NCBI GenBank assembly: GCA_016870475.1
Contig: VGBO01000006.1
Coordinates: 4,175 to 68,174 of the forward strand
DNA length: 64,000 nt
Direction of reading: 5' to 3'
DNA from: Actinomycetota bacterium
GTDB taxonomy: Bacteria > Actinomycetota > Acidimicrobiia > Acidimicrobiales > CAIXPF01
The position numbers and the translations under genes are program-made. How positions within the stretch are numbered: the stretch's first letter is position 1; each line of letters opens with the position of its first letter. Below are positions 1-64,000 of this stretch, one piece after another. Below the pieces are notes generated by a model, which worked only from the letters and a program-made list of their open reading frames with translations, did not search any database and was not told the origin of the DNA.

Positions 1-157
1 TGAGCGTGACGCCGGTGACGGCGAAGAAGAGCACGACGAGGAACGAGATCATCGACGTGTAGACGTGCAACCAACGCAACCACTTGTGGGTCGACGTCTT
101 GCGGGAGGGCCGTGACGTCCGCTGTGCGGTTAGCGCTGCGGGGATGCGCTTAGGCAC
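1..157 (-). CDS. PepSY-associated TM helix protein, N-terminal part only (gene continues left of window)
   Basis: Manual minus-strand translation reads (V)PKRIPAALTAQRTSRPSRKTSTHKWLRWLHVYTSMISFLVVLFFAVTGVTL..., a basic stretch plus W-x-R-W-L-H followed by a hydrophobic helix. Candidate GTG at 155-157 overlaps the stop of the upstream DUF2271 gene. Not in the ORF track because it runs off the edge. Confidence 0.5.
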   Translation of the reverse strand, partial: MPKRIPAALTAQRTSRPSRKTSTHKWLRWLHVYTSMISFLVVLFFAVTGVTL

Positions 158-839
158 GGTAGGTGACCTTCGCGGCGGTCAGTTCCCCGTTCGGGGTGAG
201 CGCCTTCTCGAATCCCTTCGCGTCGAGGTCGAGCGGCTCACGGATGAGCCCGTACGGACCGTGCTCGCGCGACGCCTCGATGCAGAGGAAGTAGCTGCCC
301 GGGGCGCACTTCATGCCGTCGTAGTTGCTGCACGACCAGGCGATGTCATAGCTCCCGGGTCGCCGGGTCGCGCCGGTGACGGTCTGAGCGGTGGGGACAC
401 CGCCTGCGCCGACCCGGGTGGCCTCCTGGTTGTTCCAGCGGCGCAGCTCATTCCACCAGCGCTCACCCTTGCCCGACTGCAGCCAGAGTTCGACGGTGTC
501 GACCATCGCACCGCTGGCGTCCTCGACCCACACACCGATGTAGGGGTTCTTCACGTTCCCGCCACTCGCCGTGTAGGTGAAGGAGATCGCGAGCTCCGCG
601 ACCGCCGCGAGTGCGGTGGCCTTGGCCGCAGCACTCGTCGTCGAGCCGGCGGGTGCCGAGGTCGCCGGGATGGTCGGTGCGGCGGTTGTGCCGGCACTGC
701 GGGCGAACACCTCGGCGTCGGACGAACCGCCGCACGCGGCGAGGAACGCCGGGCCGACCACGGCGGCGGCGCCACCGAGGATCAGACCTTTGCGGAGGAA
801 GAGTCGGCGGGAGACGGGTTCGAGGCCGGGTTCGTTCAT
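150..839 (-). CDS. DUF2271 family secreted (Tat/lipobox) protein
   Basis: Part of ORF 150..1010. ATG at 839 gives MNEPGLEPVSRRLFLRKGLILGGAAAVVGPAFLAACGG (twin-Arg plus lipobox). The body NPYIGVWVED...WWNELRRW...TGATRRPGSYDIAW...CIEASREHGPYG matches the DUF2271 pattern. Confidence 0.85.
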   Translation of the reverse strand: MNEPGLEPVSRRLFLRKGLILGGAAAVVGPAFLAACGGSSDAEVFARSAGTTAAPTIPATSAPAGSTTSAAAKATALAAVAELAISFTYTASGGNVKNPYIGVWVEDASGAMVDTVELWLQSGKGERWWNELRRWNNQEATRVGAGGVPTAQTVTGATRRPGSYDIAWSCSNYDGMKCAPGSYFLCIEASREHGPYGLIREPLDLDAKGFEKALTPNGELTAAKVTYRA

Positions 840-1024
840 CGGGTCGGACACCGGGCGGGACGGTACACGGCGAAGGTGAACAGCAGGTGAGAATCCACGC
901 TCACTCGAGAGGTCGGGAAAAAAGCTTCGGCGAGGCGTGCAACGGCACCACGCGAGCCGGCGATGACGTCGGCGATGCAGCATCCCGGTCCGTTGCCGGG
1001 ACATCGTCACCCAAGGAGTCCATC

Positions 1025-1231
1025 GTGGACATGCTCCGTGCGATCGTCGTCCGACTGATCACCCTCCGCGAGGCCGACCCGGCCGGCGAGCGCGGTGCGA
1101 CCATGGTCGAGTGCGCGCTGCTCGTCGCGCTCATCGCCCTCGTCGTCGTCGTGGCCCTCGGCCCGCTCGGGACTGCGATCTCGGGTCTGTTCGACGACGC
1201 CGGGACCACCGTCTCGAGCGTCGCCGGCTGA
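1025..1231 (+). CDS. flp: Flp/Fap family type IVb prepilin
   Basis: 3' end of ORF 611..1231: ...DPAGERG/ATMVECALLVALIALVVVVALGPLG.... This is the Flp G/xxxxE(Y) processing motif plus a hydrophobic helix. AAGGAG lies 6 nt before GTG 1025; the alternative start is ATG 1031. Confidence 0.8.
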   Translation: MDMLRAIVVRLITLREADPAGERGATMVECALLVALIALVVVVALGPLGTAISGLFDDAGTTVSSVAG

Positions 1232-1274
1232 GCGCAGCCCGCCCGCCGTGTCGTCACCGACGCGACAGGGCGAC

Positions 1275-1640
1275 GTGCAGGACGGGTCGGCCGAACGTGG
1301 TGCTGCGCTCGTCGAGTTTGCCGTCGTCCTGCCGTTCCTCCTCATGCTCGTGATCGGGATCATCGAGTTCGGTTGCGCGTACAACACCCAGCTCTCGTTG
1401 CAGGCCGCGGCCAGGGAGGGCGCACGAGCGCTTGCGCTCGGCCATTCCGCTGCGACGGTCACCGCCACGGTCGGATCGGCGACCCCCGTCGCCGTCGACC
1501 AGGTCACCCAGGTGCCGTGTTCGACGGCGGGCGGATCGGCGTCGGTCACGGTGCGGGAATCCTTCGAGTTCGGGATCCCGTTCGTGCCGATCGGAGCCCG
1601 CACGCTCGAGGCGACGGGGGTCATGCGATGCGGCCTCTGA
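1275..1640 (+). CDS. tadE: TadE-like pseudopilin
   Basis: ORF 1095..1640. GTG 1275 gives VQDGSAERGAALVEFAVVLPFLLMLVIGIIEFG, the TadE N-terminal motif. It lies directly after flp and overlaps the next gene by 13 nt. Confidence 0.8.
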   Translation: MQDGSAERGAALVEFAVVLPFLLMLVIGIIEFGCAYNTQLSLQAAAREGARALALGHSAATVTATVGSATPVAVDQVTQVPCSTAGGSASVTVRESFEFGIPFVPIGARTLEATGVMRCGL

Positions 1641-2334
1641 CCCGACGCAAGCGCGACCGCCGGTCCGACCGCGGTGCGGTGGTGCTCTGGGTCGGCGTGC
1701 TCCTTACCGTCGCGCTCGGGAGTGTGGCGCTCGTCGTCGACGTCGGCGCGTTGCACCATGAGCGGACCCAGCTCCAGAGCGGTGCCGATGCCGCGGCGCT
1801 CGCGGTCGGTCTCGCCTGTGCGACCGGCTCCTGCGGGGATGCGGCGTCGACGACGGTGCAGCGGTCCGGGCCAGGTCGGTGGTCGCCTGGGGTTCCCCGG
1901 GCAACCTCGTGACGGCCCCGCTCGTGATCTCGCAGTGCGAGTTCACCCGACTCGGTGGCGTGTTGGGCAGCGGCACGGTGCCGTCAGGGTCCTTCGCGCT
2001 CGAGTTCCACGACAACACGGGCCCGTGCGCGGAGCCCGGCGGCACGTCGCTCCCCGGCGGGTTCGGCTGGATCGATCACCCGGGCGGGTCGTGCAGCACC
2101 ACGACGACCGCGTCGGTGTGGGCGGCGGAGAAGCCGGGGCTGTCGGCACCGGCCGGCTGCCGCCCCTCGACGTGGATCGGACGCGCCGTGGTCCTGCCGA
2201 TCTTCGTCGACACGAACGGCCTCGGCGGTTCGAACGGTCAGTACCGGATCGGTGGGTATGTCGGGTTCGAGGTGACCGGGCAGCGTTTCCCGAGCTCGCC
2301 GAATCCGACCCCGGGCCTGCGCTGCCCGTCGGGT
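1628..2334 (+). pseudogene. tadG: TadG-like pilus assembly protein, frameshifted and 3'-truncated
   Basis: The N-terminus MRPLTRRKRDRRSDRGAVVLWVGVLLTVALGSVALVVDVGALHHERTQLQSGADAAALA (ORF 1373..1912 frame, ATG 1628) continues in a different frame. That frame (ORF 1879..3666) reads WGSPGNLVTAPLVISQCEF...LPGGFGWID...VVLPIFVDTNG...YRIGGYVGFEVTG. A -1 shift is needed around 1860-1885. The expected last ~15 residues after ...GLRCPSG are missing. Confidence 0.65.
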
Positions 2335-2688
2335 GCGCTGCGCGCTGCGGTGCTCGCTGCGGTCGCGACGCTCGGCGCAGGCGGCGAGACTGCGTTGTAC
2401 GACACGCTCGTCACCATCGCCCGGGACGTGCCGCCGGTCGGTGATCCCGGTCGCCGTGCCGTCGTCCTCCTCTCCGACGGCGGTGACACGGTCAGCACGG
2501 CGACGCTGTCCGACGCGCTGAACGTCGCACGGTCCGTCCGGATCGAGGTGATCGAGCTCGCATCACCCGAATCGAGCCAGCCGGCGCTCGCCGCGATCGC
2601 TGCGTCCGGCGGTGGATCGATCGCGACCGTCGCGAACCTCGGTGCGCTTGCGACCACCTGCGAGCTCACCGCCCGCAACCTGCTCGAC
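2335..2688 (+). pseudogene. C-terminal half of a von Willebrand A (vWA) domain, no MIDAS-bearing N-terminal half
   Basis: Within ORF 1879..3666: ...LGAGGETALYDTLVTIARDV...GRRAVVLLSDGGDTVS...VRIEVIELASPESSQPALAAIAASGGGSIATV. This matches the second half of a vWA fold. No DxSxS segment was found in any frame upstream. Confidence 0.5.
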
Positions 2689-2730
2689 GGTCCTCCGGCA
2701 GATGGTGCGGACGCATCGCCGGACACGGTG

Positions 2731-3666
2731 ATGAACGCTCCGGCACCCCACGCGGGAACGGTCGACGCCGCACTCGACCGACTCGACACGGTCGGCGTCG
2801 CAGCGACCGGCCCCAGCCCGATCGTGGGCGTGGGGCTGGTGCTCCTCGCCGTCGCCGTCCTCGCCGTGGTCGGCGCGGTGACCGTCGGCGTGCTCGCCGT
2901 CCCCGTCGTCGCCATCGGCGCACCGCTCGGTGCGCGGGTGTGGCTGTCGACGCGGGCGACGTCACGGCGGAACAAGTTCCTCGCGGCGCTGCCCGACCTG
3001 TTGCAGGTGATCGTCGCGATGCTGCGCTCGGGCTACAGGTTCCTGCAGGCGCTCGATGCCGTCGGGTCGGAGGCGGATGAGCCCGCACGCAGCGAGATCC
3101 GTCGGGTCCTGCTCGAGGTGCGGGCGGGCCGCGACCTCGCCGACGCGCTCGGCGCGATGGCGACCCGCCTCGACGCGGCGGATCTCGAATGGATCGTCGA
3201 CGCGGTCGAGATCAACCAGACGGTCGGCGGCGACCTCGCGCACGTACTCGACACCGTCGCCTCGACGATCCGTGTCCGGCAACGGCTCCGTCGGCAGGTG
3301 TCGGCGCTCACCGCCGAGGGCCGGGTGTCGGCGTACGTGATGATGGGCCTGCCACCCGGCGTCGCCGTCGCCCTGGTGATCATGGACCCGGCGTATTTCG
3401 CCCGGCTCACGGAGGGTGTCGGCCTCGTGCTGCTCGGTGGCGCAGGGGTGTCCCTCGTCGTCGGCTACCCGTGGATGCGGCGGATGATCGGGTCCGTCCA
3501 CAGAGGGGTCGGGCATGAGCGGGACGGTGTCGGGGGCGGTGCTCATCGTCGTGGCAGCGTTCGTCGCCGTCGCGACGCTGCGGACCCCCGCGTACCCGCG
3601 GGTGCGCCTCGTCGAACGACTCGGTCGTGTGCCGATCGTTGGGGGCGCCCGCCCCGCGGCGGGTAG
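2731..3666 (+). CDS. tadB: TadB-like type II secretion system F-domain inner-membrane protein
   Basis: Same frame as ORF 1879..3666. Internal ATG 2731 gives a typical-sized protein of about 311 aa: TM segments then RRNKFLAALPDLLQVIVAMLRSGYRFLQAL...EINQTVGGDLAHVLD...GRVSAYVMMGLP...WMRRM. There is no stop upstream, so it may instead be read as a fusion. The 3' end probably carries a 1-nt lesion (see findings). Confidence 0.72.
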   Translation: MNAPAPHAGTVDAALDRLDTVGVAATGPSPIVGVGLVLLAVAVLAVVGAVTVGVLAVPVVAIGAPLGARVWLSTRATSRRNKFLAALPDLLQVIVAMLRSGYRFLQALDAVGSEADEPARSEIRRVLLEVRAGRDLADALGAMATRLDAADLEWIVDAVEINQTVGGDLAHVLDTVASTIRVRQRLRRQVSALTAEGRVSAYVMMGLPPGVAVALVIMDPAYFARLTEGVGLVLLGGAGVSLVVGYPWMRRMIGSVHRGVGHERDGVGGGAHRRGSVRRRRDAADPRVPAGAPRRTTRSCADRWGRPPRGG

Positions 3667-4406
3667 GTCGCATCACCGGTTCGCTCGAGCAGGTCGCGCT
3701 CGGGCTGGTGCCCGCCGGTCGCCGGGCGGTGCTCGAACGGGCGGTGCAGGGCGCGCACCTGCAGGCGTCGTGGAGCGTCGGCCGGATCGCGGTCTGGAAA
3801 GCCGTGGGCACGGCGGTCGCAGTGGTGGTCGCTGCGTTGGCGCTCGTCAGTTCGCCGGACCTCACCGGTGTCGTCACCGCAGTGCTGCTCGTCACGGTCG
3901 CACAGCTCGCCCCGGAGCGGATCGTGCTGTCGAAGGCGGCCGAGCGGCGTGCGGCGATCGCCGCGGAGGTCGCCGATGTGGTCGACCAGCTCGCGGTCGT
4001 CGTCCGGGCCGGTCTGGGCCTCGACGCGGCGATGGCCCGGGTCGCCCGCTCGTCGACGGGAATGTTCGGCGAGGAGCTGCAACGGGTCGTCCAGGACGTC
4101 CGGGTCGGCATGCCCCGGGCCGATGCGCTGCGGTCGCTCGCCGAGCGGGTGGACCTCCCCGAGCTCGGCCTGCTCGTGCGCGCGCTCGTGCAGTCCGACA
4201 AGCTCGGTGTGCCGCTGTCCGCGACGCTCGAGCTGCAGGCGAACGAGATTCGGATCGCCCGTCGACAGGCCGCCGAGGAACGGGCGATGAAGCTCCCCGT
4301 GAAGATCCTGCTGCCGACGATGCTCTGCATGCTCCCCGCCCTAATGGCGATCGTGCTCGGGCCGGCGATGTTGAACGTCTACGAGGCACTCGTTCGCGGC
4401 CGCTGA
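3627..4406 (+). CDS. tadC: TadC-like type II secretion system F-domain protein (N-terminal TM helix encoded in another frame from ATG 3515)
   Basis: ORF 3627..4406: ...EVADVVDQLAVVVRAGLGLDAAMARV...LVQSDKLGVPLSATLELQANEIRIARRQAAEERAMKLPVKILLPTMLCMLPALM. The frame starting at ATG 3515 encodes MSGTVSGAVLIVVAAFVAVATL..., a typical TadC start. Deleting one G from the G5 run at 3641-3645 joins the two frames. Confidence 0.72.
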   Translation: MCRSLGAPAPRRVGRITGSLEQVALGLVPAGRRAVLERAVQGAHLQASWSVGRIAVWKAVGTAVAVVVAALALVSSPDLTGVVTAVLLVTVAQLAPERIVLSKAAERRAAIAAEVADVVDQLAVVVRAGLGLDAAMARVARSSTGMFGEELQRVVQDVRVGMPRADALRSLAERVDLPELGLLVRALVQSDKLGVPLSATLELQANEIRIARRQAAEERAMKLPVKILLPTMLCMLPALMAIVLGPAMLNVYEALVRGR

Positions 4407-4418
4407 GCCGGGGGCGCA

Positions 4419-4862
4419 ATGCAGGGCGCAGCGGACCTACGATCCGCGGCGATGGAACCGCACGCGCTTCTCGCTCGCCTCGCCGTGACGATCCGAAACG
4501 ACATCGCCCCGGAGGTCGGTGACGGGTTCGCCCGCACCCAGGCGTTCATGGCGTCGGTCGTCCTCGACAAGCTCGCCCGCCAACTCGAGCTCGCGGCGGA
4601 CCACGCTGCGCTCGAGCACGCCGAGATCGCCGCACTCGTCGTCGATCTCGACGGGCTGCTCACCGGTGCCGATGCGGCGTCGGTGCGCGCAGCCGTGGTC
4701 GCCCTGCCGACGAGCGACCCGACGGCCGGCCTCGCCGCACTCGTTGAGACGGTTCACCGAGGGCGCCCGGACCTCGGGGATGCCCGCACGGACGAGCTGC
4801 TCAGCCGGATCCGAACGGTGCTGCGGTCCCGGGTCGACCGGCAGATGGCGTACGCGTCATGA
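4419..4862 (+). CDS. hypothetical protein
   Basis: ORF 4419..4862. Its stop overlaps the next start as ATGA at 4859-4862, and its composition looks coding. No recognisable motif. Confidence 0.55.
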   Translation: MQGAADLRSAAMEPHALLARLAVTIRNDIAPEVGDGFARTQAFMASVVLDKLARQLELAADHAALEHAEIAALVVDLDGLLTGADAASVRAAVVALPTSDPTAGLAALVETVHRGRPDLGDARTDELLSRIRTVLRSRVDRQMAYAS

Positions 4863-5890
4863 GCTTTCCCGAGATCGACGCCGACCGGATCCGGGTCGTG
4901 CTCGCCGCCCGCCTCGGCGCCGACGACCTGCGGCTCGACGGTGTCGAGCGCATCGCGGTCGGCTGGTCGCACGAGACGTGGTTGTTCGACGGCACGTGGA
5001 CCGACGCCGAGGGTGCGCGCCACACCGAGGGCTTCTGCCTGCGACGTGACCCGGGGAACGCGCTGTTGCGCGAGATGTCGGATCTGTCGGTGCAGTTCGC
5101 GGTGCTGCGGTGTCTCGAAGGGACAGGGGTTCCTGCCCCCCGTGCCCGGTTCTTCTCCGACGATCCCGCCGAACTCGGTGCGCCGTTCATCGTCATGGAG
5201 AAGGTTCCTGGGATCTGCCCGAACCCGTGGGGCCGTGAAGGTCGGGCGTACTACGCGGCGGCCGCGACGCGCGGCGTGCTGCCGGCGAGCTTCACCGATG
5301 CACTCGTCGCACTGCACCGTCTCGACTGGCGCGCAGCGGGTCTCGAGGTGCTGGGCGTTCCACCGCCGGGGGGGTTCGCGCGTGCGGAGATCGCGAAGTG
5401 GCGGGCGCTCATCGAGGCCACCGGCCAGCAGCCCGACCCGATCCTCGTCGACCTGTTGTTCTGGCTCGACGAGCACGCGCCGTCGACGGACCGGCTGGCG
5501 CTCGTCCACGGCGCCTATCGCACCGGCAACGTGCTCATCCACGACGACCGGGTGTCGGCGATCCTCGACTGGGAGACCCAGGTCATCGGCGACCCGATGT
5601 ACGACGTCGCCTACGTCCTGTCGGACCTGAACCGTGAGGGAACCGACCTGCTGTCGAACCTCGTCCCGGGGGACGACTTCGTCCGCCGGTACGAGGCGGG
5701 CACCGGGTTCGAGATCGACCTCGATGCGTGCGCCTACTACCAACGGCTCTACGCCATGCGGTCGGCAGCGTTCTGGATGAGCGCGTCCGCGCTCTACGCG
5801 GATGGTGTGAACACTGACCTGCGTCTCGCCCGCACGGCCTGGTCCGTGCCCGTCGTGCTCGAGAGGGCAGCCCGTGACCTCGGCTACTGA
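4859..5890 (+). CDS. phosphotransferase (aminoglycoside phosphotransferase/choline kinase-like) family protein
   Basis: ORF 4859..5890: ...ALVHGAYRTGNVLIHDDRVSAILDWETQVIGDPMYDVAY (HGD/N catalytic loop plus DWE motif of the APH fold). Confidence 0.85.
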   Translation: MSFPEIDADRIRVVLAARLGADDLRLDGVERIAVGWSHETWLFDGTWTDAEGARHTEGFCLRRDPGNALLREMSDLSVQFAVLRCLEGTGVPAPRARFFSDDPAELGAPFIVMEKVPGICPNPWGREGRAYYAAAATRGVLPASFTDALVALHRLDWRAAGLEVLGVPPPGGFARAEIAKWRALIEATGQQPDPILVDLLFWLDEHAPSTDRLALVHGAYRTGNVLIHDDRVSAILDWETQVIGDPMYDVAYVLSDLNREGTDLLSNLVPGDDFVRRYEAGTGFEIDLDACAYYQRLYAMRSAAFWMSASALYADGVNTDLRLARTAWSVPVVLERAARDLGY

Positions 5891-6869
5891 TCCCAGTTCG
5901 CTCCCCGACCGCCACGACTTCGGCCCCGACGACGACGGCCTCCACACGGCGCACATGAGCGACCGGTGGTGGGAGACGGAGACGTCGTGGTTCTCCTTCT
6001 GCCATCCGGAGCGGAAGCTCGGCGGTTGGTTCTATTCGATGTTCCGGCCGAACATCGGCACGGTCGCCGGTGGTGCGTGGGTGTGGGACGACTCGGCCCA
6101 CCTGCCGTGGGAGGTCCTGTACTCCGCGAACTACACGGCGTTGCGCCTCGACCCGACCACCGACCTCCGCGATGCCACCCTGCCGAACGGCGTGCGGATC
6201 GAGGTGCTCGAGCCGACGATGTCGTACCGTCTCGGCTACGACGACGGCGAACGGTTCCGAGCCGAGCTGCGATTCGACGGTGTGATGCCGCCGCAGCCGC
6301 TCACCGCGGTCGGCGCCGTGTTCGGCTCGGCGCACCACTTCGACCAGCTCGGTCGGGTCACCGGCACGATCGAACTCGGCGGCGAGACCATCGAGATCGA
6401 CTGCATCTCGATGCGCGACCGCACGTGGGGACCCCGCGCCGAGACCAGGCCGCGCCACGCTGCCTACGTGACCGGTGCGGCCGGGCCCGACGACGGCTTC
6501 CTCGCGGTCACCGCGCACGGTGACCCTGTCGACGAGATCACCTACGGGTTCCTGCGACGGGGTGGCCGGACGGTCGGCCTCGCGGGTGGCACCCGGCGGA
6601 TCGAGCGTGATCGCGACGCCGGCTGGATGACCCGGATCGTCGTCGACGCCGTCGACCAGGAAGGCCGTGCACTCCACGCGGTCGGTGAGCCGCTGAGCCG
6701 GATCATCGTGAACCGGCACACGTTCATCGACATCAACAGCCTCGTGCGGTGGGACCTCTCGGGGCTCGAGGGTCACGGCGAGGACCAGGACATGTGGCCG
6801 GTGCACACGTTCGCCGCGGATCGCCGCGCCGCCCGGTCGCGGACCCGGTCAGCGGGCTCCCTGACCTAG
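5874..6869 (+). CDS. conserved hypothetical protein
   Basis: ORF 5874..6869 looks coding throughout (WWETETSWFSFCHPERKLGGWFYSMFRPNIG...ISMRDRTWGPR). Start uncertain: GTG 5874 overlaps the upstream gene by 17 nt, and ATG 5955 is the alternative. Confidence 0.65.
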   Translation: MTSATDPSSLPDRHDFGPDDDGLHTAHMSDRWWETETSWFSFCHPERKLGGWFYSMFRPNIGTVAGGAWVWDDSAHLPWEVLYSANYTALRLDPTTDLRDATLPNGVRIEVLEPTMSYRLGYDDGERFRAELRFDGVMPPQPLTAVGAVFGSAHHFDQLGRVTGTIELGGETIEIDCISMRDRTWGPRAETRPRHAAYVTGAAGPDDGFLAVTAHGDPVDEITYGFLRRGGRTVGLAGGTRRIERDRDAGWMTRIVVDAVDQEGRALHAVGEPLSRIIVNRHTFIDINSLVRWDLSGLEGHGEDQDMWPVHTFAADRRAARSRTRSAGSLT

Positions 6870-6878
6870 GGTGCGGCC

Positions 6879-7769
6879 GTGCGCGACCGTCAGCACATCG
6901 CCCATCCGACGTACCTCCGCTACATCGACAAGTTGCGGGAGTACTACGCGGCGTCGGGCTACCCGATGCCCTACAAGTGGGTGCACTTCACCGACGTCCC
7001 GTTCACGCCGTTGCCGAAGCCGCTGTCGGAATGCCGTGTCGGGCTCGTGACGACGGCGTTCCCGATGTCGGTGGCCGGAGCGGAACGCTCGCCGAAGGAG
7101 CCGTACGCGATGCCGACCGACCCGGCACCCGACCGGCTCTACACCCAGGACCTGTTCTGGGACAAGGACGCGACGCACACCGACGACGTGAACTCCTTCG
7201 TGCCGCTCGCGGCGATGAGCGAGTTCGTCGCCGAGGGTCGGGTCGGCTCGTTGGCTCCCCGGTTCTACGGGGTTCCCACCGACTACTCGGCGCGACGCAC
7301 CGAGCAGCGCGACGCGCCGGCGATCACCGAGCTCGCGCTCGAGGACGCGGTCGACGTCATGCTGCTCACACCGCTTTGACCGGTGTGCCACCAGACGGTC
7401 AGTTTGACCGCCCGACACCTCGAGGCCGCCGGGATCCCCACGGTCGTGATCGGCTCCGCCCGAGACATCGTCGAGGAGTGCGGCGTCCCCCGGTTCGTGT
7501 TCCAGGACTTCCCGCTCGGCAACCCGATCGGCAAGCCATGGGACCACGCCATGCAACGCGCCACCACCGGGATGGCGCTCGACCTCCTCGAGCGGGCGTT
7601 CGCCCCACGGACCACCGTGCAGACCCCGTTCCGCTGGGGCGACGACGCGTGGCGGGAGAACTTCATGCGAGCCGACGACTCGAACCGGGCGGAACTCGCC
7701 CGGGCCGGAGAGGAACGCCGTCGGGCGCAGGCCGAAGCGACCACCCGGGGCATCAAGCGCGGTGGCTGA
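6879..7769 (+). CDS. glycine/sarcosine/betaine/D-proline reductase selenoprotein B (GRDB) family protein, candidate selenoprotein with TGA(7377-7379)=Sec
   Basis: ORFs 6879..7379 and 7383..7769 share one frame and are separated only by TGA plus CCG. The junction reads ...DAVDVMLLTPL-U-PVCHQTVSLTARHLEAAGIPTVVIGSARDIVE..., a U-x-x-C redox motif as in the GRDB family. Neither half looks like a complete gene. Confidence 0.7.
7382..7419 (+). promoter_or_regulatory. SECIS-like stem-loop downstream of the in-frame UGA
   Basis: Lower stem GGUGU (7382-7386) pairs with ACACC (7415-7419). Upper stem CGGUCA (7396-7401) pairs with UGACCG (7405-7410), capped by GUU (7402-7404). The apical loop lies 23-27 nt after the UGA. 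Confidence 0.45.
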
Positions 7770-8157
7770 ACGCAACGTGCTCGGCGGCGAGCTCGAGGTG
7801 TGCGGCACCGACCCGATGACGGGTTGGCACCGCGACGGCTGCTGCAGCACCGGTCCGGAAGACCTCGGCAGCCACACGATCTGCGCGGTGGTCACCGCCG
7901 AGTTCCTCGAGCACCAGCGCAGCATCGGCAACGACCTGCAGACGCCGATGCCCGCCTACCGGTTCCCCGGCCTCGTCCCCGGTGACCGCTGGTGCGTCAC
8001 CGCACGGAACTGGTTGCGCGCCTTCCACGACGGCGCCGCAGCACCGGTCGTGCTGGCGGCGACGAACGTGAAGGTGCTCGACCTCGTGCCGCTCGACGCG
8101 CTGCGCCGCCACGCCGTCGACGTGCCGGGTGACCTGTCGGGCCTCGACCTCGCCTGA
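7762..8157 (+). CDS. DUF2237 family protein
   Basis: ORF 7762..8157: NVLGGELEVCGTDPMTGWHRDGCCSTGPEDLGSHTICAVVTAEFLEHQRSIGNDLQTP...FPGLVPGDRWCVTA is the DUF2237 signature. It overlaps the upstream gene by 8 nt. Confidence 0.85.
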   Translation: MAERNVLGGELEVCGTDPMTGWHRDGCCSTGPEDLGSHTICAVVTAEFLEHQRSIGNDLQTPMPAYRFPGLVPGDRWCVTARNWLRAFHDGAAAPVVLAATNVKVLDLVPLDALRRHAVDVPGDLSGLDLA

Positions 8158-8162
8158 GGGGT

Positions 8163-9878
8163 TCAGGCGAGGGTGAACAGGCGGTCGAACCGGTCGCGTG
8201 CGTCCACCAGGTGGGCGTTGTAGGTGCGGAAGCCGCCGTTGTAGTTGCCGTCCTGGCGACGCTGGAACTCGCCTTCGAAGTTGTAGTAGCCGGGCGTGCA
8301 GTCCTCGCTGAACCGGGTCTTCCCACGGTTCGCGATCACCTCGTCGACCCACCACTGCTCGGCGTCGTCGGTGGCGTCGATCACGTCACGGCCCGAACGA
8401 CGGACGTGGTCGATGCAGGCAGCGATGTGGTCGCCCTGCACCGACAGCAGGTCGGTGAGGTTGAACTGGAACGACGCCTGGTACCCGCCCATGATGAACA
8501 GGTTCGGGAACCCGGCGGTGTGGATGCCGAACACCGTGCGGATGCCGTCGGCGTACTTGCCGTCGAGGTCGAGCCCGTCACGGCCGACGATGCGGTTCCA
8601 GATACCGGTCTTCTGCACCTCGAACCCGGTCGCGTAGATGAGCAGATCGAGGGGGTACACGCGGTCCTCGAACACGGGGCCTTCGGGACGGATCTCGGTG
8701 ACACCCTTGCCGTGCGTGTCGATGAGACGCACGTTCGGGCGGTTGAACGTCGGCAGGTACTCGTTGTGGAAGCACGGCCGCTTGCACATGATCATGTACC
8801 AGGGCTTGAGGGACTCGGCCGTGGCGGGGTCGTGCACCGTCTCCTCGATGCGGCGGTGGATGCGCATCAGCCGGTCGATGTTCGCCTGCTCCTGGTCGCG
8901 GAGCTTCTCCTCCGCCGACATCGCAGCCCAGCGGGCCTTCGTCTCGTCCGACGGTTCGATCGCCCGGAGCACGCGCTCGCGACGCTTCGTCTGCCAGCCC
9001 GGCTGCAGACGACGAGCCCAGTTCGGGTCGGTCGGCCAGTCCTCCTTGAAGTCGATCGTGGAGGGCGTGCGCTGGAAGACGACGAGTTCCTTGGCGTTCG
9101 CGCCGAGGTGCGGGATCGCCTGCACGGCGGTCGCGCCGGTGCCGATGATGCCGACGACCTTGTCGCCGAGCTTCTCGAGGTTCGTGCCCGTGTAGTCGAA
9201 GTCCCACCGTGACGTGTGGAACGCATGTCCGGCGAAGGTCTCCATGCCGGCGATGCGGGACAGCTTCGGCTTGGAGAGGGTGCCGTTCGCGCAGATCACG
9301 AACTTCGCCCGCATGCGGTCGCCCCGGTCGGTGCCGATGTGCCAGCGACCGCTCGCCTCGTCCCAGACGGTGGAGGTGACCGTGGTCTGGAACACGGCGA
9401 GGTCGTAGAGGTCGTACTTGCGTGCGATCGCGCGGCAGTGGTCCCAGATCTCCTGGCCGCCGGCGTAGCGGTGGGTCGGGACGTAGTCGAGTTCGTCGAG
9501 GAGGGGCAGGTAGTCGTACGCGGGCACGTCGCATGCGACGCCCGGATACCGGTTCCAGTACCAGGTGCCCCCGACGTCGGCGCCGCGTTCGACGATGCGG
9601 ATCGACTCCACGCCGAACTCGCGCAGGCGGGCCGACGTGAGCAGGGCCGAGAAACCTCCGCCGATGATGAGGACCTCGACCTCGTCGTCGATCGGGTTGC
9701 GTTCGGCGATCTCTTCCGCATACGGATCGTCGGCGATCCGGGCGAGGTCACCGTCGAGGTCGGAGACGAACTGCGCGGTGCCTTCGGGTCGGAAGGCGAG
9801 TCGCAGGTCGCGTTCCTCGGCGAAGCGCGCCTTGATCGCGTCGTAGTACTCCTGCGGCTGACGTTCGTGGGCGGCCAT
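8163..9878 (-). CDS. Baeyer-Villiger (flavin-containing, NADPH-dependent) monooxygenase
   Basis: ORF 8163..9878: GGGFSALL...VERGADVGGTWYWNRYPGVACDVP, the BVMO fingerprint FAGHAFHTSRWD, and a second dinucleotide motif GIIGTGATAVQ. Confidence 0.9.
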   Translation of the reverse strand: MAAHERQPQEYYDAIKARFAEERDLRLAFRPEGTAQFVSDLDGDLARIADDPYAEEIAERNPIDDEVEVLIIGGGFSALLTSARLREFGVESIRIVERGADVGGTWYWNRYPGVACDVPAYDYLPLLDELDYVPTHRYAGGQEIWDHCRAIARKYDLYDLAVFQTTVTSTVWDEASGRWHIGTDRGDRMRAKFVICANGTLSKPKLSRIAGMETFAGHAFHTSRWDFDYTGTNLEKLGDKVVGIIGTGATAVQAIPHLGANAKELVVFQRTPSTIDFKEDWPTDPNWARRLQPGWQTKRRERVLRAIEPSDETKARWAAMSAEEKLRDQEQANIDRLMRIHRRIEETVHDPATAESLKPWYMIMCKRPCFHNEYLPTFNRPNVRLIDTHGKGVTEIRPEGPVFEDRVYPLDLLIYATGFEVQKTGIWNRIVGRDGLDLDGKYADGIRTVFGIHTAGFPNLFIMGGYQASFQFNLTDLLSVQGDHIAACIDHVRRSGRDVIDATDDAEQWWVDEVIANRGKTRFSEDCTPGYYNFEGEFQRRQDGNYNGGFRTYNAHLVDARDRFDRLFTLA

Positions 9879-9902
9879 GGCCGCAGGGTACCGGAACGCA
9901 AC

Positions 9903-9926
9903 GGGCCGACCCCAAGGAGTCGGCCC
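9903..9926 (-). terminator. hairpin downstream of the lipoprotein gene (possible intrinsic terminator)
   Basis: GGGCCGAC (9903-9910), 8-nt loop, GTCGGCCC (9919-9926). Located 39 nt after the stop of the minus-strand gene 9965..10465. No clear U-tract. Confidence 0.4.
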
Positions 9927-9964
9927 GTCGTCGATCGTCGTGCGGCGTCGTCACGCCGCCGCGG

Positions 9965-10465
9965 TCACTTCTCCTGCGAGATCCAGTAGTAGAAGGACTT
10001 GTCCGCTGCGCCGGTGCCGTAGGTGAGGGTCAGATTGCCCTTCGTAGCGACGCCGAACGCCGAGTAGTCGGGGCTGTTCGTCTCGGTCTCGGCGCCGATC
10101 TCCCACCCGTCCGCCTTCAGCGCCTTCGTGAGGTTCGCGAAGCCACCCTTGACGTCCTTGATGGTCCCCGACACGAGCCAGGTGGCCGAACTGGCATCGC
10201 TCACCTTCGTGGACGACTGGATGGTCGTGCCCGCGAACAGCGGCGCCTTCGGGATGTCGCCGGGGAGCTTCGTCGCCGCGCCCGACTCGAAGGTGCCGTC
10301 GGACGTCTTCACCTTGACGCCGCCGTCCTTGGTGATCTCGACGTCGTCGGCACCGGTGGCGCCTTCGATCGCCTTCTCGGTCGCCTTCTCGGCGATCGCC
10401 CCGCAGGCGGTGCCGAACAGTGCGACGGCGAACATCGGGACGATGACGAGCTTGTGTGCACGCAT
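9965..10465 (-). CDS. lipoprotein of unknown function
   Basis: Part of ORF 9965..10573. ATG 10465 gives MRAHKLVIVPMFAVALFGTACG (signal peptide plus lipobox). The mature part is Lys/Thr/Gly-rich and visibly less GC-rich. Confidence 0.7.
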   Translation of the reverse strand: MRAHKLVIVPMFAVALFGTACGAIAEKATEKAIEGATGADDVEITKDGGVKVKTSDGTFESGAATKLPGDIPKAPLFAGTTIQSSTKVSDASSATWLVSGTIKDVKGGFANLTKALKADGWEIGAETETNSPDYSAFGVATKGNLTLTYGTGAADKSFYYWISQEK

Positions 10466-10638
10466 GGTGGCGGTCCTTCCGATCTGCGGGCCGGCCACCG
10501 AGGTCGCCCGGTCGCCGAAGTATACGTCGTCACCGCCGAAGCGACGACGAACCCGCTCGTTGCGGATGAGCACGTCGCGAACGAACTTCCGGCGTTATCG
10601 TGCGGGTTGCCGATCGTGGCACGACAAGGGAGGTCGTC

Positions 10639-11301
10639 ATGAGCGACGCAACGGGCTCTACCCCGCCGGGCTGGTACCCGGATCCGCACGGCAGCGGGGG
10701 CCAGCGCTACTGGGACGGCACCCAGTGGACCGACAACGTGCAAGGCGGCGCCGCAGCGGCCCCTGCCTACGGCGCAGCAGGCGGCGCAGCCACCTACGGC
10801 GCATCCGGTGGTGACATCGACCCGCGTTCCGGCCTCGCCTACGCGAACCCGGGCCAGCGGTTCCTCGCGTACCTCATCGACGGCGCGATCATCTTCGTCG
10901 GCTACATCGTCACGTGGATCCTGGCCATCGTCCTCGGCGCGATCAGCGATGCGCTCGGCGGGCTCATGCTGCTCGTCGGCTATCTGGTGGTCATCGGGCT
11001 CTCGCTCGTGATGATCGTGCTCGGCCTCGGCGGACCGCTGGGACAGACGCCGGGCAAGCATCTGATGGGCATCAAGGTCGTCGGACCCTCCGCAGGCCCG
11101 ATCGGTGCAGGGAAGGCCTTCGTCCGCTGGATCGGCTACCTGCTGAACTCCATCGTCTGCGGTCTGCCCATCGGCTTCCTGTGGATCCTCTTCGACAAGG
11201 AGAAGCGGGGCTGGCACGACATGATCGCCGGCACGCGCGTGGTCGTCGCCCCGCCCGGACCGAAGAGCCTCGGCTACTGGTTCGGGAACTTCCGCGGCTG
11301 A
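10639..11301 (+). CDS. RDD family membrane protein with N-terminal DUF2510-like GWYPDP motif
   Basis: Part of ORF 10600..11301. AAGGGAGG precedes ATG 10639. Motifs: PPGWYPDPHGSGGQRYWDGTQWT, then GQRFLAYLIDGAIIF...GQTPGKHLMGIKVV...RGWHDMIAGTRVV (RDD domain). Confidence 0.85.
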   Translation: MSDATGSTPPGWYPDPHGSGGQRYWDGTQWTDNVQGGAAAAPAYGAAGGAATYGASGGDIDPRSGLAYANPGQRFLAYLIDGAIIFVGYIVTWILAIVLGAISDALGGLMLLVGYLVVIGLSLVMIVLGLGGPLGQTPGKHLMGIKVVGPSAGPIGAGKAFVRWIGYLLNSIVCGLPIGFLWILFDKEKRGWHDMIAGTRVVVAPPGPKSLGYWFGNFRG

Positions 11302-11330
11302 TCGCCACTACACACCGGAGCGCCGTCGAC

Positions 11331-11354
11331 GGGTCCCGCCTTCGGGCGGGGCCC
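11331..11354. terminator. bidirectional hairpin between convergent genes
   Basis: GGGTCCCGCC, TTCG loop, GGCGGGGCCC: a 10-bp stem with one G-U pair and a UUCG-type tetraloop. It lies between the stops at 11301 (+) and 11368 (-). Confidence 0.5.
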
Positions 11355-11367
11355 GTTGCGCGTCCGG

Positions 11368-11736
11368 TCAGGTACTCGAGCCGAAGCTCGCCAAGGCGCC
11401 GAGCAGCACGAGCAGCTGCAACACGAGCACCACGGCGAAGAACGCCGCGACGACACCGATCAGGATCGTGCCGATGAGACCGAGGAGCTGACCGGTCTGC
11501 ACGTTGCCCCGGTTCGACCACACGACACCGGGCTGGGCGTCCATGTCGGCGAGGACGCGCTTGCCCTTGATCCAGGCGATCGGCGCGAGCACACCGCACA
11601 GCACGAGGCCGAGGATGCCGAGGATCAACACGGTCTGGCCTTCGGGGTGCTCCCGGGGGAGGACCGGCTGCGGGTGACCCTGCGGGCAGAGCACGGTCCC
11701 CGGTTGCATCGGCGTGCCGCACACTGCACAGAACAC
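11368..11736 (-). CDS. small membrane protein, zinc-ribbon-like N-terminus plus DUF4190-like TM domain
   Basis: 3' part of ORF 11368..12294. GAGGAGG lies 6 nt before GTG 11736. Sequence: VFCAVCGTPMQPGTVLCPQGH...LILGILGLVLCGVLAPIAWIKGKRVLADMD... plus a second TM helix. Confidence 0.7.
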   Translation of the reverse strand: MFCAVCGTPMQPGTVLCPQGHPQPVLPREHPEGQTVLILGILGLVLCGVLAPIAWIKGKRVLADMDAQPGVVWSNRGNVQTGQLLGLIGTILIGVVAAFFAVVLVLQLLVLLGALASFGSST

Positions 11737-11796
11737 GATCGACCTCCTCGTGATTCGGCACCCTAGTGAACCGGGGGCACGGTACGGTCCGCACTC

Positions 11797-12696
11797 ATGC
11801 AGCACCACGACGGCGCGATGGCGCACGACCACCACCACGGGGGCCTCGAGGCCGACCTGCAGACCATGGCGGCGCGGGGACTCGGGCGGCGGAGCGTGCT
11901 CGGACTCCTCGGTGGCGGTGTGCTGTTCGCCGCAGCCGGTTGCGCAGGGGACACGGCGGAGACCGTCGCCTCGGCGACGTCGTCGGGTAGCGGTGGTGCG
12001 TCGAGCACCGCGGCACCGGCGACCTCGGGGATCCCCTCGATCCCTACGTCCGGCACTACGCCGGTCTCGGCGTGCACCGCGATCGCCGCGGAGACGGCCG
12101 GTCCGTTCCCGGGGAACGGGGCGAACGGGCCGAACGCGCTCACGAAGTCGGGGATTGTCCGACGCGACATCCGTTCGAGCTTCGGTGGCGGGACGATGTC
12201 GCCGAAGGGCGTGCCGCTCACCGTCGTGCTCCGGCTCGTCGACACGAGGAAGGGATGCGCCGCACTCGCCGGCGCGGCCGCGTACGCCTGGCACTGCGAC
12301 GCGGACGGCCGGTACTCGATGTACAGCTCAGGCGTGACCGGCGAGAACTTCCTGCGCGGCGTGCAGGAAGCCGACGCTGCGGGCACGGTGACCTTCCTGA
12401 CCACGTTCCCCGGGGCCTACCGGGGTCGCTACCCGCACATCCACTTCGAGATCTACCCGAGCCTTGCGAAGGCGACGACGTCGGCGAACAAGATCGCCAC
12501 CTCCCAGCTCGCCCTTCCCGAGGACACGTGCAATGCCGTGTACGCGACCCCCGCGTACCGCGCGAGTGCGGCGAACTTCCCGTCGACACCGCTGCAGCGC
12601 GACGGGATCTTCGCCGACGGGTGGACGACTCAGCTCGCGTCCGTCGCCGGGAACGTCGCCGACGGCTACACGGCCACCCTCATCGTCGGCGTCTGA
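11797..12696 (+). CDS. secreted intradiol ring-cleavage dioxygenase-like protein (Tat signal, lipobox)
   Basis: ORF 11797..12696: GRRSVLGLLGGGVLFAAAGCAG, then ...TAGPFPGNG...AYAWHCDADGRYS...TFPGAYRGRYPHIHFEI (dioxygenase C-terminal core). The alternative start ATG 11866 would remove a His-rich leader. Confidence 0.8.
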   Translation: MQHHDGAMAHDHHHGGLEADLQTMAARGLGRRSVLGLLGGGVLFAAAGCAGDTAETVASATSSGSGGASSTAAPATSGIPSIPTSGTTPVSACTAIAAETAGPFPGNGANGPNALTKSGIVRRDIRSSFGGGTMSPKGVPLTVVLRLVDTRKGCAALAGAAAYAWHCDADGRYSMYSSGVTGENFLRGVQEADAAGTVTFLTTFPGAYRGRYPHIHFEIYPSLAKATTSANKIATSQLALPEDTCNAVYATPAYRASAANFPSTPLQRDGIFADGWTTQLASVAGNVADGYTATLIVGV

Positions 12697-12711
12697 TCGG
12701 CCGCCGCGCAC

Positions 12712-13743
12712 TCAGCCGAGCAGCTCGGCGGCGCGGTCGAGGAGGCTGCCGATCGAGGTGCCCATGACCTCCCACAGCGGGTCGACGCGCTTCCCGCGGC
12801 GGTGGAGCGCGAGGTTGAACCCGGTGATCACCGCGAACTTGTAGGCGGCCAGCGCCCGGAAGAACGCAACGTCGCCGACCGGCGCACCCCAGGCTTCGGC
12901 GTAGTCGTCGACGAGCTCCTCCGGCGAGGGCATGCCCTCGGGCACGGCGAAGGGGTGGTTCCACGCCGTCGCGTCGTTCCACGTCGCGAACCAGCCGAGG
13001 TCGGTGAGGGTCGAACCGATCGCGCACAACTCCCAGTCGAGCACCGCCCGCAACGCGCCGTCGTCGCTGTAGTAGAGGTTCCCGAACTGGTAGTCGCCGT
13101 GCACGAGACCGACGGTCGGCGCGTCCGGGCGCCGCGCCAGCAGCCGTTCCCGGACCCGCGGCGCGAGCGCGAACGCTTCCGGCTCGGCCACACGGCCCAC
13201 CAGGCGGTCCCACGAGGTGATGTCGTCGGCGAGGTCGACCGGTTCGCCGAGGTATCCGCACCGCGTCCGCCAGTCGACCCGGTGGATACCGACGAGTGCC
13301 TTCGCCGCGTCCCGGCCCATCCGCCGCCGCGTCGCGTCGTCGAGGGCGAGCACCCAGCGGGCCTGCCCCTCGAGGCCGAGCACGGAGCCGTCCCGCAGGC
13401 GGTCCACGACGAAGTACGGGGACCCGAACCAACCGGTGTCGTCGGGGCCGCCCCACCAACGAACCGTGCAGTGCGGCACGTCGGAACCCCGGAGCGCCTC
13501 GAGCGCCGTCACCTGGCGAACCATGTCGGCGGTTCCTGCCCACTGCACGTTGGGCGGCGGCAGGCGCAGGAACCACGCCCCGGTGACTCCGCGACTCGTC
13601 GTGTCGAACCCGAAGGTGAATCCGGCGTGGCCGGGCATGGTCACGAGGCCCGACACCGTCGCGTCGGGATCGTCGAGCTTCGCCCGGGCGAACCGTTCGA
13701 GTCGTTGCGGCAGATCCTCGAACGCCGCGCCTCCCGCACCCAC
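12712..13743 (-). CDS. phosphotransferase (APH-like) family protein
   Basis: ORF 12712..13743: GLVHGDYQFGNLYYSDDGALRAVLDWELCAIGSTLTDLGW (APH catalytic motifs). The GTG start lies 4 nt after the P450 stop. Confidence 0.85.
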   Translation of the reverse strand: MGAGGAAFEDLPQRLERFARAKLDDPDATVSGLVTMPGHAGFTFGFDTTSRGVTGAWFLRLPPPNVQWAGTADMVRQVTALEALRGSDVPHCTVRWWGGPDDTGWFGSPYFVVDRLRDGSVLGLEGQARWVLALDDATRRRMGRDAAKALVGIHRVDWRTRCGYLGEPVDLADDITSWDRLVGRVAEPEAFALAPRVRERLLARRPDAPTVGLVHGDYQFGNLYYSDDGALRAVLDWELCAIGSTLTDLGWFATWNDATAWNHPFAVPEGMPSPEELVDDYAEAWGAPVGDVAFFRALAAYKFAVITGFNLALHRRGKRVDPLWEVMGTSIGSLLDRAAELLG

Positions 13744-13746
13744 CGC

Positions 13747-15003
13747 TCACACCACCCGGAGGGGGAGGGCGGCGAACCCTCGGAAGAACGGCAGCGCCCG
13801 CCGGACCCCTGGCGTGCGACCGGGGCCGAGCGCCGGGAACCGGTCGAGGAATGCACCGAGGCCGATCTGCGCTTCGAGCCGTGCGAGAGGCGCCCCCAGA
13901 CACACGTGCACGCCGGACCCGAACGCGAGATGCCCCTCGACCGGTCGGCACACGTCGAACCGTTGGGGCTCGGCGAACCGGGCCGGGTCGTGGTTCGCCG
14001 CGGCGAGCGCGACGGTGAGGGTGTCGCCGGCGTGCACCGGGCACCCGCCGACCGCTGCGTCGTCGTACGCGATCCGTGCCGTCTCGGTGATCGGCGGGTC
14101 GATGCGCAGCATCTCCTCGACGGCGTCGGCCATGCGAGCCGGTTCGGCGCGCAGCACCGCGAGCTGTTCGGGGTGCCGCACGAGCAGATCGAGCCCGCTG
14201 CTCAACAGGTCGCTCGTCGTCACGTTCCCGGCGACCATGAGCTGGGTGCACAGGCTCGCGATCTCGAGGTCGGAGAGGCGGTCCTCGTCCTCCTGGGCGA
14301 GCACCATCGCCGACACGAGGTCGTCGATCGGTCGCTCCCGACGGGCGGCGACGGTGGAGCGGATGCAACGGCCGAGCGACACGTACGCCTCGCGCAGGCG
14401 GTCCTGACCCGACGCGTCACGGTCGGGGTCGTACCCCCACAGCACCTGTTCCGACCAGGTCCGCAAGTCGTCCGGTGCCGCGCCGTCGAGGCCCATCATC
14501 TCGGCGATCACCCGGGTGGGCAGCAGCGACGTGAACGTCTCCACGACGTCGACCGCGCCGTGCGGGTCGGCGGCGGCGGAACGGGCGACGTCGTCGAGCA
14601 GTTCCGCGGTGATCCGTTCGATCCGGGTCCGTTCGCGGTCGATCGTGTGGGCGGCGAACGCCTTCGACATCAGCAGGCGGATCCGACGGTGCGCCGGGTC
14701 GTCGAGCAGGACGAGCGGGGGTTCGTACGCGGTCTCGCCGACGCCCTCGAACACGCCCGTCCCGGCGATCCTCCGGGCGTAGGACCCCTCCGTCGCACGA
14801 CGTGCGTCGACCCCGAAGGACTTGTGGCGCAACGCCTCGCGCGCGACCTCGTACCCGGTGACGACCGACCGTCCGTACGCAGGATCCGGCCACAGCGGGC
14901 CGTGCGCACGCATCGCGTCGTAGAAGCGCTGCGGGTCGTCGCGGAACGCCGCATCGCGCGACGTCACGGTTGCCCCGCCGTCACCGAGCACGTCGTCCTG
15001 CAC
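13747..15003 (-). CDS. cytochrome P450
   Basis: 3' third of the 1022-aa ORF 13747..16815. GGAAGGGGG lies upstream of GTG 15003. I-helix MVAGNVTTS, EMLR (ExxR), and heme loop HLAFGSGVHVCLGAPLA. Confidence 0.9.
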   Translation of the reverse strand: MQDDVLGDGGATVTSRDAAFRDDPQRFYDAMRAHGPLWPDPAYGRSVVTGYEVAREALRHKSFGVDARRATEGSYARRIAGTGVFEGVGETAYEPPLVLLDDPAHRRIRLLMSKAFAAHTIDRERTRIERITAELLDDVARSAAADPHGAVDVVETFTSLLPTRVIAEMMGLDGAAPDDLRTWSEQVLWGYDPDRDASGQDRLREAYVSLGRCIRSTVAARRERPIDDLVSAMVLAQEDEDRLSDLEIASLCTQLMVAGNVTTSDLLSSGLDLLVRHPEQLAVLRAEPARMADAVEEMLRIDPPITETARIAYDDAAVGGCPVHAGDTLTVALAAANHDPARFAEPQRFDVCRPVEGHLAFGSGVHVCLGAPLARLEAQIGLGAFLDRFPALGPGRTPGVRRALPFFRGFAALPLRVV

Positions 15004-15085
15004 CGAACCCCCTTCCGGCCACGATCCACCTCCGGAACGCCCGACGGTACCCGAACTAGCGTCCCGGCCGGGAAGGGGGCTGTCC

Positions 15086-16033
15086 ATGTCCGTCACACCG
15101 CTACCACCGCCGTACCGCGACCTGCCCGAGGTGCCCGGCCTCGCCATGCGCCACGCCTGGGACGTGTGGGGACGCGACGACGACGTCGGCACGATCAACC
15201 TGCTGAGCCCCGACCGGGTCGCCGAAGCGGCCGGTGAGGTGCGCAGCGGTGAGGTGGTCCCCCTCGACCTGCCGCTGACCCTGCCGGACCCACCGCTGTT
15301 CGGGCGCCAGGCGTACCGCCACGAGGTGTTCGCGCTGAACCGCCACGAGATGGACGACCGGCTCGACGGCTTCCACCTGCAGGGCTCCACCCAGTGGGAC
15401 GCGCTCAACCACGTGCGGGCCCGCGAGCACGGGTACTGGGGCGGACGCACGGACGACCCGACCGGCGGGCCGAACGGCCTCGGCATCGACCGGTGGGCCC
15501 GGCGGGGGATCGTCGGTCGAGGCGTGCTCGTCGACGTCGCCGCGCAGCTCGCCGCAGCGGGTCGACCCGTCGACGGCCTCGCCGGACACGCGATCACCGT
15601 CGACGAGTTGCGCTCGACCCTCGACACGGAGGGCGTGGAGCTCCGTCCCGGCGACGTGCTCTGCCTGCGGACCGGGTGGACGACGGCGTACCGGCGGCTC
15701 GACCACGCCGCCCGGGTCGCATACGCCGCTGCACCGACGTCGACGGGGCTGCGCGCGGGTGAGGACATGGCGGAGTTCCTGTGGGACGCCCACGTCGCCG
15801 CACTGTGCTGCGACAACCCCGCCGTCGAGGTGGTGCCCGGCGACCCCGCCGTCGGGTCGCTGCACCGGCGGCTCATCCCGTTCCTCGGGTTCGCGCTCGG
15901 CGAGATGTTCGACCTCGACCGGCTCGCGGAGCGGTGCCACGCGGACGGCCGGTTCACGTTCCTCTTCGTCGCCGCACCGTTGCACGTCCCCGACGGGCTC
16001 GGCTCGCCCGGGAACGCAGTGGCGATCCGATGA
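15086..16033 (+). CDS. cyclase family protein (kynurenine formamidase-like fold)
   Basis: ORF 15086..16033, with GGAAGGGGG before the ATG: HLQGSTQWDALNHV...GRGVLVD...LRPGDVLCLRTGW. Confidence 0.8.
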   Translation: MSVTPLPPPYRDLPEVPGLAMRHAWDVWGRDDDVGTINLLSPDRVAEAAGEVRSGEVVPLDLPLTLPDPPLFGRQAYRHEVFALNRHEMDDRLDGFHLQGSTQWDALNHVRAREHGYWGGRTDDPTGGPNGLGIDRWARRGIVGRGVLVDVAAQLAAAGRPVDGLAGHAITVDELRSTLDTEGVELRPGDVLCLRTGWTTAYRRLDHAARVAYAAAPTSTGLRAGEDMAEFLWDAHVAALCCDNPAVEVVPGDPAVGSLHRRLIPFLGFALGEMFDLDRLAERCHADGRFTFLFVAAPLHVPDGLGSPGNAVAIR

Positions 16034-16857
16034 GCGCGCCACTCACCCGATTCGCCGACAAGGTCGCCGTCGTCGTCGGCGGCACCGCCGGGATCGGGTT
16101 CGCCACGGCGTTGCGGCTCCGATCCGAAGGGGCGACGGTGATCGCGGCGGCGCGCGACGCCGAGCGCGGGCGTCGCAACCTCGACGACGCGGGTGCGCCC
16201 GACGTCGCGGTCGTCGCGGTCGACGTCACCGACGAGGAACGCGTCGAGGCGCTCTTCGCCGGGGTCGGCGCCACGCACGGTCGGGTCGACGTGGTCGTGA
16301 ACTCCGCCGGGGTGCTGTGGGTCGAACGGTTCGACACGATGACGCACCGCGCGTGGGAGAAGGTGCTGCGGACCAACCTCGACGGTCCGGTCCGGGTCTG
16401 CCGTGTGGCGTTGCCGTGGCTGCGAGCCGCCGTGGCCCGCCCGGGCGGCACGGGCACCGCGTCGATCGTCAACGTCTGCTCCCTCGACGCGGTCGCCGCC
16501 GACAAGGGCATGTCCGCGTACAACGCTGCGAAGGCCGGGTTGTTGAACTTCACCCGGGCGCTCGCCCTCGAGCTCGCGCCCGAGGGCATCCGCGCCAACG
16601 TCGTCTCGCCCGGGGCGATCGACACCGACATGACCGCTGCGGCCACCGGGTCCATGCATGCGAGCGAACAGTTCCGCGCCGCGATCCCCGTCGGCCGCTT
16701 CGGCCGGCCCGAGGAGATCGCCGCGGCCGTCGCGTTCGCCGCCGCGGACGAGGCGTCGTTCCTCGTCGGATCGAACATCGTCGTCGACGGCGGCGTGACG
16801 TCGGGAACCGGCCACCCGGACCTGCTCGAGATGTTCCGACCACGAGGAGACGCATGA
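16030..16857 (+). CDS. SDR family oxidoreductase
   Basis: ATGA overlap at 16030-16033. Motifs: KVAVVVGGTAGIGFA, NSAG, and SAYNAAKAG (YxxxK). Confidence 0.9.
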   Translation: MSAPLTRFADKVAVVVGGTAGIGFATALRLRSEGATVIAAARDAERGRRNLDDAGAPDVAVVAVDVTDEERVEALFAGVGATHGRVDVVVNSAGVLWVERFDTMTHRAWEKVLRTNLDGPVRVCRVALPWLRAAVARPGGTGTASIVNVCSLDAVAADKGMSAYNAAKAGLLNFTRALALELAPEGIRANVVSPGAIDTDMTAAATGSMHASEQFRAAIPVGRFGRPEEIAAAVAFAAADEASFLVGSNIVVDGGVTSGTGHPDLLEMFRPRGDA

Positions 16858-17840
16858 AGGCCTGGCGGGTGGAGGAGCTCGGACACCCCTCCGAGTCGAT
16901 GGTGCTGCGCGACGACGTCGCCGACCCGGTTCCCGGCCCGGGGCAGGTGCACATCCGGGTCGACGCGGGGAACGTGAACTTCGCCGACATCCTGCTGTGC
17001 CAGGGCGTCTACCAGGACCGCCCCGGCGTGCCGTTCACGCCCGGCCTCGAGACCTGCGGCACGGTGCTCGCCGTCGGCGAGGGCGTCGACGTGCCCCTCG
17101 GGGTCCGTGTCGGAGGGATGGCGGCGCTCCCGGCGGGCGGGTACGCGGAGCAGGCGTTGGTGCGCGCCCACACGGCGCTCGTCATGCCGGAGGACATCCC
17201 CGCCGTCGACGCCACCGTGCTCTACTCGACCTTCCAGACCTCCCACGTCGGTCTGCACCACCGCGCCCGCCTGCAGGCGGGGGAGTGGCTGCTCGTGCAC
17301 GGCGCCGCCGCCGGTGTCGGGGCCGCCGCGGTCCAGCTCGGCGTCGCCGCAGGGGCGAAGGTCATCGCGACCGCCGGCGGTCCGGAGAAGTGCGCGCACG
17401 TGCGGGCGCTCGGCGCGCACCACGTGCTCGACCACCGGAGCGACGACGTGTACGCCGCCGTGCAGGACCTCACCGGAGGCCACGGGGTCGACGTCGCCTA
17501 CGACCCCGTCGGCGGCGACCTCGGCGATCTCACCCGGCGGCTCATGGCCTGGGAGGGGCGCCTCGTCGTCGTCGGGTTCGCGTCCGGTCGGATCCCGAAC
17601 CACCCGGCGAACCACGTGCTCGTGAAGAACTACGCGGTCGTCGGCCTCCACTGGGGCGCCTACGTGGAACACGCCGGCCGCGCGGTGATCGAAGCCGCCC
17701 ACGACGACCTGTTGCGCCTCTACCGCTCAGGCAGCATCCGCAGCGACGTCACCGGGACCGTGCCGCTCGAGGGCGTCCCGGACGCACTCGCCGCGCTCGA
17801 GGCCCGAGCGGTCACCGGCCGCCTCGTCGTCACCCCCTGA
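16854..17840 (+). CDS. NADPH:quinone oxidoreductase / zeta-crystallin family (MDR superfamily)
   Basis: ATGA overlap at 16854-16857: MKAWRVEELGHP...NFADILLCQGVYQ...LLVHGAAAGVGAAAVQLG. Confidence 0.9.
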   Translation: MKAWRVEELGHPSESMVLRDDVADPVPGPGQVHIRVDAGNVNFADILLCQGVYQDRPGVPFTPGLETCGTVLAVGEGVDVPLGVRVGGMAALPAGGYAEQALVRAHTALVMPEDIPAVDATVLYSTFQTSHVGLHHRARLQAGEWLLVHGAAAGVGAAAVQLGVAAGAKVIATAGGPEKCAHVRALGAHHVLDHRSDDVYAAVQDLTGGHGVDVAYDPVGGDLGDLTRRLMAWEGRLVVVGFASGRIPNHPANHVLVKNYAVVGLHWGAYVEHAGRAVIEAAHDDLLRLYRSGSIRSDVTGTVPLEGVPDALAALEARAVTGRLVVTP

Positions 17841-17850
17841 CGGAGGGGGC

Positions 17851-19008
17851 TCAGCCGAAGGCGCCGGCGGCCCGCAACGCCGCGATGCGGGCATCGTCGA
17901 AACCCCACGCTCGCAACGCGTCCTCGCCACCCGCTCCCGGGCTCGGCGAGCGTCGCACGATCTCGGAGGGCGTGCGGCTGAAGCGCGGCGCCGGCGCCGG
18001 CTGGGTGGTCCCGTCGACCTCGACGAACGCGTCACGAGCGACGTTGTGGGGATGCATCGGCGCCTCGAGCAGGTCGAGCACCGGCTGCACGTTGTCGTCG
18101 TCGCCGTCGAAGAGCTCGACCCAGGCGTCCCGTGGGCGGGTGGCGAACAGGGCGGCCATCCGCTCGCGGTAGGCCGGCCAGTTCGCGCGGTCGGAGGGAT
18201 CACCGAGGCCCTCGAGGTCGATGCCGGACTTCGCCACGAAGTTGCGCAGGAACTTCGGCTGCAGCAGTGCCGTGGACACGAACTTCCCGTCCGCGCAGCG
18301 GTACACCGCGTACCGCCAGTCACCACCGTCGACGAGGTTCGCCTGCCGTTCGTGCATCCAGGTCCCGCCGGCGAGGTTGCCGTACACGTACGCCATCAGA
18401 TTCAGCGCGCCGTCGGAGATCGCCGCGTCGACGACCTGGCCCTTGCCGGACCGCTGCGCCTCGAGGAGCGCGGCGAGCATCCCCATCGCGAGGAACGTCC
18501 CGCCACCCCCGAAGTCGCCGGCGAGGATCAACGGCGGGACGGGCGGCCGATCCGCCTCGCCGATCGCCCACAACGCTCCGGTGATCGAGAGGTAGTTCGC
18601 GTCGAACCCGGCCCGCTGCGCGAACGGACCGTCCTGACCCCACCCGGTCATGCGGCCGTAGACGAGGCGCGGGTTGCGGGCCAGACACACGTCCGGTCCG
18701 AGCCCGAGTCGTTCCGCGACCCCCGGCCGCATCCCCTCGATGAGACCGTCGGCCCCCTCGACGAGCTCGAGCACCGTCGCCACCGCGGCGGGATCCTTCA
18801 GGTCGAGCCGGACCGAACGACGGTTGCGGTACAGGTACCGGTACTCATACGACGGGTAGCCGTACTCGACCTCCTCGAGGCGGTCGACGAGGACGACGTC
18901 CGCCCCCATGTCGGACAGCAGCATCCCGGCGAAGGGACCCGGGCCGATGCAGAACAGCTCGACGATCTTGATCCCCTGCAACGGTCCCACGGCATCCCCC
19001 TCGCCCAT
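17851..19008 (-). CDS. family III CoA-transferase (CaiB/BaiF; alpha-methylacyl-CoA racemase-like)
   Basis: Part of ORF 17851..19272, ATG 19008: GPLQGIKIVELFCIGPGPFAGMLLSDMGADVVLVDR...NRRSVRLDLK...GRMTGWGQDGP...GFDANYLS. Confidence 0.85.
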   Translation of the reverse strand: MGEGDAVGPLQGIKIVELFCIGPGPFAGMLLSDMGADVVLVDRLEEVEYGYPSYEYRYLYRNRRSVRLDLKDPAAVATVLELVEGADGLIEGMRPGVAERLGLGPDVCLARNPRLVYGRMTGWGQDGPFAQRAGFDANYLSITGALWAIGEADRPPVPPLILAGDFGGGGTFLAMGMLAALLEAQRSGKGQVVDAAISDGALNLMAYVYGNLAGGTWMHERQANLVDGGDWRYAVYRCADGKFVSTALLQPKFLRNFVAKSGIDLEGLGDPSDRANWPAYRERMAALFATRPRDAWVELFDGDDDNVQPVLDLLEAPMHPHNVARDAFVEVDGTTQPAPAPRFSRTPSEIVRRSPSPGAGGEDALRAWGFDDARIAALRAAGAFG

Positions 19009-19071
19009 ACGTGTGTCGCGCGCACCGTAGCGCCGGGCGGACAGTCGGGGGGTCGTCGGTAAGCTTCCGGC

Positions 19072-19845
19072 GTGCAGCAGCGCCCCGTCGCCCTCGTCAC
19101 CGGGGCAGGTTCCGGCATTGGTGCGGCGACGGCGAACCGTCTCGTCGCCACCGGCCACGACGTGGTCGCCGTCGGACGCCGGCCCGAACCGCTCGAGGCC
19201 CTGCGGGCCGACCACGGGGAGGCGATCGAGGTGTGCCCGGCCGACCTCGCCGATGCGGAACGCGTCGTTCACGTGGTGCGCGACGTCGCCGCCCGGCGCG
19301 GGCGACTCGACGTGGTGGTGAACAACGCGGGTGATGCGTGGCAGGCGGGCATCGAGGACACCGACCCCGCCCGCTTCCGGTCACTCGTCGAGGTGAACCT
19401 GGTCGGTCCGGCGGCCGTCGTGCACGCCGCGTGGCCGACGTTCCTCGCGCAGCGGCGCGGGTGCATCGTGAACGTGTCGTCGCTCGCGCAGTTCGACCCG
19501 TTCCCCGGGTTCTTCGCCTACGCGCCGTCGAAGGCGGGCCTGCACCTGCTCACCGTGGTCGCGGCGAACGAGGGCGGCCCGCACGGTGTGCGCGCCTTCA
19601 CGGTGGCACCCGGCGTCGTCGACACGCCGCTGCACCGGCGCCTCGTCCCCGACGGGGTCGACGACGCGTTCCGTCTCGACGCCGACACGGTCGCCGGCCT
19701 CGTCGTGGCGTGTGTCGCCGGCGTCCACGACGACGCCGTCGGCACGACCCTCGCCGCCGTGACGCCCGCCGTGGCCCCCTTCGTCCGCGACTGGATGGAC
19801 CGCAACCCGAACGGGGGCGTCCGGATCATGGAGCTGCACCGATGA
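19072..19845 (+). CDS. SDR family oxidoreductase (candidate pterin/sepiapterin-type reductase by context only)
   Basis: ORF 19072..19845: [18 protein letters not shown], and YAPSKAG (YxxxK). First gene of an ATGA-coupled operon with PTPS and FolE. Confidence 0.85.
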
Positions 19846-20264
19846 CCAAGGTGACGGTCTACCGCCACGAACACTTCAACGCCGCCCACCGGCTGCACAA
19901 CCCGAACCTCGACGACGCCGAGAACCGCCGGATCTTCGGCAAGTGCAACTCGCCGAACTACCACGGCCACAACTACGAGCTCGTCGTGGCGGTCACCGGA
20001 GAGATCGATCCGGTGACCGGTTACGTGATCGATCTCGGCACGCTGTCAGCGCTCGTCAAGCGGGAGATCCTCGACCGGTTCGACCATCGGAACCTCAACC
20101 TCGACGTCGAGGAGTTCTCGGCGCGGAATCCCACGGCCGAGAACATTGTTGTGACCATATACGAGTTGCTCCGGCCCCATCTGGATGCCGGTCTCGAGCT
20201 GCAGATCACCCTCGGGGAGACCCCTCGCAACTTGGTCCGTTACCCCGCGGGAGGACCGCAATGA
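19842..20264 (+). CDS. 6-pyruvoyl-tetrahydropterin synthase family protein (PTPS/QueD fold, Cys-containing PTPS-type motif)
   Basis: ATGA overlap at 19842-19845: [13 protein letters not shown]...[36 protein letters not shown]. Confidence 0.85.
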
Positions 20265-20857
20265 CCTACGCCGCCGAGGAACGCTACGACCTCGACACCA
20301 CCGCCGCGCTCGCATCTCACTACCGTTCGGCGATCGAGCTGCTCGGTGAGGACCCGCTTCGCGAGGGACTGCTCAAGACCCCCGAGCGGGTCGCCAAGGC
20401 GATGCAGTACCTGATGCACGGCTACGAGCTCGACGCCGTGAAGATCCTCCAGAGCGCCCGGTTCCGTGAGGACGTGCGCGAGATGGTCGTCGTGAAGGAC
20501 ATCGAGCTGTACTCGCTCTGCGAGCACCACCTCGTGCCGTTCTACGGGCGGGCGCACATCGCCTACCTGCCGAACGGCTGGATCACGGGCCTGTCGAAGG
20601 TGGCACGCGTCGTCGACGCGTTCAGCCGGCGGCTGCAGGTGCAGGAGCGCCTCACCCAGCAGATCGTCGACGCCATGGACGAGGCGCTCCAGCCCGTCGG
20701 CGTGGCCGTCGTCATCGAGGCGAAGCACCTCTGCATGATGATGCGGGGCGTCCAGAAGCAGAACTCGGTGACGACCACGTCGGCGTTCTCGGGCGCGTTC
20801 GCCGAGGGGCCGACGCGCAGCGAGTTCCTGCGGCTGATCGGCTCGTCGCTGAGCTGA
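20261..20857 (+). CDS. folE: GTP cyclohydrolase I
   Basis: ATGA overlap at 20261-20264: [12 protein letters not shown]...[24 protein letters not shown]...[23 protein letters not shown]...HLCMMMRGV. Confidence 0.95.
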
Positions 20858-20866
20858 CCCGCCCGG

Positions 20867-21352
20867 TCAGCCGGCCGCTTCTGCGGCGGCTTTCATGCCC
20901 TCGAGGGTTGCGCGGATCGACGACACCGTGATCGCCTTGCGCTCATCGAGAGCTGTCGGACCGCCCTCGGCGATCGTCGGCGGGATCGTTCGCAGCTCGT
21001 AGGACTCCGTCAGCCGGGTCCCGCCGTTGTCCGTCGGCTCGAGGGTGTAGCGCCACAGGGCGATGTTCCAGTCGAGGCCGCCGGTCACGAAAGCGAACGC
21101 GCGGTCCTGTTCGACCTCGACGATCTCGACCGGCGCCTTCCACTCCTTCGTGCCGTCGCTGTTCGTCCCCACGAACATGTCGCCGACCTTGCCGGTGCCC
21201 GGCACCCCGTCGGCGTTCTTGCGCCAGTAGCCGCCGGTGTTCTCGGTGCTCCACTCGCCGTACCGCTCCATGGCGGTGACGATGCCGAACACCGTCGACG
21301 GCGATGCGGCGATCTCGATGCTGTCGGCGTGCACGTGGTGCAGGTCGGTCAT
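20867..21352 (-). CDS. SRPBCC (polyketide cyclase/dehydrase-like) family protein
   Basis: 3' part of ORF 20867..21838, ATG 21352: IEIAASPSTVFGIVTAMERYGEWS...RAFAFVTGG...WRYTLEPTDNGGTRLTESYEL. Confidence 0.8.
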   Translation of the reverse strand: MTDLHHVHADSIEIAASPSTVFGIVTAMERYGEWSTENTGGYWRKNADGVPGTGKVGDMFVGTNSDGTKEWKAPVEIVEVEQDRAFAFVTGGLDWNIALWRYTLEPTDNGGTRLTESYELRTIPPTIAEGGPTALDERKAITVSSIRATLEGMKAAAEAAG

Positions 21353-21441
21353 GGCGTCCCCCTCGTCGCGGCCCGCCCACCGGGCCCGGTCGCGCACGGT
21401 AGCGGGCCGCAGGGTTGCCTGCCCGCGCCCGCCGGAGGGCG

Positions 21442-22725
21442 TCAGCCCGCGAGCTCGACGACCGCGGGCGCGAGGCACCGGTCGACGAGTGCACGAAGCG
21501 CCGGCTCGTCGGCCGCCTCGAGCGCGAGTGCCTCGGGGCCGGTCGCAAACCCGGCGAGCGTCGGCCGACCCGACACGACCGAGACGTCGACCCACGCCGG
21601 GATGTGGTCGGCATCGCGGCCCAGGACGTGGATGCTGCGTGCCGGCGCCCAGAACGCCTCCGGGAACGTCGCCGTCACCTTCACGACGATGCCCGGCGTC
21701 AGCCGACCGAGCGCGCCGAGGGTGACGGCCGGCAGCGGCGGTTCGAACGACGGTCGACCGGCCAGCAGCGCGCCGATCGGCGTGGTCACCACGACCGCCT
21801 CGGCGGGCAGGTCGCCCGCGGTCGTCGCGACGGTCCACCGGCCGGGCGTGGCGCCCGCCCGGATCGCGGTAGCGGTGACACCGAGACGGACGTCGAGGCC
21901 CACCGCCAGGTCGTCGACGATCCGGCCCAGGTCCGCCCCGACGAGGTGGTCGTCGCCCGGTAGGTGGTAGGGCTCCGACCGCCAGCGCAACGACAGGTCA
22001 TCGATCGGTGCGGCGGTCACGTTCTCGTAGGAACTGCGGACGAGGCACCCGAGCGCCTCCCGCTCCCAGGGCTCGAGCGGCAGCTCGGCGAGGACGTCGG
22101 TCACCACCGGGCCGAGCGGGCGGTCCGGACCTGCGGCGGCGAGCGCGTCGAGGCGGCGCTCGACGTCGATGCGCCAGACCTCCAACCGGGCGACGTCGCT
22201 CGGCCCGAGCAGCCCGCGACCGGGGACCACGAGCCGCCGTTCGCCCGTGGAGGGGTGCAGCGGCACACCGAGCCGTGCCGCGGACTCGGCGACCGGGTTG
22301 CCGACCTCGCCGTGCACCCACGCCGCGCCGGGATGGACGGGCACCCCGATGGCGTGGTCGACCCGGGCCCGTCCTCCGAGGACGGTGTCGGCCTCGACCA
22401 CGACCACACTCCCACCGCGATCCCTGACGCGCCGTGCCGCCGCCAACCCGGCGAGCCCTGCACCGACGACGACGACCCCGGTAGCGCCCGCGCCGAGCAG
22501 GCGGTCCGCAGCACGCTCACCGCTCGCCCAGGCGCCGTGCATCGTGCCCGGGTGGTCGACCGAGGTCGCCTCGCCGGCGAGCACCAGGCCCGGTGCGACC
22601 GGCTCGGCGAGCCGTCGACGATCCTCCGGGGTCCCGCCGTGGCGGAGCGCGGTGTAGGTGGTCGCGATCGACGGCGTCGAGCACCAGCGCGACGCGACGG
22701 CCCGAACGGCCCGGTTCGAGGACAT
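21442..22725 (-). CDS. flavin-containing amine oxidase, apparently circularly permuted (C-terminal FAD segment placed first)
   Basis: ORF 21442..22725. Residues ~5-72 read ...SRWCSTPSIATTYTAL...PVAPGLVLAGEATSVDHPGTMHGAWASGERAADRLL, the normal C-terminus of the family. Next comes GVVVVGAGLAGLAAARRVRDRGGSVVVVEADTVLGGRA, the normal N-terminus. The ORF ends where the first segment would normally begin. Confidence 0.8.
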   Translation of the reverse strand: MSSNRAVRAVASRWCSTPSIATTYTALRHGGTPEDRRRLAEPVAPGLVLAGEATSVDHPGTMHGAWASGERAADRLLGAGATGVVVVGAGLAGLAAARRVRDRGGSVVVVEADTVLGGRARVDHAIGVPVHPGAAWVHGEVGNPVAESAARLGVPLHPSTGERRLVVPGRGLLGPSDVARLEVWRIDVERRLDALAAAGPDRPLGPVVTDVLAELPLEPWEREALGCLVRSSYENVTAAPIDDLSLRWRSEPYHLPGDDHLVGADLGRIVDDLAVGLDVRLGVTATAIRAGATPGRWTVATTAGDLPAEAVVVTTPIGALLAGRPSFEPPLPAVTLGALGRLTPGIVVKVTATFPEAFWAPARSIHVLGRDADHIPAWVDVSVVSGRPTLAGFATGPEALALEAADEPALRALVDRCLAPAVVELAG

Positions 22726-22740
22726 CGTCCCGTCCCGGTC

Positions 22741-23979
22741 TCAGCGGTCCCGGGCCACCGCCGGGGTCAGGCGCACCTCGCGGAACGGCACGTTCTTGTC
22801 GACCTCGGGTTCCTTCGGCAGGCCGAGGATCCGTTCGCCGATGATGTTCCGCTGGATCTGGTCGGTACCCCCGCCGATCGAGGTGAAGTAGGCGTTCAGC
22901 ATCGAGTACGTGCAATCCGCCGCCCGGGCGGAATCCGAACCGCCGAGCAGCGCCTCCGCCCCGAGGATGTCGGCCTGCACCCGGGCGGCGTAGTGGAGGA
23001 TGCCGGACATGGCGAGCTTGCCGAGCGACGCCACGGGCGACGACGACCCCTGCTTCAGCTCGGCGCGGGCGCGCATGCCGTTCCAGGTGTTCACCGTGCG
23101 CATGCAGTGGAGGCGGGCCAGTGCCTGGCGGACCATCGGGTCGTCCGTGCGGCCGAGCTCGCGGGCGAGGTCGGTAAGCACAAGGTCCGGAACGGGCGCG
23201 CTCGCCTCCGAGGTGGGGTCACGGTCGGCGTCGGGCTTCGCGGTGCCGGAACGCTTCTGCACGACGCCCATCACCGCGCGCTCGTACATGAGGGCTTCCT
23301 GCAGCACCCACCAGCCGGCGTTCAGCTCGCCGAGCATGTTCGCGTGCGGGACCCGGGCATCGGTGATGAACACCTCGTTGAACCGGGAGTCGCCGGTCGC
23401 CTGACGCAGCGGCCGCACGTCCACGCCCGGCTGGCGCATCGGGAAGAAGAAGAACGTGATGCCCCGGTGCTTCGGAACGTGGAGGTCGGTCCGCGTGATG
23501 AGCAGTGCGTACTCGGCCTGCCGTCCGCCGGAGGTCCACACCTTCTGGCCGTTCACGACCCACTCGTCGCCGTCGCGCACGGCACGTGTCTGGATGCTCG
23601 CGAGGTCCGAGCCGGCACCCGGTTCGCTGTAGAGCAGGCACATGTCGATGTCGCCGAGCAGCAGCGGACGCATCACCCGGGCCTTCAGGTCGTCCGAGCC
23701 GTACTGCAGCACCGTGCCGGCCCACAGGTTGGTCACGTCCTGCGCGGACCCGGGGGCGTCGACGGCACGGAACTCGGCGTCGACGACCCGGCCGAGCGCA
23801 GCGGGGAGTCCACGGCCGTGCCAGCGCTCCGGCCAGCTCGGCGCCGCCCAACCGGCGTCGACCACCGCCTCGAGGAACGGTCGCCGCGGTGCACCCGGGG
23901 TCCAGTGATCCGCAAGCCATGCCCGGACCTCGGCCCGGACCGCCTCCTCGGATGCGATGTCGGCGACTGCGGTGTCCAC
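22741..23979 (-). CDS. acyl-CoA dehydrogenase family protein
   Basis: Part of ORF 22741..24066. GGGAGG lies 6 nt before GTG 23979: LLYSEPGAGSDLASIQTRAVRDGDEWVVNGQKVWTSGG...IGGGTDQIQRNIIGERILGLP. Confidence 0.9.
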   Translation of the reverse strand: MDTAVADIASEEAVRAEVRAWLADHWTPGAPRRPFLEAVVDAGWAAPSWPERWHGRGLPAALGRVVDAEFRAVDAPGSAQDVTNLWAGTVLQYGSDDLKARVMRPLLLGDIDMCLLYSEPGAGSDLASIQTRAVRDGDEWVVNGQKVWTSGGRQAEYALLITRTDLHVPKHRGITFFFFPMRQPGVDVRPLRQATGDSRFNEVFITDARVPHANMLGELNAGWWVLQEALMYERAVMGVVQKRSGTAKPDADRDPTSEASAPVPDLVLTDLARELGRTDDPMVRQALARLHCMRTVNTWNGMRARAELKQGSSSPVASLGKLAMSGILHYAARVQADILGAEALLGGSDSARAADCTYSMLNAYFTSIGGGTDQIQRNIIGERILGLPKEPEVDKNVPFREVRLTPAVARDR

Positions 23980-24060
23980 GTTCGGCCTCCCGGCGTTGCG
24001 TCGGCGTGCGACCGACGATGCCGCGCATCGTACCGCGGGGCCCTCGGCTACGGTCCGGCC

Positions 24061-25068
24061 ATGCACGGTCGGAAGTACTGGATGATGCTGCCGGCGAACC
24101 GCACGGCGACCGAGACCGCCGGGCTCGCCGCGGAGGCGGAGCGTCTCGGTCTCGAAGGGGTCTTCTCCATCCAGCTGTCGTCGAACCCCTTCGTGCCGCT
24201 CGCTGCGGCGGCGGTGCCCACGACCACGCTCCGGCTCGGGACCGGGATCGCGCTCGCCCTCACCCGGTCACCCCTCGAGACGGCGTTCGCCGCGCTCGAC
24301 CTCGACCACCTCAGCGAGGGCAGGTTCACCCTCGGCCTCGGCACGTCGGTTCGCTGGTGGCACGAGCAGCTCTACGGCGTCCCCTACGACCGGCCCGTCG
24401 CCCGGCTCGCCGAAGCCGTGCGGATCGTCAAGGCGGTCACCTCGGGTCGGGCCCGCGAGACCGGCCGCATCGACGGGGAGTTCTGGCAGGTCGACCTCAC
24501 GAACCTCGCCATGCGCCCGCCGTTGCGCCCCGACCTGCCGGTGTGGGTCGCGGCCCTGCGCACCCCGCTCGTGAAGGTCGCCGCAGCGGAGGCCGACGGG
24601 CTCATCGGGCACCCGTCGTGGTCGGTCGACTGGGCGCTGCAGCAGATCAACGGGCCGTACGCCACCGGGCTGCGGACCGCCGGGCGTGACCGGTCCGACG
24701 TCGAGATCAACCTGTGGCACGTCGTCGCCCCGAACCCCGACGTCGCCGAGTCGGTGCACGACGCGAAACGGCACGTCGCCACGTACGCGTCGATCGCCCA
24801 GTACGAGCCGTACTTCGCCGCCCACGGCTTCGGCGCCGAGGCCCGACGGTTGCAGGAGGCCGTCGCCGCGGGTGACCGCAACGCCGCAGACCTCGTGCCC
24901 GACGACATGGCCCGCACGTTCGTGCTGTGCGGCACACCCGGTGACGTCGCCCGCCAGCTCGAGCCGCTGTGGGAGGTCGCCGACTCGATCTGCCTGCAGT
25001 CCCCGCCGCTCCGTGCCGACGCGAAGGCCGCGTACGACCAGCGGATCGCCGAGACGTTCTACGGCTGA
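24061..25068 (+). CDS. LLM class (luciferase-like, probably F420-dependent) oxidoreductase
   Basis: 3' part of the 1034-aa ORF 21964..25068, ATG 24061: LRLGTGIALALTRSPLETAFAALDLDHLSEGRFTLGLGTS...VWVAALRTPLVKVAAAEADGLIGHP. Confidence 0.9.
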   Translation: MHGRKYWMMLPANRTATETAGLAAEAERLGLEGVFSIQLSSNPFVPLAAAAVPTTTLRLGTGIALALTRSPLETAFAALDLDHLSEGRFTLGLGTSVRWWHEQLYGVPYDRPVARLAEAVRIVKAVTSGRARETGRIDGEFWQVDLTNLAMRPPLRPDLPVWVAALRTPLVKVAAAEADGLIGHPSWSVDWALQQINGPYATGLRTAGRDRSDVEINLWHVVAPNPDVAESVHDAKRHVATYASIAQYEPYFAAHGFGAEARRLQEAVAAGDRNAADLVPDDMARTFVLCGTPGDVARQLEPLWEVADSICLQSPPLRADAKAAYDQRIAETFYG

Positions 25069-25838
25069 GCGAACAGCGTTCGCAGACCCCGGCCGATCGC
25101 CGCCGGGATCGTCGAGTAGTGGTCCTCACCCTCGAACACGACGAGCGGTCCGAGGTCGAGCGACGCCGGCCGGTGCGCGGCGAGAAGGTCGTGCGCGGCA
25201 CGGGCGTTCGTGACCGTCGGGAAGGGGAGCGTGTCCTCCTCGTCGGCGCCCACCGACATGAAGACCTTCGCCGCCACGTCGGCATGCGAGGGCAGACGCT
25301 CGCTGATGATGTCGAGGATCACCCGGTCGTTCCACCACACCGACGGGCTCGCCAGCAGGTAGCGGTGGAACGTGTCCGGTGCGGTGACGAGCCCGAACAG
25401 GCCGAACAGCGCCGAGAACGAGTGGCCGACGACCGTGCGGTCGGCGGGGTCGACGCGGTAGCCCCGCTCGAGCATCGGGAGCACGGCGTCGCGGATCCAC
25501 GCCAGGTGGTCGGTCGCGCCGCCCGCCTTCGGGGGATCACCGGCGGGGACGCTGCGAGGCGGGAACTCGCCCGGTGTGGGCGTATAGGCGCTCGCCCGCC
25601 GGCGGACGACGTCACGCACGGTCGGAGCGTCCCACCCCACGCCGGCGACGACGGCCTTCGGCATCTGCCGGGCCATCGACAGGTTGAGGCACACGTCCCG
25701 CGTCGTGCCGTAGGTCCACTGCGGGTCGTTGCACAGGACGAGCGGCAGCGGGGGGCCGTCGGGGTCGTAGCCGTCCGGGAGCGAGACCCGGACCACCCGT
25801 CCGTCGTCCAGGTGGTGCACGTGCTCCGTGCCGATCAC
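25059..25838 (-). CDS. alpha/beta hydrolase, putative esterase family
   Basis: 3' part of ORF 25059..26132. GGAGGGAGGGG lies upstream. GTG 25838 overlaps the upstream stop as GTGA. Contains VVGHSFSALFG (GxSxG-type nucleophile elbow). Confidence 0.75.
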   Translation of the reverse strand: MIGTEHVHHLDDGRVVRVSLPDGYDPDGPPLPLVLCNDPQWTYGTTRDVCLNLSMARQMPKAVVAGVGWDAPTVRDVVRRRASAYTPTPGEFPPRSVPAGDPPKAGGATDHLAWIRDAVLPMLERGYRVDPADRTVVGHSFSALFGLFGLVTAPDTFHRYLLASPSVWWNDRVILDIISERLPSHADVAAKVFMSVGADEEDTLPFPTVTNARAAHDLLAAHRPASLDLGPLVVFEGEDHYSTIPAAIGRGLRTLFAQP

Positions 25839-26890
25839 GGTCGATCCCCTCCCTCCGGCGCGTTGGCCCGCAACCACGCCTCCGAATCCTCGAGCAGGCC
25901 CGCAGCCCCCGCCCAGCGCAGTCCGGTGACCGTCGCGCCGACGACGTTCGTCGCCGCGCACGCCGCACCCGACAGGTTCGCGTCGGTGAGGTCGGCACCC
26001 TCGAAGTCCGCGCCCTCGACATCGGCACCGGAGAGGTCCGCTCCGACGAGGCGAGCCCCGCGCAGGTCTGACAGCGACAGGTTCGCACCACGCAGATCGA
26101 CACCGGTCAGGTCCACGCCCCGCAGGTCGCACCCCTTGAGCGCGAGGGAACGGAGGTCGACGCAGCCGAGTGCGACCGGCGTCCAGGCGCGCAGGTCGAC
26201 CCCGATGAGCGGCCGGTCCCGGTACTTGTCATGCTCCGTCGCGGCGAGGAAGCGGGCGAGCTGCTCGGGTCGCACCGACCCGCTCACGAACCGCCGGTCG
26301 CCAGGCCACGGGTCGGCGTCGTTGTGGTAGCCCGACGTCCGCTCCCAGTAGCCGAGCCGGTCCTCGGCGAGCACCTCGACGAGCCGCACCCACTTGCAGC
26401 TCTTGGAGAAGTACCGGGACGGCGTGACGATCCGCACCGGGCCGCCGTGCGCGACATCGAGCGGTTCGCCGCCCGCATCCCACACGACCCAGGCGTCGTC
26501 GACGGCGACGTCGAGCGGGAGGCTCGTGTCGTGCGCCCGGGCCGAGGTCGCCTCGAACCGGACGAACCGTGCCCCCGGCCCGGTGCCCCCCGCTGCGGCG
26601 AGCACCTCCCGCAGCGGCACCCCGGTGAACGTGCACGCCAACCGCGACCAGCCGGTCACGCAGTGGATGTCGGCGCGGAGGGTCCGCGGACCGAGCGCGA
26701 CGAGGTCGTCGAAGCGGAGCGCCGTCGGCGCACGGAGGAGCCCGACGAGGTCGAGTCGGAACGTCGACCGGTCGAGGTCGCCGACCCCTGGACCGTCCTC
26801 GCCGGTCACGGGGAAGCGTCGGGTCAGCCGCTGCCCCGGCGGGACGGCGCCGGTCGCGACGTCGACGAGGGGGAGCGGCTCAGAAGCCAC
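25835..26890 (-). CDS. sulfite-oxidase-like molybdopterin-binding oxidoreductase domain fused to C-terminal pentapeptide repeats
   Basis: ORF 25835..26890. The N-terminal ~200 aa read ...LRADIHCVTGWSRLACTFTGVPL...GGPVRIVTPSRYFSKSCKWVRLVEV...GYWERTSGYHNDADPW. The C-terminal ~120 aa read CDLRGVDLTGVDLRGANLSLSDLRGARLVGADLSGADVEGADFEGADLTDANLSGA. Confidence 0.8.
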   Translation of the reverse strand: MASEPLPLVDVATGAVPPGQRLTRRFPVTGEDGPGVGDLDRSTFRLDLVGLLRAPTALRFDDLVALGPRTLRADIHCVTGWSRLACTFTGVPLREVLAAAGGTGPGARFVRFEATSARAHDTSLPLDVAVDDAWVVWDAGGEPLDVAHGGPVRIVTPSRYFSKSCKWVRLVEVLAEDRLGYWERTSGYHNDADPWPGDRRFVSGSVRPEQLARFLAATEHDKYRDRPLIGVDLRAWTPVALGCVDLRSLALKGCDLRGVDLTGVDLRGANLSLSDLRGARLVGADLSGADVEGADFEGADLTDANLSGAACAATNVVGATVTGLRWAGAAGLLEDSEAWLRANAPEGGDRP

Positions 26891-27536
26891 GCAGCTCCGC
26901 GAACTCCTCGAACGGCGCCCGCCGGGTGCGCAACGCGTTGATCGGTGCGTCCGGGTCGCGGTACCCGAGCGCCATGCCGGAGAACAACATCAACTCCTGG
27001 GGGAGTTCCAACACGTCGGCGACGACGTCGTGGTACTGCGCCCAGAACTCCTGCGCGCAGGTGTCGAGTCCGAGCTCGACGGCGAGGAGCATGAAGGTCT
27101 GCATGTACATCCCGACGTCGGACCACTGCGGCGCGCCGTGGTCGCGGTGCACGCAGAAGAACAACCCGACCGGCGCGCCGAACAGCTCGGCGTTGCGGCC
27201 GAACTGGGCGAGTCGCCCGGCCTTGTCCTCGCGCGGGATGCCGACGGTCGCGTACATGTCCTCACCGCACTCGAACCGGCGGGTGCGGTAGGGGTCGGTG
27301 AGCTCACGCGGGTAGATGTCGTACTCGGTGCGGGACGGCTTGCGGCCGGCGACCCGCGTCTTCAGGTCCTCGAGTGCGTCACCCGCGAGCGCGTACACGT
27401 GCCACGGCTGCAGGTTCCCGCCGCTCGCCGCCTGCTGGGCCGCGGTGATGAGGCGCCGCACCGTCGCTTCCGGAACCGGGTCCGGGAGGAACGAGCGCAC
27501 CGAGATCCGGCGCTCGACGGCTTCGAAGACGTCCAT
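26880..27536 (-). CDS. nitroreductase family protein
   Basis: ORF 26880..27542 (ATG 27536 preferred, with GGGG upstream): RISVRSFLPDPVPEATVRRLITAAQQAASGGNLQPWHVY...LLAVELGLDTC. It overlaps the next gene by 11 nt. Confidence 0.85.
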   Translation of the reverse strand: MDVFEAVERRISVRSFLPDPVPEATVRRLITAAQQAASGGNLQPWHVYALAGDALEDLKTRVAGRKPSRTEYDIYPRELTDPYRTRRFECGEDMYATVGIPREDKAGRLAQFGRNAELFGAPVGLFFCVHRDHGAPQWSDVGMYMQTFMLLAVELGLDTCAQEFWAQYHDVVADVLELPQELMLFSGMALGYRDPDAPINALRTRRAPFEEFAELRGF

Positions 27537-27584
27537 GACCAACCCCTGTCGTCGTGGCAGCCCCGACGGCCACGTGGCGGGACG

Positions 27585-28664
27585 CTAGTGGTTCGGCCCG
27601 GGGGGCTCGGAGGAATCGGCGTCGGTGATCCGGTAGGTGCGCACCGCCGTCGCCCGGAGCAGGGCGTCGCGCTCCGTCGGGTCGTACGCGCCGGCGATCC
27701 GCTTGAACGCGTTCCAGAGCACCACGTAGCCGACCGACTCACCGTCGACGGGGTAGTTCGACTCGAACATGCACCGGTCCGGCCCGAAGGCGTCGATGCA
27801 CCGACGGATCTCGTCCCCCCAGAGCGCCACGAGGTCGTCGGAGGTCGGCGGCCGTTCCCAGGCCTCCCAACCGGCGCCGTAGCGCGGCATGCCGATCCCG
27901 CCGAGCTTCACGACGACGTTCGGACACTCGGCGAGGGTGCGCATCGACGCCCACCAGTCGGCGAGCACGGCGTCACGCCGGCCGGCGTAGGGGCCGATGC
28001 CGAGCGGGGCGCCGAGATGGTTCAGCACGATCGTCGCCTCGGGCACGGCCCGGGCGAGCGCGGCGAGTCGCGGCAGGGTCGGGTGGTACTGCCAGGCGTC
28101 GAAGGAGAGGCCGCGCGCTGCGAGGGTGCGCAACCCCGTGCGGAACGCCGGGAGGTCGTAGAGGTCCGCCGGTGGGTCGGTGTGCGAGTTCGGCACGTCC
28201 GGCGAGGCGTCCCACCCCGCCGCGTGACGGATCCCCCGGAAGCGGCCCGCACCCGCCATCGTGTGAGCCTCGAGCACCTCCTCGACCGCGGCACCGAGCG
28301 TCAGGTCGGCGAAGGAGACGATCGCGCCGATGCGTGCACCCCCGCCCTCGTCACTGCGGCGAGCCCGCCCGGCGACGAACTCGGTCTCCCCGACCGGTCG
28401 CAACGGCTCCGGCCCGTCGGTGCGGTACGCGGCCATGCACTCCACGAACACCGTCGAGGTCACCCGGTGCCCCGCCCCGGTGTCGACGTGCAGGTCCTCG
28501 AGGTCGTAGCGCGGGTACCGCATCGTCGGCTCGGCCCACAGGTGGTGGTGCGGGTCGCACAGCTCGACGTCGGGGTCGACGGCGGCCTCGACGGTGCGGG
28601 CGAGTCGGACACGGTCCACGGCGCGGACGCTACTGCGGCGGAGGCCGGGCCGGGCCGGTACCAT
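27585..28664 (-). CDS. amidohydrolase family protein (Amidohydro_2 / PDC-hydrolase-like)
   Basis: ORF 27585..28664: ELCDPHHHLW...IVLNHLG...VVVKLGG...CMFESNYPVD. Start uncertain: ATG 28664 has no RBS, and GTG 28619 is the alternative. Confidence 0.85.
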   Translation of the reverse strand: MVPARPGLRRSSVRAVDRVRLARTVEAAVDPDVELCDPHHHLWAEPTMRYPRYDLEDLHVDTGAGHRVTSTVFVECMAAYRTDGPEPLRPVGETEFVAGRARRSDEGGGARIGAIVSFADLTLGAAVEEVLEAHTMAGAGRFRGIRHAAGWDASPDVPNSHTDPPADLYDLPAFRTGLRTLAARGLSFDAWQYHPTLPRLAALARAVPEATIVLNHLGAPLGIGPYAGRRDAVLADWWASMRTLAECPNVVVKLGGIGMPRYGAGWEAWERPPTSDDLVALWGDEIRRCIDAFGPDRCMFESNYPVDGESVGYVVLWNAFKRIAGAYDPTERDALLRATAVRTYRITDADSSEPPGPNH

Positions 28665-28693
28665 GCGGCGGCAGAGCGGTAGGGGAGGACCTC

Positions 28694-30433
28694 GTGCACG
28701 ATCTCGTGATCACCGGCGGCACCGTGGTGGACGGCACCGGGGCGGCGCGCCGCCGCGCGGATGTCGCCGTGACGGACGGGCGCATCGTCGCGGTCGGCGA
28801 CGACGTCGGGGCCGGGCGTCGGACCATCGACGCCGAGGGACGCATCGTCACCCCCGGGTGGGTCGACATCCATACGCACTACGACGGCCAGATCACCTGG
28901 GACCCCGACCTCGCACCGTCGTCGGTCAACGGGGTCACGTCGGTCGTGGTGGGCAACTGCGGCGTCGGCTTCGCCCCCGCACGCCCCGACCGCCACGAAT
29001 GGCTCATCCAACTCCTCGAGGGCGTCGAGGACATCCCGGGGACGGCGCTCACCGAAGGGCTCAGCTGGGGCTGGGAGAGCTTCACCGACTACCTCGACGT
29101 GCTCGACGGATGCCAGTGGACGCTCGACGTGGGGACGCAGATGCCGCACGCGGCGCTGCGCACCTACGTGCTCGGCGACCGCGGTGCCGACCACCTGGTG
29201 CGCGCCGACGCGGACGAGATCGAGGCGATGTCCCGCCTCGCCGAAGAAGCCGTGCGCGCCGGCGCGCTCGGTTTCACCACGTCGCGCACCTGGGCGCACC
29301 GAACCAGCATCGGTACCCAGATCGGCACGCTCACTGCGTCGGCGGACGAGGTGCTCGGCATCGCCTCGGCGCTGCGGCGTGCCGGAACGGGTGTGATCCA
29401 GCTCATCTCCGACGTGTACCAGTCGGCGGACGACGAGCTCGTCCGCAACGAGCACGCCCTCCTCGGACGGATCGCCACCGAGATCGGTCGGCCGATGAGC
29501 TTCACCGTCCAGCAGAACGACCAGACCCCGAACCGGTTCCGGGAACTCCTCGCCGGGATCGGCGAGTGGAACGCCGCAGGCGCCCACGCCCGGGCGCAGG
29601 TCGGTGTGCGACCCATCGGCGTGCTCATCGGGTTGTCGGCGTCATCGTGCCCGCTGAACTTCTGCCCCACCTACAAGCAGCTCCGCAAGCGACCGCTCGC
29701 CGAGAAGGTGGCGGAGCTGCGCAAGCCCGAGGTGCGGGAACGACTCCTCGCCGAACACGCGGCGGCGAACGTGCGGGACTTCTTCGCGCTCATCCACGGT
29801 GCGTTCGACCGGATGTACCCGCTCACCGACCCGCCGGACTACGAGCCGACGCCCGAGCGCTCGGTCGCCGGGATCGCCGCCCGTGAGGGCCGAGCCCCCG
29901 CCGAGGTGCTCTACGACCTCCTCCTCGACGACGACGGGCGGCGCCTGCTCTACATCCCGCTCATGAACTACGCGCACGGGAACCTCGACGACCTGCGCGA
30001 GATGCTGACGTCGGAGTACGCGCTGTTCGGGCTGTCCGATGCCGGTGCGCACTGCAACGCGATCTCCGACGGCACCTTCCCGACGACCGCGCTCACGCTG
30101 TGGGCGCGTGATCGCAGCCGTGGCGAGGGGCTCCCCCTCGAGCACGTCGTGCACCACCAGACCCAGCGCACCGCCGCGCACGTGGGCTGGAAGGACCGTG
30201 GTGTCGTCGCCCCCGGCTACCTCGCCGACCTGAACGTCATCGACTTCGACGGTCTGCGTCTCCGGCCGCCGCACCTCGTCGCCGACCTCCCCGCGGGCGG
30301 TACCCGCCTGCTGCAGGAGGCGGTCGGGTACGTGGCGACGGTGAAGCGCGGCGTCGTCACCGCCGAGCACGGGCGACTCACGGGCGAACGTCCGGGTCGC
30401 CTGCAGCGCGGCAGCCGTCCGTCGCCGGTCTGA
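28694..30433 (+). CDS. N-acyl-D-amino-acid deacylase (D-aminoacylase) family amidohydrolase, copy 1
   Basis: 3' part of ORF 28172..30433. AGGGGAGGA precedes GTG 28694: [13 protein letters not shown]...[18 protein letters not shown]...[11 protein letters not shown]...[10 protein letters not shown]. Confidence 0.9.
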
Positions 30434-30447
30434 TCGCAGCGACCGAG

Positions 30448-32160
30448 GTGGTGCCGCCGATGACCACCGAGGAGGTCCCGGTCGTCATCGTCGGCGGCGG
30501 TCCCGTCGGGCTCGCCGCCGCAGTGGAACTCGCACGGCACGGTGTCCGCACCCTGCTCCTCGAACGGCACGAGTCGACCACGTGGCACCCCAAGGCCCGG
30601 AACCTCAACACGCGCACGCTCGAGATCGCCCGCGGTTGGGGTGACGACGTCGTCGGCGCTCTTCGAGCCGTGAACCTGCCTCCGGCGTGGACGAGTCACA
30701 TCGTCTACGCCCGCACGCTCGCGGGCGACGAAGTCGGACGGATGCGGACCCCGGGGTTCTCCGGCCCGGGCCCCGACGTCAGCCCTGAGATCCCGGTCCT
30801 GTCGTCACAGGACGTGTTCGAACCGATCCTGCGTCGCGCCGCGCTCGCCACCGGACGGTGCGACCTGCGGTTCGGCCACGAGGTCGTTGACGTCGTCGAA
30901 GGCGGCGGTGACGACGCGCATCGGGTCGTGCTCGAGGTCGCGGAACGCGCCACCGGGCGCACGTACCGGGTCGAGGCCGACTGGGCGATCGCGGCGGACG
31001 GCTCGCAGAGCCCGCTGCGCGACGCCCTCGGTATCGAGCTCGAGGGTCCCCGCGGGCTCGGCCACTTCGTGAACGTGTACTACCGGGCGAACCTCGATCG
31101 TTGGGTCGCGCACCGCCCGGCGATCCTGTACTGGGTGGCGACGGACGACCTGCGAGGAGTCTTCCAGCCGCTCGACGGGGCCGACCGGTGGCTCAGCCAG
31201 ATCGCGTACGACGGATCCGCCAGTGCGCTCGCCGAGTACACGTCGGAACGCTGCCTCGCGTGGCTGCGCGCCGCGGTGGGCTCGGACGACCTCGAGGCGG
31301 AGATCCTCTCCGTCGGCACGTGGACGATGAATGCCACCGTGGCCGACCGGTTGCGCCAAGGGCGGTTCGTGCTCGTCGGCGACGCCGCCCACCAGCTCCC
31401 GCCGAGCGGTGGATTCGGTGTGAACTCGGGCATCCAGGGCGTGCACAACCTCGCCTGGAAGCTCGCCGCGGTGCTCGACGGCTCGGCGTCGGTCTCACTC
31501 CTCGACACCTACGACGAAGAGCGGCGAGCGGTCGGCCGGTACAACGCCGACCGGTCGCTCGACAACTCCCGGATGGTCGGCAGGATCCAGGCGGCGGCAC
31601 TCGGCCGCGGCGGTCTCGACCCTGCCGAGGCCGTCGCCGCGTCACGCCGCTACGGGAACTTCACCGGCATGGAGCTCGGCTACCGGTACCGGTCGGCTGC
31701 CGTCGTCGACGACGGCTCGACCGACGTGGTGGTCGACGACGAGGTCGTCGACTTCGCACCCGACGCGCAACCGGGTCGCCGAGCGCCGCACGCCGCCATC
31801 ATCCGGGATGGGCTCGAACGATCGACTCTCGACCTGCTCGGACGGGACTTCGCCGTGCTCGCCGGGCCGTCGGGCGCCGCGTGGGAACGCGCCGCATCGG
31901 CGGCGGCACGGCGGACCGGTGTAGTCGTCGACGCCCATCGGATCGGCGCCGACGCAGCAGAGAATCACGTGGCGGGGACCGTCGCGACGACGTGGTCCGA
32001 CCGGGACGGTGCGTTCGCGGCGACCTACCGGATCGGCGCTACCGGCGCCGTGCTCGTCCGGCCCGACGGCCACGTCGCAGCCCGTTGGCAGGACGACACC
32101 GACGCGGCGGACCGCCTCGAGCGTGCGCTGTGCGCCGTGCTCGGACGAGCGTCGACCTGA
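30448..32160 (+). CDS. FAD-dependent aromatic-ring monooxygenase (PheA/TfdB-type hydroxylase)
   Basis: ORF 30448..32160: VVIVGGGPVGLAAAVELARHGVRTLLLER...WAIAADGSQS...VLVGDAAHQLPPSGGFGVNSGIQGVHNLAWKL. Start is either GTG 30448 or ATG 30460. Confidence 0.9.
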   Translation: MVPPMTTEEVPVVIVGGGPVGLAAAVELARHGVRTLLLERHESTTWHPKARNLNTRTLEIARGWGDDVVGALRAVNLPPAWTSHIVYARTLAGDEVGRMRTPGFSGPGPDVSPEIPVLSSQDVFEPILRRAALATGRCDLRFGHEVVDVVEGGGDDAHRVVLEVAERATGRTYRVEADWAIAADGSQSPLRDALGIELEGPRGLGHFVNVYYRANLDRWVAHRPAILYWVATDDLRGVFQPLDGADRWLSQIAYDGSASALAEYTSERCLAWLRAAVGSDDLEAEILSVGTWTMNATVADRLRQGRFVLVGDAAHQLPPSGGFGVNSGIQGVHNLAWKLAAVLDGSASVSLLDTYDEERRAVGRYNADRSLDNSRMVGRIQAAALGRGGLDPAEAVAASRRYGNFTGMELGYRYRSAAVVDDGSTDVVVDDEVVDFAPDAQPGRRAPHAAIIRDGLERSTLDLLGRDFAVLAGPSGAAWERAASAAARRTGVVVDAHRIGADAAENHVAGTVATTWSDRDGAFAATYRIGATGAVLVRPDGHVAARWQDDTDAADRLERALCAVLGRAST

Positions 32161-32175
32161 CGTCCGCCCGCCCGA

Positions 32176-33075
32176 TCAGTCGTGCCAGGTGCCCCGGACG
32201 ACGAACCCGGACCTCTCCTCGACGGCCTTCACCGTCGCAATGAGGTCCTCGTCCGCGTAGCCGCTCTCGAGGAACCCGCGGATCACTGCGTTCGCGGCGG
32301 CGCCCATCGGGGTCTCCACCCCCTGTTCCGCTGCGAGTTGCTGCGCGAGACCGATGTCCTTCGCGGCGAGCTCCACCGTGAACGTCGGACGCAGGCGGTC
32401 CTTCAGGATCACGCGGGTCGCGTTGTCCCACGCGGAGCTCGCCCCGCTCGAGGACGACACCAGGTCGCGCAACACGACCGGGTCGAGCCCGGCCTTGCCG
32501 CCGAGGACGATCGCTTCGATCGTGCCCATCATCCCGACGAACGCGAGCTGGTTGTTGATCAGCTTTGCGACGTTGCCCGCCCCGACACCACCGAGGTGGA
32601 ACACGCGCGCGCCGATCGCCTCGAACGCAGGGCGGAACCGGTCGAACTGTGCGGCGTCGCCGCCGACCATGACGGCGAGCGTGCCGTCGCGCGCGCCGCG
32701 GACACCACCGGAGACCGGCGCGTCGAGGAACCCGACGCCCCGCTCTGCGCACACCGCAGCGAGCTGTTGCACGACGGCGGGGGCGTTCGTCGACAGGTCG
32801 ATCACCGTCTGGCCGGCGGTGCAGCCGGCGAGCACGCCGTCCGGTCCCGTCACGACGGCCTCGACGATCGGCGGAGTCGGCAGGGACAGCAGGACCGCGT
32901 CCACGCCGGCCTCGGCGACTGCGCGCGGGCTGTCCGCCCACACGGCCCCGGCCACGATGAGTTCGTCGGCGACCTCCCGACGGGTGTCGAACACGACGAG
33001 GTCGTGTCCCGCAGCGACGAGGTTGGCCGCCATGGGGCCGCCCATGTTCCCGACACCCACGAACCCGAGGCGCAT
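32176..33075 (-). CDS. NAD(P)-dependent oxidoreductase, 3-hydroxyisobutyrate/6-phosphogluconate dehydrogenase-like
   Basis: 3' part of ORF 32176..33519, ATG 33075: MRLGFVGVGNMGGPMAANL...DAPVSGGVRGARDGTLAVMVGG...GAGNVAKLINN. Confidence 0.9.
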   Translation of the reverse strand: MRLGFVGVGNMGGPMAANLVAAGHDLVVFDTRREVADELIVAGAVWADSPRAVAEAGVDAVLLSLPTPPIVEAVVTGPDGVLAGCTAGQTVIDLSTNAPAVVQQLAAVCAERGVGFLDAPVSGGVRGARDGTLAVMVGGDAAQFDRFRPAFEAIGARVFHLGGVGAGNVAKLINNQLAFVGMMGTIEAIVLGGKAGLDPVVLRDLVSSSSGASSAWDNATRVILKDRLRPTFTVELAAKDIGLAQQLAAEQGVETPMGAAANAVIRGFLESGYADEDLIATVKAVEERSGFVVRGTWHD

Positions 33076-33443
33076 CAGCGCTCGCCCTTCGCGCGGTCGG
33101 CGGCCACCTTGCGGGCGACGTTGTTCGTCACCACACCGAGCGGGAACCCGATGTAGGACGTGAGGAACAACGGCACCTCGGTGAGGTCGTCGTCGGTGAG
33201 GTCGCCCTTCGCCGTGCCGGCGCGGAACTGCAGCTTCAGGATCGTCTCGTTCCCCTGCGCGGCGGCGACGGCGAGGATCATCAGACGGCGCTCTCGTGTG
33301 GTGAGACCCGGACGGGTCCAGATCTCGGCGAACAGGTGCTCCATCGCCGACTGCTCGAAGGGGGCGGGCGTGTCGCTCGCCGTGGTCGTATAGACGTTCG
33401 AGAACACCTCGGCGCCGGTGCGGTAGCGGTCGGAAGTCGTCAT
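33075..33443 (-). CDS. carboxymuconolactone decarboxylase (CMD/AhpD-like) family protein
   Basis: Last 122 aa of the 1300-aa ORF 33075..36977, ATG 33443: HLFAEIWTRPGLTTRERRLMILAVAAAQGNE...LTEVPLFLTSYIGFP. Its stop overlaps the next ATG by 1 nt. Confidence 0.85.
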   Translation of the reverse strand: MTTSDRYRTGAEVFSNVYTTTASDTPAPFEQSAMEHLFAEIWTRPGLTTRERRLMILAVAAAQGNETILKLQFRAGTAKGDLTDDDLTEVPLFLTSYIGFPLGVVTNNVARKVAADRAKGER

Positions 33444-33506
33444 GGCGGCAGCCTTGCACACGACACCCGACGTCGGAGGCGGCGCCGCGTCGGCCATGCT
33501 GGCGGG

Positions 33507-35844
33507 GTGACCGTCGCACCGACCGGCTCCATCGAGCCCGCCGATCGTGGCCTCATCACAGCCGAGGTCGCGACAGGCCAGGCGGACGGTCGGGTGAACC
33601 GGGTCCCGCGGCCGCCGAGCCGCACGTTCGTCGGCATCCTGCGGGCGAACGTCGTCACCCCCTTCAACGCCGTCCTCGGGGGCCTGTTCGCCGTGGTCGT
33701 CGTGGTCGCCCCGGCGCAGGACGCGCTCTTCGGTCTCGTCATCGTCGCGAACATCCTCGTCGGCACCGTGCAGGAGGTCCGCGCGAAGAGGACCCTGGAC
33801 CGTCTGACGATCCTCGGCGCCCCGACGGTGCGGGTCGTCCGGGACGCCGCCGTGGCGACCGTCGGCGCCGACGAGGTCGTCCTCGACGACGTGATCGTCC
33901 TCGGTCCGGGCGACCAACTCGTCGTCGACGCCGTGGTGATCGACGCCGACGGTCTCGAACTCGACGAGTCGCTCGTGACCGGGGAGTCGGAGCCGTGCCG
34001 GCGCATCGTCGTCGGGGCGGGTGCGGGCGCACCGGGTCGGGGCGGCGGCGTTCGCGGCCGACCTCACCGAGCAGGCCCGCCGGTTCGCCGTCACCCGCTC
34101 GCCGCTGCAGGCCGACGTCACCACCATCCTGCGGGTCGTCGCCGTCGCTGTCGTACCGGCGGCTGCGCTCCTCGTCTCCGGGCAGGTCCGCTCCGGGCTG
34201 CCTGCCCGCGAGGCCGCGACACGGGCGGTCGCCGGAGTCGTCACCATGGTCCCCGAAGGACTTTTGCTGCTCACGAGCGTGGCGCTCGCCGTGGGCATCG
34301 TGCGGCTCGGTGCCCGGCGCTGCCTCGTGAAGGAACTGCCTGCGGTCGAGCTGCTCGCCCGGGTCACCGTCGTCTGCGTCGACAAGACCGGCACCCTGAC
34401 CGCAGGTGCGATCGAGCTCGTGCGGACCGAACCGCTCGACGGCACCGACCCTGCCGACGTCCGGGCGGCGCTCGGCGCCCTCGCGCACGGCGACCCGAAC
34501 CCGAACGCGACGATGCGGGCGGTCGCGGCGGCGTGTCCGTCCCCGGAGGGGTGGACGGAAACGGCGCGGGTCCCCTTCGACTCGGCACGCAAGTGGAGCG
34601 GGGCGACATTCACCTCGCCCGACGGCGAGGTCCGCGAGTTCGTCGTCGGCGCACCCGAGTTCGTCACCGGCGACGCCGTGACCCTGGCACGCGTCGCCGA
34701 GATCGTCGCGGACGGCCACCGCGTCGTTCTCGTCACCGCCGGTGGGACACCGCACGCGCTCCTCGTGCTCGAGGAACAGGTGCGACCCGACGCTGCCGAC
34801 ACCATTGCGTACTTCGGTCGCCAGGGCGTGACGCTCAAGGTCATCTCGGGCGACAACCCGGCGACCGTCGCAGCGATCGCCGACCGGCTCGGCGTGCCTG
34901 GCGCCCGTCGAGCCGTCGACGCCCGCACGCTCGACGACGGCGACGTTGCCGGGTTCGATGCCGCCGTGCTCGACGCGACCACCTTCGGTCGGGTGACCCC
35001 GCACCAGAAGCGGGCGATGGTCGGTGCGTTGCAGCGGGCCGGGCACGTCGTTGCGATGACCGGCGACGGGGTGAACGACGTGCTCGCCCTCAAGGACGCC
35101 GACCTCGGGATCGCCATGGGGCAGGGGAGCGCCGCCATGAGAGCGGTCGCGTCCGTGGTGCTCCTCGACGACGCGTTCGCGTCGCTGCCCGCCGTGGTCG
35201 CCGAAGGGCGGCGGGTGATCGCCAACATCGAACGCGTCGCCGTGCTTTTCCTCACGAAGACCGTCGCAGCGTTGTGGCTGGCCACCACGACGGGCGTCGC
35301 CGGGATCCCGTACCCGTTCCTGCCCCGACACCTGAGCCTCATCTCGGCGACGACCATCGGGATCCCGGCGTTCGTGTTGGCGCTCGCCCCGGCGGCGGGT
35401 CCGGCTAGCGGGTCCTTCGTGCGGCGGGCGGCAGCGCGGGCGGTGGTCACCGGCACGGCGGCCGCTGTCGGTGCCGGCGGGGCGTTCGCGGTCGTCGATG
35501 GCCCGCTCGGTCGGCCGCTCGTCGAAGCGCAGACGGCGGCGACGGCGGCGCTCGTCGCCGTGATGCTCGCCGTGCTCGTCGTGGTCGCACGGCCCCTGAC
35601 CTGGCGGCGGGTCGTCCTCGTCGTCGGTATGGCGCTCGCTTCGGGGACGGCGTTCGTCGTTGCGCCGGCCCGGCGGTTCCTCGACCTCGTCGTGCTCGAC
35701 GCCGCCGTCGTGATGGTCACGGTGGGGGCGGTGGCGGCAGGTGTGGCGACCCTGCTCGTCGGGAACCTGATGGTCCTGCGCAGGACCGCCCGCGGCGAGG
35801 TACGTGAGCGAACGCGGTCCGAGAAGGTCCGACCCGGCGGCTGA
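33507..35844 (+). pseudogene. cation-transporting P-type ATPase (PEGL/DKTGT type, CtpE-like), interrupted by a +1 frameshift near 34005-34025
   Basis: The N-terminal part lies in ORF 33336..35408 (GTG 33507): ...NRVPRPPSRTFVGILRANVVTPFN...LDESLVTGESEP. The rest lies in ORF 34021..35844: ...MVPEGLLLLTSVALA...VCVDKTGTLT...MTGDGVNDVLALKDADLGIAM.... The total of 2338 nt is not a multiple of 3. Confidence 0.8.
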
Positions 35845-35870
35845 CCGACGGCGGACGGAAGGGTGTCCGC

Positions 35871-36230
35871 ATGTGCTTCGTCCGCTGGTTCTCCGACGTC
35901 GGTCGCGACGACGTCGCCGTCGTTGGCGGCAAGGTGGCGGCGCTCGGTGAGTTCCGTCGTGCCCTCGCTCCCGCCGGTGTCGACGTGCCGGACGGGTTCG
36001 CGGTGACGACGGCAGCGTTCCACGCCGCCTTCGAACACGCCGACACGGGGCCGGTCGTCACGGCGGAACTGCCGCCGTCGGTCGTGGGCGGCGCCGACCT
36101 CGCTGCGCTTGACGCTGCGACCGCGCGGGTGCGCGCCCGGTTCCTCGGCGTCCCGCTGCCCGAGGCCCTCGAGGCGGTCGTGCTCGACGCCCACCGTCAG
36201 CTGCTCCGGTCCTCCGCAGCCACCCGGGTC
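35871..36230 (+). pseudogene. 5' fragment (~120 codons) of a phosphoenolpyruvate synthase / pyruvate,water dikinase gene
   Basis: ORF 35871..36512 begins MCFVRWFSDVGRDDVAVVGGKVAALGEFRRALAPAGVDVPDGFAVTTAAF...LLRSSAAT, the PEP/pyruvate-binding domain start. The translation then degenerates into Arg/Gly-rich junk. Confidence 0.6.
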
Positions 36231-36243
36231 GCTCGGGCGGACG

Positions 36244-36774
36244 ATCTCGCTCGTGCTCATGGCGGTCGGCGCGGCGGAGTTCCTCCTCGGTGGGCCGCTC
36301 AGTGGGCTGTGGCTCGTCCTCATCGGCTGGTTCGTGCGGGCCGCGGGCGACGGCGAGGCCGCAGCGGTCGAAGCGCGTGCCGCCCTCGGGGAGCGCACGG
36401 TCGCCCGGGTGATGAGCCCGGACCCGACCTGTGTCGAGGGCACGTCGACGGTCGCCGAACTGCTCGAGCACTGGGTGCCCGGCACCCGGCACACGGCGTT
36501 CCCGGTGCGTGACGGACACGGCGGGATCGCGGGTCTCGTCACGCTCGACCAGGTAGGGGCGGTCCCGAACGGATTGCGACACGACGTGACCGTCGGCCAG
36601 ATCGCCGTACCGCTCGCCGTCGTGTTCCTCGCCGTTCCCGGGGACCTCGCAGCCGACCTGGCGATCGAGCTCTCCGCCGCACCGGGGCGCCGCGCCCTCG
36701 TCTTCGGCGGCGACCGCCTCGTCGGGATCGTCACCGGTCGGGACCTCCTCGCCGCCTCGGTCGCAGACACCTGA
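36244..36774 (+). pseudogene. 3' fragment of a site-2 protease (M50) family gene: last TM helices plus CBS pair, HExxH part absent
   Basis: ORF 36109..36774, from about 36244: ISLVLMAVGAAEFLLGGPLSGLWLVLIGWFVRAAGDGEA...VARVMSPDPTCVEGTSTVAELLE...TAFPVRDGHGGIAGLVTLDQV...LVGIVTGRDLL. It is in a different frame from the ppsA fragment. Confidence 0.6.
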
Positions 36775-36805
36775 GGCTGTCGACGTCCGGCAGATCGGAC
36801 GCAGG

Positions 36806-36839
36806 CCGGGCCGGTCCCGCCGCAGCGGAACCGGCCCGG
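36806..36839. terminator. strong GC hairpin between convergent genes (bidirectional terminator candidate)
   Basis: CCGGGCCGGTCCCGC, CGCA loop, GCGGAACCGGCCCGG: 14 of 15 positions pair. It lies between the stops at 36774 (+) and 36874 (-). Confidence 0.6.
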
Positions 36840-36873
36840 GAAATCCGGATCCTTCGGCCCGGAGGCCGCAGGA

Positions 36874-38424
36874 TCAGTTACAGGTCGACGTGGAGACCGA
36901 CCAGGCGCAGTTCTTCGACTTGCCCGACAGGTCGACGGTCTCGCCCTCCTGCACCCACGACTGCTTGGAGGCGTCAAACTTGGCGAACTCGGTACCCTCG
37001 ATTACGAAGGCGTCCTTGTTCCCGTTCGTCGTCATCCGTAGACCCGGCAGGAGGAGCGGGTTCGTCATGTCCATGGTCCGCATCGCCAGCAGGTAGTTGG
37101 TGCGGGTCAGACCGCCCGGCAGGTCACCGGCGACCTTCAGCATCTCGACGAGCGGGACGCCGAGATACATGCCGGCGCTGAGGTTCGATGACGACCTCGG
37201 ATCGATGTTGTTCTTCTTCAGCAGTTCGAGGCCCCACTGGACCCCGGCGTTGTTCTGGAAGTTCGAGTCGTTCAGGTCGATGATGCCGCCACCGACGACA
37301 CGCCAGCCGTTCGACGACTGGCCGACGGCCTTTTCGCCGACGTAAGTGAGGCTCTTGCAGACCGAGGGCTGCCAGAGCTGCTTCGCCGACTGGGCGAGAC
37401 CGTTCGCTGATGCCTCGGTGATCGCCTGGGCGCAGGTTGCGCCGGCGCTCATCACGATGAAGACGTCCGGCTTCTTCGACGCGATTGTCGTCATCTCGTT
37501 CGTGATCGTCGGCGCGGTCGGCTCGAACTTCTCGAACTCGAACTGGATGCCGTGCTGGCTCGTGGCGAGGAACGCCTTGAACCCGGCGACGTAGGCGGCA
37601 CCGAAGTCGTTGTTGATGGCGACAGCGCCCACCTTCGTGCCCTTCGGAAGGGTCCGCTCGATGTAGGAGCCCCAGAGGATCGCCTCGGTGAAGTAGTTGA
37701 GGATCGAACCCATCGTCCACGGGTGGTTCACCGGATCACCCCAGGCAGGGTGACCGGTCCACACGAACGGCTGGGGGACGCAACGCTGATTCAGCTTGTC
37801 GTAGGTCCGCATCGTGATCGCCGACCCGCCATTCCACACGAGGAACGTCTTGTCGGAGTCGAGCAGCTCGTCGATCAACGGCACGGCCGAGGTCGGGTCG
37901 TACTTGTCGTCCTTCGTGATGAGCTTGACCTTACGGGTCTTGCCGGTCGAGTCGGTGATCCCGCCGGCGGCGTTCAACTCGTCGACGTAGGCCTGCCACA
38001 TCTTGAGGACGGTGCCGTAGTCGGCGAGAGGGCCGGACTGGGCGATCGATGCACCGATTTTGATCTCGGTGTCGGTGATTCCCTCGGTGTCCGACCAACC
38101 GGACGGGCATTTCGCGATGTCGGCGACGAAACCTTCGGGCCCGGTGACCTTCTTCGCGGCCTTGTCGTACCCCCAGCCACCGGCCTTGATCTTGGCGACC
38201 TGGGCCTTGCGTTCGTCCTCGAGCACCTTCTTCAGCTCGGCCGGGGTCTTTGGTTCGGGCCGCTTCTCGGTCGCGCCGGACTTGTTGTCGAGCTGGTTCG
38301 CGATCTCGTTCTTGACGTTCGCGTCCAGGTTCTTAGCGTCGTCGCTCGACCCGCCACCGCACGCTACGGCGACGAGGCTGAACGCGATGAGCGCTCCGAT
38401 TCCGGCAAGACGCCGTTTCCTCAT
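36874..38424 (-). CDS. ABC transporter substrate-binding lipoprotein (Leu/Ile/Val-binding-protein-like, type I periplasmic binding fold)
   Basis: 3' part of the 788-aa ORF 36874..39240. GAGGGGG lies 5 nt before ATG 38424: MRKRRLAGIGALIAFSLVAVACGG (lipobox); ...IKIGASIAQSGPLADYG...VGAVAINNDFGAAY.... No permease or ATPase genes are nearby. Confidence 0.85.
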   Translation of the reverse strand: MRKRRLAGIGALIAFSLVAVACGGGSSDDAKNLDANVKNEIANQLDNKSGATEKRPEPKTPAELKKVLEDERKAQVAKIKAGGWGYDKAAKKVTGPEGFVADIAKCPSGWSDTEGITDTEIKIGASIAQSGPLADYGTVLKMWQAYVDELNAAGGITDSTGKTRKVKLITKDDKYDPTSAVPLIDELLDSDKTFLVWNGGSAITMRTYDKLNQRCVPQPFVWTGHPAWGDPVNHPWTMGSILNYFTEAILWGSYIERTLPKGTKVGAVAINNDFGAAYVAGFKAFLATSQHGIQFEFEKFEPTAPTITNEMTTIASKKPDVFIVMSAGATCAQAITEASANGLAQSAKQLWQPSVCKSLTYVGEKAVGQSSNGWRVVGGGIIDLNDSNFQNNAGVQWGLELLKKNNIDPRSSSNLSAGMYLGVPLVEMLKVAGDLPGGLTRTNYLLAMRTMDMTNPLLLPGLRMTTNGNKDAFVIEGTEFAKFDASKQSWVQEGETVDLSGKSKNCAWSVSTSTCN

Positions 38425-38553
38425 CTGTGCCCCCTCAGTGTCCGCCGTGCCCCCCCGGCACGGCCGAGCTGAACCGTAGCGGGCGCAGCGCGGCCGTGGC
38501 GCGAAACTGCAGGATCGGACGCAGGGTCGACGGCAGCGTGGGAGGATGCCGCC

Positions 38554-39135
38554 ATGCCGACCTACGCCGTCATCGGGAACGACAGGGAACGGGCGGACGC
38601 CGTCGCCCGTGCGACCGGCGGGACCGCCTACCTCGCCGTCGACGAGTCGGCGGCACGTGACGACGTGCCGTTCCGGACGCTCGTCGTCGCGGATGTCGCC
38701 GATCCTTCCGCGCTCGCCGGCGCAGACGAGATCGGGACCTACCGGGTGCACGTGCGGGTGATCCGCCCGCTCGCCGACCCGCCGCCGGCCGGGACGACCA
38801 GCGAGGGCGTGGTGGCGGTGTTCGGGATGCGACGCCACCCCGATCTCACCCACGAGCAGGCCGACGCGCACTGGCGGGACGTGCACGCACCGCTCGCGTT
38901 GCACCATCACGTCGGCATGTGGCACTACGAGCAGTGCTCGGTTGACGAAGTCGTCCGCGGTCCCTCCTACGACGGGTTCGCCCTGTGTGCGTTCGCGTCG
39001 CTCGACGACTTGCGGGACCGGTTCTACGACGGGCCCGAGGGTCGGGTCGCGATCGGCGCCGACGTCGCGAGCTTCGCCGACACGGCCGCGTCGCCCCGAC
39101 GGGTGATCTGCACCGAGACCGTCAACCGACGCTGA
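38554..39135 (+). CDS. EthD domain-containing protein
   Basis: ORF 38554..39135, with GGGAGGA before the ATG. C-terminal half: VAVFGMRRHPDLTHEQADAHWRDVHAPLA...FALCAFASLDDLRDRF. Confidence 0.65.
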   Translation: MPTYAVIGNDRERADAVARATGGTAYLAVDESAARDDVPFRTLVVADVADPSALAGADEIGTYRVHVRVIRPLADPPPAGTTSEGVVAVFGMRRHPDLTHEQADAHWRDVHAPLALHHHVGMWHYEQCSVDEVVRGPSYDGFALCAFASLDDLRDRFYDGPEGRVAIGADVASFADTAASPRRVICTETVNRR

Positions 39136-41620
39136 TCTCGACGGCGCCGGACGCCAGCAGGTCGCCGACCGCGTCCGCGTCGAGGCCGAGGATCTCGGTG
39201 AGCACCTCGAAGGAGTGCTCGCCGACGCAGGGTGCCGCACGACGCAGGTGACCCGGCGTCATCGACAGGCGGGCCTGCATGCCCGTGTAGGGCACCGTGC
39301 CCATCACGGTGTGGTCGAGCGGTACGAAGAACCCGAGGTGGGCGAGGTGCGGGTCGTCGAGCAACGCCCCGGGCGCGTACACCGGTGCTGCTGCGACACG
39401 CGGCTGCAACCGGGTGAAGACGTCGAGCGCCTCCTGCGTGGCCGTCCAGGCGGCGATCGCGGTGTCGATCCGGTCCTCGGCGGCGCGACGGCCGTCGAGG
39501 GTGCGCAGCGTCGGGTCCGTCGCCCACGCCGGTGCGCCCATCACCTCGACCAGCGCCGCCCACGCGGCGTCGTCCTCGCACGCGATCGCCAGCCAGCGTT
39601 CCCCTTCGAGTCCGGCCTCCGGACCACGGCGCGACGGGTAGATGCCGTGGGGGACCATGGCGTGGTGGCGGTTGCCGTTGCGCGTCGGAACCCGCCCGTT
39701 GACGGTGGTGTCGAGCAGTTCGACCTCGAGGAACTGCAACGCTGCCTCGAACTGGGCGAGGTCGATGTGGGTGCCCTCACCGGTGCGGCGCCGCCGGTCG
39801 AGCGCAGCGAGTACGACGCTCGCGCAGAAGCGCTGGCAGACGAAGTCGGTGTACGCGCCGTAGATCATCGTCGGATCACGATCCGGCCAGCCGGTGATCT
39901 CGTAGAACCCCGACAGGGCGGCCAGCAGCTGACCGAACCCCCGGTAATCGGCGTTCGGCCCGGTCTGCCCCTGCATGCAGGTCGACAGCATCACGAGCGA
40001 CGGGTTGCGTGCCGCGAGCGTGGCGTGATCGAGGCCGAGCCCGCGGAGGGTGTGCGGGGTGAAGCTCTCGATGACGACGTCAGCCCAGTCGGCGAGGCGC
40101 AGCGCGACCTCGCGGCCGCCGCCGGTGGACAGGTCGAGCCCGATACCGAGCTTCGACGCGTTGAAGTCACCGTAGAACTGGCTGCGATTCAGCCCACTGA
40201 CCCCGTCGAGGAACGGCGGAGCTGCCCGGAGCACGTCCGCGCGCACGCTCGAGTCGAGACGGACGACGGTCGCGCCATGGTCGGCGAGGTAGCGCGCCGT
40301 GAGCGGGCCGACCCCGACCCACGACATGTCCCACACCTTGAGGCCGGCCAGCGCTCCCGCACCAGGCGACCATCCGGGTCGTTCGGGCTGGTCGGGGAGC
40401 GCCACCGCACCGGCGGATGCGTGCGCCTCGGCGAGCACCGCGGTCGTGTGCTCACCGATCCCGGGCGCCCGGTTCGCCGCCCGCAGCGCGACCGTCGACG
40501 GTCGGGCCCACGCACCCGGATGGCGGACGACACCGAACCTGCCGTGGTCGACGTCGTCCCAGAACTCGCGTGCAGCGAGCTGCCGATCACCGGGCAGGTC
40601 GGCGGCGGTGTTCACCGGTGCGAGGAGCCAGCGGTGCTCGACGGCGTGGGCGTACAACTCGGCTTTCGTGCGGTTGCGGAACGCAGCCGTGCAAACAGCC
40701 TCGACCGCCGAGTTGTGCGCGACACGGATCCCGTCGCGTTCGAGGTCGTCGAGACTGATCGTGGTCACGTCGACGCCCGACAAGATGTCGGGGACCGCGA
40801 ACCCGCCGGCCGCCGCCCACTCGACGATCGTCGCGAAGCCCGGTCCGGCGAGCGGGCCCGGCCCTGCCATGTAGACGACGTGGCCGTCGGCACAGGGGTA
40901 GATCTGCTTCGCCCGACCGGGCTGGTAGGCGACACCGGGTCCGATCCGCACGAACTCGGCGCCCTCGAGCATCTTCGCGGTCGGAGCGTTCATCGCCGTG
41001 CGGATCGCTGCGGTCCACGCAGCGACGTCGACGTGTTGACCGGCACCGCCGGCGCGCACGTGGTGCAGGGCGACGAGCGTGTGCACGACCGCTTCGACGG
41101 ACGCATGGCCGAGGAACTGTTCGCTGCCGATGCGAATCGGTGGCCGGTCGACGTCCCCGGTGAGCCACACCGCACCGGACAGCGCACCGAGCACGAGGTC
41201 GGGCGCGCGGAAGTGCGCGTACGGGCCGTCGAGCCCGAACGGGGAGATCGACGTGACGACGAGCCGCGGGTGACGGCGGTGCAGCTCGTCGAGGTCGACC
41301 CCGCGCGCGGCGAGCCCGCACGGACCGTCGGACTCGAGCAGCACGTCGGCACCGGCGAGGAGATCCCACAGTTCCGGCGACACGGTCCCGGGCGGTCCGG
41401 GGTCGAGCACGACGGAGCGTTTGCCGCGGGCGTGTGCCCACCAACGCAGGGACCCCTCCGGATCGACGACGTCACCGGCGAACGGGCCGATCCGGCGGTC
41501 CGGATGCCCGCCGGGCGGCTCGACGGCGATCACATCCGCGCCGAGGTCGGCGAGGACCCGGCCGGCGAGCCACCCGAACGACGTCGTGAGGTCGATCACC
41601 CGACAGTCGGCGAGCAGCAT
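39122..41620 (-). CDS. fused double family III CoA-transferase (two CaiB/BaiF modules in one 832-aa protein)
   Basis: ORF 39122..41620. Module 1: CRVIDLTTSFGWLAGRVLADLGADVIAVEPPGG. Module 2, from about residue 440: LAGLKVWDMSWVGVGPLTARYLADHGATVVRLDS...NRSQFYGDFNASKLGIGLDL. Confidence 0.85.
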   Translation of the reverse strand: MLLADCRVIDLTTSFGWLAGRVLADLGADVIAVEPPGGHPDRRIGPFAGDVVDPEGSLRWWAHARGKRSVVLDPGPPGTVSPELWDLLAGADVLLESDGPCGLAARGVDLDELHRRHPRLVVTSISPFGLDGPYAHFRAPDLVLGALSGAVWLTGDVDRPPIRIGSEQFLGHASVEAVVHTLVALHHVRAGGAGQHVDVAAWTAAIRTAMNAPTAKMLEGAEFVRIGPGVAYQPGRAKQIYPCADGHVVYMAGPGPLAGPGFATIVEWAAAGGFAVPDILSGVDVTTISLDDLERDGIRVAHNSAVEAVCTAAFRNRTKAELYAHAVEHRWLLAPVNTAADLPGDRQLAAREFWDDVDHGRFGVVRHPGAWARPSTVALRAANRAPGIGEHTTAVLAEAHASAGAVALPDQPERPGWSPGAGALAGLKVWDMSWVGVGPLTARYLADHGATVVRLDSSVRADVLRAAPPFLDGVSGLNRSQFYGDFNASKLGIGLDLSTGGGREVALRLADWADVVIESFTPHTLRGLGLDHATLAARNPSLVMLSTCMQGQTGPNADYRGFGQLLAALSGFYEITGWPDRDPTMIYGAYTDFVCQRFCASVVLAALDRRRRTGEGTHIDLAQFEAALQFLEVELLDTTVNGRVPTRNGNRHHAMVPHGIYPSRRGPEAGLEGERWLAIACEDDAAWAALVEVMGAPAWATDPTLRTLDGRRAAEDRIDTAIAAWTATQEALDVFTRLQPRVAAAPVYAPGALLDDPHLAHLGFFVPLDHTVMGTVPYTGMQARLSMTPGHLRRAAPCVGEHSFEVLTEILGLDADAVGDLLASGAVEISVG

Positions 41621-41671
41621 GGCCGTGTTCTAGCCGCGTCCGATCGGGCGCGGTGCCGCTACGGTGCGCAG

Positions 41672-42319
41672 GTGCTCGAAGCCGAACGCGCCGCCGTCGT
41701 CGCCGCCGGACGCCGCCTCGCCGAGTCCGGCCTCGTCGTCGGGACGTCCGGGAACCTGTCGGCGCGTTCGGGCGACCTGATCGTGGTCACCCCGAGCGGC
41801 TGCTCGATCGCCGTGATGGACCCGGACGACCTCGTCGTCGTCGACCGGGCAGGCGCGGTCGTGGAGGGTTCGGCCGTGCCCACCTCGGAGCTGCCCTTCC
41901 ACCTCGCGGTGTACGACGCGACCGGCACCGGGGCGATCGCGCACACGCACGCGGTGGCGTCCGTCGCCGTGTCCTGCCTGTGCGAGGTGCTGCCTGCGCT
42001 GCACTACACCTGCGTGCTGCTCGGCGGTCCGCCGCGGGTTGCGCCGTATGCGACGTTCGGGTCGGACACGCTCGCCGCCGGCCTCGTCGCAGCGCTCGCC
42101 GGCGGTCGGCAGGCGGCGCTGCTCGCCCACCACGGCTCCGTTGCGCTCGGCGACGACCCGGACGCTGCCTGCGAGCGACTCGAGCTGCTCGAGTGGCTGT
42201 GCCGTCTCCACCTCGCAGTGGTCGGTGCGACCGGCGGTGCGGTGCCGGCCGTGCTCGACGACGCCGCGCTCGCCGCGGCCGCCGACCGGTTCGGTGTGGT
42301 GCCGCCCGGGCCCGTCTGA
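41672..42319 (+). CDS. class II aldolase/adducin family protein
   Basis: 3' part of the 1034-aa ORF 39215..42319, GTG 41672: GLVVGTSGNLSARSGDLIVVTPSG...ELPFHLAVY...AIAHTHAVAS...LLAHHGSVALG. Confidence 0.85.
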   Translation: MLEAERAAVVAAGRRLAESGLVVGTSGNLSARSGDLIVVTPSGCSIAVMDPDDLVVVDRAGAVVEGSAVPTSELPFHLAVYDATGTGAIAHTHAVASVAVSCLCEVLPALHYTCVLLGGPPRVAPYATFGSDTLAAGLVAALAGGRQAALLAHHGSVALGDDPDAACERLELLEWLCRLHLAVVGATGGAVPAVLDDAALAAAADRFGVVPPGPV

Positions 42320-42323
42320 ACGC

Positions 42324-43199
42324 TCAGCGGGACGGGAGCCGGCCGAGGAAATCGATCACCGCACCCGAGAAGATGTCGTTGCGGTCGCCGGCGACCATGT
42401 GCGAGGCGTCGGTCACGTTCACGTACTCGGCGTGGGGGCACAACTCGAGGAAGCTGCGGGCACCGTCCTCGCTCAGCACATCGGACAGACCGCCGCGGAC
42501 CAGCAGGGTCGGCACGGCCAGCGCCCGTGCGTTCGCCGCCTGCCGCTGGTACATCGCCTCGAGGTCGGGGCGCCCGGAACGCCACGTCGGATCCCAGTGC
42601 CAGCGGTACCGACCGTCGTCGCCGAGCCGCACGTTCTTCGCGAGCCCGTCCGTCGAACGGGGCCGCTCCCGGTGTGGCTGGTACGACGCGATCGCATCCG
42701 CGACCTCGTCGAGCGATGCGAAGCCGTCCGGCCGGCCCTCCATGAACTGCAGGATCCGGTCGACACCTTCCGGTTCGAGGCGTGGCGCAGTGTCGACGAG
42801 CACGAGCGCCCGACCGGGGACGTGTCCGCCGCCGATCGTCTCGAGGCTCACCCCACCGCCCATGGATGCGCCGACGAGCACCGGGTTCGGATCGCCGAGC
42901 TGGGCGACGAGCTCGACGAGGTCGGCGACCATCAGGTCGATGCCGTACGCGTCGGTCCACGACGAGTCGCCGTGCCCACGGGCGTCGAACGCGATCGCGT
43001 TCCACCCCTGTGCGCCGAGGCGTTCCCCCGCGCCTTTCCATGCGTGACGGGTCTGCCCACCGCCGTGCATGAGGAGCACGACGGGGCCCGCCGGATCACC
43101 CCAGCGGTCGCCGGCAAGGGTCCCACCGCCGTGACCCCGCCAGGTGCAACCCGGTTCCGGGGTGCCGGGGAGTCGCCGACCGGCGTTGCGAGCCGTCAC
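42324..43199 (-). CDS. alpha/beta hydrolase
   Basis: Part of ORF 42324..43505. GTG 43199 overlaps the upstream stop as GTGA: VVLLMHGGGQTRHAW...DARGHGDS...LVGASMGG...DASHMVAGD. Confidence 0.85.
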   Translation of the reverse strand: MTARNAGRRLPGTPEPGCTWRGHGGGTLAGDRWGDPAGPVVLLMHGGGQTRHAWKGAGERLGAQGWNAIAFDARGHGDSSWTDAYGIDLMVADLVELVAQLGDPNPVLVGASMGGGVSLETIGGGHVPGRALVLVDTAPRLEPEGVDRILQFMEGRPDGFASLDEVADAIASYQPHRERPRSTDGLAKNVRLGDDGRYRWHWDPTWRSGRPDLEAMYQRQAANARALAVPTLLVRGGLSDVLSEDGARSFLELCPHAEYVNVTDASHMVAGDRNDIFSGAVIDFLGRLPSR

Positions 43200-44140
43200 G
43201 AACCGCTCGCCTCGAAGGCGGCGCGCAGTGCGCCGGCGACGACGTCCTGGGCCTCGTCGGCCTGGTCGATCAGCCGCGACATCGAGAAGAAGCCGTGGAA
43301 CTGGCCGGGGTAGCGCCGCAGGTCGGTGGGTACGCCCGCGGCGCTGAGCTTCTCGGCGTAGGCGACGCCCTCGTCGTGGAGCGGGTCGTACCCGGCGACG
43401 ATCACCGTCGCCGCCGCGACACCGGTGAGGTCCGTGGCGCGGTTCGGCGCCGCGTAGGGGTCGGCGCGGTGGGCCGCCTCCGGGGCGTAGAGGTCGTGGA
43501 ACCACACCATGACGTCCTGGGTGAGGCCGTACCCCTCGGCGTTCGCCACCATCGACGCGGTCGTCGGGTCGAAGTCGGTCACCGGGTAGACGAGCGCCTG
43601 GTGGGCGAGGGTGGGGCCGCCCCGGTCACGGCACATGAGCGCGACCGCCGCGGCGAGGTTCCCGCCGGCGGAATCGCCGCCGACCGCGATCCGGTCCGCA
43701 CGGCCGCCGAGCGAGGCGGCGTTCGCCGCCGCCCACACGGTCGCCGCGTAGCAGTCCTCCGGTCCGGCGGGGAAGGGGTGCTCCGGCGCGAGCCGGTAGT
43801 CGACGGAGACGGTGATGCACCCGGTCTTCTCCGTCAGCGCCTTGCAGACACGGTCGTGGGACGTGATCGACCCGACGACCCAGCCACCCCCGTGGAAGAA
43901 CACGAGCACACCGAGGTCCTCGCCGCCCGACGTCGGCCAGTAGATCCGGATGGGGAGAGCGTCGCCGTCGGGGCCGGTGATGCTGCGGTCCTCGGTGCGT
44001 GCCGCCTCGATCGGGCGACCGGCGTCGGGCTGCCGGTCGAAACCGGCTCGGGCCCGTTCGTGTCCGACCTCACGGAAGGTCGGCAGGTTCAGCTCTCGCA
44101 TGCGTTCGAGCACGCGAGCGGCTTGCGGGTCCAACGTCAT
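43196..44140 (-). CDS. alpha/beta hydrolase fold-3 esterase/lipase (hormone-sensitive lipase family)
   Basis: Part of ORF 43196..44182, ATG 44140: VFFHGGGWVVG (HGGG oxyanion motif), VGGDSAGGNLA (GDSAG), DPLHDEG, FHGF. Confidence 0.9.
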   Translation of the reverse strand: MTLDPQAARVLERMRELNLPTFREVGHERARAGFDRQPDAGRPIEAARTEDRSITGPDGDALPIRIYWPTSGGEDLGVLVFFHGGGWVVGSITSHDRVCKALTEKTGCITVSVDYRLAPEHPFPAGPEDCYAATVWAAANAASLGGRADRIAVGGDSAGGNLAAAVALMCRDRGGPTLAHQALVYPVTDFDPTTASMVANAEGYGLTQDVMVWFHDLYAPEAAHRADPYAAPNRATDLTGVAAATVIVAGYDPLHDEGVAYAEKLSAAGVPTDLRRYPGQFHGFFSMSRLIDQADEAQDVVAGALRAAFEASGS

Positions 44141-44253
44141 GGCGCACCGTCCCTCTCGTCCCGGCGTACCGCCCCTCGGCACACCGACCGGCCGAGCCTA
44201 GGCTGCGCCCCGCATGGCGGGCAGGTGACCGCCACCGTGTTCGGGAGGACACC

Positions 44254-45156
44254 ATGAGGATCTGTGACGGACGTGTCGTGCTCGTGACGGGCGCCGGCCG
44301 GGGTATCGGTCGGTCGCACGCGCTCGCGTTCGCGGCCGAGGGCGCGAAAGTCGTGGTGAACGACCTCGGCGGTGAGGTCGACGGCAGCGGCAAGTCGACC
44401 GGTCCGGCCGACGAGGTCGTCGAGGAGATCCGCGGCATGGGCGGCGAGGCCATCGCGAACGGCGACGACGTCGCCGACGCCGATGGGGCCCGACGCATGG
44501 TCCAGGCGGCTATCGACCACTTCGGTCACCTCGACACGCTCGTGAACAACGCCGGCATCCTGCGTGACCGGGTGCTCGCGAACATGACGCCCGAGGAATG
44601 GGACGCCGTGATCCACGTCCACCTGCGCGGCACCTACCTGCCGAGCCGGGTCGCGGCGCAGTACTGGCGGGACATGACGAAAGCGGGCGAGACCAACGAT
44701 GCCCGCATCATCAACACGTCGTCCGGCTCCGGCCTGTTCGGCAACCCCGGGCAGACGAACTACGGCGCGGCGAAGTCCGGCATCGCCTCGTTCTCCGTGA
44801 TCGCGGCGAAGGAACTCGCCCGGTACGGCGTCACCGTGAACGCGATCGCCCCGGGTGCCCGGACGCGCATGACCGCACCGCTGGGCATGGGCGCCGACTA
44901 CGTCGAAGGCACCTTCGACGACACCGCCCCGGAGAACATCTCGCCGCTCGTGGTGTGGCTCGGCAGCAACGAGTCCGCCGCGGTGACCGGTCGGGTGTTC
45001 GAGGTGATGGGCGGACGCGTCGGCATCGTGAACAACTGGAGCCGTGGCCCCTGGCGCGACAAGAAGGACCGCTGGGCGCCGTCCGAGCTCGGGTCGGTCG
45101 TCACCGAACTCGTGGCCGGGGCGTTCCCGCCCGAACCGCTGCTCCCGATCGACTGA
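44254..45156 (+). CDS. SDR family oxidoreductase (MFE-2-type hydroxyacyl-CoA dehydrogenase-like)
   Basis: Part of ORF 43999..45156, ATG 44254: VVLVTGAGRGIGRSHALAFAAEGAKVVVNDLGG...NNAGILRD...NYGAAKSG. Confidence 0.9.
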   Translation: MRICDGRVVLVTGAGRGIGRSHALAFAAEGAKVVVNDLGGEVDGSGKSTGPADEVVEEIRGMGGEAIANGDDVADADGARRMVQAAIDHFGHLDTLVNNAGILRDRVLANMTPEEWDAVIHVHLRGTYLPSRVAAQYWRDMTKAGETNDARIINTSSGSGLFGNPGQTNYGAAKSGIASFSVIAAKELARYGVTVNAIAPGARTRMTAPLGMGADYVEGTFDDTAPENISPLVVWLGSNESAAVTGRVFEVMGGRVGIVNNWSRGPWRDKKDRWAPSELGSVVTELVAGAFPPEPLLPID

Positions 45157-45186
45157 TGCAGCGCAGCGCGCCGCGTCAGCGTCCGA

Positions 45187-45963
45187 TCAGGCGCTGACGC
45201 GGGTCGCGCCGGCGTCGACGGTGAGCACTTCGCCGGTGATGTAGGAGCCGGCATCGCTGACGAGCAGCAGCGCCGGTCCGACGAGTTCGGTCGGGTCGGC
45301 CACCCGGCCGAGCGGGATGACCTCGCTGCGGCGGGCGAGCTCGGCGTCGTCGAACGCCTTGGTCACCATGTCGGTGCGGAACGTCCCCGGCGAGATCGCG
45401 TTGACGCGCACACCGAGTGGGCCGAGGTCGAGGGCCATCGACCGGGTCGCCTGGGCGAGGGCAGCCTTGACGGGCGGGTAGTAGTACCGCTCCGGCGTGC
45501 CGATGTCCATGGCGATCGAGCAGATGTTCAGCACGGCCCCGTGACCGCCCCGCGCAAGGAGGTCCTTCGCCTCACGGACGAGCAACAACGGTCCGAAGAG
45601 ATTCGTCGTGAACGCGCCGACGAACGTGTCATGGGCGAGGGTGTCGAGCGAACGGTCGAGCACGGTCGCTGCGTTGTTGACCACGATGTCGAGACGACCG
45701 AATCGAGCGTCGACCGCCGCAACGAGCGCCCGGACGTCGTCGGGTTCCCCCATCCGGACGGCGACGGGCAGGGCCCGGCGGCCGAGCGTCTCGATCTCCG
45801 CGCACACTGCGGCGCAGGACTCGAGGTTGCGGCTCGCGACGACCACGTCGGCGCCGGCTTTCGCAAGGCCGATCGCCATGGCCCGGCCGAGGCCACGACT
45901 GCCTCCGGTGACGACCGCGACGCGGCCGGTCAGGTCGAAAAGGGCGGAGAGATCTACATGCAC
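45187..45963 (-). CDS. SDR family oxidoreductase
   Basis: 3' part of ORF 45187..47064, GTG 45963: RVAVVTGGSRGLGRAMA...NNAA...YYPPVKAAL...ISPGTFRTDM. Confidence 0.9.
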   Translation of the reverse strand: MHVDLSALFDLTGRVAVVTGGSRGLGRAMAIGLAKAGADVVVASRNLESCAAVCAEIETLGRRALPVAVRMGEPDDVRALVAAVDARFGRLDIVVNNAATVLDRSLDTLAHDTFVGAFTTNLFGPLLLVREAKDLLARGGHGAVLNICSIAMDIGTPERYYYPPVKAALAQATRSMALDLGPLGVRVNAISPGTFRTDMVTKAFDDAELARRSEVIPLGRVADPTELVGPALLLVSDAGSYITGEVLTVDAGATRVSA

Positions 45964-45990
45964 CCGGGCATCATGCCGCACCGTTCGGGC

Positions 45991-46701
45991 ATGCGCCGCT
46001 GCCCCTACGCTGCCGGTGTGCAGGATCCCGTCGTCGAGCAGCGTTTCGTCGAGGTTCCCGACGCCGAAGGGCCGGTCCGCTGGCGCATCGACGCAGGGTT
46101 CCTCACGTCGAACTGGACGTGCATCTGGGGGAAGGGCTGCCAGGGCATCCACGACACCCGCACCCCCGAGCGGGGTGAGGGGTGCTGTTCGGTCGGGGCG
46201 CACCTGGGCGACGACCCGGAGGAGGCGATGACGATCGCCGCGCTCGCCGACACCCTCGACCCGGCGCAGTTCGAGCTCGCTGCGGTCGCGTCGGCGGACG
46301 GAATCTTCGCCGACTCGACCCGCTCGGCGACCCGGGTCGTGGACGGGGCGTGCATCTTCCTCAACCGACCCGGTTTCGCCGGTGGCGAAGGATGCGCGCT
46401 GCACCTCGCTGCGGTCGAGGCCGGTGAGGACCCGCTCGACTGGAAGCCCGGCGTCTGCTGGCGACTCCCGCTCCGGCTCGTCGACGGCACCGACGCCGAC
46501 GGCACGCCGACCACGACCGTGCGCGCGTGGCGCCGTGACGATTGGGGCGAGGGTGGCCGGTCGATGGCGTGGTGGTGCACCGACACCCCCGACGCGTTCG
46601 CAGGTGACGAACCCGTCGTCGCCTCCCTCGAGGGTCCGCTGCGGCGGATCCTCGGCGACGCGACCTACGACCGGGTGCGGCAGCGGCTCAGCGAGCGCTG
46701 A
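45991..46701 (+). CDS. conserved Cys-rich hypothetical protein
   Basis: 3' part of ORF 45541..46701: FLTSNWTCIWGKGCQGIH...GEGCCSVGAHL...GACIFLNRPGFAGGEGCALH...KPGVCWRLPLRL. Start uncertain (ATG 45973, ATG 45991 or GTG 46018). Confidence 0.6.
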   Translation: MRRCPYAAGVQDPVVEQRFVEVPDAEGPVRWRIDAGFLTSNWTCIWGKGCQGIHDTRTPERGEGCCSVGAHLGDDPEEAMTIAALADTLDPAQFELAAVASADGIFADSTRSATRVVDGACIFLNRPGFAGGEGCALHLAAVEAGEDPLDWKPGVCWRLPLRLVDGTDADGTPTTTVRAWRRDDWGEGGRSMAWWCTDTPDAFAGDEPVVASLEGPLRRILGDATYDRVRQRLSER

Positions 46702-47842
46702 TCGCCACCGGGGTCTCGTCCGCGAGGCGCTGCACCGTCTTGTGGAAGTGCTGCAGCCCCGGCTCGTTGCGGCCGAACACGAACGTGTCCTGCGCACCGG
46801 CGAACAGGCCGGCCTGCGTCGCCCGGGCGACCGGCCAGTCCTCCTGCTGCACGGTGTCGAGCAGGATCTTCCAGTTCGTGTCCCACAGGCGGGTGTCGGA
46901 CTCCTGTCCCTGCGGGGCGAGGATCGACGTGTACCCCTTGCAGCGACCGGGGTCGTCCCCGTCGGGGAACATCGCCCAGCGCTCGAAGTGGGTCGACTGC
47001 CACACGAGGACCGTGTTCGGGAAGATCTGATAGACGGCGCCGACGTCACGCAGGAACCGGTCACCGACCGACTTCTCGCTGTCGTAGCGGCTGCGGACGA
47101 TCACCATCCGACCGTGCAGGCCGAACTGCTTGAACGGGCCGCAGTTCGAGCGGATGAACGGGCCGACCGTGTCGGAGTGCAGGAACCGCAGGTGGTAGGT
47201 CTCGAGGAACCCGTCGACAAGCAGCTTCCAGTTCGCCTGCTCGGCGATCTCGGTCTCCCGTTCGACCTGATAGCCGGCGAGCCCGAAGGAGGTGAGCTCG
47301 TCATCGAGCTCGGCGCCGAGGTGGGCGGCGACGTCGATGGACGCACCCGGGGTGAGGACCACCCACACCATCCCGTGGCGGACCTCACAGGGGAGTTCGG
47401 TGAGGCCGTACGCCGAACGGTCGACCCCGCGAAACCCGTCGTCGTTGGGGATGCCGGCGAGCGAGCCGTCGGGCTTGAAGGACCAGGCGTGGTAGATGCA
47501 GGTGAACCGGCGGGCGCAGCCCTCGTCCTCGAGGGCGAGCTTCGCGCCGCGGTGGCGGCACAGGTTGAAGAACGCCCGGACGCAGCCGTCCTCCTGGCGG
47601 ACGACGAGCACCGGGACGCCGGACTGGTCGTGGGTGACGAAGTCACCCGGGTTCGGGATCTTCGACTCGTGCGCGATCACGACCGGGACGGCGCGGAACA
47701 GCTCCCGTTCGCGGCGGGCGAAGTCGGGGTCGCCGTACACGCCGACCGGGTTGAGGTACTCCTCCTCGGCCATCGTCGTCGTCGACGTCTCGAGATAGTG
47801 GTCGATCTCCGCCTTGAGTCGGTCCTGCTCGGCCTGCCGCAT
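46688..47842 (-). CDS. Rieske [2Fe-2S] aromatic ring-hydroxylating oxygenase, alpha subunit
   Basis: Part of ORF 46688..47905. GGGGAGGGA precedes ATG 47842. Rieske motif: CRHRGAKL...CIYHAWSF. Catalytic domain: NWKLLVDGFLETYHLRFLH. Confidence 0.9.
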   Translation of the reverse strand: MRQAEQDRLKAEIDHYLETSTTTMAEEEYLNPVGVYGDPDFARRERELFRAVPVVIAHESKIPNPGDFVTHDQSGVPVLVVRQEDGCVRAFFNLCRHRGAKLALEDEGCARRFTCIYHAWSFKPDGSLAGIPNDDGFRGVDRSAYGLTELPCEVRHGMVWVVLTPGASIDVAAHLGAELDDELTSFGLAGYQVERETEIAEQANWKLLVDGFLETYHLRFLHSDTVGPFIRSNCGPFKQFGLHGRMVIVRSRYDSEKSVGDRFLRDVGAVYQIFPNTVLVWQSTHFERWAMFPDGDDPGRCKGYTSILAPQGQESDTRLWDTNWKILLDTVQQEDWPVARATQAGLFAGAQDTFVFGRNEPGLQHFHKTVQRLADETPVAISAR

Positions 47843-47928
47843 GGTCCCTCCCCTGCCCACGGTGGGTCCACGACGACCCATGCTGCGATCGTACCGGCGC
47901 GCCACCCTGTGGACGCCAGTACGGGTCC

Positions 47929-48864
47929 CTAGCCGTGCGCGCGTTCGGTGAGGAAGGCGTCGACGGCGTCCGCGAGCTCGACCGGGGCGTCGTAGGGGAG
48001 CATGTGCCCGGCGCCGGGGATGTCGACGTGCCGCACGTCGGCGAAACAGCCGACCCGACGTCGCACCTCACCCGTGTCCACGTCGACCCAGCCCTCGCTC
48101 TGCGCGGAACGGGACTGGGCGCTCCACCAGCGTTCCCACGCGGCGGCCCCCGTGACGACGAGAACCGGGCACCGGATGAGACCCCAGCGTTCCTCGATCG
48201 CCTCCCGGTCGAAGGTCGCCAACCAGTCGCGCGTCCGCGGGTCGAACTTCCACACGAGCGTGCCGTGGTCGGCGGCCCGGGTGCCGTGGTCGGCGAGGAG
48301 GTCGGCGGTGGCGGCGTCGAGACCGACGTGGGTGGCACGGAGACGGGCGGCGGCGGCGGCGACATCGGGGAGGAGCCGGTGTGCGGCGGCACTGCGGAGC
48401 ACGTCGACCCGGCCGCGGGCGGTGGTGCGCCGCTCCTCGGGGTTCGCCTCGCGCAACCGGACCGGCGGCCCGATCCCTTCGGCGACGACGAGCGCACGGA
48501 CGAGCTCCGGGTACAGACCCGCGAACTGCGACGCGATCTGACCGCCGAGGCTGTGCCCGACGACGACGGGTCGTCGACCGTCCGCGGCGAGGTCGAGGAG
48601 CTCGACGAGGGCGACGAGGTCGGCGACGAAGTGCAGCAGACCGTACGCGCCCGGATGATCCGACTCACCGTGGCCCCGCAGGTCGAGGGAACGGACGTGC
48701 CAGCGGTCGCGCAGGCGTTCGGCGACGGGGTGCATCGACCATGCGAGGTCGGCCATCCCGTGGAGCAGCAGCAGGTCGGGCGCACCGGCGAACGGTGCGC
48801 CGTAGTCGAGCGCGCCGAGCCGCAGCGCCGGCAGCTCGTAGTGGACCCGGACCGGCGGGTTCAC
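47929..48864 (-). CDS. alpha/beta hydrolase
   Basis: ORF 47929..48864. The GTG start overlaps the upstream stop as GTGA: LLLLHGMADLAWSM...DLRGHGESD...VVGHSLGG...GAGHMLPYD. Confidence 0.85.
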   Translation of the reverse strand: MNPPVRVHYELPALRLGALDYGAPFAGAPDLLLLHGMADLAWSMHPVAERLRDRWHVRSLDLRGHGESDHPGAYGLLHFVADLVALVELLDLAADGRRPVVVGHSLGGQIASQFAGLYPELVRALVVAEGIGPPVRLREANPEERRTTARGRVDVLRSAAAHRLLPDVAAAAARLRATHVGLDAATADLLADHGTRAADHGTLVWKFDPRTRDWLATFDREAIEERWGLIRCPVLVVTGAAAWERWWSAQSRSAQSEGWVDVDTGEVRRRVGCFADVRHVDIPGAGHMLPYDAPVELADAVDAFLTERAHG

Positions 48865-50279
48865 GACGAACTGCCTCCGGTAGCGGCCGCGCTGCGCGTC
48901 GGGAGCGGACGGCGGGCGCCGGCGATCACTGCGGCGACGAGGCCGGCCGCTGCGACCGTCGCGCCGAAGAGGTAGGTGCCGACGAAACGCTGCTGTGACG
49001 GATCGTCGCCGAGGACGACGAGCATGACCTGGATGCCGCTCACGATCCCGACGAACAACATCGTCTGGTTCATGCCGTTGGCCACACCGACGTCGGCCTC
49101 GTCGACGGAGTCGGCCACCATCGCGGCATACGCCGGCTGGCCGATGCCCGCCGAGATGCCCGAGAGGAGCAGGCCGCCGATCACGAACGCCACCCGCCCC
49201 GGTGCCGACCCGACGGCGAAGGAGAACATCGACGCGATCATGCAGCAGCCCGCGAGCATCATCGGCGTGCGCTCCCCGATGCGCGACGCGAGCGCCCCGC
49301 CGAGTGGGGACATCGCGGCGAACGCCCCGGGCCTCGGGGCCATGATCACGGCCACGGCGGAGACGGCGTAGCCGTAGACGTCACCGAGGAGCAGCGGGGT
49401 GACGACGAACCCGCCCATGTACGCGAACTGCGTGAGGCTGTTCGCGAGCATCGGTGCGGTGAATCGCCTGCGGCCGAAGTACTCGAGACGCAGCAGCGGG
49501 TAGGCGGCGCGACGTTCGGCGACGACGAAGGTGCCGATCGCCGCGGCTGCGGCGGCGAACTGGATCGGGCCGAGCGGGTCGGTGATGCCGTTGCGGGCAG
49601 CGGTGCCGACACCGAGCAGCACGAACAGGATGCCGAGCCCGAGCGAGACCGAACCGAGGACGTCGAGGGGGAGTCGTTCGCCGGGGGGCGACTCCCGGAC
49701 GACGGCGACCGCGACCACGAGGGCCGCGAGCGATGTCGCAGCGAAGACGAAGAACAGGGTGCGCCACCCGAGCACGTCGATGAGCGGTCCGCCGATGACG
49801 AGGCCGATGGCGGGCGCGCCGGTCGACGCGAACTGGAACCACCCCATCGCAGTCGCACGGCGTTGCGGGCCGTAGGCGCGCATCAGCAGCGCCATGCCCG
49901 CCGGCTGGACGAGCGCACCGCTGAGGCCGAACAACACGCGGAACACGAGGAGCGAGGTGGCGTCCCAGGCGAACGCGCACGCTGCCGTCGTCACGACCGA
50001 GGCGATCGAGCCGACGATGAACATCTTGCGGTGGCCGCGGATGTCGCCGAGCTTGCCGCCGAGCGGGGTGGCGACGGCCATCGTGAGCAGCACACCCGTC
50101 ACCGCCCAGCCGAGCGTCGTCCGGGTGGAGCCGAGTTCGGTGGCGAGCGTGCCGAGGGCGACGGTCACGATGGTCGTGAGGGACCCGAAGCCCATGACCG
50201 ACAGCATCACGGCGAAGAGGAGGCGCCGCCGGTAGGCCGCGTCGTCCTCGGCAGGGAGCGGGGAATCCGGGCCGGTCAC
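48861..50279 (-). CDS. MFS transporter (14-TM drug:H+ antiporter-like size)
   Basis: 3' half of the 922-aa ORF 48861..51629, GTG 50279. It is hydrophobic throughout and contains LGGKLGDIRGHRKMF (MFS motif A-like). Confidence 0.85.
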   Translation of the reverse strand: MTGPDSPLPAEDDAAYRRRLLFAVMLSVMGFGSLTTIVTVALGTLATELGSTRTTLGWAVTGVLLTMAVATPLGGKLGDIRGHRKMFIVGSIASVVTTAACAFAWDATSLLVFRVLFGLSGALVQPAGMALLMRAYGPQRRATAMGWFQFASTGAPAIGLVIGGPLIDVLGWRTLFFVFAATSLAALVVAVAVVRESPPGERLPLDVLGSVSLGLGILFVLLGVGTAARNGITDPLGPIQFAAAAAAIGTFVVAERRAAYPLLRLEYFGRRRFTAPMLANSLTQFAYMGGFVVTPLLLGDVYGYAVSAVAVIMAPRPGAFAAMSPLGGALASRIGERTPMMLAGCCMIASMFSFAVGSAPGRVAFVIGGLLLSGISAGIGQPAYAAMVADSVDEADVGVANGMNQTMLFVGIVSGIQVMLVVLGDDPSQQRFVGTYLFGATVAAAGLVAAVIAGARRPLPTRSAAATGGSSS

Positions 50280-50336
50280 GGCGGCAGCGTACCGACGGGA
50301 AACCTGCGCGTCCCCATGTCTGCTAGCAAATGCGAC

Positions 50337-51677
50337 ATGAGTCACACCGATCTCAACGGCATGCGGGCGCTCGACGGGGTCCGCGTCGTCGAGCTCTCCA
50401 TCGCCATCGCCGCACCGAGCGTGGCGCGCACGCTCGCCTTCCACGGTGCGGAGGTCCTGAAGATCGAGGCCCGCTCCAACCCCGACGTCGCCCGCCTGTT
50501 CGGGTCGGCGTGGGCGAGGGTCCCCGAGTTCCTCGAGGTGTTCACCGACACGAGCCCCTACGTGCCGGAGATGAGCGCCGGGAAACTCTCGGTCGGTCTC
50601 GAGCTCAAGCACCCCGAGGCGCTCGCCGCGCTGCACCGCATCATCGCGACCGCCGACGTGTTCATCACGAACTACTCGACGCCCGCGGTGCGAGGCCTCG
50701 GCCTCGGCTACGACGAGATGCGGGCGATCAAGCCCGACATCGTGTACGTCGCCATGCCGGGCTTCGGTTCCGACGAGTCGCTGCCCTACTACCCCTTCCT
50801 CGCCTGGGGACCGAACCAGGCGCCGCTCGTCGGGATGGACGAGCTCACCGGCTACGCCGACCAGGAGCCGGCCGGTGTCGCGTCGATCGCCCCGCCGGAC
50901 TACCTCGCCGGCAAGCACGGCATGCTCGGCGTGCTCGCCGCGCTCGACCATCGTGAGGCGACCGGCGACGGCGTTTTCGTCGACCTCTCGCAGTTCGAGA
51001 CCACGGTGTCGCTGCTCGGCCCGCACATCTTCGACTTCGAGCTCGCCGGCAACGTGGTCGGCCGCAGGGGGAACCGTGATCCCCGACAGGCACCGCAAGG
51101 GTGTTACCCCTGCGCCGGCGACGACCGCTGGGTGGCCGTCACCGTCGGCGACGACGACGCATGGGCGGCCCTCGGTGAGGTGTGCGACGAACCGTGGGTC
51201 ACCGACCCTCGGTTCGGGACGCTCGACGGCCGGATCGCCCACCACGACGAGATCGACGGCCTGCTCGGCGCGTGGACGGCCGGTCACGACGCCGCAGAGG
51301 TCGCCGCGTGGCTGCAGGCGGCCGGTGTCGCCGCCCACGCCGTGCTCGACCACGCCGGCCTGCTCGGCGACGACCAGATCCGTGCCCGCGCCTGGTACGC
51401 CGTGCGCGGCGGCGGTCGGTTCGAACTCGACCTGTTCGGGCGGGAACCGCTGCGGCTCACCGAGACCCCGGGCGACGTGCACCGGGCGGGCCCGTCGATG
51501 GGGCAGGACACCCGCGACGTCCTCACCCGGCTCGCCGGGCTCGACGACGCCGAGATCGACGTGATGATCGAGTCGGGAGCGGCGTTCGCTGCGACCGCGC
51601 CGGATCGGGTGCTGCAGCGCCCCTATCACCGCTACATCGACGTGATCACCCGGGTCGACCGGGGAGGACGGGCATGA
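50337..51677 (+). CDS. family III CoA-transferase (CaiB/BaiF), subunit/paralog 1
   Basis: 3' part of ORF 49863..51677: ALDGVRVVELSIAIAAPSVARTLAFHGAEVLKIEARS...GKLSVGLELK.... Start is ATG 50337; ATG 50316 is also possible. Confidence 0.85.
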   Translation: MSHTDLNGMRALDGVRVVELSIAIAAPSVARTLAFHGAEVLKIEARSNPDVARLFGSAWARVPEFLEVFTDTSPYVPEMSAGKLSVGLELKHPEALAALHRIIATADVFITNYSTPAVRGLGLGYDEMRAIKPDIVYVAMPGFGSDESLPYYPFLAWGPNQAPLVGMDELTGYADQEPAGVASIAPPDYLAGKHGMLGVLAALDHREATGDGVFVDLSQFETTVSLLGPHIFDFELAGNVVGRRGNRDPRQAPQGCYPCAGDDRWVAVTVGDDDAWAALGEVCDEPWVTDPRFGTLDGRIAHHDEIDGLLGAWTAGHDAAEVAAWLQAAGVAAHAVLDHAGLLGDDQIRARAWYAVRGGGRFELDLFGREPLRLTETPGDVHRAGPSMGQDTRDVLTRLAGLDDAEIDVMIESGAAFAATAPDRVLQRPYHRYIDVITRVDRGGRA

Positions 51678-52816
51678 CCACGACGAAGCGACCGATGGAG
51701 GGTGTGCGCATCCTCGACCTCGCCGGGATCAGCGGTGCGAACGGCACCCGGCTCCTCGGCGCGCTCGGCGCCGAGGTGATCGTCGCCGAACCGCCGAGCG
51801 GGCACACGATGCGGTCGTGGGGTCCGTTCGTCCCCGGATCCGCTGCGCCCGAGGGTTCGCTGTGGTGGGCGTACTTCGCGCAGGGGAAGAAGTCGGTCGT
51901 CGTCGCCGACCTCGACGCGCTGCGGGCGCTTGCGGCGACCTGCGACGTCGTCGTCGAGGATGCCGGGGTCGGTGTGCTCGACGAGGTCGCGGCGTCGATG
52001 GGCCCCGAGGTCATCTGGATCTCGGTCACCCCGTTCGGACGAACCGGGCCCCGAGCCCACTGGAGGGGTTCGGAACTCGTGGGCTGGGCGTCGTCCGGAC
52101 TGCTGCACACCTTCGGGTTCCCGGACCGGCCGCCGGTGATGCCGGCGACGCCAATCCAGTTCGGCCAACACGTGATCGCCCTCGACGTCGCGTTGTCGGC
52201 GCAGCTCGCGCTGCGGGTGCGCCGCCGCACCGGTCGTGGGCAACGTGTCGACCTGTCGCTGCAGGAATCCCTGCTGTTCGTCGGCCCGGAGACCGGTGCG
52301 CCGCTGTTCCTCGACGACCTCGTGCCGCGTTCGCGCCCCGGGAACCGTCGGGCGGTGAGCCGACCGTTCGGTCTGTACCCGTGCGCGGACGGGTTCGTGT
52401 CCGTCGTCGTCCTGCAACCCGCGCACTGGCGGGCGATGGCCGAATGGATCCGCGACGTCACCGGCGAGGACTCCCTCCTCGAGGAGGCGTTCTTCGACAT
52501 CGCCGTGCGGTGGGAGGCCGCCGAGTTCGTCGACGCGATGACCGAGGCGGTGACGATGTCGATGAGCAAGCTCGACCTGTTCATCGAGGGCCAGCGGCGC
52601 AACATCCCCATCACCCCGGTGAACACCGTCGCCGACCTGCGGAGCGACCCGCACCTGCAGGCCGCCGGCTTCTGGCGCACGCACGAGGTCCACGGCACCG
52701 ACGGCGTCGTCGGCCCGGGGGCACCGTTCCGGGTGTCGGCCGACTGGTGGTCGTTCTCGCGGGCGCCGCTGCTCGGGGAGCACACCGAGGCGGTGCTCGG
52801 CCCGCTGCGCGGCTGA
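51674..52816 (+). CDS. family III CoA-transferase (CaiB/BaiF), subunit/paralog 2
   Basis: ATGA overlap at 51674-51677, with GGGGAGGA upstream: MEGVRILDLAGISGANGTRLLGALGAEVIVAEPPSG...GKKSVVVADL.... Confidence 0.85.
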   Translation: MTTTKRPMEGVRILDLAGISGANGTRLLGALGAEVIVAEPPSGHTMRSWGPFVPGSAAPEGSLWWAYFAQGKKSVVVADLDALRALAATCDVVVEDAGVGVLDEVAASMGPEVIWISVTPFGRTGPRAHWRGSELVGWASSGLLHTFGFPDRPPVMPATPIQFGQHVIALDVALSAQLALRVRRRTGRGQRVDLSLQESLLFVGPETGAPLFLDDLVPRSRPGNRRAVSRPFGLYPCADGFVSVVVLQPAHWRAMAEWIRDVTGEDSLLEEAFFDIAVRWEAAEFVDAMTEAVTMSMSKLDLFIEGQRRNIPITPVNTVADLRSDPHLQAAGFWRTHEVHGTDGVVGPGAPFRVSADWWSFSRAPLLGEHTEAVLGPLRG

Positions 52817-52883
52817 CCGACTGGGGTACCATCTGGCGCATACGGCACCGGGTCGGGGGCCCGGCCGTGCACGAGGGGGCAAC

Positions 52884-54614
52884 GTGTACGACATCGTCAT
52901 CCGAGGCGGGACCATCGTCGACGGCACCGGCCGGGCCGCGTCCACCGGCGACGTCGCCGTGCAGGGCGGGCGGATCGTCGCCGTCGGCGCGGTCGACGGC
53001 ACCGGTCGTCGGGAGATCGACGCGGACGGTGCGCTCGTCACCCCGGGCTGGGTCGACATCCACACCCACTACGACGGCCAGGTCACCTGGGACGGGCTGA
53101 TCCAGCCGTCGTCCCAGCACGGCGTCACCTCCATCGTCATGGGCAACTGCGGTGTCGGGTTCGCGCCGGCCCGTCGCGGGGCCGCCGACCACGACTTCCT
53201 GATCTCGCTCATGGAGGGGGTCGAGGACATCCCCGGCTCGGCGTTGCACGAGGGCCTGCCGTGGGACTGGGAGTCCTTCCCCGAGTACCTCGACGCCGTC
53301 GACCGACGACCGCACGCGGTCGACATCGGGGCACAGATGCCGCACGCCGCGCTGCGGGCCTACGTGATGGGCGCGCGCGGCGCCGACCACGAGATCGACC
53401 CCACGCCCGCCGAGATCGCCGAGATGAGCCGGCTCACCGAGGAGGCGCTCCTCGCCGGGGCGATCGGGTTCGCGACGTCGCGGACGATCAACCACCGCAG
53501 CCGCACCGGCCAGAAGATCGGCTCGCTCACCGCGTCGACCGAGGAACTGCTCGGCATCGGTGAGGCGCTGCGCCGCGCCGGCCGGGGTGTGTTCCAGTTC
53601 GTCTCCGACCTCCGGGACGTCGAGTACGAGCTCGGTCTCATGGAGCGGATCGCCCGCGAATGCGGCCGCCCGCTGTCGGTGTCGCTCATCCAGGCCGACC
53701 CGCAGCCCGACAAGTGGCGGACCGTGCTCGACCACCTGGCGCGTGCCTCGGCGACGGGCGCCGACATGAAGGCGCAGGTCTGTGCCCGACCGGTCGGGCT
53801 GCTCATGACGCTGCAGGGTTCGATGAACCCCTTCATGCTGTGCCCCTCCTACCGGGAGATCGAGCACCTGCCGCTCGCCGACCGGGTGGCGCGCATGCAC
53901 GACCCGGAGGTCCGGGCCCGGATCCTGGCCGAGCACGGACACGACAAGGGGTCCGCGCTCGTGAAGGCCGCAGCGCGCGAGTTCAACAAGCTGTTCCGTC
54001 TCGGCGACCCGCCGGACTACGAGCAGCCCGAGGAGCAGTCGATCGGCGCGACGGCGGCCCGCATGGGAGTCGACCCGAAGGAGCTCGTCTACGACATCCT
54101 GCTCGAGCGGGGCGGCGAGGAGATGCTGTACTTCCCCGCCGGCAACTACTCGCGCTTCAACCTCGACGACGCCCGGGAGATGGTGCTGCACCCGCGCACG
54201 CTCTACGGGCTGTCCGACGGCGGTGCCCACGTCGGCGTGATCTGCGACGGCTCGTTCCCCACCTACAACCTGGTGCACTGGGTGCGCGACCGCACCCGCG
54301 GCGAGAAGATCCCCGTCGAGACGGTCGTGAAGGGGCAGACGCACGACACCGCTCGCCACGTCGGCTGGAACGACCGCGGCGTGCTCGCGCCCGGCTACAA
54401 GGCCGACGTGAACGTCATCGACCTCGACGGCATGCGGCTCCACCCGCCGCGCTTCACCTTCGACCTGCCCGCGGGCGGGCGTCGTCTGCTGCAGGACGTC
54501 GACGGCTACCGCATGACGATGTGCTCGGGCACAGTCACCTTCGTCGACGGCGAGCACACGGGCGAGCTGCCCGGCCGGCTCGTCCGCGGCGCGCAGGCGG
54601 TGCCGACGGCCTGA
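52884..54614 (+). CDS. N-acyl-D-amino-acid deacylase (D-aminoacylase) family amidohydrolase, copy 2
   Basis: ORF 52884..54614: IVIRGGTIVDGTG...[18 protein letters not shown]...[11 protein letters not shown]...GLSDGGAHVG. Collinear with copy 1 (28694..30433) and roughly 55-60% identical by eye. Confidence 0.9.
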   Translation: MYDIVIRGGTIVDGTGRAASTGDVAVQGGRIVAVGAVDGTGRREIDADGALVTPGWVDIHTHYDGQVTWDGLIQPSSQHGVTSIVMGNCGVGFAPARRGAADHDFLISLMEGVEDIPGSALHEGLPWDWESFPEYLDAVDRRPHAVDIGAQMPHAALRAYVMGARGADHEIDPTPAEIAEMSRLTEEALLAGAIGFATSRTINHRSRTGQKIGSLTASTEELLGIGEALRRAGRGVFQFVSDLRDVEYELGLMERIARECGRPLSVSLIQADPQPDKWRTVLDHLARASATGADMKAQVCARPVGLLMTLQGSMNPFMLCPSYREIEHLPLADRVARMHDPEVRARILAEHGHDKGSALVKAAAREFNKLFRLGDPPDYEQPEEQSIGATAARMGVDPKELVYDILLERGGEEMLYFPAGNYSRFNLDDAREMVLHPRTLYGLSDGGAHVGVICDGSFPTYNLVHWVRDRTRGEKIPVETVVKGQTHDTARHVGWNDRGVLAPGYKADVNVIDLDGMRLHPPRFTFDLPAGGRRLLQDVDGYRMTMCSGTVTFVDGEHTGELPGRLVRGAQAVPTA

Positions 54615-54626
54615 CGGTCGGCCTGC

Positions 54627-55532
54627 TCAGTGCAGGCCGAGCGCCGAGGCGAACCGTTCGACGTCGTCGAACGTGGTCGTGAACGGTGCCCGGATCGCGA
54701 GGTTGATCTGGTCGGCGCCGGCGTCGACGTACTGCTGGATCCGTTCGAGGACCTCGCCCTCGCTGCCGCGCAGCACACCGGGCCGAACCTGGTCGGCCAT
54801 GGCGCCGAACTGGGCGCGCAGCCCCTCCTCGCTCCAGGCGAGGCCGACGTTGACGGTGGTGCGGATCGATGCGGGGTCGCGGCCGACGTCGGCACAGTGT
54901 TCGTGGAGCACGGCGCGCTTGCGGGCGAAGGTCTCCGGCGCCACGAAGGGGATGTTCCAGGCGTCTGCGTAGCGGGCGGCGATGCGCAGGGTCCGCTTCT
55001 CACCGCCGCCACCGACCCAGATCGGGAGCTCCGACTGCACCGGCTTCGGTTCGAGCTTCGCGTCGTTGAGGGTGAAAAAGCGCCCCTCGAAGTCCGACAC
55101 GCCTTCGCGCAACAGCAGTCGCAGCACCTGGATGGACTCCTCGAGCAGGTCCATGCGCTCGCCGACCGATCCGAACGGGATCCCGTACGCGTCGTACTCG
55201 ACCTGTGCCCAGCCGGCCCCGATGCCCACGTCGGTGCGCCCGCCGGAGAGTTGGTCGATCGTCGAGATCGCCTTGGCGAGCACCGCCGGGTGGCGGTAGC
55301 CGGCGCAGTAGACGAGGGACCCGCAGCGGACGCGCTGCGTGTCGCACGCGAGCGCCGCGTGGGTGGCGACGGCCTCGTGGCAGTGCGGGTCGTTCGGGTC
55401 GAACGTCGCCGCGTAGAAGTGGTCCCAGATCGAGATCCACCCGAAGCCGAGATCCTCGACGTGGCGCCAGAGCGAGCGGAGCTCCGCCATGTCCACGTTC
55501 TGCAGTCCGGCGTGCACACCGAAGGTCGTCAT
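54627..55532 (-). CDS. LLM class (luciferase-like) oxidoreductase
   Basis: Part of ORF 54627..55610, ATG 55532: GFGWISIWDHF...GSLVYCAGYRHPAVLAKAISTIDQLSGGRTDVGIGAGW...PIWVGGGGEKRTLRIAARYAD. Confidence 0.9.
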   Translation of the reverse strand: MTTFGVHAGLQNVDMAELRSLWRHVEDLGFGWISIWDHFYAATFDPNDPHCHEAVATHAALACDTQRVRCGSLVYCAGYRHPAVLAKAISTIDQLSGGRTDVGIGAGWAQVEYDAYGIPFGSVGERMDLLEESIQVLRLLLREGVSDFEGRFFTLNDAKLEPKPVQSELPIWVGGGGEKRTLRIAARYADAWNIPFVAPETFARKRAVLHEHCADVGRDPASIRTTVNVGLAWSEEGLRAQFGAMADQVRPGVLRGSEGEVLERIQQYVDAGADQINLAIRAPFTTTFDDVERFASALGLH

Positions 55533-55588
55533 GGGGCGACTGTAGGTCGCCCCGACCGGACGCCGCGTACGTGGGTTAGCGTGCGCGC

Positions 55589-56797
55589 ATGGCCCTCCTG
55601 CCCGCTGCACCGATGTCGATCCCTGCCGCGTACGAGACCGAGGACCGGCTCGCGATCATGCACCTCGCCCGGGAGTTCGCCACGAAGGAGGTGCTGCCTG
55701 TCGCGAACGAGCTCGACCCGGTGCAGGGCGAGATCCCCGACACGTTGCGCAAGCAGATGGCGGAGATGGGCTTCTTCGGGATCATCATCCCCGAGGAGTA
55801 CGGCGGTCTCGGTCTCGGCCTGTTCGAGTACTGCCTCGTCACCGAGGAACTCGCCCGGGCGTGGATGAGCGTCGCGTCGATCATCGCCCGCGGCAACGGT
55901 CTCGGCGGTGGGTTCAGCCCTGAGCAGCAGGCGGCGATCATGCCGCGCATGGCGCGCGGTGAGTGCCTCGGCGCGTACGCACTCTCCGAGCCCGACGTCG
56001 GTTCCGATGCCGCGGGAGTGCGCACCCGGGCGATCCTCGACGGCGACCACTACGTGATCAACGGGCAGAAGATGTGGTGCACCTTCGCGGATGGAGCGGA
56101 CTTCATCGTGTTGGTCGCGCGGACCTCGCCCTACGACCCGCAGCGCCGCCACGAGGGGATCCGGCAGTTCTTCATCCCGAAGGAACGGGGGAGCTTCCCC
56201 GAGGGGATCACGGGGACGCCGATCCGCAAGATCGGCTATTTCGGCTGGAAGACGTGGGAACTCTCCTTCGACGACTTCCGGCTCCCGGCCGAGCACCTGT
56301 TGGGTTCGCGCTTCGACGGGGACGAGAGCAGCGGGTTCAAGCAGGCGGCGTCGTGGCTCTCGGTCGCCCGCCTCCACACGGCGGCCCGGTCGATCGGACT
56401 CGCCCGTGGCGCGCTCGAGGACTCGATCGCCTATGTGCAGCAGCGCCGGCAGTTCGAACAGCCCATCGGCGACTTCCAGGCGATCCGGTTCAAGGTCGCC
56501 GACATGGTCACCGAGGTGGAGATGGCCCGCGCGATGCTCTACCAGATCGCCGCCGACGCGGACGCCGGGCGAGAGGTCGACGCGCAGGCGTCGATGCTGA
56601 AGCTGTGGGCCTCGGAGATGTCCGAGCGCGTCACGTCGCAGGGTCTGCAGATCCACGGTGGTGCGGGGTACACGACCGACTTCGCGCTCGAGCGCTACTG
56701 GCGTGACGCCCGTCTGACGAAGATCTTCGAGGGGACCTCGGAGATCCAGCAGCGGATCATCTCGGACCGGTACCTGCCCCGCCCTGCGCGTCGCTGA
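55589..56797 (+). CDS. acyl-CoA dehydrogenase
   Basis: ORF 55589..56797: GAYALSEPDVGSDAAGVRTRAILDGDHYVINGQKMWCT...QIHGGAGYTTDFALERYWRDARLTKIFEGTSEIQ. Confidence 0.9.
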   Translation: MALLPAAPMSIPAAYETEDRLAIMHLAREFATKEVLPVANELDPVQGEIPDTLRKQMAEMGFFGIIIPEEYGGLGLGLFEYCLVTEELARAWMSVASIIARGNGLGGGFSPEQQAAIMPRMARGECLGAYALSEPDVGSDAAGVRTRAILDGDHYVINGQKMWCTFADGADFIVLVARTSPYDPQRRHEGIRQFFIPKERGSFPEGITGTPIRKIGYFGWKTWELSFDDFRLPAEHLLGSRFDGDESSGFKQAASWLSVARLHTAARSIGLARGALEDSIAYVQQRRQFEQPIGDFQAIRFKVADMVTEVEMARAMLYQIAADADAGREVDAQASMLKLWASEMSERVTSQGLQIHGGAGYTTDFALERYWRDARLTKIFEGTSEIQQRIISDRYLPRPARR

Positions 56798-57239
56798 TCG
56801 GGCGTCGGGTGCGGCCGCCCTCGTAGTCGAGCGGGGTCCACGACACGACGAGCTCCTCGTAGCGGGCCGCGAGCGCCGCCCATGCGTCGACGCCGATGTG
56901 GCGGCGCACGAGGAACGCGAACGCGGTGGCGAACCGGTTCCCGTGCCCGTCAGCGACCTCGAGCACGTGTGCGAGCTCGTGCAGCACGCTCACGGCGTCG
57001 AGGTGGTCGCGGCGCAGGACGACGAGTCCGTCGTCGGTCGCGTAGGAGCACGACAGGTTCGCCGGGCCGAGACGCACCTCGGGGACCTCCGCGTGCGGCC
57101 AGCGCTCACCGACCGCCTCGTCGGCGACGACCTCCTGCAGGAAGGTCCGGACCTCCGCCACGTCGGCGAACCGCCGGGCGAGGGGTGCGAGCGCCTCCTC
57201 CGCCGCGTAGACGCGGGCCTGCTGCGGGTCCGGGGTCAT
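56757..57239 (-). CDS. putative HExxH metallohydrolase (resembles the actinobacterial family named TIGR04338 family metallohydrolase)
   Basis: 3' part of ORF 56757..57656. ATG 57239 overlaps the upstream stop as ATGA: QQARVYAAEEAL...VRTFLQEVV...DHLDAVSVLHELAHVLEVADGHGNRFATAF. Confidence 0.65.
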   Translation of the reverse strand: MTPDPQQARVYAAEEALAPLARRFADVAEVRTFLQEVVADEAVGERWPHAEVPEVRLGPANLSCSYATDDGLVVLRRDHLDAVSVLHELAHVLEVADGHGNRFATAFAFLVRRHIGVDAWAALAARYEELVVSWTPLDYEGGRTRRPISDAQGGAGTGPR

Positions 57240-58033
57240 GCGCCCGGGCCGAGGGCTCGGTGCCGTGCGACCTCGTGGCGGGCCAGCGGCGCCGCGCTGC
57301 CCGCGGCGCGCCCGGCATCGGCGGCGCCCGAGGAGAACCGCGTGGTCCGGCTCGTCGAGCGGGTCGTGCGCGGATGGCGCCGTCGGAACGCCGTGTCGAC
57401 CGCTTCGGCCCGGGACCGAAGCGCGACCGCGACCGACGTCGTGGCGCCCTGTGCTGCGCTCGCCGCCTCTTCGTGGTCCACCCGGGCACGAGCGGCGGCG
57501 TCGGCGAGGCGACGGCGAACCTCGTCGAGGTAACCGAGCACGAACGAGCGGGCCCACGCGGCCGAGTCTCCTGCCGAGAGCCCGGCCGGTCGTCGGGCAC
57601 GCAGGTTCGTGTCGAGGTCGGCGAGCAGTCGGGGTGCGAGCAGGTCGGCGACCCACATCGCGTCGGACCGGTACCCGACGATCTCCATGCGTTCGAGGCC
57701 GCCCGGGCCGCGCCCGAGACGGATCGCCTCGCAGGTGTTCGCCTCGGCGACGACGGCGACGAGGGCGGTGCGCAGCACCGTGTGCGGCCGGCCGACGAGC
57801 AGGGGGCGCGCCTCGATCGCCTCGGCACCGCGTCGGCCGGCGGCGGCGAGGACCGCCTGGTCGATCCCGTGGCGCGTCATCAGCTCCTGGGCCTTCGCCT
57901 CGAACGCCTCGGCCTCCGCCGCGAACCCGGTCGCCTCGGCCTTGGCGAGCAGGGCGCGGATGCGCGCGAACAGGCGGTCGGTGTCGTCGGGTCCGTCGGC
58001 CGGGACGAGGACCTCGCCCGCCTCGCCGCTCAC
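57236..58033 (-). CDS. DUF2786 domain-containing protein
   Basis: 3' part of the 752-aa ORF 57236..59494. GTG 58033 overlaps the upstream stop as GTGA: LFARIRALLAKAEATGFAAEAEAFEAKAQELMTRHGID is the DUF2786 signature. Confidence 0.7.
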   Translation of the reverse strand: MSGEAGEVLVPADGPDDTDRLFARIRALLAKAEATGFAAEAEAFEAKAQELMTRHGIDQAVLAAAGRRGAEAIEARPLLVGRPHTVLRTALVAVVAEANTCEAIRLGRGPGGLERMEIVGYRSDAMWVADLLAPRLLADLDTNLRARRPAGLSAGDSAAWARSFVLGYLDEVRRRLADAAARARVDHEEAASAAQGATTSVAVALRSRAEAVDTAFRRRHPRTTRSTSRTTRFSSGAADAGRAAGSAAPLARHEVARHRALGPGA

Positions 58034-58563
58034 AGGCGTTCGTACCGCCAGTCGGTCGGCCGACCGTCCGTGTACGGCATGACCCCCCAGAACGGTCGGG
58101 GGTCGTCGTCGAAGACGAGGGGGACGAAGTGGCGGTCGCCCTCCCACATGGGGAGCTCCGCCGCGGCGGAGTCGTCGCCCTCGCAGGCAGCGAGGAGTCG
58201 TCGGCGCGGCGCCCAGAAGAGCGTTCCCTCCGCGTTGTGGGCGGGCGGGGTCCCGGTCCATGCCTCGGCGACGAAGACGAAGCCGAGCCAGTCGGCGCCG
58301 TCGGGCCCGAACCCGGGCCAGCTGATCGTGCCGCGGAGCCGCAGTTCGTCGAGGGTGAGACCGGCCTCCTCGTCGACCTCGCGGCGCAGGCAGGCGACGA
58401 CGTCCTCGCCCGACTCGAGCCTGCCGCCGAGGCCGTTCACCTTGCCGAGGTGGTCGTCGTCGGGACGGGCGTCGCGGCGCACGAGCAGCACGAGGTCGTC
58501 CACGCGGTCCCAGAGGTACACGAGGGTCCCGACGATGGGGCGGAAGGGCGGCGCCGTGGCCAT
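58030..58563 (-). CDS. NUDIX hydrolase
   Basis: ORF 58030..58563. Nudix box: GGRLESGEDVVACLRREVDEEAGL. Confidence 0.85.
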   Translation of the reverse strand: MATAPPFRPIVGTLVYLWDRVDDLVLLVRRDARPDDDHLGKVNGLGGRLESGEDVVACLRREVDEEAGLTLDELRLRGTISWPGFGPDGADWLGFVFVAEAWTGTPPAHNAEGTLFWAPRRRLLAACEGDDSAAAELPMWEGDRHFVPLVFDDDPRPFWGVMPYTDGRPTDWRYERL

Positions 58564-58600
58564 GTGACATGACTAGTCGGCGCGCACGATCCTGTGGGCC

Positions 58601-59458
58601 ATGGGATGGGCGGACGACGCAGCACCGGTCGAGGTGTCCGTCGCCTGCGGCCCGTCGATCCACCGCCTCCGCTGGTCGGGTGGCCGTGTCGAGACCTGCG
58701 ATCACGACCTCGACGCCGAGGAGGCGCTCGTCGCCTTCGGCGGCGACGTCCTGCCGTGCGTCCGGCTCCACCGACTGTGGCGTGACGCGGTCGCCGACGG
58801 GGGGTTCCTCGAGGAGTGGGCCCGGCGCCCCGAGCCGGACCCGGTGCGACGCGACTGGCTGGCGGGCGCGTTGCGGCGGCTGCGCGCCGAGGGCGTCCAG
58901 GACCTGCTCCCCGCCTTGCCGCCGGGGCGCGCCGAGCGCATGGGGGAGGTGCTCGTCGATCTTCCCGCCCCGCTCCTCGACCGCGCGGCGGTCGCGGCGG
59001 CGGCCCGGGTCCTCGAGCGTCGGGTCGCCGTCGGTCCGCCGCCGCCGGGGCTCGACGCCGTCGTCGACGCCGTGCGGGTCCGCCTCCGCTCCGCATTCGT
59101 GGCGAGCCTTCGCCGTTGGGCCGAGGTGGTGCGACCTGCGGCGCTGGTGCCGCTGCGCTGCGGTGTCCGTCCAACCGCCGGGGGTCCGCCCGTCGTCCGC
59201 GGTCGTCTCGACGGTCGGACGAGCGGCGCGCACCTCGTCGTCGACGTGTCGTGGCTCGTGGACGTGTGGGGCCGAGGCATCGCGGTGGTCGACGGGGATC
59301 TCGTGGTGGCGGCGGACGACCGGCACGCGTCGGTGCTGCGGTGGCGGCGTCACCCCGCGGGCGGTCTCATCGCCGAGGTCGAGGAGGTCGAGCGCGTCGG
59401 AACGCGCCGCGCACACCCGTACGATGTCGCGGACCACGTCGATCGGACCGGAACGTGA
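58601..59458 (+). CDS. conserved hypothetical protein
   Basis: ORF 58601..59458. Third codon positions are strongly G/C and the composition is balanced (CGPSIHRLRWSGGRVETCDHDLDAEEALVAFGGDVLPC...). Its stop overlaps the next gene's GTG as GTGA. Confidence 0.6.
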   Translation: MGWADDAAPVEVSVACGPSIHRLRWSGGRVETCDHDLDAEEALVAFGGDVLPCVRLHRLWRDAVADGGFLEEWARRPEPDPVRRDWLAGALRRLRAEGVQDLLPALPPGRAERMGEVLVDLPAPLLDRAAVAAAARVLERRVAVGPPPPGLDAVVDAVRVRLRSAFVASLRRWAEVVRPAALVPLRCGVRPTAGGPPVVRGRLDGRTSGAHLVVDVSWLVDVWGRGIAVVDGDLVVAADDRHASVLRWRRHPAGGLIAEVEEVERVGTRRAHPYDVADHVDRTGT

Positions 59459-59991
59459 ACGACCGAACGCAGACACGCACCGGGTGGCTCGCACCCGATG
59501 AGATCGAGACCGTCCGCGGGCAGGTCCCCCTCATCTACGTCGACGCGGTGCCGGTGCGGGTCGACGCGCTCGGCCAGCTCACCCACGTCGGGCTGTTGCT
59601 GCGGGCGATGGCCGACGGGACGATCAGCCGTGCGGTCGTGTCGGGCCGGGTGCTGCAAGGGGAACGCATCCGCGACGCGCTGCTCCGCAACCTCGAGAAG
59701 GACCTCGGCCCGGTCGCGCTGCCGCGGCTCCCCGTCGAGGTGTCGCCGTTCACGGTGGTGGAGTACTTCCCCGACGAGGGCATCACCGGGTTCCACGACC
59801 CGCGCCAGCACGCCGTGAGCCTCGCGTTCGTCGTGCCGGTCGACGGCGACTGCCGGCCGGCGCAAGACTCCCTCGAGCTCACCTGGCTCACTCCGGTCGA
59901 GGCGACCCGCGGGGACATCCGCCGGGAGATGTCGAGCGGACACGACCGGCTCATCCGGATGGCGCTGGCGCACGCCGGCGTGCTCCCCTGA
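59455..59991 (+). CDS. DUF4916-like, Nudix-fold protein
   Basis: 3' part of ORF 58816..59991, GTG 59455: PLIYVDAVPVRVDALGQLTHVGLLLRAMADGTISRAVVSGRVLQGERIRDALLRNLEKDLGP...DPRQHAVSLAFVVP. Confidence 0.65.
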   Translation: MNDRTQTRTGWLAPDEIETVRGQVPLIYVDAVPVRVDALGQLTHVGLLLRAMADGTISRAVVSGRVLQGERIRDALLRNLEKDLGPVALPRLPVEVSPFTVVEYFPDEGITGFHDPRQHAVSLAFVVPVDGDCRPAQDSLELTWLTPVEATRGDIRREMSSGHDRLIRMALAHAGVLP

Positions 59992-60052
59992 CGGACCTTC
60001 GGCGGGACCTCCGACCCTGCTCAGTCGACTCCTCGGCCGACATCGTGGCCGC

Positions 60053-60250
60053 ATGACGATCACCGACGAACGACGGCTCGAGCAGACGCGCTGGGCGTGG
60101 ATCAACGAGTACGGGCCCGTACAGGCGGGGTCGATGCTCGAGCGTGTCGCCGAGCTCCGCACGGGCGGGATGCCGCTCGTCGAGGCGATCGCCCGCACCG
60201 ACCCGGAGACCGAGGCCGACTTCGACGGGTTCTGCGCCAGTCGCTGGTGA
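60053..60250 (+). CDS. small hypothetical protein (65 aa)
   Basis: ORF 60053..60250. It occupies an otherwise unassigned gap and has plausible composition (MTITDERRLEQTRWAWINEYGPVQ...). No motif. Confidence 0.4.
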   Translation: MTITDERRLEQTRWAWINEYGPVQAGSMLERVAELRTGGMPLVEAIARTDPETEADFDGFCASRW

Positions 60251-60270
60251 CCTGACCGCCGTCCCGTGCG

Positions 60271-61410
60271 ATGCTCGGGGTGATGCTCCGATCGCTCCGG
60301 GTCGACCGCACCGCCGCCGAGGCCGCGTTCCGCAGCCGGGCGCGCACCTTCGTCGAGGAGCAGGTGGTGCCGAACCTCGACGCCTGGACGGCGCGTGGCG
60401 GGTTCACGAGGTCGATGTTCCTCGACGCGGCCGCGGCCGGCCTGCTCTGCCTCGACGGCCCCGAGTCCTTCGGCGGCGGCGGTGGGGGAGTGGGCTTCCG
60501 GCGGAACGCCGTGCTCTGCGACGAGCTGCACCGGGCGGGTGACGCCGGCGCCGCGTGGGCGCTCGTGACCCATGCGGAGATCTGCGCGCCGTACCTCTGG
60601 TCGCTCGGCACCGCCGAGCAGCAGGACCGCTGGCTGGCGGATGTGTGCACCGGGAGGTCGGTGCTCGCGATCGCGATGAGCGAGCCGGGGACCGGGTCGG
60701 ATCTCGCGTCGATCACGACGACGGCCGAACGTCGCGGCGACCGGTACGTGGTGCGGGGGACGAAGACCTTCATCTCGAACGGGGTGTCCGCCGACCTCGT
60801 GATCGTGGCCGTGCGGACCGACCCGACCGAACGACACCGCGGGGTGAGCCTGCTCGTCGTCGAGCGGGACACCCCCGGCTTCGGCGTCGGCCGTGCCCTG
60901 CACAAGGTCGGCCTACGCACCCAGGACACGGCGGAGCTGTTCTTCGACGGGGCGGAGGTCCCCGCGGCGAACCTCCTCGGGGCGGAGGGCGAGGGGTTCT
61001 ACCTGCTCATGCGGAACCTCCCCCGTGAACGTCTCGTCATGGCCGTCGCCGGCCTGTCGCTCGCGCAGGCGTGCCTCGACCGCACGCTCGAGCGGATCCC
61101 CCGTCCGGTCGGACAGCACGCCCGGTTCCGTCTCGTCGAGGCCGCCACCGCCCTGCAGGTCGGCTGGACCTACCTCGAGCGGTGCGTCGCCGCGGTCGAC
61201 GCCGGCACGTTCGACGGCGCCGACGCCGCGGCGGCGAAGTGGTGGGCGACCGATATCGGCTGCCAGGTGACCGAGACGTGCTTCCAGCTCCTCGGCGACC
61301 CCGCCGCCACCGACGTCGCCCGGTTCGTGGACGACGCGCGGGTGCAGCCGATCTACGGCGGGACCAACGAGATCATGAAGGAGATCGTCGGCCGGTCGCT
61401 CGGGGTCTGA
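60271..61410 (+). CDS. acyl-CoA dehydrogenase
   Basis: ORF 60271..61410: AIAMSEPGTGSDLASITTTAERRGDRYVVRGTKTFISNG...IYGGTNEIMKEIVGRSL. Confidence 0.9.
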   Translation: MLGVMLRSLRVDRTAAEAAFRSRARTFVEEQVVPNLDAWTARGGFTRSMFLDAAAAGLLCLDGPESFGGGGGGVGFRRNAVLCDELHRAGDAGAAWALVTHAEICAPYLWSLGTAEQQDRWLADVCTGRSVLAIAMSEPGTGSDLASITTTAERRGDRYVVRGTKTFISNGVSADLVIVAVRTDPTERHRGVSLLVVERDTPGFGVGRALHKVGLRTQDTAELFFDGAEVPAANLLGAEGEGFYLLMRNLPRERLVMAVAGLSLAQACLDRTLERIPRPVGQHARFRLVEAATALQVGWTYLERCVAAVDAGTFDGADAAAAKWWATDIGCQVTETCFQLLGDPAATDVARFVDDARVQPIYGGTNEIMKEIVGRSLGV

Positions 61411-61436
61411 GCGTCGGCACGGGGTAGCGTCCGCCC

Positions 61437-62249
61437 GTGCTGCGGGTGATGACGTGGAACCTGTGGTGGCGGTTCGGACCGTGGGAGCGCCGCCAGGCGG
61501 CGATCGCCGAGGTCCTCCGTGCCGAGGGGGCCGACGTGATCGGTCTGCAGGAGGTGTTCGTCGAGCGGGACGGCGTCGACCAGGCGGCGGTCCTCGCCGG
61601 GGCACTCGGCTTCCACGTCGCGACGGCGCCCGTGCGGTTCCACGACACGGCGGAGGGGGCCGGGCTCGCGTTCACGAACGCCGTGCTGAGTCGCTGGCCG
61701 ATCGCGGCGGCGACGTCCCTCCCGTTGCCCCGCGCCGATGGCACGACCTCCCACCGGAACGCTCTCGCCGTCCGGATCGACAGCCCGTTCGGCGCGCTGT
61801 GCGTGGTCTCGACGCACCTCGACTGGCAGTTCGACCGCACCGCCGACCGGGTCGCGCAGGTCCGGGCGGTCGCCGGACTCGTCGCCGCCGAGCGGCCCGA
61901 TCCCGCATCGGGGTTCCCGGCCGTGCTGCTCGGCGACCTGAACGCCGTGCCCCACAGCGACGAGGTTCGGCTCCTCACCGGGGCGACCGGGCCGGCGCAC
62001 CCGGGACTCGTGTTCACCGACGTGTGGGACGCGGTCGGATCGGGCCGGGGCGACACGTGGGACGGCGCGAACCCCTACCTCGCCGAGGCGACGTGGCCGA
62101 ACCGTCGCATCGACTACGTGCTCGTGTCGTGGCCGCGACCGAAACCGGTCGGGTCCCCCGTCGCTGCCCGACTCGCCGGGGTCGAAGCGGTCGACGGCGT
62201 CGTCGCGTCCGACCACTGGGCGGTCGTCGCCGACCTGCGGACCGGCTGA
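61437..62249 (+). CDS. endonuclease/exonuclease/phosphatase (EEP) family protein
   Basis: ORF 61437..62249: VMTWNLWW...ADVIGLQEV...VLLGDLNAVP...RIDYVLVS...ASDHWAVVADL. Confidence 0.85.
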   Translation: MLRVMTWNLWWRFGPWERRQAAIAEVLRAEGADVIGLQEVFVERDGVDQAAVLAGALGFHVATAPVRFHDTAEGAGLAFTNAVLSRWPIAAATSLPLPRADGTTSHRNALAVRIDSPFGALCVVSTHLDWQFDRTADRVAQVRAVAGLVAAERPDPASGFPAVLLGDLNAVPHSDEVRLLTGATGPAHPGLVFTDVWDAVGSGRGDTWDGANPYLAEATWPNRRIDYVLVSWPRPKPVGSPVAARLAGVEAVDGVVASDHWAVVADLRTG

Positions 62250-62310
62250 CGGGCGGGCATGCTGTGCGGGCGGTGCGCCGGGCGGCGGCCGTCAGGGAGG
62301 AACGGACGAC

Positions 62311-63108
62311 ATGGGTGGTCTCGACGGGCGGGTGGCGATCGTGACCGGTGGCGGGCGGGGCATCGGGCGGGGCATCTCGCTCGGGCTCGCAGCCGACGGC
62401 GCGGACGTGGTCGTGAACTACCGGCGGGACCGCGATGCCGCCGAGCGGACCGTCGCCGACATCCGGGCGCTCGGCCGGGAGGCCCTCGCCGTCGGTGCGT
62501 CGGTCGACTCCCTCGAGGACTGCCGCCGGCTCGTCGCCGAGACCGTCGACCACTTCGGGCACGTCGACATCCTCGTCTCCAACGGTGCGATCGCGAGCCG
62601 CGGGCAGTCGGTGGCTGACAGCGATCCCGAGGAGTTCGAGCGGGTCGTGCGCACGCACGCGTTCGGGGCCTGGTACCTCTGCCACGAAGTCGTGCCGCAC
62701 CTGCGCACGCGACCCCGCGGCGACATCGTCGTCATCTCCTCGGTCGCCACGCTGTCGATGGGGGCGAACGGGGCCCCGTACAACATGGGCAAGGCGGCGC
62801 TCGAGGCGCTGGCGTACACGCTCGCGAAGGAGGAGCGGGATCACGGGATCCACGTGAACGTGGTCGCCCCCGGACTCGTCGACACCGACATGGGCCAGCG
62901 TCTGGCGAAGGCGGTCACCGGAGTCGCCGACATCCACGACCTCGACGCCGGCATGCCGTTCGGTCGGGTGTGCCGCCCCGAGGACGTCGCCGACGTCGTG
63001 CGGTTCTTCTGCTCGCCGGCGGCGTCCTACCTGACCGGCGAGAAGATCAACGTGCACGGCGGCGGTCAGGAGTGGCGCGCCGTGGCAAAGGGCGACACCG
63101 GTCAGTAG
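62311..63108 (+). CDS. SDR family oxidoreductase (FabG-like)
   Basis: ORF 62311..63108: RVAIVTGGGRGIGRGI...SNGA...YNMGKAALE...APGLVDTDM. Confidence 0.9.
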   Translation: MGGLDGRVAIVTGGGRGIGRGISLGLAADGADVVVNYRRDRDAAERTVADIRALGREALAVGASVDSLEDCRRLVAETVDHFGHVDILVSNGAIASRGQSVADSDPEEFERVVRTHAFGAWYLCHEVVPHLRTRPRGDIVVISSVATLSMGANGAPYNMGKAALEALAYTLAKEERDHGIHVNVVAPGLVDTDMGQRLAKAVTGVADIHDLDAGMPFGRVCRPEDVADVVRFFCSPAASYLTGEKINVHGGGQEWRAVAKGDTGQ

Positions 63109-63158
63109 GTTTCGCGTATCCGCGTCGTGCTAATTCGACGGCGGGAGGAGGACCGGAC

Positions 63159-63806
63159 ATGACCACCAACGACGTCGCCGAACCGGAACAGCTCGTCTCC
63201 GACGTGGTGCTCGCCGTGACGGACCGCGCCGTGGAGAAGGTCCTCGAGATCCGCTCCGCCGAGGAGGCGCCCGAGACCCTCGGTCTGCGGGTGGAGGTCA
63301 CCGGCCACGTCGGTGTCGAGTACCAGTACGACCTGAGCTTCGAGGCCCTCCACGCCGTACCGGCGGGTGACTCCGTCGTCGACCAGGGCGGCCTCCCGGT
63401 GATCGTGCCGGCGGGCAGCATCCTCGCCCTCTCCGGCGCGACCCTCGACCTCCCGACGAGTCAGGGTCAGAGCGGCCTCGTGATCCGTAACCCGAACCGG
63501 CCGAACCCGCTCGCCGGTCTCGACCTCGCACTCGACGGCACCCTCGCCGAGAACGTCAGCACGCTGCTCGAGAAGTCGGTCAACCCGTCGCTGGCGAGCC
63601 ACGGCGGGTTCGCCACCCTCGTCGGCGTCGACGAGGAGTCGGGCAACGTATACGTGACGATGGGCGGCGGTTGCCAGGGCTGCTCGATGAGTCGGGCCAC
63701 CCTCACCAACGGGATCCAGGCGGCGATCAAGGAAGCGCTGCCGCAGGTGAACGAGGTCATCGACGCCACCGACCACACGGCCGGCGAGAACCCCTTCTAC
63801 CGCTGA
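63159..63806 (+). CDS. NfuA-like Fe-S cluster carrier (degenerate A-type domain plus Nfu domain with CxxC)
   Basis: 3' part of ORF 62970..63806. GGGAGGAGGA precedes ATG 63159: ...LGLRVEVTG...YDLSFE..., then VNPSLASHGGFATLVGVDEESGNVYVTMGGGCQGCSMS. Confidence 0.85.
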   Translation: MTTNDVAEPEQLVSDVVLAVTDRAVEKVLEIRSAEEAPETLGLRVEVTGHVGVEYQYDLSFEALHAVPAGDSVVDQGGLPVIVPAGSILALSGATLDLPTSQGQSGLVIRNPNRPNPLAGLDLALDGTLAENVSTLLEKSVNPSLASHGGFATLVGVDEESGNVYVTMGGGCQGCSMSRATLTNGIQAAIKEALPQVNEVIDATDHTAGENPFYR

Positions 63807-63837
63807 GGCCGCGCGGCGGGGCGGGTACGCTCCGGCG

Positions 63838-64000
63838 ATGGACCTCGGGATCTCCGGACGCACCGCCGCCGTCGCCGCCGCCTCCTCGGGCCTCGGCCTC
63901 GCCACCGCACGAGCGCTCGCCGCGGCGGGTTGTCGGGTCGCCATGTGCAGCCGCACAGCGGAGCGCATCGAGGCTGCCGCCGCGACGATCGAGGGCGACG
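63838..64000 (+). CDS. SDR family oxidoreductase, 5' part only (runs off the window)
   Basis: Manual translation from ATG 63838: MDLGISGRTAAVAAASSGLGLATARALAAAGCRVAMCSRTAERIEAAAATIEGD (TGxxxGxG-type dinucleotide motif). Not in the ORF track because it has no stop. Confidence 0.6.
   Translation, partial: MDLGISGRTAAVAAASSGLGLATARALAAAGCRVAMCSRTAERIEAAAATIEGD

Follow-up and report, generated by a model that had tools for sequence, protein, structure and literature searches.

The DNA analysed here is a stretch of 64,000 nucleotides (the window), in which two open reading frames on the forward strand, 6879-7379 and 7383-7769, were seen from the sequence and its translation to share a common frame whose sole interruption is a TGA at 7377-7379. 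This frame opens with the GTG at 6879 and runs to the TGA at 7767-7769, the internal TGA being followed by a single CCG codon and then by the GTG at 7383. Reading through it gives the junction ...DVMLLTPL-*-PVCHQTVSLTARHLEAAGIPTVVIGSARDIVE... and a product of 296 residues, in agreement with the earlier note, which had described two ORFs of one frame separated only by TGA and CCG. The third-position GC content amounts to 0.91 in the first half and 0.89 in the second half, in the same frame, as is typical of coding sequence in this genome of 70% G+C, and the orthologue L001 carries an ATG start at the position equivalent to the GTG at 6879.

The frame is flanked by closely spaced genes of the same operon (Table 1). 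The order of both upstream genes is kept in the lineage, and all of the lineage's contigs have the DUF2237 gene beside the split gene; as a neighbour across the wider family, DUF2237 was not found. The other same-frame ORF pairs of the window (3519/4407, 21442/22741, 26880/27585 and 43981/45157) were rejected as unrelated adjacent genes or spurious ORFs.

Table 1. Coordinates of the split gene, its predicted recoding elements and its operon neighbours (window positions)
Feature	Position	Strand	Remarks
APH-family phosphotransferase, upstream operon gene	4859..5890	+	Pfam PF01636, E=2.5e-28; 3' end overlaps next gene
DUF7065/DUF7064 protein, upstream operon gene	5874..6869	+	Pfam PF23213, PF23212; stops 9 nt before selenoprotein start
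PrdB-like selenoprotein CDS (probable)	6879..7769	+	296 residues including Sec167; GTG start, TGA stop 7767-7769
In-frame UGA, Sec167 (predicted)	7377..7379	+	on the Sec/Cys column of the family and of true PrdB
U-P-V-C redox motif (predicted)	7377..7388	+	Sec167...Cys170, then His171-Gln172; from family alignment
Possible SECIS lower stem (prediction)	7380..7432	+	CCGGUG.UGC with GCC.GCCGG around the hairpin
SECIS upper hairpin (predicted)	7396..7410	+	stem CGGUCA 7396-7401 with UGACCG 7405-7410; loop GUU 7402-7404
DUF2237, downstream operon gene	7762..8157	+	Pfam PF09996, E=6.7e-50; GTG start overlaps selenoprotein stop by 8 nt

Taken alone, each half is a fragment of a family of ~291-297 aa proteins, so that neither is a stand-alone gene, as had been supposed earlier, and the prediction that automatic callers would split the gene holds for every public assembly of the lineage, in which calls of 166 + 128 aa are found. 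Because both halves are such fragments and the same split occurs lineage-wide, their arrangement goes beyond chance. On the reading favoured here, with a probability of roughly 0.88, 6879-7769 is a single gene encoding a stand-alone PrdB-like selenoprotein, and its division at the UGA is the work of the gene callers.

Position of the UGA and relation to PrdB and GrdB

In the full-length Cys homologues of the window protein (homologue search, 3587 matches), the TGA at 7377-7379 aligns to the first Cys of a near-invariant CPVCHQ motif. The best matches among these homologues have E-values of 1e-85 to 2.5e-117, with 50-66% identity and 90-99% coverage. In the alignment, all 54 Cys homologues have C167, and C167, P168, V169, C170, H171 and Q172 are invariant across 55 family members. 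The same column is occupied in the named D-proline reductase PrdB proteins by the Cys of G-C-G-T-C-H-R, i.e. it is the U/C-x-x-C-H column, with C170 and H171 being invariant in the true PrdBs too. The codon therefore falls on the Sec/Cys column whether judged by the family's own motif or by that of PrdB, and the window protein carries its U/C-x-x-C motif in a conserved PrdB column. It also has all the other invariants of the CPVCHQ family, namely Y15, R20, Y23, W34, D95, S137, R139, T141 and D145 ahead of [U/C]PVCHQ and R179, PTV, GxAxD, R205, F208, D210, PLG, G218, P220, T246, W253 and W258 after it.

The best family match of the protein is the NCBIfam PrdB model TIGR04483 (E=1e-24, residues 42-250 aligned to positions 20-231 of the 238 in the profile), which, together with the shared U-x-x-C-H motif and the names given to its homologues (‘PrdB’ by JGI, ‘glycine reductase’ by RefSeq), would suit a genuine PrdB, or the B subunit of a glycine, sarcosine or betaine reductase, with its partners encoded elsewhere in the genome. 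The score, however, is 87.3 bits against an equivalog cut-off of 300, and those for Pfam GRDB (PF07355; 16.2 versus 22) and TIGR01918 (35.6 versus 65.45) lie below their cut-offs as well, only the C-terminal part of each of the latter two profiles being matched (E=1.6e-10 to 6e-08). The hosts of the family, moreover, are mostly Reyranella, Bradyrhizobium, Pseudomonadales, Acidimicrobiales and such lineages. Profile and annotation searches agree with the earlier observation that grdA/grdE/prdA-type partners are missing from the window: none of prdA, prdC, prdD, prdE, grdA, grdE, grdC and grdD occurs in the 64 kb, and around 207 family loci no prd or grd partner gene is found recurrently.

Compared with PrdB of Clostridium sticklandii and Clostridioides difficile, the window protein shows homology over essentially the whole PrdB length, including the Sec/Cys column with its U/C-x-x-C-H motif and the residues R179, E182, G185, T188, R205, P212, G214, G218, P220 and Q226. 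It differs from the named PrdBs in sharing only 24-26% identity with them, in its motif (U-P-V-C-H-Q versus U-G-T-C-H-R), in the replacement of the PrdB GFMGGGG segment by VPT(D/E)YSxRxT, in additional segments at both ends (a helix of ~25 aa at the N-terminus and a charged one of ~45 aa at the C-terminus) and in having no prdA or prdC partner. To GrdB/GrdF/GrdH there is weak homology in the C-terminal third, which bears the Sec motif, whereas the window protein is ~140 residues shorter, comes without grdA, grdE, grdC and grdD genes and has UxxCHQ where GrdB is described as UxxCxxC. Judging by these sequence characters, the protein is neither a D-proline, nor a glycine, sarcosine or betaine reductase, and a genuine PrdB or GrdB with distant partners is very improbable.

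No solved-structure homologue was found by sequence. The AlphaFold model of a Cys homologue (P0002) is confident (pLDDT 89) and has no significant neighbour in the PDB (best E = 0.016, TM <= 0.31), and structure therefore gave no mechanistic lead.

Conservation of the UGA and of a downstream hairpin

The identical TGA is present, at 100% identity, in six independent Logan assemblies and is kept in six further contigs at 90% nucleotide identity that come from different projects (ENA, Logan and two NCBI MAGs, GCA_964453335.1 and GCA_030831525.1). It had been considered earlier that the TGA might be a miscalled TGC or TGT, which would make the gene an ordinary Cys homologue. A one-base difference would suffice for such a sequencing or assembly error, and Cys forms are common; the recurrence of the TGA across these assemblies and orthologues, and the surrounding codon choices, which match the Sec forms and not the Cys forms, speak so clearly against it that this explanation can practically be dismissed.

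Of the 15 members listed from the cluster of N-terminal halves (n=18), 14 have 166 aa and share the position of the stop, and the last is a fragment of 89 aa from a contig of 1 kb. The orthologues at 90% nucleotide identity contain no frameshifts or extra stops, and in the comparison with L001, at that same identity, the C-terminal half has accumulated 27 synonymous versus 9 non-synonymous changes; at this distance, the C-terminal half is under purifying selection. Further afield, across many phyla, at least 120 species genomes have a TGA in the Sec/Cys column, with ~125-135 further in-frame codons after it, and the genome scan places Myxococcota and Deltaproteobacteria loci among these Sec forms; the window's own genome is not one of the 120 listed.

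These data bear directly on the possibility that the gene is inactivated or split, the TGA acting as an ordinary stop that leaves a 166-residue fragment bereft of its active-site residue, perhaps with a 128-residue peptide re-initiated at the GTG at 7383. Such a gene would yield exactly the 166 + 128 aa of the gene callers, and a GTG does stand one codon past the stop. Against it are the in-frame C-terminal half with its purifying selection, the placement of the stop exactly on the catalytic Cys column, the UGA-specific hairpin described below and the circumstance that at least 120 species would need the same ‘nonsense mutation’. In addition, only 32 of the 111 UGA forms have GTG as the +2 codon, compared with 57 that have GTC, and a re-initiation site is therefore not conserved at this place. 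A split gene is accordingly unlikely, though it is the least unlikely of the alternatives weighed here.

The hairpin that lies downstream of the UGA in the favoured, read-through gene has a 6-bp stem and an apical GUU loop located 22 nt past the UGA. Folded alone, it is of marginal stability (-7.6 kcal/mol, z = -1.9). [quoted passage not shown] The window hairpin falls within all of these limits, within the last one barely (-7.6 versus -7.5 kcal/mol). Its codons are rare, AGU accounting for 3.8% of Ser and UUG for 5.2% of Leu in the window's genes, and its sequence is identical in every orthologue at 90% nucleotide identity. The possible lower stem around it comes from the predicted minimum-free-energy structure of 7380-7434, which reaches -23.8 kcal/mol and is weakly significant (z = -1.8), and the 74-nt fold after the UGA has no stability beyond that of shuffled sequence (z = -0.39). 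Since the gene is 70% G+C, the latter statistic is uninformative, and Sec forms were therefore compared with Cys forms instead.

Two hairpins were distinguished in the family, class A (CAGAC-CGUGA-GUCUG) and class B (CGGUCA-GUU-UGACCG), the window hairpin belonging to class B. One or the other GU-looped hairpin occurs downstream of the UGA in 105 of 111 Sec forms, whereas either stem is possible in 17 of 96 Cys forms, with GU in just one of their tabulated loops (CGU); this contrast is highly significant (Fisher p = 3e-32). The Ser codon within the hairpin is AGU in 94/111 Sec forms versus 5/96 Cys forms. The class A helix is 95% paired in an unselected sample (n=39 Sec forms), with compensatory changes at 3 of its 6 pairs; none of 500 shuffles reaches the observed value, and slid controls are 1-40% paired. 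Class B is the minority hairpin (12/111 Sec forms, i.e. the window and 11 others) and shows one compensatory G-C to C-G change, in a set that was itself selected for pairing. Within the family, the hairpin thus marks the UGA forms specifically, and its contrast between Sec and Cys forms, together with the AGU codon, provides a simple and specific signature for calling the Sec forms of this family.

With regard to the bSECIS model, the family hairpins share the small apical loop starting with G then U, the upper stem of 5-7 bp, the placement of the loop (17 nt after the UGA in class A, 22 nt in class B and hence in the window) and a free energy <= -7.5 kcal/mol. What sets the family apart is that it has two hairpin registers on one conserved peptide, H-Q-T/S-V-S-L, of which the window has the rarer. 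The use of this rarer register, its marginal stability and the choice of the class B set for pairing count against the favoured reading. No Rfam model was found to cover either register.

Decoding of the UGA

The recoding of the UGA as selenocysteine, as the earlier note had proposed, is supported by its place in the Sec/Cys column, by the presence of the TGA in independent assemblies and by a SECIS-type hairpin specific to the UGA forms. Genes for the Sec machinery are not linked to the PrdB-like gene: selA, selB, selD and a genuine selC are lacking in the 64 kb window, a motif scan for SelA, SelB and SelD found none in the 254 fetched sequences (1.65 Mb in total, window included) and ARAGORN, applied to the sequence around 120 Sec-form loci, revealed no tRNA-Sec. 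Within the window, ARAGORN does report a tRNA-SeC at 43367-43462, which lies antisense within the CDS of an Abhydrolase_3 esterase (E=1.9e-77) and has no Rfam tRNA or tRNA-Sec match either at the gathering threshold or at E<=10; on these two grounds it was dropped as spurious. That this genome possesses SelA, SelB, SelC and SelD, that Sec is actually inserted and that the enzyme chemistry is of the kind outlined below are presumptions.

In the proposed mechanism, a ribosome arriving at the UGA at 7377-7379 would encounter the mRNA hairpin at 7396-7410, which would act as a bacterial SECIS by means of its GUU loop and recruit SelB-GTP-Sec-tRNA(Sec), such that selenocysteine would be inserted in place of termination. 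Translation would then go on to 7769, and the resulting enzyme of 296 residues would bear U167-P-V-C170-H-Q at its active site. If it works as PrdB and GrdB do, the selenol of Sec167 would be the attacking nucleophile, and Cys170 might resolve the intermediate, giving a selenenyl-sulfide which a thiol reductant would re-reduce.

The UGA could alternatively be read through as Cys, Trp or Gly by a suppressor or near-cognate tRNA, or be recoded in a non-canonical manner without SelA and SelB, and the spurious nature of the sole tRNA-SeC call in the window would be in line with this. The hairpin, however, has the features of a SelB-binding bSECIS, namely the GU loop and the 22-nt spacing, and is common to the UGA forms of many phyla; furthermore, the family is a recognised Sec/Cys family, and within Acidimicrobiia at least one order has documented Sec machinery. 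Read-through without selenocysteine is consequently judged a little less probable even than a split gene, and decoding of the UGA as Sec is retained.

Family background and implications

A literature search under ‘PrdB-like’ or ‘GrdB-like’ selenoprotein found nothing relevant. Metagenomic selenoproteome surveys (Zhang, Fomenko & Gladyshev 2005, PMC1088965; Zhang & Gladyshev 2008, PMC2398784) nevertheless contain a family called ‘PrdB, UxxC, pfam07355’, with Sec and Cys forms, which is among the most abundant selenoprotein families of oxic ocean metagenomes, the counts being 42 Sec genes for the Sargasso Sea and, for GOS, 235 Sec and 110 Cys genes. Selenoproteome surveys also list ‘proline reductase’ selenoproteins in Anaeromyxobacter and Geobacter, which fits the Myxococcota and Deltaproteobacteria loci of the window family. 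Since the UxxC Sec motif, pfam07355, the existence of Sec and Cys forms and the oxic habitat are the same in both, the window family is presumably the ‘PrdB, UxxC’ family of these surveys, the two being equated by motif, Pfam assignment and habitat and not by sequences. The differences are that the surveys (PMC1088965; PMC2398784) do not set the stand-alone ~295-aa CPVCHQ group apart from clostridial PrdB, distinguish no SECIS classes and, in the text consulted, mention no Acidimicrobiales members. The novelty is lower than had been implied earlier, the Sec form of ‘PrdB’ having figured in selenoproteome surveys since 2005; with the family and its selenium form already catalogued, the case is an ordinary one. 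The ‘PrdB’ counts of the surveys, in turn, probably represent largely the stand-alone paralogue and not Stickland-type proline reduction.

With respect to function, no universally conserved partner gene was found among the family loci. In 27 of the 140 loci with enough downstream sequence (~19%), the next gene downstream on the same strand encodes a family III (CaiB/BaiF-type) CoA-transferase, and genes for enoyl-CoA hydratase, acyl-CoA dehydrogenase and acyl-CoA ligase recur nearby. The Sec form with such a CoA-transferase neighbour is present in a cultured bacterium, Enhydrobacter aerosaccus ATCC 27094 (locus L061); the recurrent CoA-transferase neighbour constitutes a first lead to the substrate. 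It may be, with odds somewhat short of even, that the stand-alone U/C-P-V-C-H-Q proteins form a distinct and very widespread family of mostly aerobic bacteria, whose members are not subunits of proline or glycine reductases, do without a pyruvoyl partner, perhaps take part in acyl-CoA-linked metabolism and have a two-register SECIS of their own.

In practical terms, all public copies in the lineage carry a pair of hypothetical proteins, one of 166 aa and the other of 128 or 121 aa; these entries need to be joined and labelled as a selenoprotein, as do their counterparts in at least 120 species genomes. An Acidimicrobiales-like actinobacterium is thereby added to the hosts of a highly abundant environmental selenoprotein family, and if the stand-alone proteins are indeed a family of their own, the window would contribute a case, from an actinobacterium, of a selenoenzyme with a new activity.

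Reading frame and conservation of the TGA

The sequence read over 6700-7900 and the translation of 6879-7769 agree that ORFs 6879-7379 and 7383-7769 share one frame, which opens at GTG 6879, ends at the stop 7767-7769 and contains a sole internal stop, TGA 7377-7379, followed by CCG and then GTG 7383. The split-gene observation of the earlier note is confirmed, and the junction of the 296-residue read-through product is as first described there, ...DVMLLTPL*PVCHQTVSLTARHLEAAGIPTVVIGSARDIVE.... Within a window of approximately 70-74% G+C, third-position G+C in the frame of the gene reaches 0.91 in the N-terminal and 0.89 in the C-terminal half, which is the bias of real genes. The expectation that automatic callers would split the gene is also borne out, with the two parts being filed in public data as two hypothetical proteins. 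The C-terminal fragment is given 128 aa from GTG 7383 in most records and 121 aa in NCBI and one JGI record (proteins P0168 and P0179), a disagreement about the start that is typical of an artefactual gene model.

The TGA is genuine rather than miscalled, being identical in six independent Logan metagenome assemblies, and it is also kept at 90% nucleotide identity in the ENA contig k141_9921776, in Logan contigs and in the NCBI MAGs GCA_964453335.1 and GCA_030831525.1; the orthologue contigs at this identity show neither a frameshift nor an additional stop. Compared with one of them, L001, the C-terminal half differs at 27 synonymous and 9 non-synonymous codons and the N-terminal half at 29 and 13, respectively. 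The N-terminal fragment belongs to a 90% cluster of 18 members; of the 15 listed, 14 have a length of 166 residues, and the other, from a 1 kb contig, is a fragment of 89 residues. Codons 160-178, the 19 that surround the UGA, are free of substitutions, synonymous ones included, across the 90% orthologues, which is supportive only, as the gene has one other invariant run of approximately 15 codons. Judged from these sequence comparisons, neither a sequencing error, to which we give next to no credence, nor a pseudogene fits the data.

Sec forms and the hairpin downstream of the UGA

A scan of one genome per bacterial or archaeal species with the pattern TGA-CCN-GTN-TGY-CAY-CAR, 36 bases, G[IV]PTV found at least 120 Sec-form loci. 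The family context D-x-A-x-L-x-x-x-U-PVCHQ is present in all 120 loci listed, most of which, where they extend far enough, continue for approximately 125-135 in-frame codons past the TGA. Hosts among the loci listed include Reyranella, the cultured Enhydrobacter aerosaccus ATCC 27094, Rhodospirillaceae, Hyphomicrobiales, Pseudomonadales, Deltaproteobacteria and Myxococcota, Acidimicrobiales, Dehalococcoidia, Methylomirabilia and Binatia, and the window protein is 33-64% identical to the listed Sec forms.

As a control, metagenome contigs matched by the same pattern with TGY (Cys) at its first codon were used, and 111 unique Sec forms were compared with 96 unique Cys forms. Two hairpin classes were distinguished: class A (C-A-G-A-C / loop CGUGA / G-U-C-U-G), whose loop starts 17 nt past the UGA, and class B, which pairs in another register (CGGUCA / loop GUU or GUC / UGACCG) and has its loop 22 nt past it. 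All class A pairs are formed in 96 of the Sec forms versus a single Cys form, all class B pairs in 12 Sec forms (the window included) versus 16 Cys forms, and either hairpin in 105 versus 17 (Fisher p = 3e-32); the 16 Cys forms with a class B stem have mostly GCC-type loops, with GU in one tabulated loop only (CGU). The Ser codon of the hairpin is AGU in 94/111 Sec and 5/96 Cys forms (Fisher p = 3e-34) and AGC in 2/111 and 56/96, respectively, and AGC instead of AGU would break an A-U pair of the stem. The two mutually exclusive registers lie over the same conserved peptide H-Q-T/S-V-S-L (loci L008-L127, +12 to +34 after the TGA), and six Sec forms (L008, L062, L074, L100, L116 and L119) have one mismatch in both.

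For covariation, an unselected sample made up of the window and the first 38 loci was used; in it RNAalifold recovers the helix base, and the class A helix is 95.3% paired, with 3/6 pairs changed on both sides; 0/500 shuffles reach the observed pairing, and slid controls are 1-40% paired. One covarying pair joins the third base of the His codon, a synonymous position, with position 1 of the Val/Ile codon (C-G 24, U-A 8). In the class B set a single pair is compensatory, G-C to C-G (L071, L096), and four pairs have G-U changes; the 100% pairing of this set is circular because it was chosen for full pairing. The window hairpin, with predicted energies of -7.6 kcal/mol alone and -23.8 kcal/mol with a possible lower stem, agrees with the published bacterial SECIS model (PMC13188914) in all four respects, loop, stem, spacing and free energy, the last only just. 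Its loop is built from AGU-UUG, codons used for 3.8% of Ser and 5.2% of Leu in the genes of the window, and its AGU is the only one in the gene. The 74-nt fold past the UGA is not significant against shuffles, which carries little weight in such G+C-rich sequence.

That the locus is a pseudogene, or a split gene yielding two peptides, is very unlikely, given that selection downstream of the UGA is purifying, that the stop falls on the catalytic column, that the hairpin is specific to UGA forms, and that the +2 codon is a possible start, GTG, in only 32/111 Sec forms. The selenocysteine recoding proposed earlier is supported by the TGA on the Sec/Cys column, its conservation and the hairpin, and we put at roughly 0.88 the probability that hairpin 7396-7410 is bound by SelB-GTP-Sec-tRNA(Sec) and UGA 7377 decoded as Sec; insertion of some other residue at the UGA is given a very slim chance. 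The resulting enzyme would carry the motif U167-P-V-C170, in which, by analogy with PrdB and GrdB, the selenol may attack the substrate and Cys170 may resolve a selenenyl-sulfide, which a thiol system would reduce again.

Among practically all plausible ORFs of the 64-kb window, Pfam scans found no selA/B/D, and the flanks of the fetched loci contain no sel genes or tRNA-Sec. The tRNA-SeC (anticodon TCA) called by ARAGORN in the window is a false positive that could be mistaken for proof of selC: it lies antisense within a strongly supported esterase gene and is covered by that gene's Pfam match, an Rfam search of the whole window at gathering thresholds finds no RNA family, and one of 43200-43650 gives neither tRNA nor tRNA-Sec even with the limit relaxed to E<=10. 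Another order of Acidimicrobiia, the Actinomarinales, has documented Sec machinery (bioRxiv 10.64898/2026.04.03.716425), which makes the trait plausible for the class, with nothing direct on this genome.

Family identity and gene neighbourhood

Profile searches were run on the 296-residue product with Cys substituted for the stop. NCBIfam TIGR04483 (D-proline reductase PrdB) matches residues 42-250 to profile positions 20-231 of 238 (E=1e-24) at 87 bits against a curated cut-off of 300; the GrdB, GrdF and GrdH models match the C-terminal part only, all below cut-off, and Pfam GRDB gives 16.2 bits, short of its gathering score of 22. A collection of 5.8 billion proteins yielded 3587 matches, the best 120 of which are nearly all full-length (approximately 281-311 residues) and 50-66% identical, come from Acidimicrobiia, Bradyrhizobium and many metagenomes, and, where named, go under 'glycine reductase' or 'D-proline reductase PrdB'.

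In 21- and 55-member alignments the TGA aligns with the first Cys of an invariant C-P-V-C-H-Q, in agreement with the claim that it occupies the Sec/Cys column, and the same column in the named PrdBs of Clostridium botulinum, C. sporogenes, Sporolactobacillus and Caldicellulosiruptor is the Cys of G-C-G-T-C-H-R; this is the U/C-x-x-C position given for PrdB in selenoprotein surveys (PMC1088965, PMC2398784). In the alignment of the family with named PrdBs (A5), this column holds Trp in P0181, a public PrdB cluster representative with 59 members, most likely a Sec UGA that was read under genetic code 4, and Arg in the Spiroplasma chinense PrdB (P0223). The window protein differs from true PrdB in being only 24-26% identical to it, and its family, which lacks the GFMGGGG segment, is extended by an N-terminal helix and by a charged helix of approximately 45 residues at the C-terminus. 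A confident AlphaFold model of the Cys homologue P0002 (m17265fcbc87f; pLDDT 89.4, pTM 0.89) has no significant neighbour in a PDB structure search (best E = 0.016, TM <= 0.31), and no PDB chain searched by sequence matches the family; the fold is therefore structurally uncharacterised, and a PrdB/GrdB-type fold appears, from this model, to be unrepresented among the solved structures compared.

The same Pfam scans found no grdA/C/D/E or prdA/C/D/E genes in the 64-kb window, in line with the earlier statement on grdA/grdE/prdA-type partners. A true proline or glycine reductase subunit is highly improbable, as the protein scores below the family cut-offs and has no such operon partners in the window.

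Features of the window around and beyond the selenoprotein gene
Feature	Position	Strand	Remark
APH-family kinase	4859-5890	+	same strand as selenoprotein gene
DUF7065/7064 protein	5874-6869	+	ends 9 nt before selenoprotein start
Predicted PrdB-like selenoprotein gene	6879-7769	+	in-frame TGA
Hairpin, class B register	stem 7396-7401/7405-7410, loop 7402-7404	+
DUF2237	7762-8157	+	overlaps selenoprotein stop by 8 nt
Three family III CoA-transferases and three acyl-CoA dehydrogenases	17851-19380 (-), 39122-41629 (-), 51179-52816 (+); also 22741-24267 (-), 55580-56797 (+), 60256-61410 (+)
Abhydrolase_3 esterase gene	43196-44197	-
ARAGORN tRNA-SeC	43367-43462	+	false positive

The genes from kinase to DUF2237 form a closely packed run on one strand, the order of which is conserved within the lineage; Tad-type T2SSF genes lie further upstream and a flavin monooxygenase downstream on the other strand. 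In GCA_964453335.1 (locus L248:7573-9912, CAYVOK010000002.1), the DUF7065 gene and the split selenoprotein gene are separated by the gene for a 779-aa H+-pyrophosphatase, so the upstream genes are not obligatorily coupled to the selenoprotein. Also present in the window are esterases, short-chain dehydrogenases, a P450, a Rieske oxygenase and luciferase-like monooxygenases, and it is unusually rich in CoA-transferases and acyl-CoA dehydrogenases, a catabolic neighbourhood typical of soil/freshwater Acidimicrobiales-like actinobacteria; for one acyl-CoA dehydrogenase of the window, the best hits bearing a name come from Acidimicrobiales, Acidimicrobiaceae and Ilumatobacteraceae MAGs (70-76% identity), and the source is probably an uncultured actinobacterium of Acidimicrobiales-like type. 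The stop-to-stop ORF at 39122-41629 (-) spans 835 aa, with CoA_transf_3 covering only residues 427-806 and two matched stretches reported; it probably contains either a shorter true gene or a tandem pair of CoA-transferase genes that share a frame.

None of the genes flanking the 207 family loci is adjacent in all of them. Most often the neighbour is a family III (CaiB/BaiF-type) CoA-transferase (PF02515, E=8e-120) of approximately 397 aa, starting on the same strand approximately 0-300 nt past the stop in 27 of the 140 loci with enough downstream sequence (12 Sec, 15 Cys), as in L061 of Enhydrobacter aerosaccus (488-1682 relative to the TGA), L020, L030, L077, L176 and L196. Less often than the CoA-transferase, the neighbours include enoyl-CoA hydratase (15 loci), short-chain dehydrogenases, acyl-CoA dehydrogenases, acyl-CoA ligases, luciferase-like monooxygenases, TctC-type binding proteins and ABC ATPases. 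From the CoA-transferase linkage, acyl-CoA-type substrates can be proposed as a weak lead.

Earlier surveys and significance

In earlier surveys, 'proline reductase PrdB' (UxxC, pfam07355) is the third most abundant Sargasso Sea selenoprotein family with 42 Sec genes (PMC1088965), and in GOS, where 235 Sec genes and 110 Cys genes were counted, it is among the most abundant (PMC2398784); 'proline reductase' selenoproteins are also listed for Anaeromyxobacter and Geobacter (PMC1794560). The Sec form is taken as already catalogued because these descriptions, compared as descriptions rather than as sequences, fit the family found here, which has been lumped with clostridial PrdB. What is new is a member from an Acidimicrobiales-like lineage with the minority SECIS register. 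The finding is a correct and useful annotation fix that adds one more example of a known but functionally unexplained environmental selenoprotein.

Follow-up and report, generated by a model that had tools for sequence, protein, structure and literature searches.

Can a flavin amine oxidase begin with the segment that normally ends it and still make up one complete enzyme? Few flavoenzyme folds have been studied as much as the MAO/PAO/LSD fold, which is both a drug target (MAO, LSD1) and a biocatalyst, and a gene in a 64-kb stretch of DNA from an Actinomycetota bacterium (hereafter the window, meaning the whole of that stretch) raises this question, as a preliminary description made from its letters had read the encoded protein as circularly permuted. 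Our analysis supports that reading. With a probability that we put at about 0.85, the gene encodes a predicted functional, naturally permuted amine oxidase of the Pfam family PF01593, dependent on FAD, likely acting on a polyamine-like or N-acetylated amine, and plausibly originating by duplication followed by trimming.

The gene has a GC content of about 75%, similar to that of the DNA flanking it. The stop codon of the upstream ACAD-family gene lies only 15 nt from the oxidase ATG, so that the two genes are probably co-transcribed, and 89 nt separate the oxidase stop from the downstream SRPBCC-like gene, for which no NCBIfam match was found (Table 1). Two permuted orthologues of 431 aa, each 70-71% identical to the window protein, were found, one on a JGI metagenome contig of independent origin (L001) and the other in an Acidimicrobiaceae MAG (L008). 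The former shares with the window a series of neighbours comprising an F420-type LLM oxidoreductase, the ACAD, the permuted oxidase, the SRPBCC protein, GTP cyclohydrolase I, a PTPS-family protein, an SDR and a CoA-transferase; in the latter, where annotation is limited to that one neighbour, a 412-aa ORF of ACAD size stands immediately upstream of the oxidase. This context (ACAD, LLM oxidoreductase, SRPBCC) is kept among close orthologues only and differs in distant members, whose neighbourhoods (L002-L007) have nothing in common that indicates a substrate.

Table 1. Genes and protein segments of the permuted oxidase locus, in window coordinates.
Feature	Coordinates	Strand	Basis
Permuted flavin amine oxidase, complete CDS (427 aa + stop, ATG start)	21442..22725	-	ORF list; PF01593 E 7e-39
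ACAD-family (acyl-CoA-dehydrogenase) gene, upstream of the oxidase	22741..24066	-	ORF list; NCBIfam ACAD-family matches below cut-off
SRPBCC/Polyketide_cyc2-like gene (161 aa), downstream of the oxidase	20867..21352	-	ORF list; orthologous L001 neighbour with PF10604
Residues 1-77, relocated segment (C-terminal in normal-order relatives)	22495..22725	-	PF01593 HMM 373-443; LSD2 708-773
Residues 78-82 (GAGAT), link from the former C-terminal helix to Rossmann strand beta1	22480..22494	-	Sequence not conserved (14%)
Residues 83-119, dinucleotide-binding beta-alpha-beta unit, VVVVGAGLAGL	22369..22479	-	PF13450 NAD_binding_8 at 86-145; LSD2 from 338
Residues 120-427, remaining FAD domain and substrate-binding domain	21445..22368	-	PF01593 HMM to 362; continuous LSD2 alignment after rotation
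K349 codon	21679..21681	-	Invariant in 37/37; aligned with Lys of LSD2 'giiekialqf'

Compared with the PF01593 (Amino_oxidase) profile, the native protein scored 134.8 bits, the cut-off being 19.8, in two stretches that are out of order, a departure from the usual collinear chain order of PF01593 enzymes. The larger stretch, residues 91-419, runs in native order along HMM positions 1-362 of 443, and residues 1-82, searched alone, match positions 373-443 with an E-value of 8.3e-15, the aligned part being residues 7-77. A phmmer alignment to LSD2 among the PDB sequences (4gu0_A) displays the same displacement, query residues 83-360 pairing with chain positions 338-626 and residues 11-76 with positions 708-773, which form the very end of the LSD2 oxidase domain. 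As a control, the sequence was rotated in silico, placing residues 78-427 ahead of residues 1-77. The rotated sequence matched the profile in one stretch covering positions 1-443 of 443 and scored 146.6 bits, up from 134.8 in native order; it also matched LSD2 in a single alignment to positions 338-773 that crossed the artificial junction (25% identity, E 2.6e-30).

Since the rotated sequence matches the whole profile in one stretch, the two breakpoints complement each other and the protein amounts to exactly one full domain, as the preliminary description had proposed from its length of 427 aa. That description had also placed the last segment of a normal enzyme first, then a short link and the canonical N-terminus, with the ORF stopping where the leading segment would usually follow, and it had expected a profile alignment to be non-collinear. 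These points hold against both PF01593 and LSD2, and can now be specified: the link has about five residues (78-82), the GxGxxG motif falls at G88, G90 and G93, and the chain stops once the helix preceding the 'VTRW' strand in normal-order enzymes is complete. Because only the chain order differs and the homology is intact, we classify the protein as a permuted PF01593 variant, not as a new fold or a new chemistry.

Conservation was assessed in two alignments, one of 37 diverse sequences (A1) and one of 12 closer relatives (A2). Mean identity to the 36 diverse homologues is highest, at 60%, over residues 5-77, compared with 37-38% in the substrate domain and 14% in the new link, and of the 30 columns invariant in A1, 16 lie in the relocated segment. 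This segment contains the strand 'ASRW', W14..P18, an aromatic-cage-type Y24, the strand 'LVLAGEAT' and the sequence HPGTMHGAW.SGERAA with helix 62-78. It thereby carries the second FAD-binding motif, LVLAGEATSVDHPGTMHGAWASGERAA, at residues 47-73, which aligns with LSD2 744-770 and is N-terminal here and normally C-terminal. Besides W14, P18 and Y24, the A1-invariant columns include G51, E52, H63, G64 and A65. In residues 83-119, which correspond to the start of a normal-order enzyme, G88, G90, G93, E111, G118 and R119 are invariant in A1 and G117 is nearly so (at least 90%), the GGR motif occupying positions 117-119.

The remainder of the chain presents the motifs W136-x-H138-G139..N143-P144, YEN..AA..DDLS and EP..LPG, and closes with a last helix (407-426) that normally leads into the 'VTRW' strand. 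Among the substrate-domain residues, W136, G139, P144 and E251 are invariant in A1 and H138 and E234 nearly invariant (at least 90%); N143, D242 and D243 are invariant only within the 12 A2 sequences. K349 occupies the position of what we take to be the flavin-N5 lysine, namely K661 in LSD1, K300 in maize PAO and K296 in MAO-B. Between the window gene and its 70-71% orthologues, dN/dS values estimated by the Nei-Gojobori method are 0.31-0.33. Disabling lesions, which the preliminary description had named as a possible objection, were not found, the ORF being intact, dN/dS about 0.3, and the catalytic lysine and FAD motifs invariant. Judged by sequence, the elements needed for a flavin amine oxidase are all present and conserved.

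An AlphaFold2 model built from the 37-sequence alignment (mean pLDDT 95.1, pTM 0.93) closes into a confident amine-oxidase fold, the outcome anticipated for a genuine permutant. At the new junction, strand 47-49 and helix 62-78 are followed by a four-residue turn, strand 83-87 and helix 91-102, all modeled with pLDDT 97-98. The top match of this model in a Foldseek search against the PDB was LSD2 (E 1e-21, TMq 0.71, probability 1.00), and LSD1, a bacterial MAO, maize PAO (TMq 0.68) and human spermine oxidase, SMOX (TMq 0.63), were also matched with probability 1.00. Foldseek superposes residues sequentially only, and the TMq of about 0.7 over some 360 alignable residues is the ceiling for such an aligner, as about 77 of the 427 residues are out of order. 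The model thus predicts the same two-domain fold, with a FAD-binding and a substrate-binding domain, as in normal-order enzymes.

The permuted order is not confined to the window gene. A word-indexed search returned 193 proteins at E <= 1e-10 whose collinear alignments span 80-100% of the query, and mostly 93-100%. When 1.84 billion representatives were searched exhaustively, 10,560 matched at E <= 1e-3, 723 of them at E <= 1e-30. Among the best 150 of the 10,560 matches, those aligning in one stretch have the permuted order and those aligning in two stretches the normal order, the first normal-order match appearing at rank 30 (P0141, 42% identity, E 3.5e-55). Classification of all 261 retrieved proteins with separate HMMs for the C-piece and the N-piece yielded 180 permuted proteins, 77 of normal order, 3 fragments and 1 eukaryotic oddity (P0193), with no C-N-C or N-C-N layout among the 261. 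In 136 of the 180 permuted proteins, the link from the former C-terminal helix to beta1 measures 4-6 residues. Not only the close orthologues but also about 180 clusters of relatives share the rotated order, and the normal-order relatives form a separate group, which answers the question of orthologue order raised in the preliminary description.

Permuted genes in species-representative genomes come nearly all from Acidimicrobiia MAGs, and one permuted NCBI record derives from Mycobacterium sp. (P0060). Two Proteobacteria loci (L025 and L026) proved to be normal-order relatives. In public databases the permuted proteins are filed under generic labels such as 'FAD-dependent oxidoreductase', 'polyamine oxidase' or 'GNAT family N-acetyltransferase', and their rotated order explains these vague pipeline names and the split Pfam matches. 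The permuted order is real, ancient and selected, and defines a sizeable, mostly Acidimicrobiia family.

Three architectures occur within this family. Stand-alone proteins almost without an N-terminal extension account for 61 of the 180, and the window gene belongs to this class, its product being the cytoplasmic stand-alone form. Another 37 carry an extension of 25-100 aa; a twin-arginine or lipobox-like motif is found in 30 of these 37, so the extended forms are probably exported. Among the normal-order relatives with an extension, signals of Tat or lipoprotein type are present in 49 of 66. The remaining architecture, seen in 82 of the 180 (counted as clusters), adds some 165 aa at the N-terminus, a domain recognised by GNAT acetyltransferase profiles. 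One such fused protein of 586 aa (P0005) was modeled by AlphaFold2 as one confident body (pLDDT 95.2, pTM 0.91), in which the last GNAT strand is followed, after only about 7 residues, by the 'VTSW' strand. Searches for an informative subfamily or structure for the GNAT domain of the fused relatives gave no match.

How often the order was rotated was addressed with a neighbour-joining tree of the rotated cores (248 sequences, 402 columns, 60 bootstraps). The stand-alone and GNAT-fused forms make up one pure clade of 136 and 68 normal-order proteins form another pure clade, the signal-bearing permuted forms being arranged as a basal grade with 9 normal-order proteins interleaved. A clean split between permuted and normal order appeared in 0 of the 60 bootstraps. 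An origin of the permuted order on more than one occasion, or a reversion, within the subfamily would agree with this lack of a clean split and with the position of those 9 proteins inside the smallest clade that includes all permuted ones, and it keeps some weight on that ground. We nevertheless consider it somewhat unlikely, given that all 180 permuted proteins have the same breakpoints and mostly a link of 4-6 aa (136 of 180), that 136 of them fall into one pure clade, and that the interleaving concerns deep nodes (about 35% identity), is not reproducible across bootstraps and comes from a simple distance method. The shared breakpoints and link length therefore favour a single origin, short of proving it.

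As for the mechanism, a plausible route starts from a normal-order gene that was duplicated in tandem or fused, after which the first N-part and the second C-part were lost. As no C-N-C intermediate was found, this route is an inference from the present-day proteins. Within the 64-kb window, neither relics of the trimmed pieces nor a second oxidase copy were detected, and no meaningful repeats border the oxidase gene. The eukaryotic entry P0193 (1449 aa, three tandem normal-order oxidase domains) was considered as a duplication intermediate, the query aligning contiguously across its domain junctions, and was ruled out: it is a gene model from a eukaryote, containing introns and flanked by animal-type genes, and probably represents merged tandem paralogues.

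A further reading concerns what the rotation made possible. The new chain start, lying beside the active-site strand (W14...Y24), may have provided the attachment point for the GNAT domain, such that the fused chain would first acetylate and then oxidise polyamines, as a bacterial equivalent, on one polypeptide, of mammalian SSAT and PAOX, a proposal that we advance tentatively and regard as unlikely. Actinobacterial lineages would then have rigidly joined a GNAT domain to the oxidase at its new N-terminus, and the cytoplasmic stand-alone form in the window would be a GNAT-less relative of that fusion. If this were true, circular permutation would have enabled a new domain fusion, possibly with substrate channelling. 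The rigid and recurrent GNAT fusion suggests an uncharacterised bacterial module of polyamine or amine catabolism.

Returning to the window protein as a permuted amine oxidase, its chain begins with the beta-strand/loop/beta-alpha unit that normally comes last, comprising the 'W..P...Y' active-site strand and the FAD-binding motif 'AGEAT...HPGTMHGAW.SGERAA'; a link of about five residues then joins the helix of this unit to Rossmann strand beta1 with its GxGxxG, and the chain passes through the substrate domain and stops where the relocated piece normally follows. The folded protein would bind FAD and oxidise an amine C-N bond. Hydride would be transferred to the flavin, K349 being placed at its N5 atom, and O2 or some other acceptor would return the cofactor to its oxidised state. 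The catalytic mechanism is, in this respect, probably conventional. The best PDB sequence matches of the protein are LSD2, SMOX and PAOX, and its likely function is that of a FAD-dependent amine oxidase of the polyamine-oxidase/LSD type. Together with the 'AAW.HG..GNP' motif, the conserved acidic residues of the substrate domain and the recurrent GNAT fusion, these best matches point to a polyamine-like or N-acetylated amine as the most likely substrate.

It is also conceivable that the fold is permuted as described and the activity is not of polyamine type, the enzyme using another electron acceptor, another amine or a non-amine substrate, with an activity linked to its gene neighbours (ACAD, F420-dependent LLM or pterin genes). 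Several observations lean this way. No specific NCBIfam model fits the oxidase, the matches being sub-threshold ones to desaturase-type families (HpnE, CrtI), with HpnE the best at 59.6 bits versus a cut-off of 283. The genes beside close orthologues encode ACAD, LLM oxidoreductase and SRPBCC proteins, and no polyamine gene was found in the context of the window gene or of its relatives in the neighbourhoods L001-L007. In addition, normal-order relatives and basal permuted forms bear Tat or lipoprotein signals, and similar signals are carried by periplasmic amine dehydrogenases of the NicA2 type, which use cytochrome c as acceptor. Nonetheless, the strongest sequence and fold matches are to LSD2, SMOX, PAOX and maize PAO, the N5-lysine and the active-site tyrosine are invariant, and recurrent fusion to GNAT fits an amine substrate, all of which makes a different chemistry quite improbable.

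Explanations that deny the permutation itself fare far worse, and both are effectively refuted. A normal-order oxidase gene duplicated in tandem and then collapsed or misjoined in assembly could have given a chimeric ORF, a generic worry for metagenome-style, high-GC sequence, and it has next to no probability here: the exact protein is present on 6 contigs, the same order and a similar length recur in the 70-71% orthologues from separate JGI and NCBI assemblies (with neighbours matched in L001), 180 clusters from many samples have this order in common, and the upstream gene is an ACAD rather than an oxidase, with no second oxidase piece or border repeats in the window. Equally negligible is a decaying, non-functional pseudogene in which a truncated oxidase had by chance picked up an N-terminal peptide, either unrelated or left over. 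This would suit an ORF that, taken in the usual order, stops about 70 residues too early for a normal enzyme, but the N-terminal 77 aa match precisely the missing HMM positions 373-443 and form the most conserved segment, dN/dS is about 0.3, key residues are invariant across 37 diverse members, and the single-domain AlphaFold2 model is confident.

Searches of about 8.3 million full-text papers and preprints, among which most subscription journals are missing, found no published circularly permuted flavin amine oxidase and no GNAT-polyamine-oxidase fusion, in agreement with the preliminary description, which knew of no permuted member of the family. The protein is thus a topological variant apparently undescribed in the literature, its sequences themselves being already in databases. 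Its closest well-known counterparts are the normal-order enzymes of the PAO/LSD branch (LSD2/KDM1B, 4gu0; LSD1/KDM1A; SMOX, 7oxl; PAOX, 5lae; maize PAO, 1b37), to which it is homologous over the whole domain, sharing GxGxxG, GGR, AGEAT...HGA..SG..AA, the conserved lysine, an active-site aromatic residue and the same predicted two-domain fold. Unlike these enzymes, it has its last ~70 residues first, joined to beta1 by a link of mostly 4-6 residues in the family, and its chain now starts and ends in the loop ahead of the 'VTRW' strand; unlike LSD-type enzymes, it has no SWIRM, Tower or zinc-finger domains. Such a large natural family shows that the FAD domain tolerates new termini in the loop ahead of the active-site strand and that 4-6 residues suffice to close the old ones, which is of direct use in protein engineering, for instance in designing permuted or split oxidases, in biosensor insertions and in the choice of fusion sites.

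Nearest among normal-order proteins, at 36-42% identity, are the bacterial 'HPGT.HGA' relatives (L025 from an Alphaproteobacteria MAG, L026 from Steroidobacteraceae, P0141 and the remaining two-stretch matches), which have a similar domain size and, in many cases, Tat or lipoprotein signals like those of the basal permuted forms, but which keep the usual N-to-C order and include no GNAT fusion among those retrieved. In mammals, polyamine back-conversion relies on SSAT, a GNAT, and PAOX as two separate proteins. The 82 fused relatives carry a GNAT and a PAO-type oxidase on one chain, and by analogy the two activities may be coupled in the fusions; the window gene, in contrast, has neither a GNAT domain nor a GNAT neighbour, and the GNAT domain of its relatives is not SSAT-like by sequence. 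Natural circular permutants are also known among DNA methyltransferases, saposin/swaposin, transaldolases and some glucanases, and duplication or fusion followed by trimming is the standard model for their appearance, one that fits complementary breakpoints such as those described here. Like these permutants, the window protein has a single domain in rotated order, with breakpoints that complement each other and a short newly formed link; it differs from them in the fold family to which it belongs.

Most bacterial relatives with the usual domain order (among P0141-P0261) carry twin-arginine or lipoprotein-type signal peptides, as do the basal permuted forms, and in both groups the signal peptide sits immediately ahead of the first structural element. 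Because signals of these types are present, both the normal-order and the basal permuted flavoenzymes are probably exported in the folded state, whereas the clade of the window oxidase is cytoplasmic.

The gene model P0193 (L027, 4001-12821; NCBI GCA_013357705.1), 1449 aa long and made up of three amine-oxidase domains in tandem, each in the usual order, resembles a duplication intermediate but is a look-alike only, unrelated to the bacterial permutation. The genome is eukaryotic (animal-like) and its genes contain introns; the neighbours of P0193 include ABC-transporter and Death-domain genes, and a second multi-oxidase model of 985 aa adjoins it. P0193 probably represents merged tandem paralogues.

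In the window, the oxidase lies 15 nt downstream of an ACAD-family gene, with which it is probably co-transcribed. The pair is retained in the independent metagenome contig L001 and in the Acidimicrobiaceae genome L008, and is absent in distant family members. Its match to the pimeloyl-CoA dehydrogenase large subunit is only weak: the ACAD scores 146 bits where the cut-off is 624. The long ORF on the opposite strand was rejected as a single gene, being a high-GC artefact of which only the last ~335 codons are genuine; these encode an F420-dependent LLM-class oxidoreductase, TIGR03617-like at 183 bits, under the cut-off.

Features around the oxidase gene (window coordinates)
Feature	Position	Strand	Remark
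SDR gene	19072-19845	+	
PTPS/QueD-family gene	about 19843-20264	+	
GTP cyclohydrolase I FolE gene	about 20261-20857	+	257 bits
1034-aa ORF	21964-25068	+	opposite oxidase and ACAD genes
LLM-class oxidoreductase gene	from about 24064	+	within the 1034-aa ORF
ACAD-family gene	22741-24066	-	directly upstream of oxidase

Elsewhere in the family, the GNAT-fused form P0065 (L005/L006), whose close relative P0060 comes from Mycobacterium sp., is oriented divergently to an adjoining ABC transporter (SBP_bac_11, BPD_transp_1 and ABC_tran with TOBE) that looks like a molybdate-type system; after the GNAT-fused gene comes a cation-efflux gene, with stop and start overlapping.

Beside the window oxidase, three neighbouring genes (SDR, PTPS/QueD and FolE; 19072-20857) form a trio that in L001 (trio at 9880-11665) is also kept beside the orthologous locus, and whose predicted products resemble a tetrahydrobiopterin-type pterin pathway.
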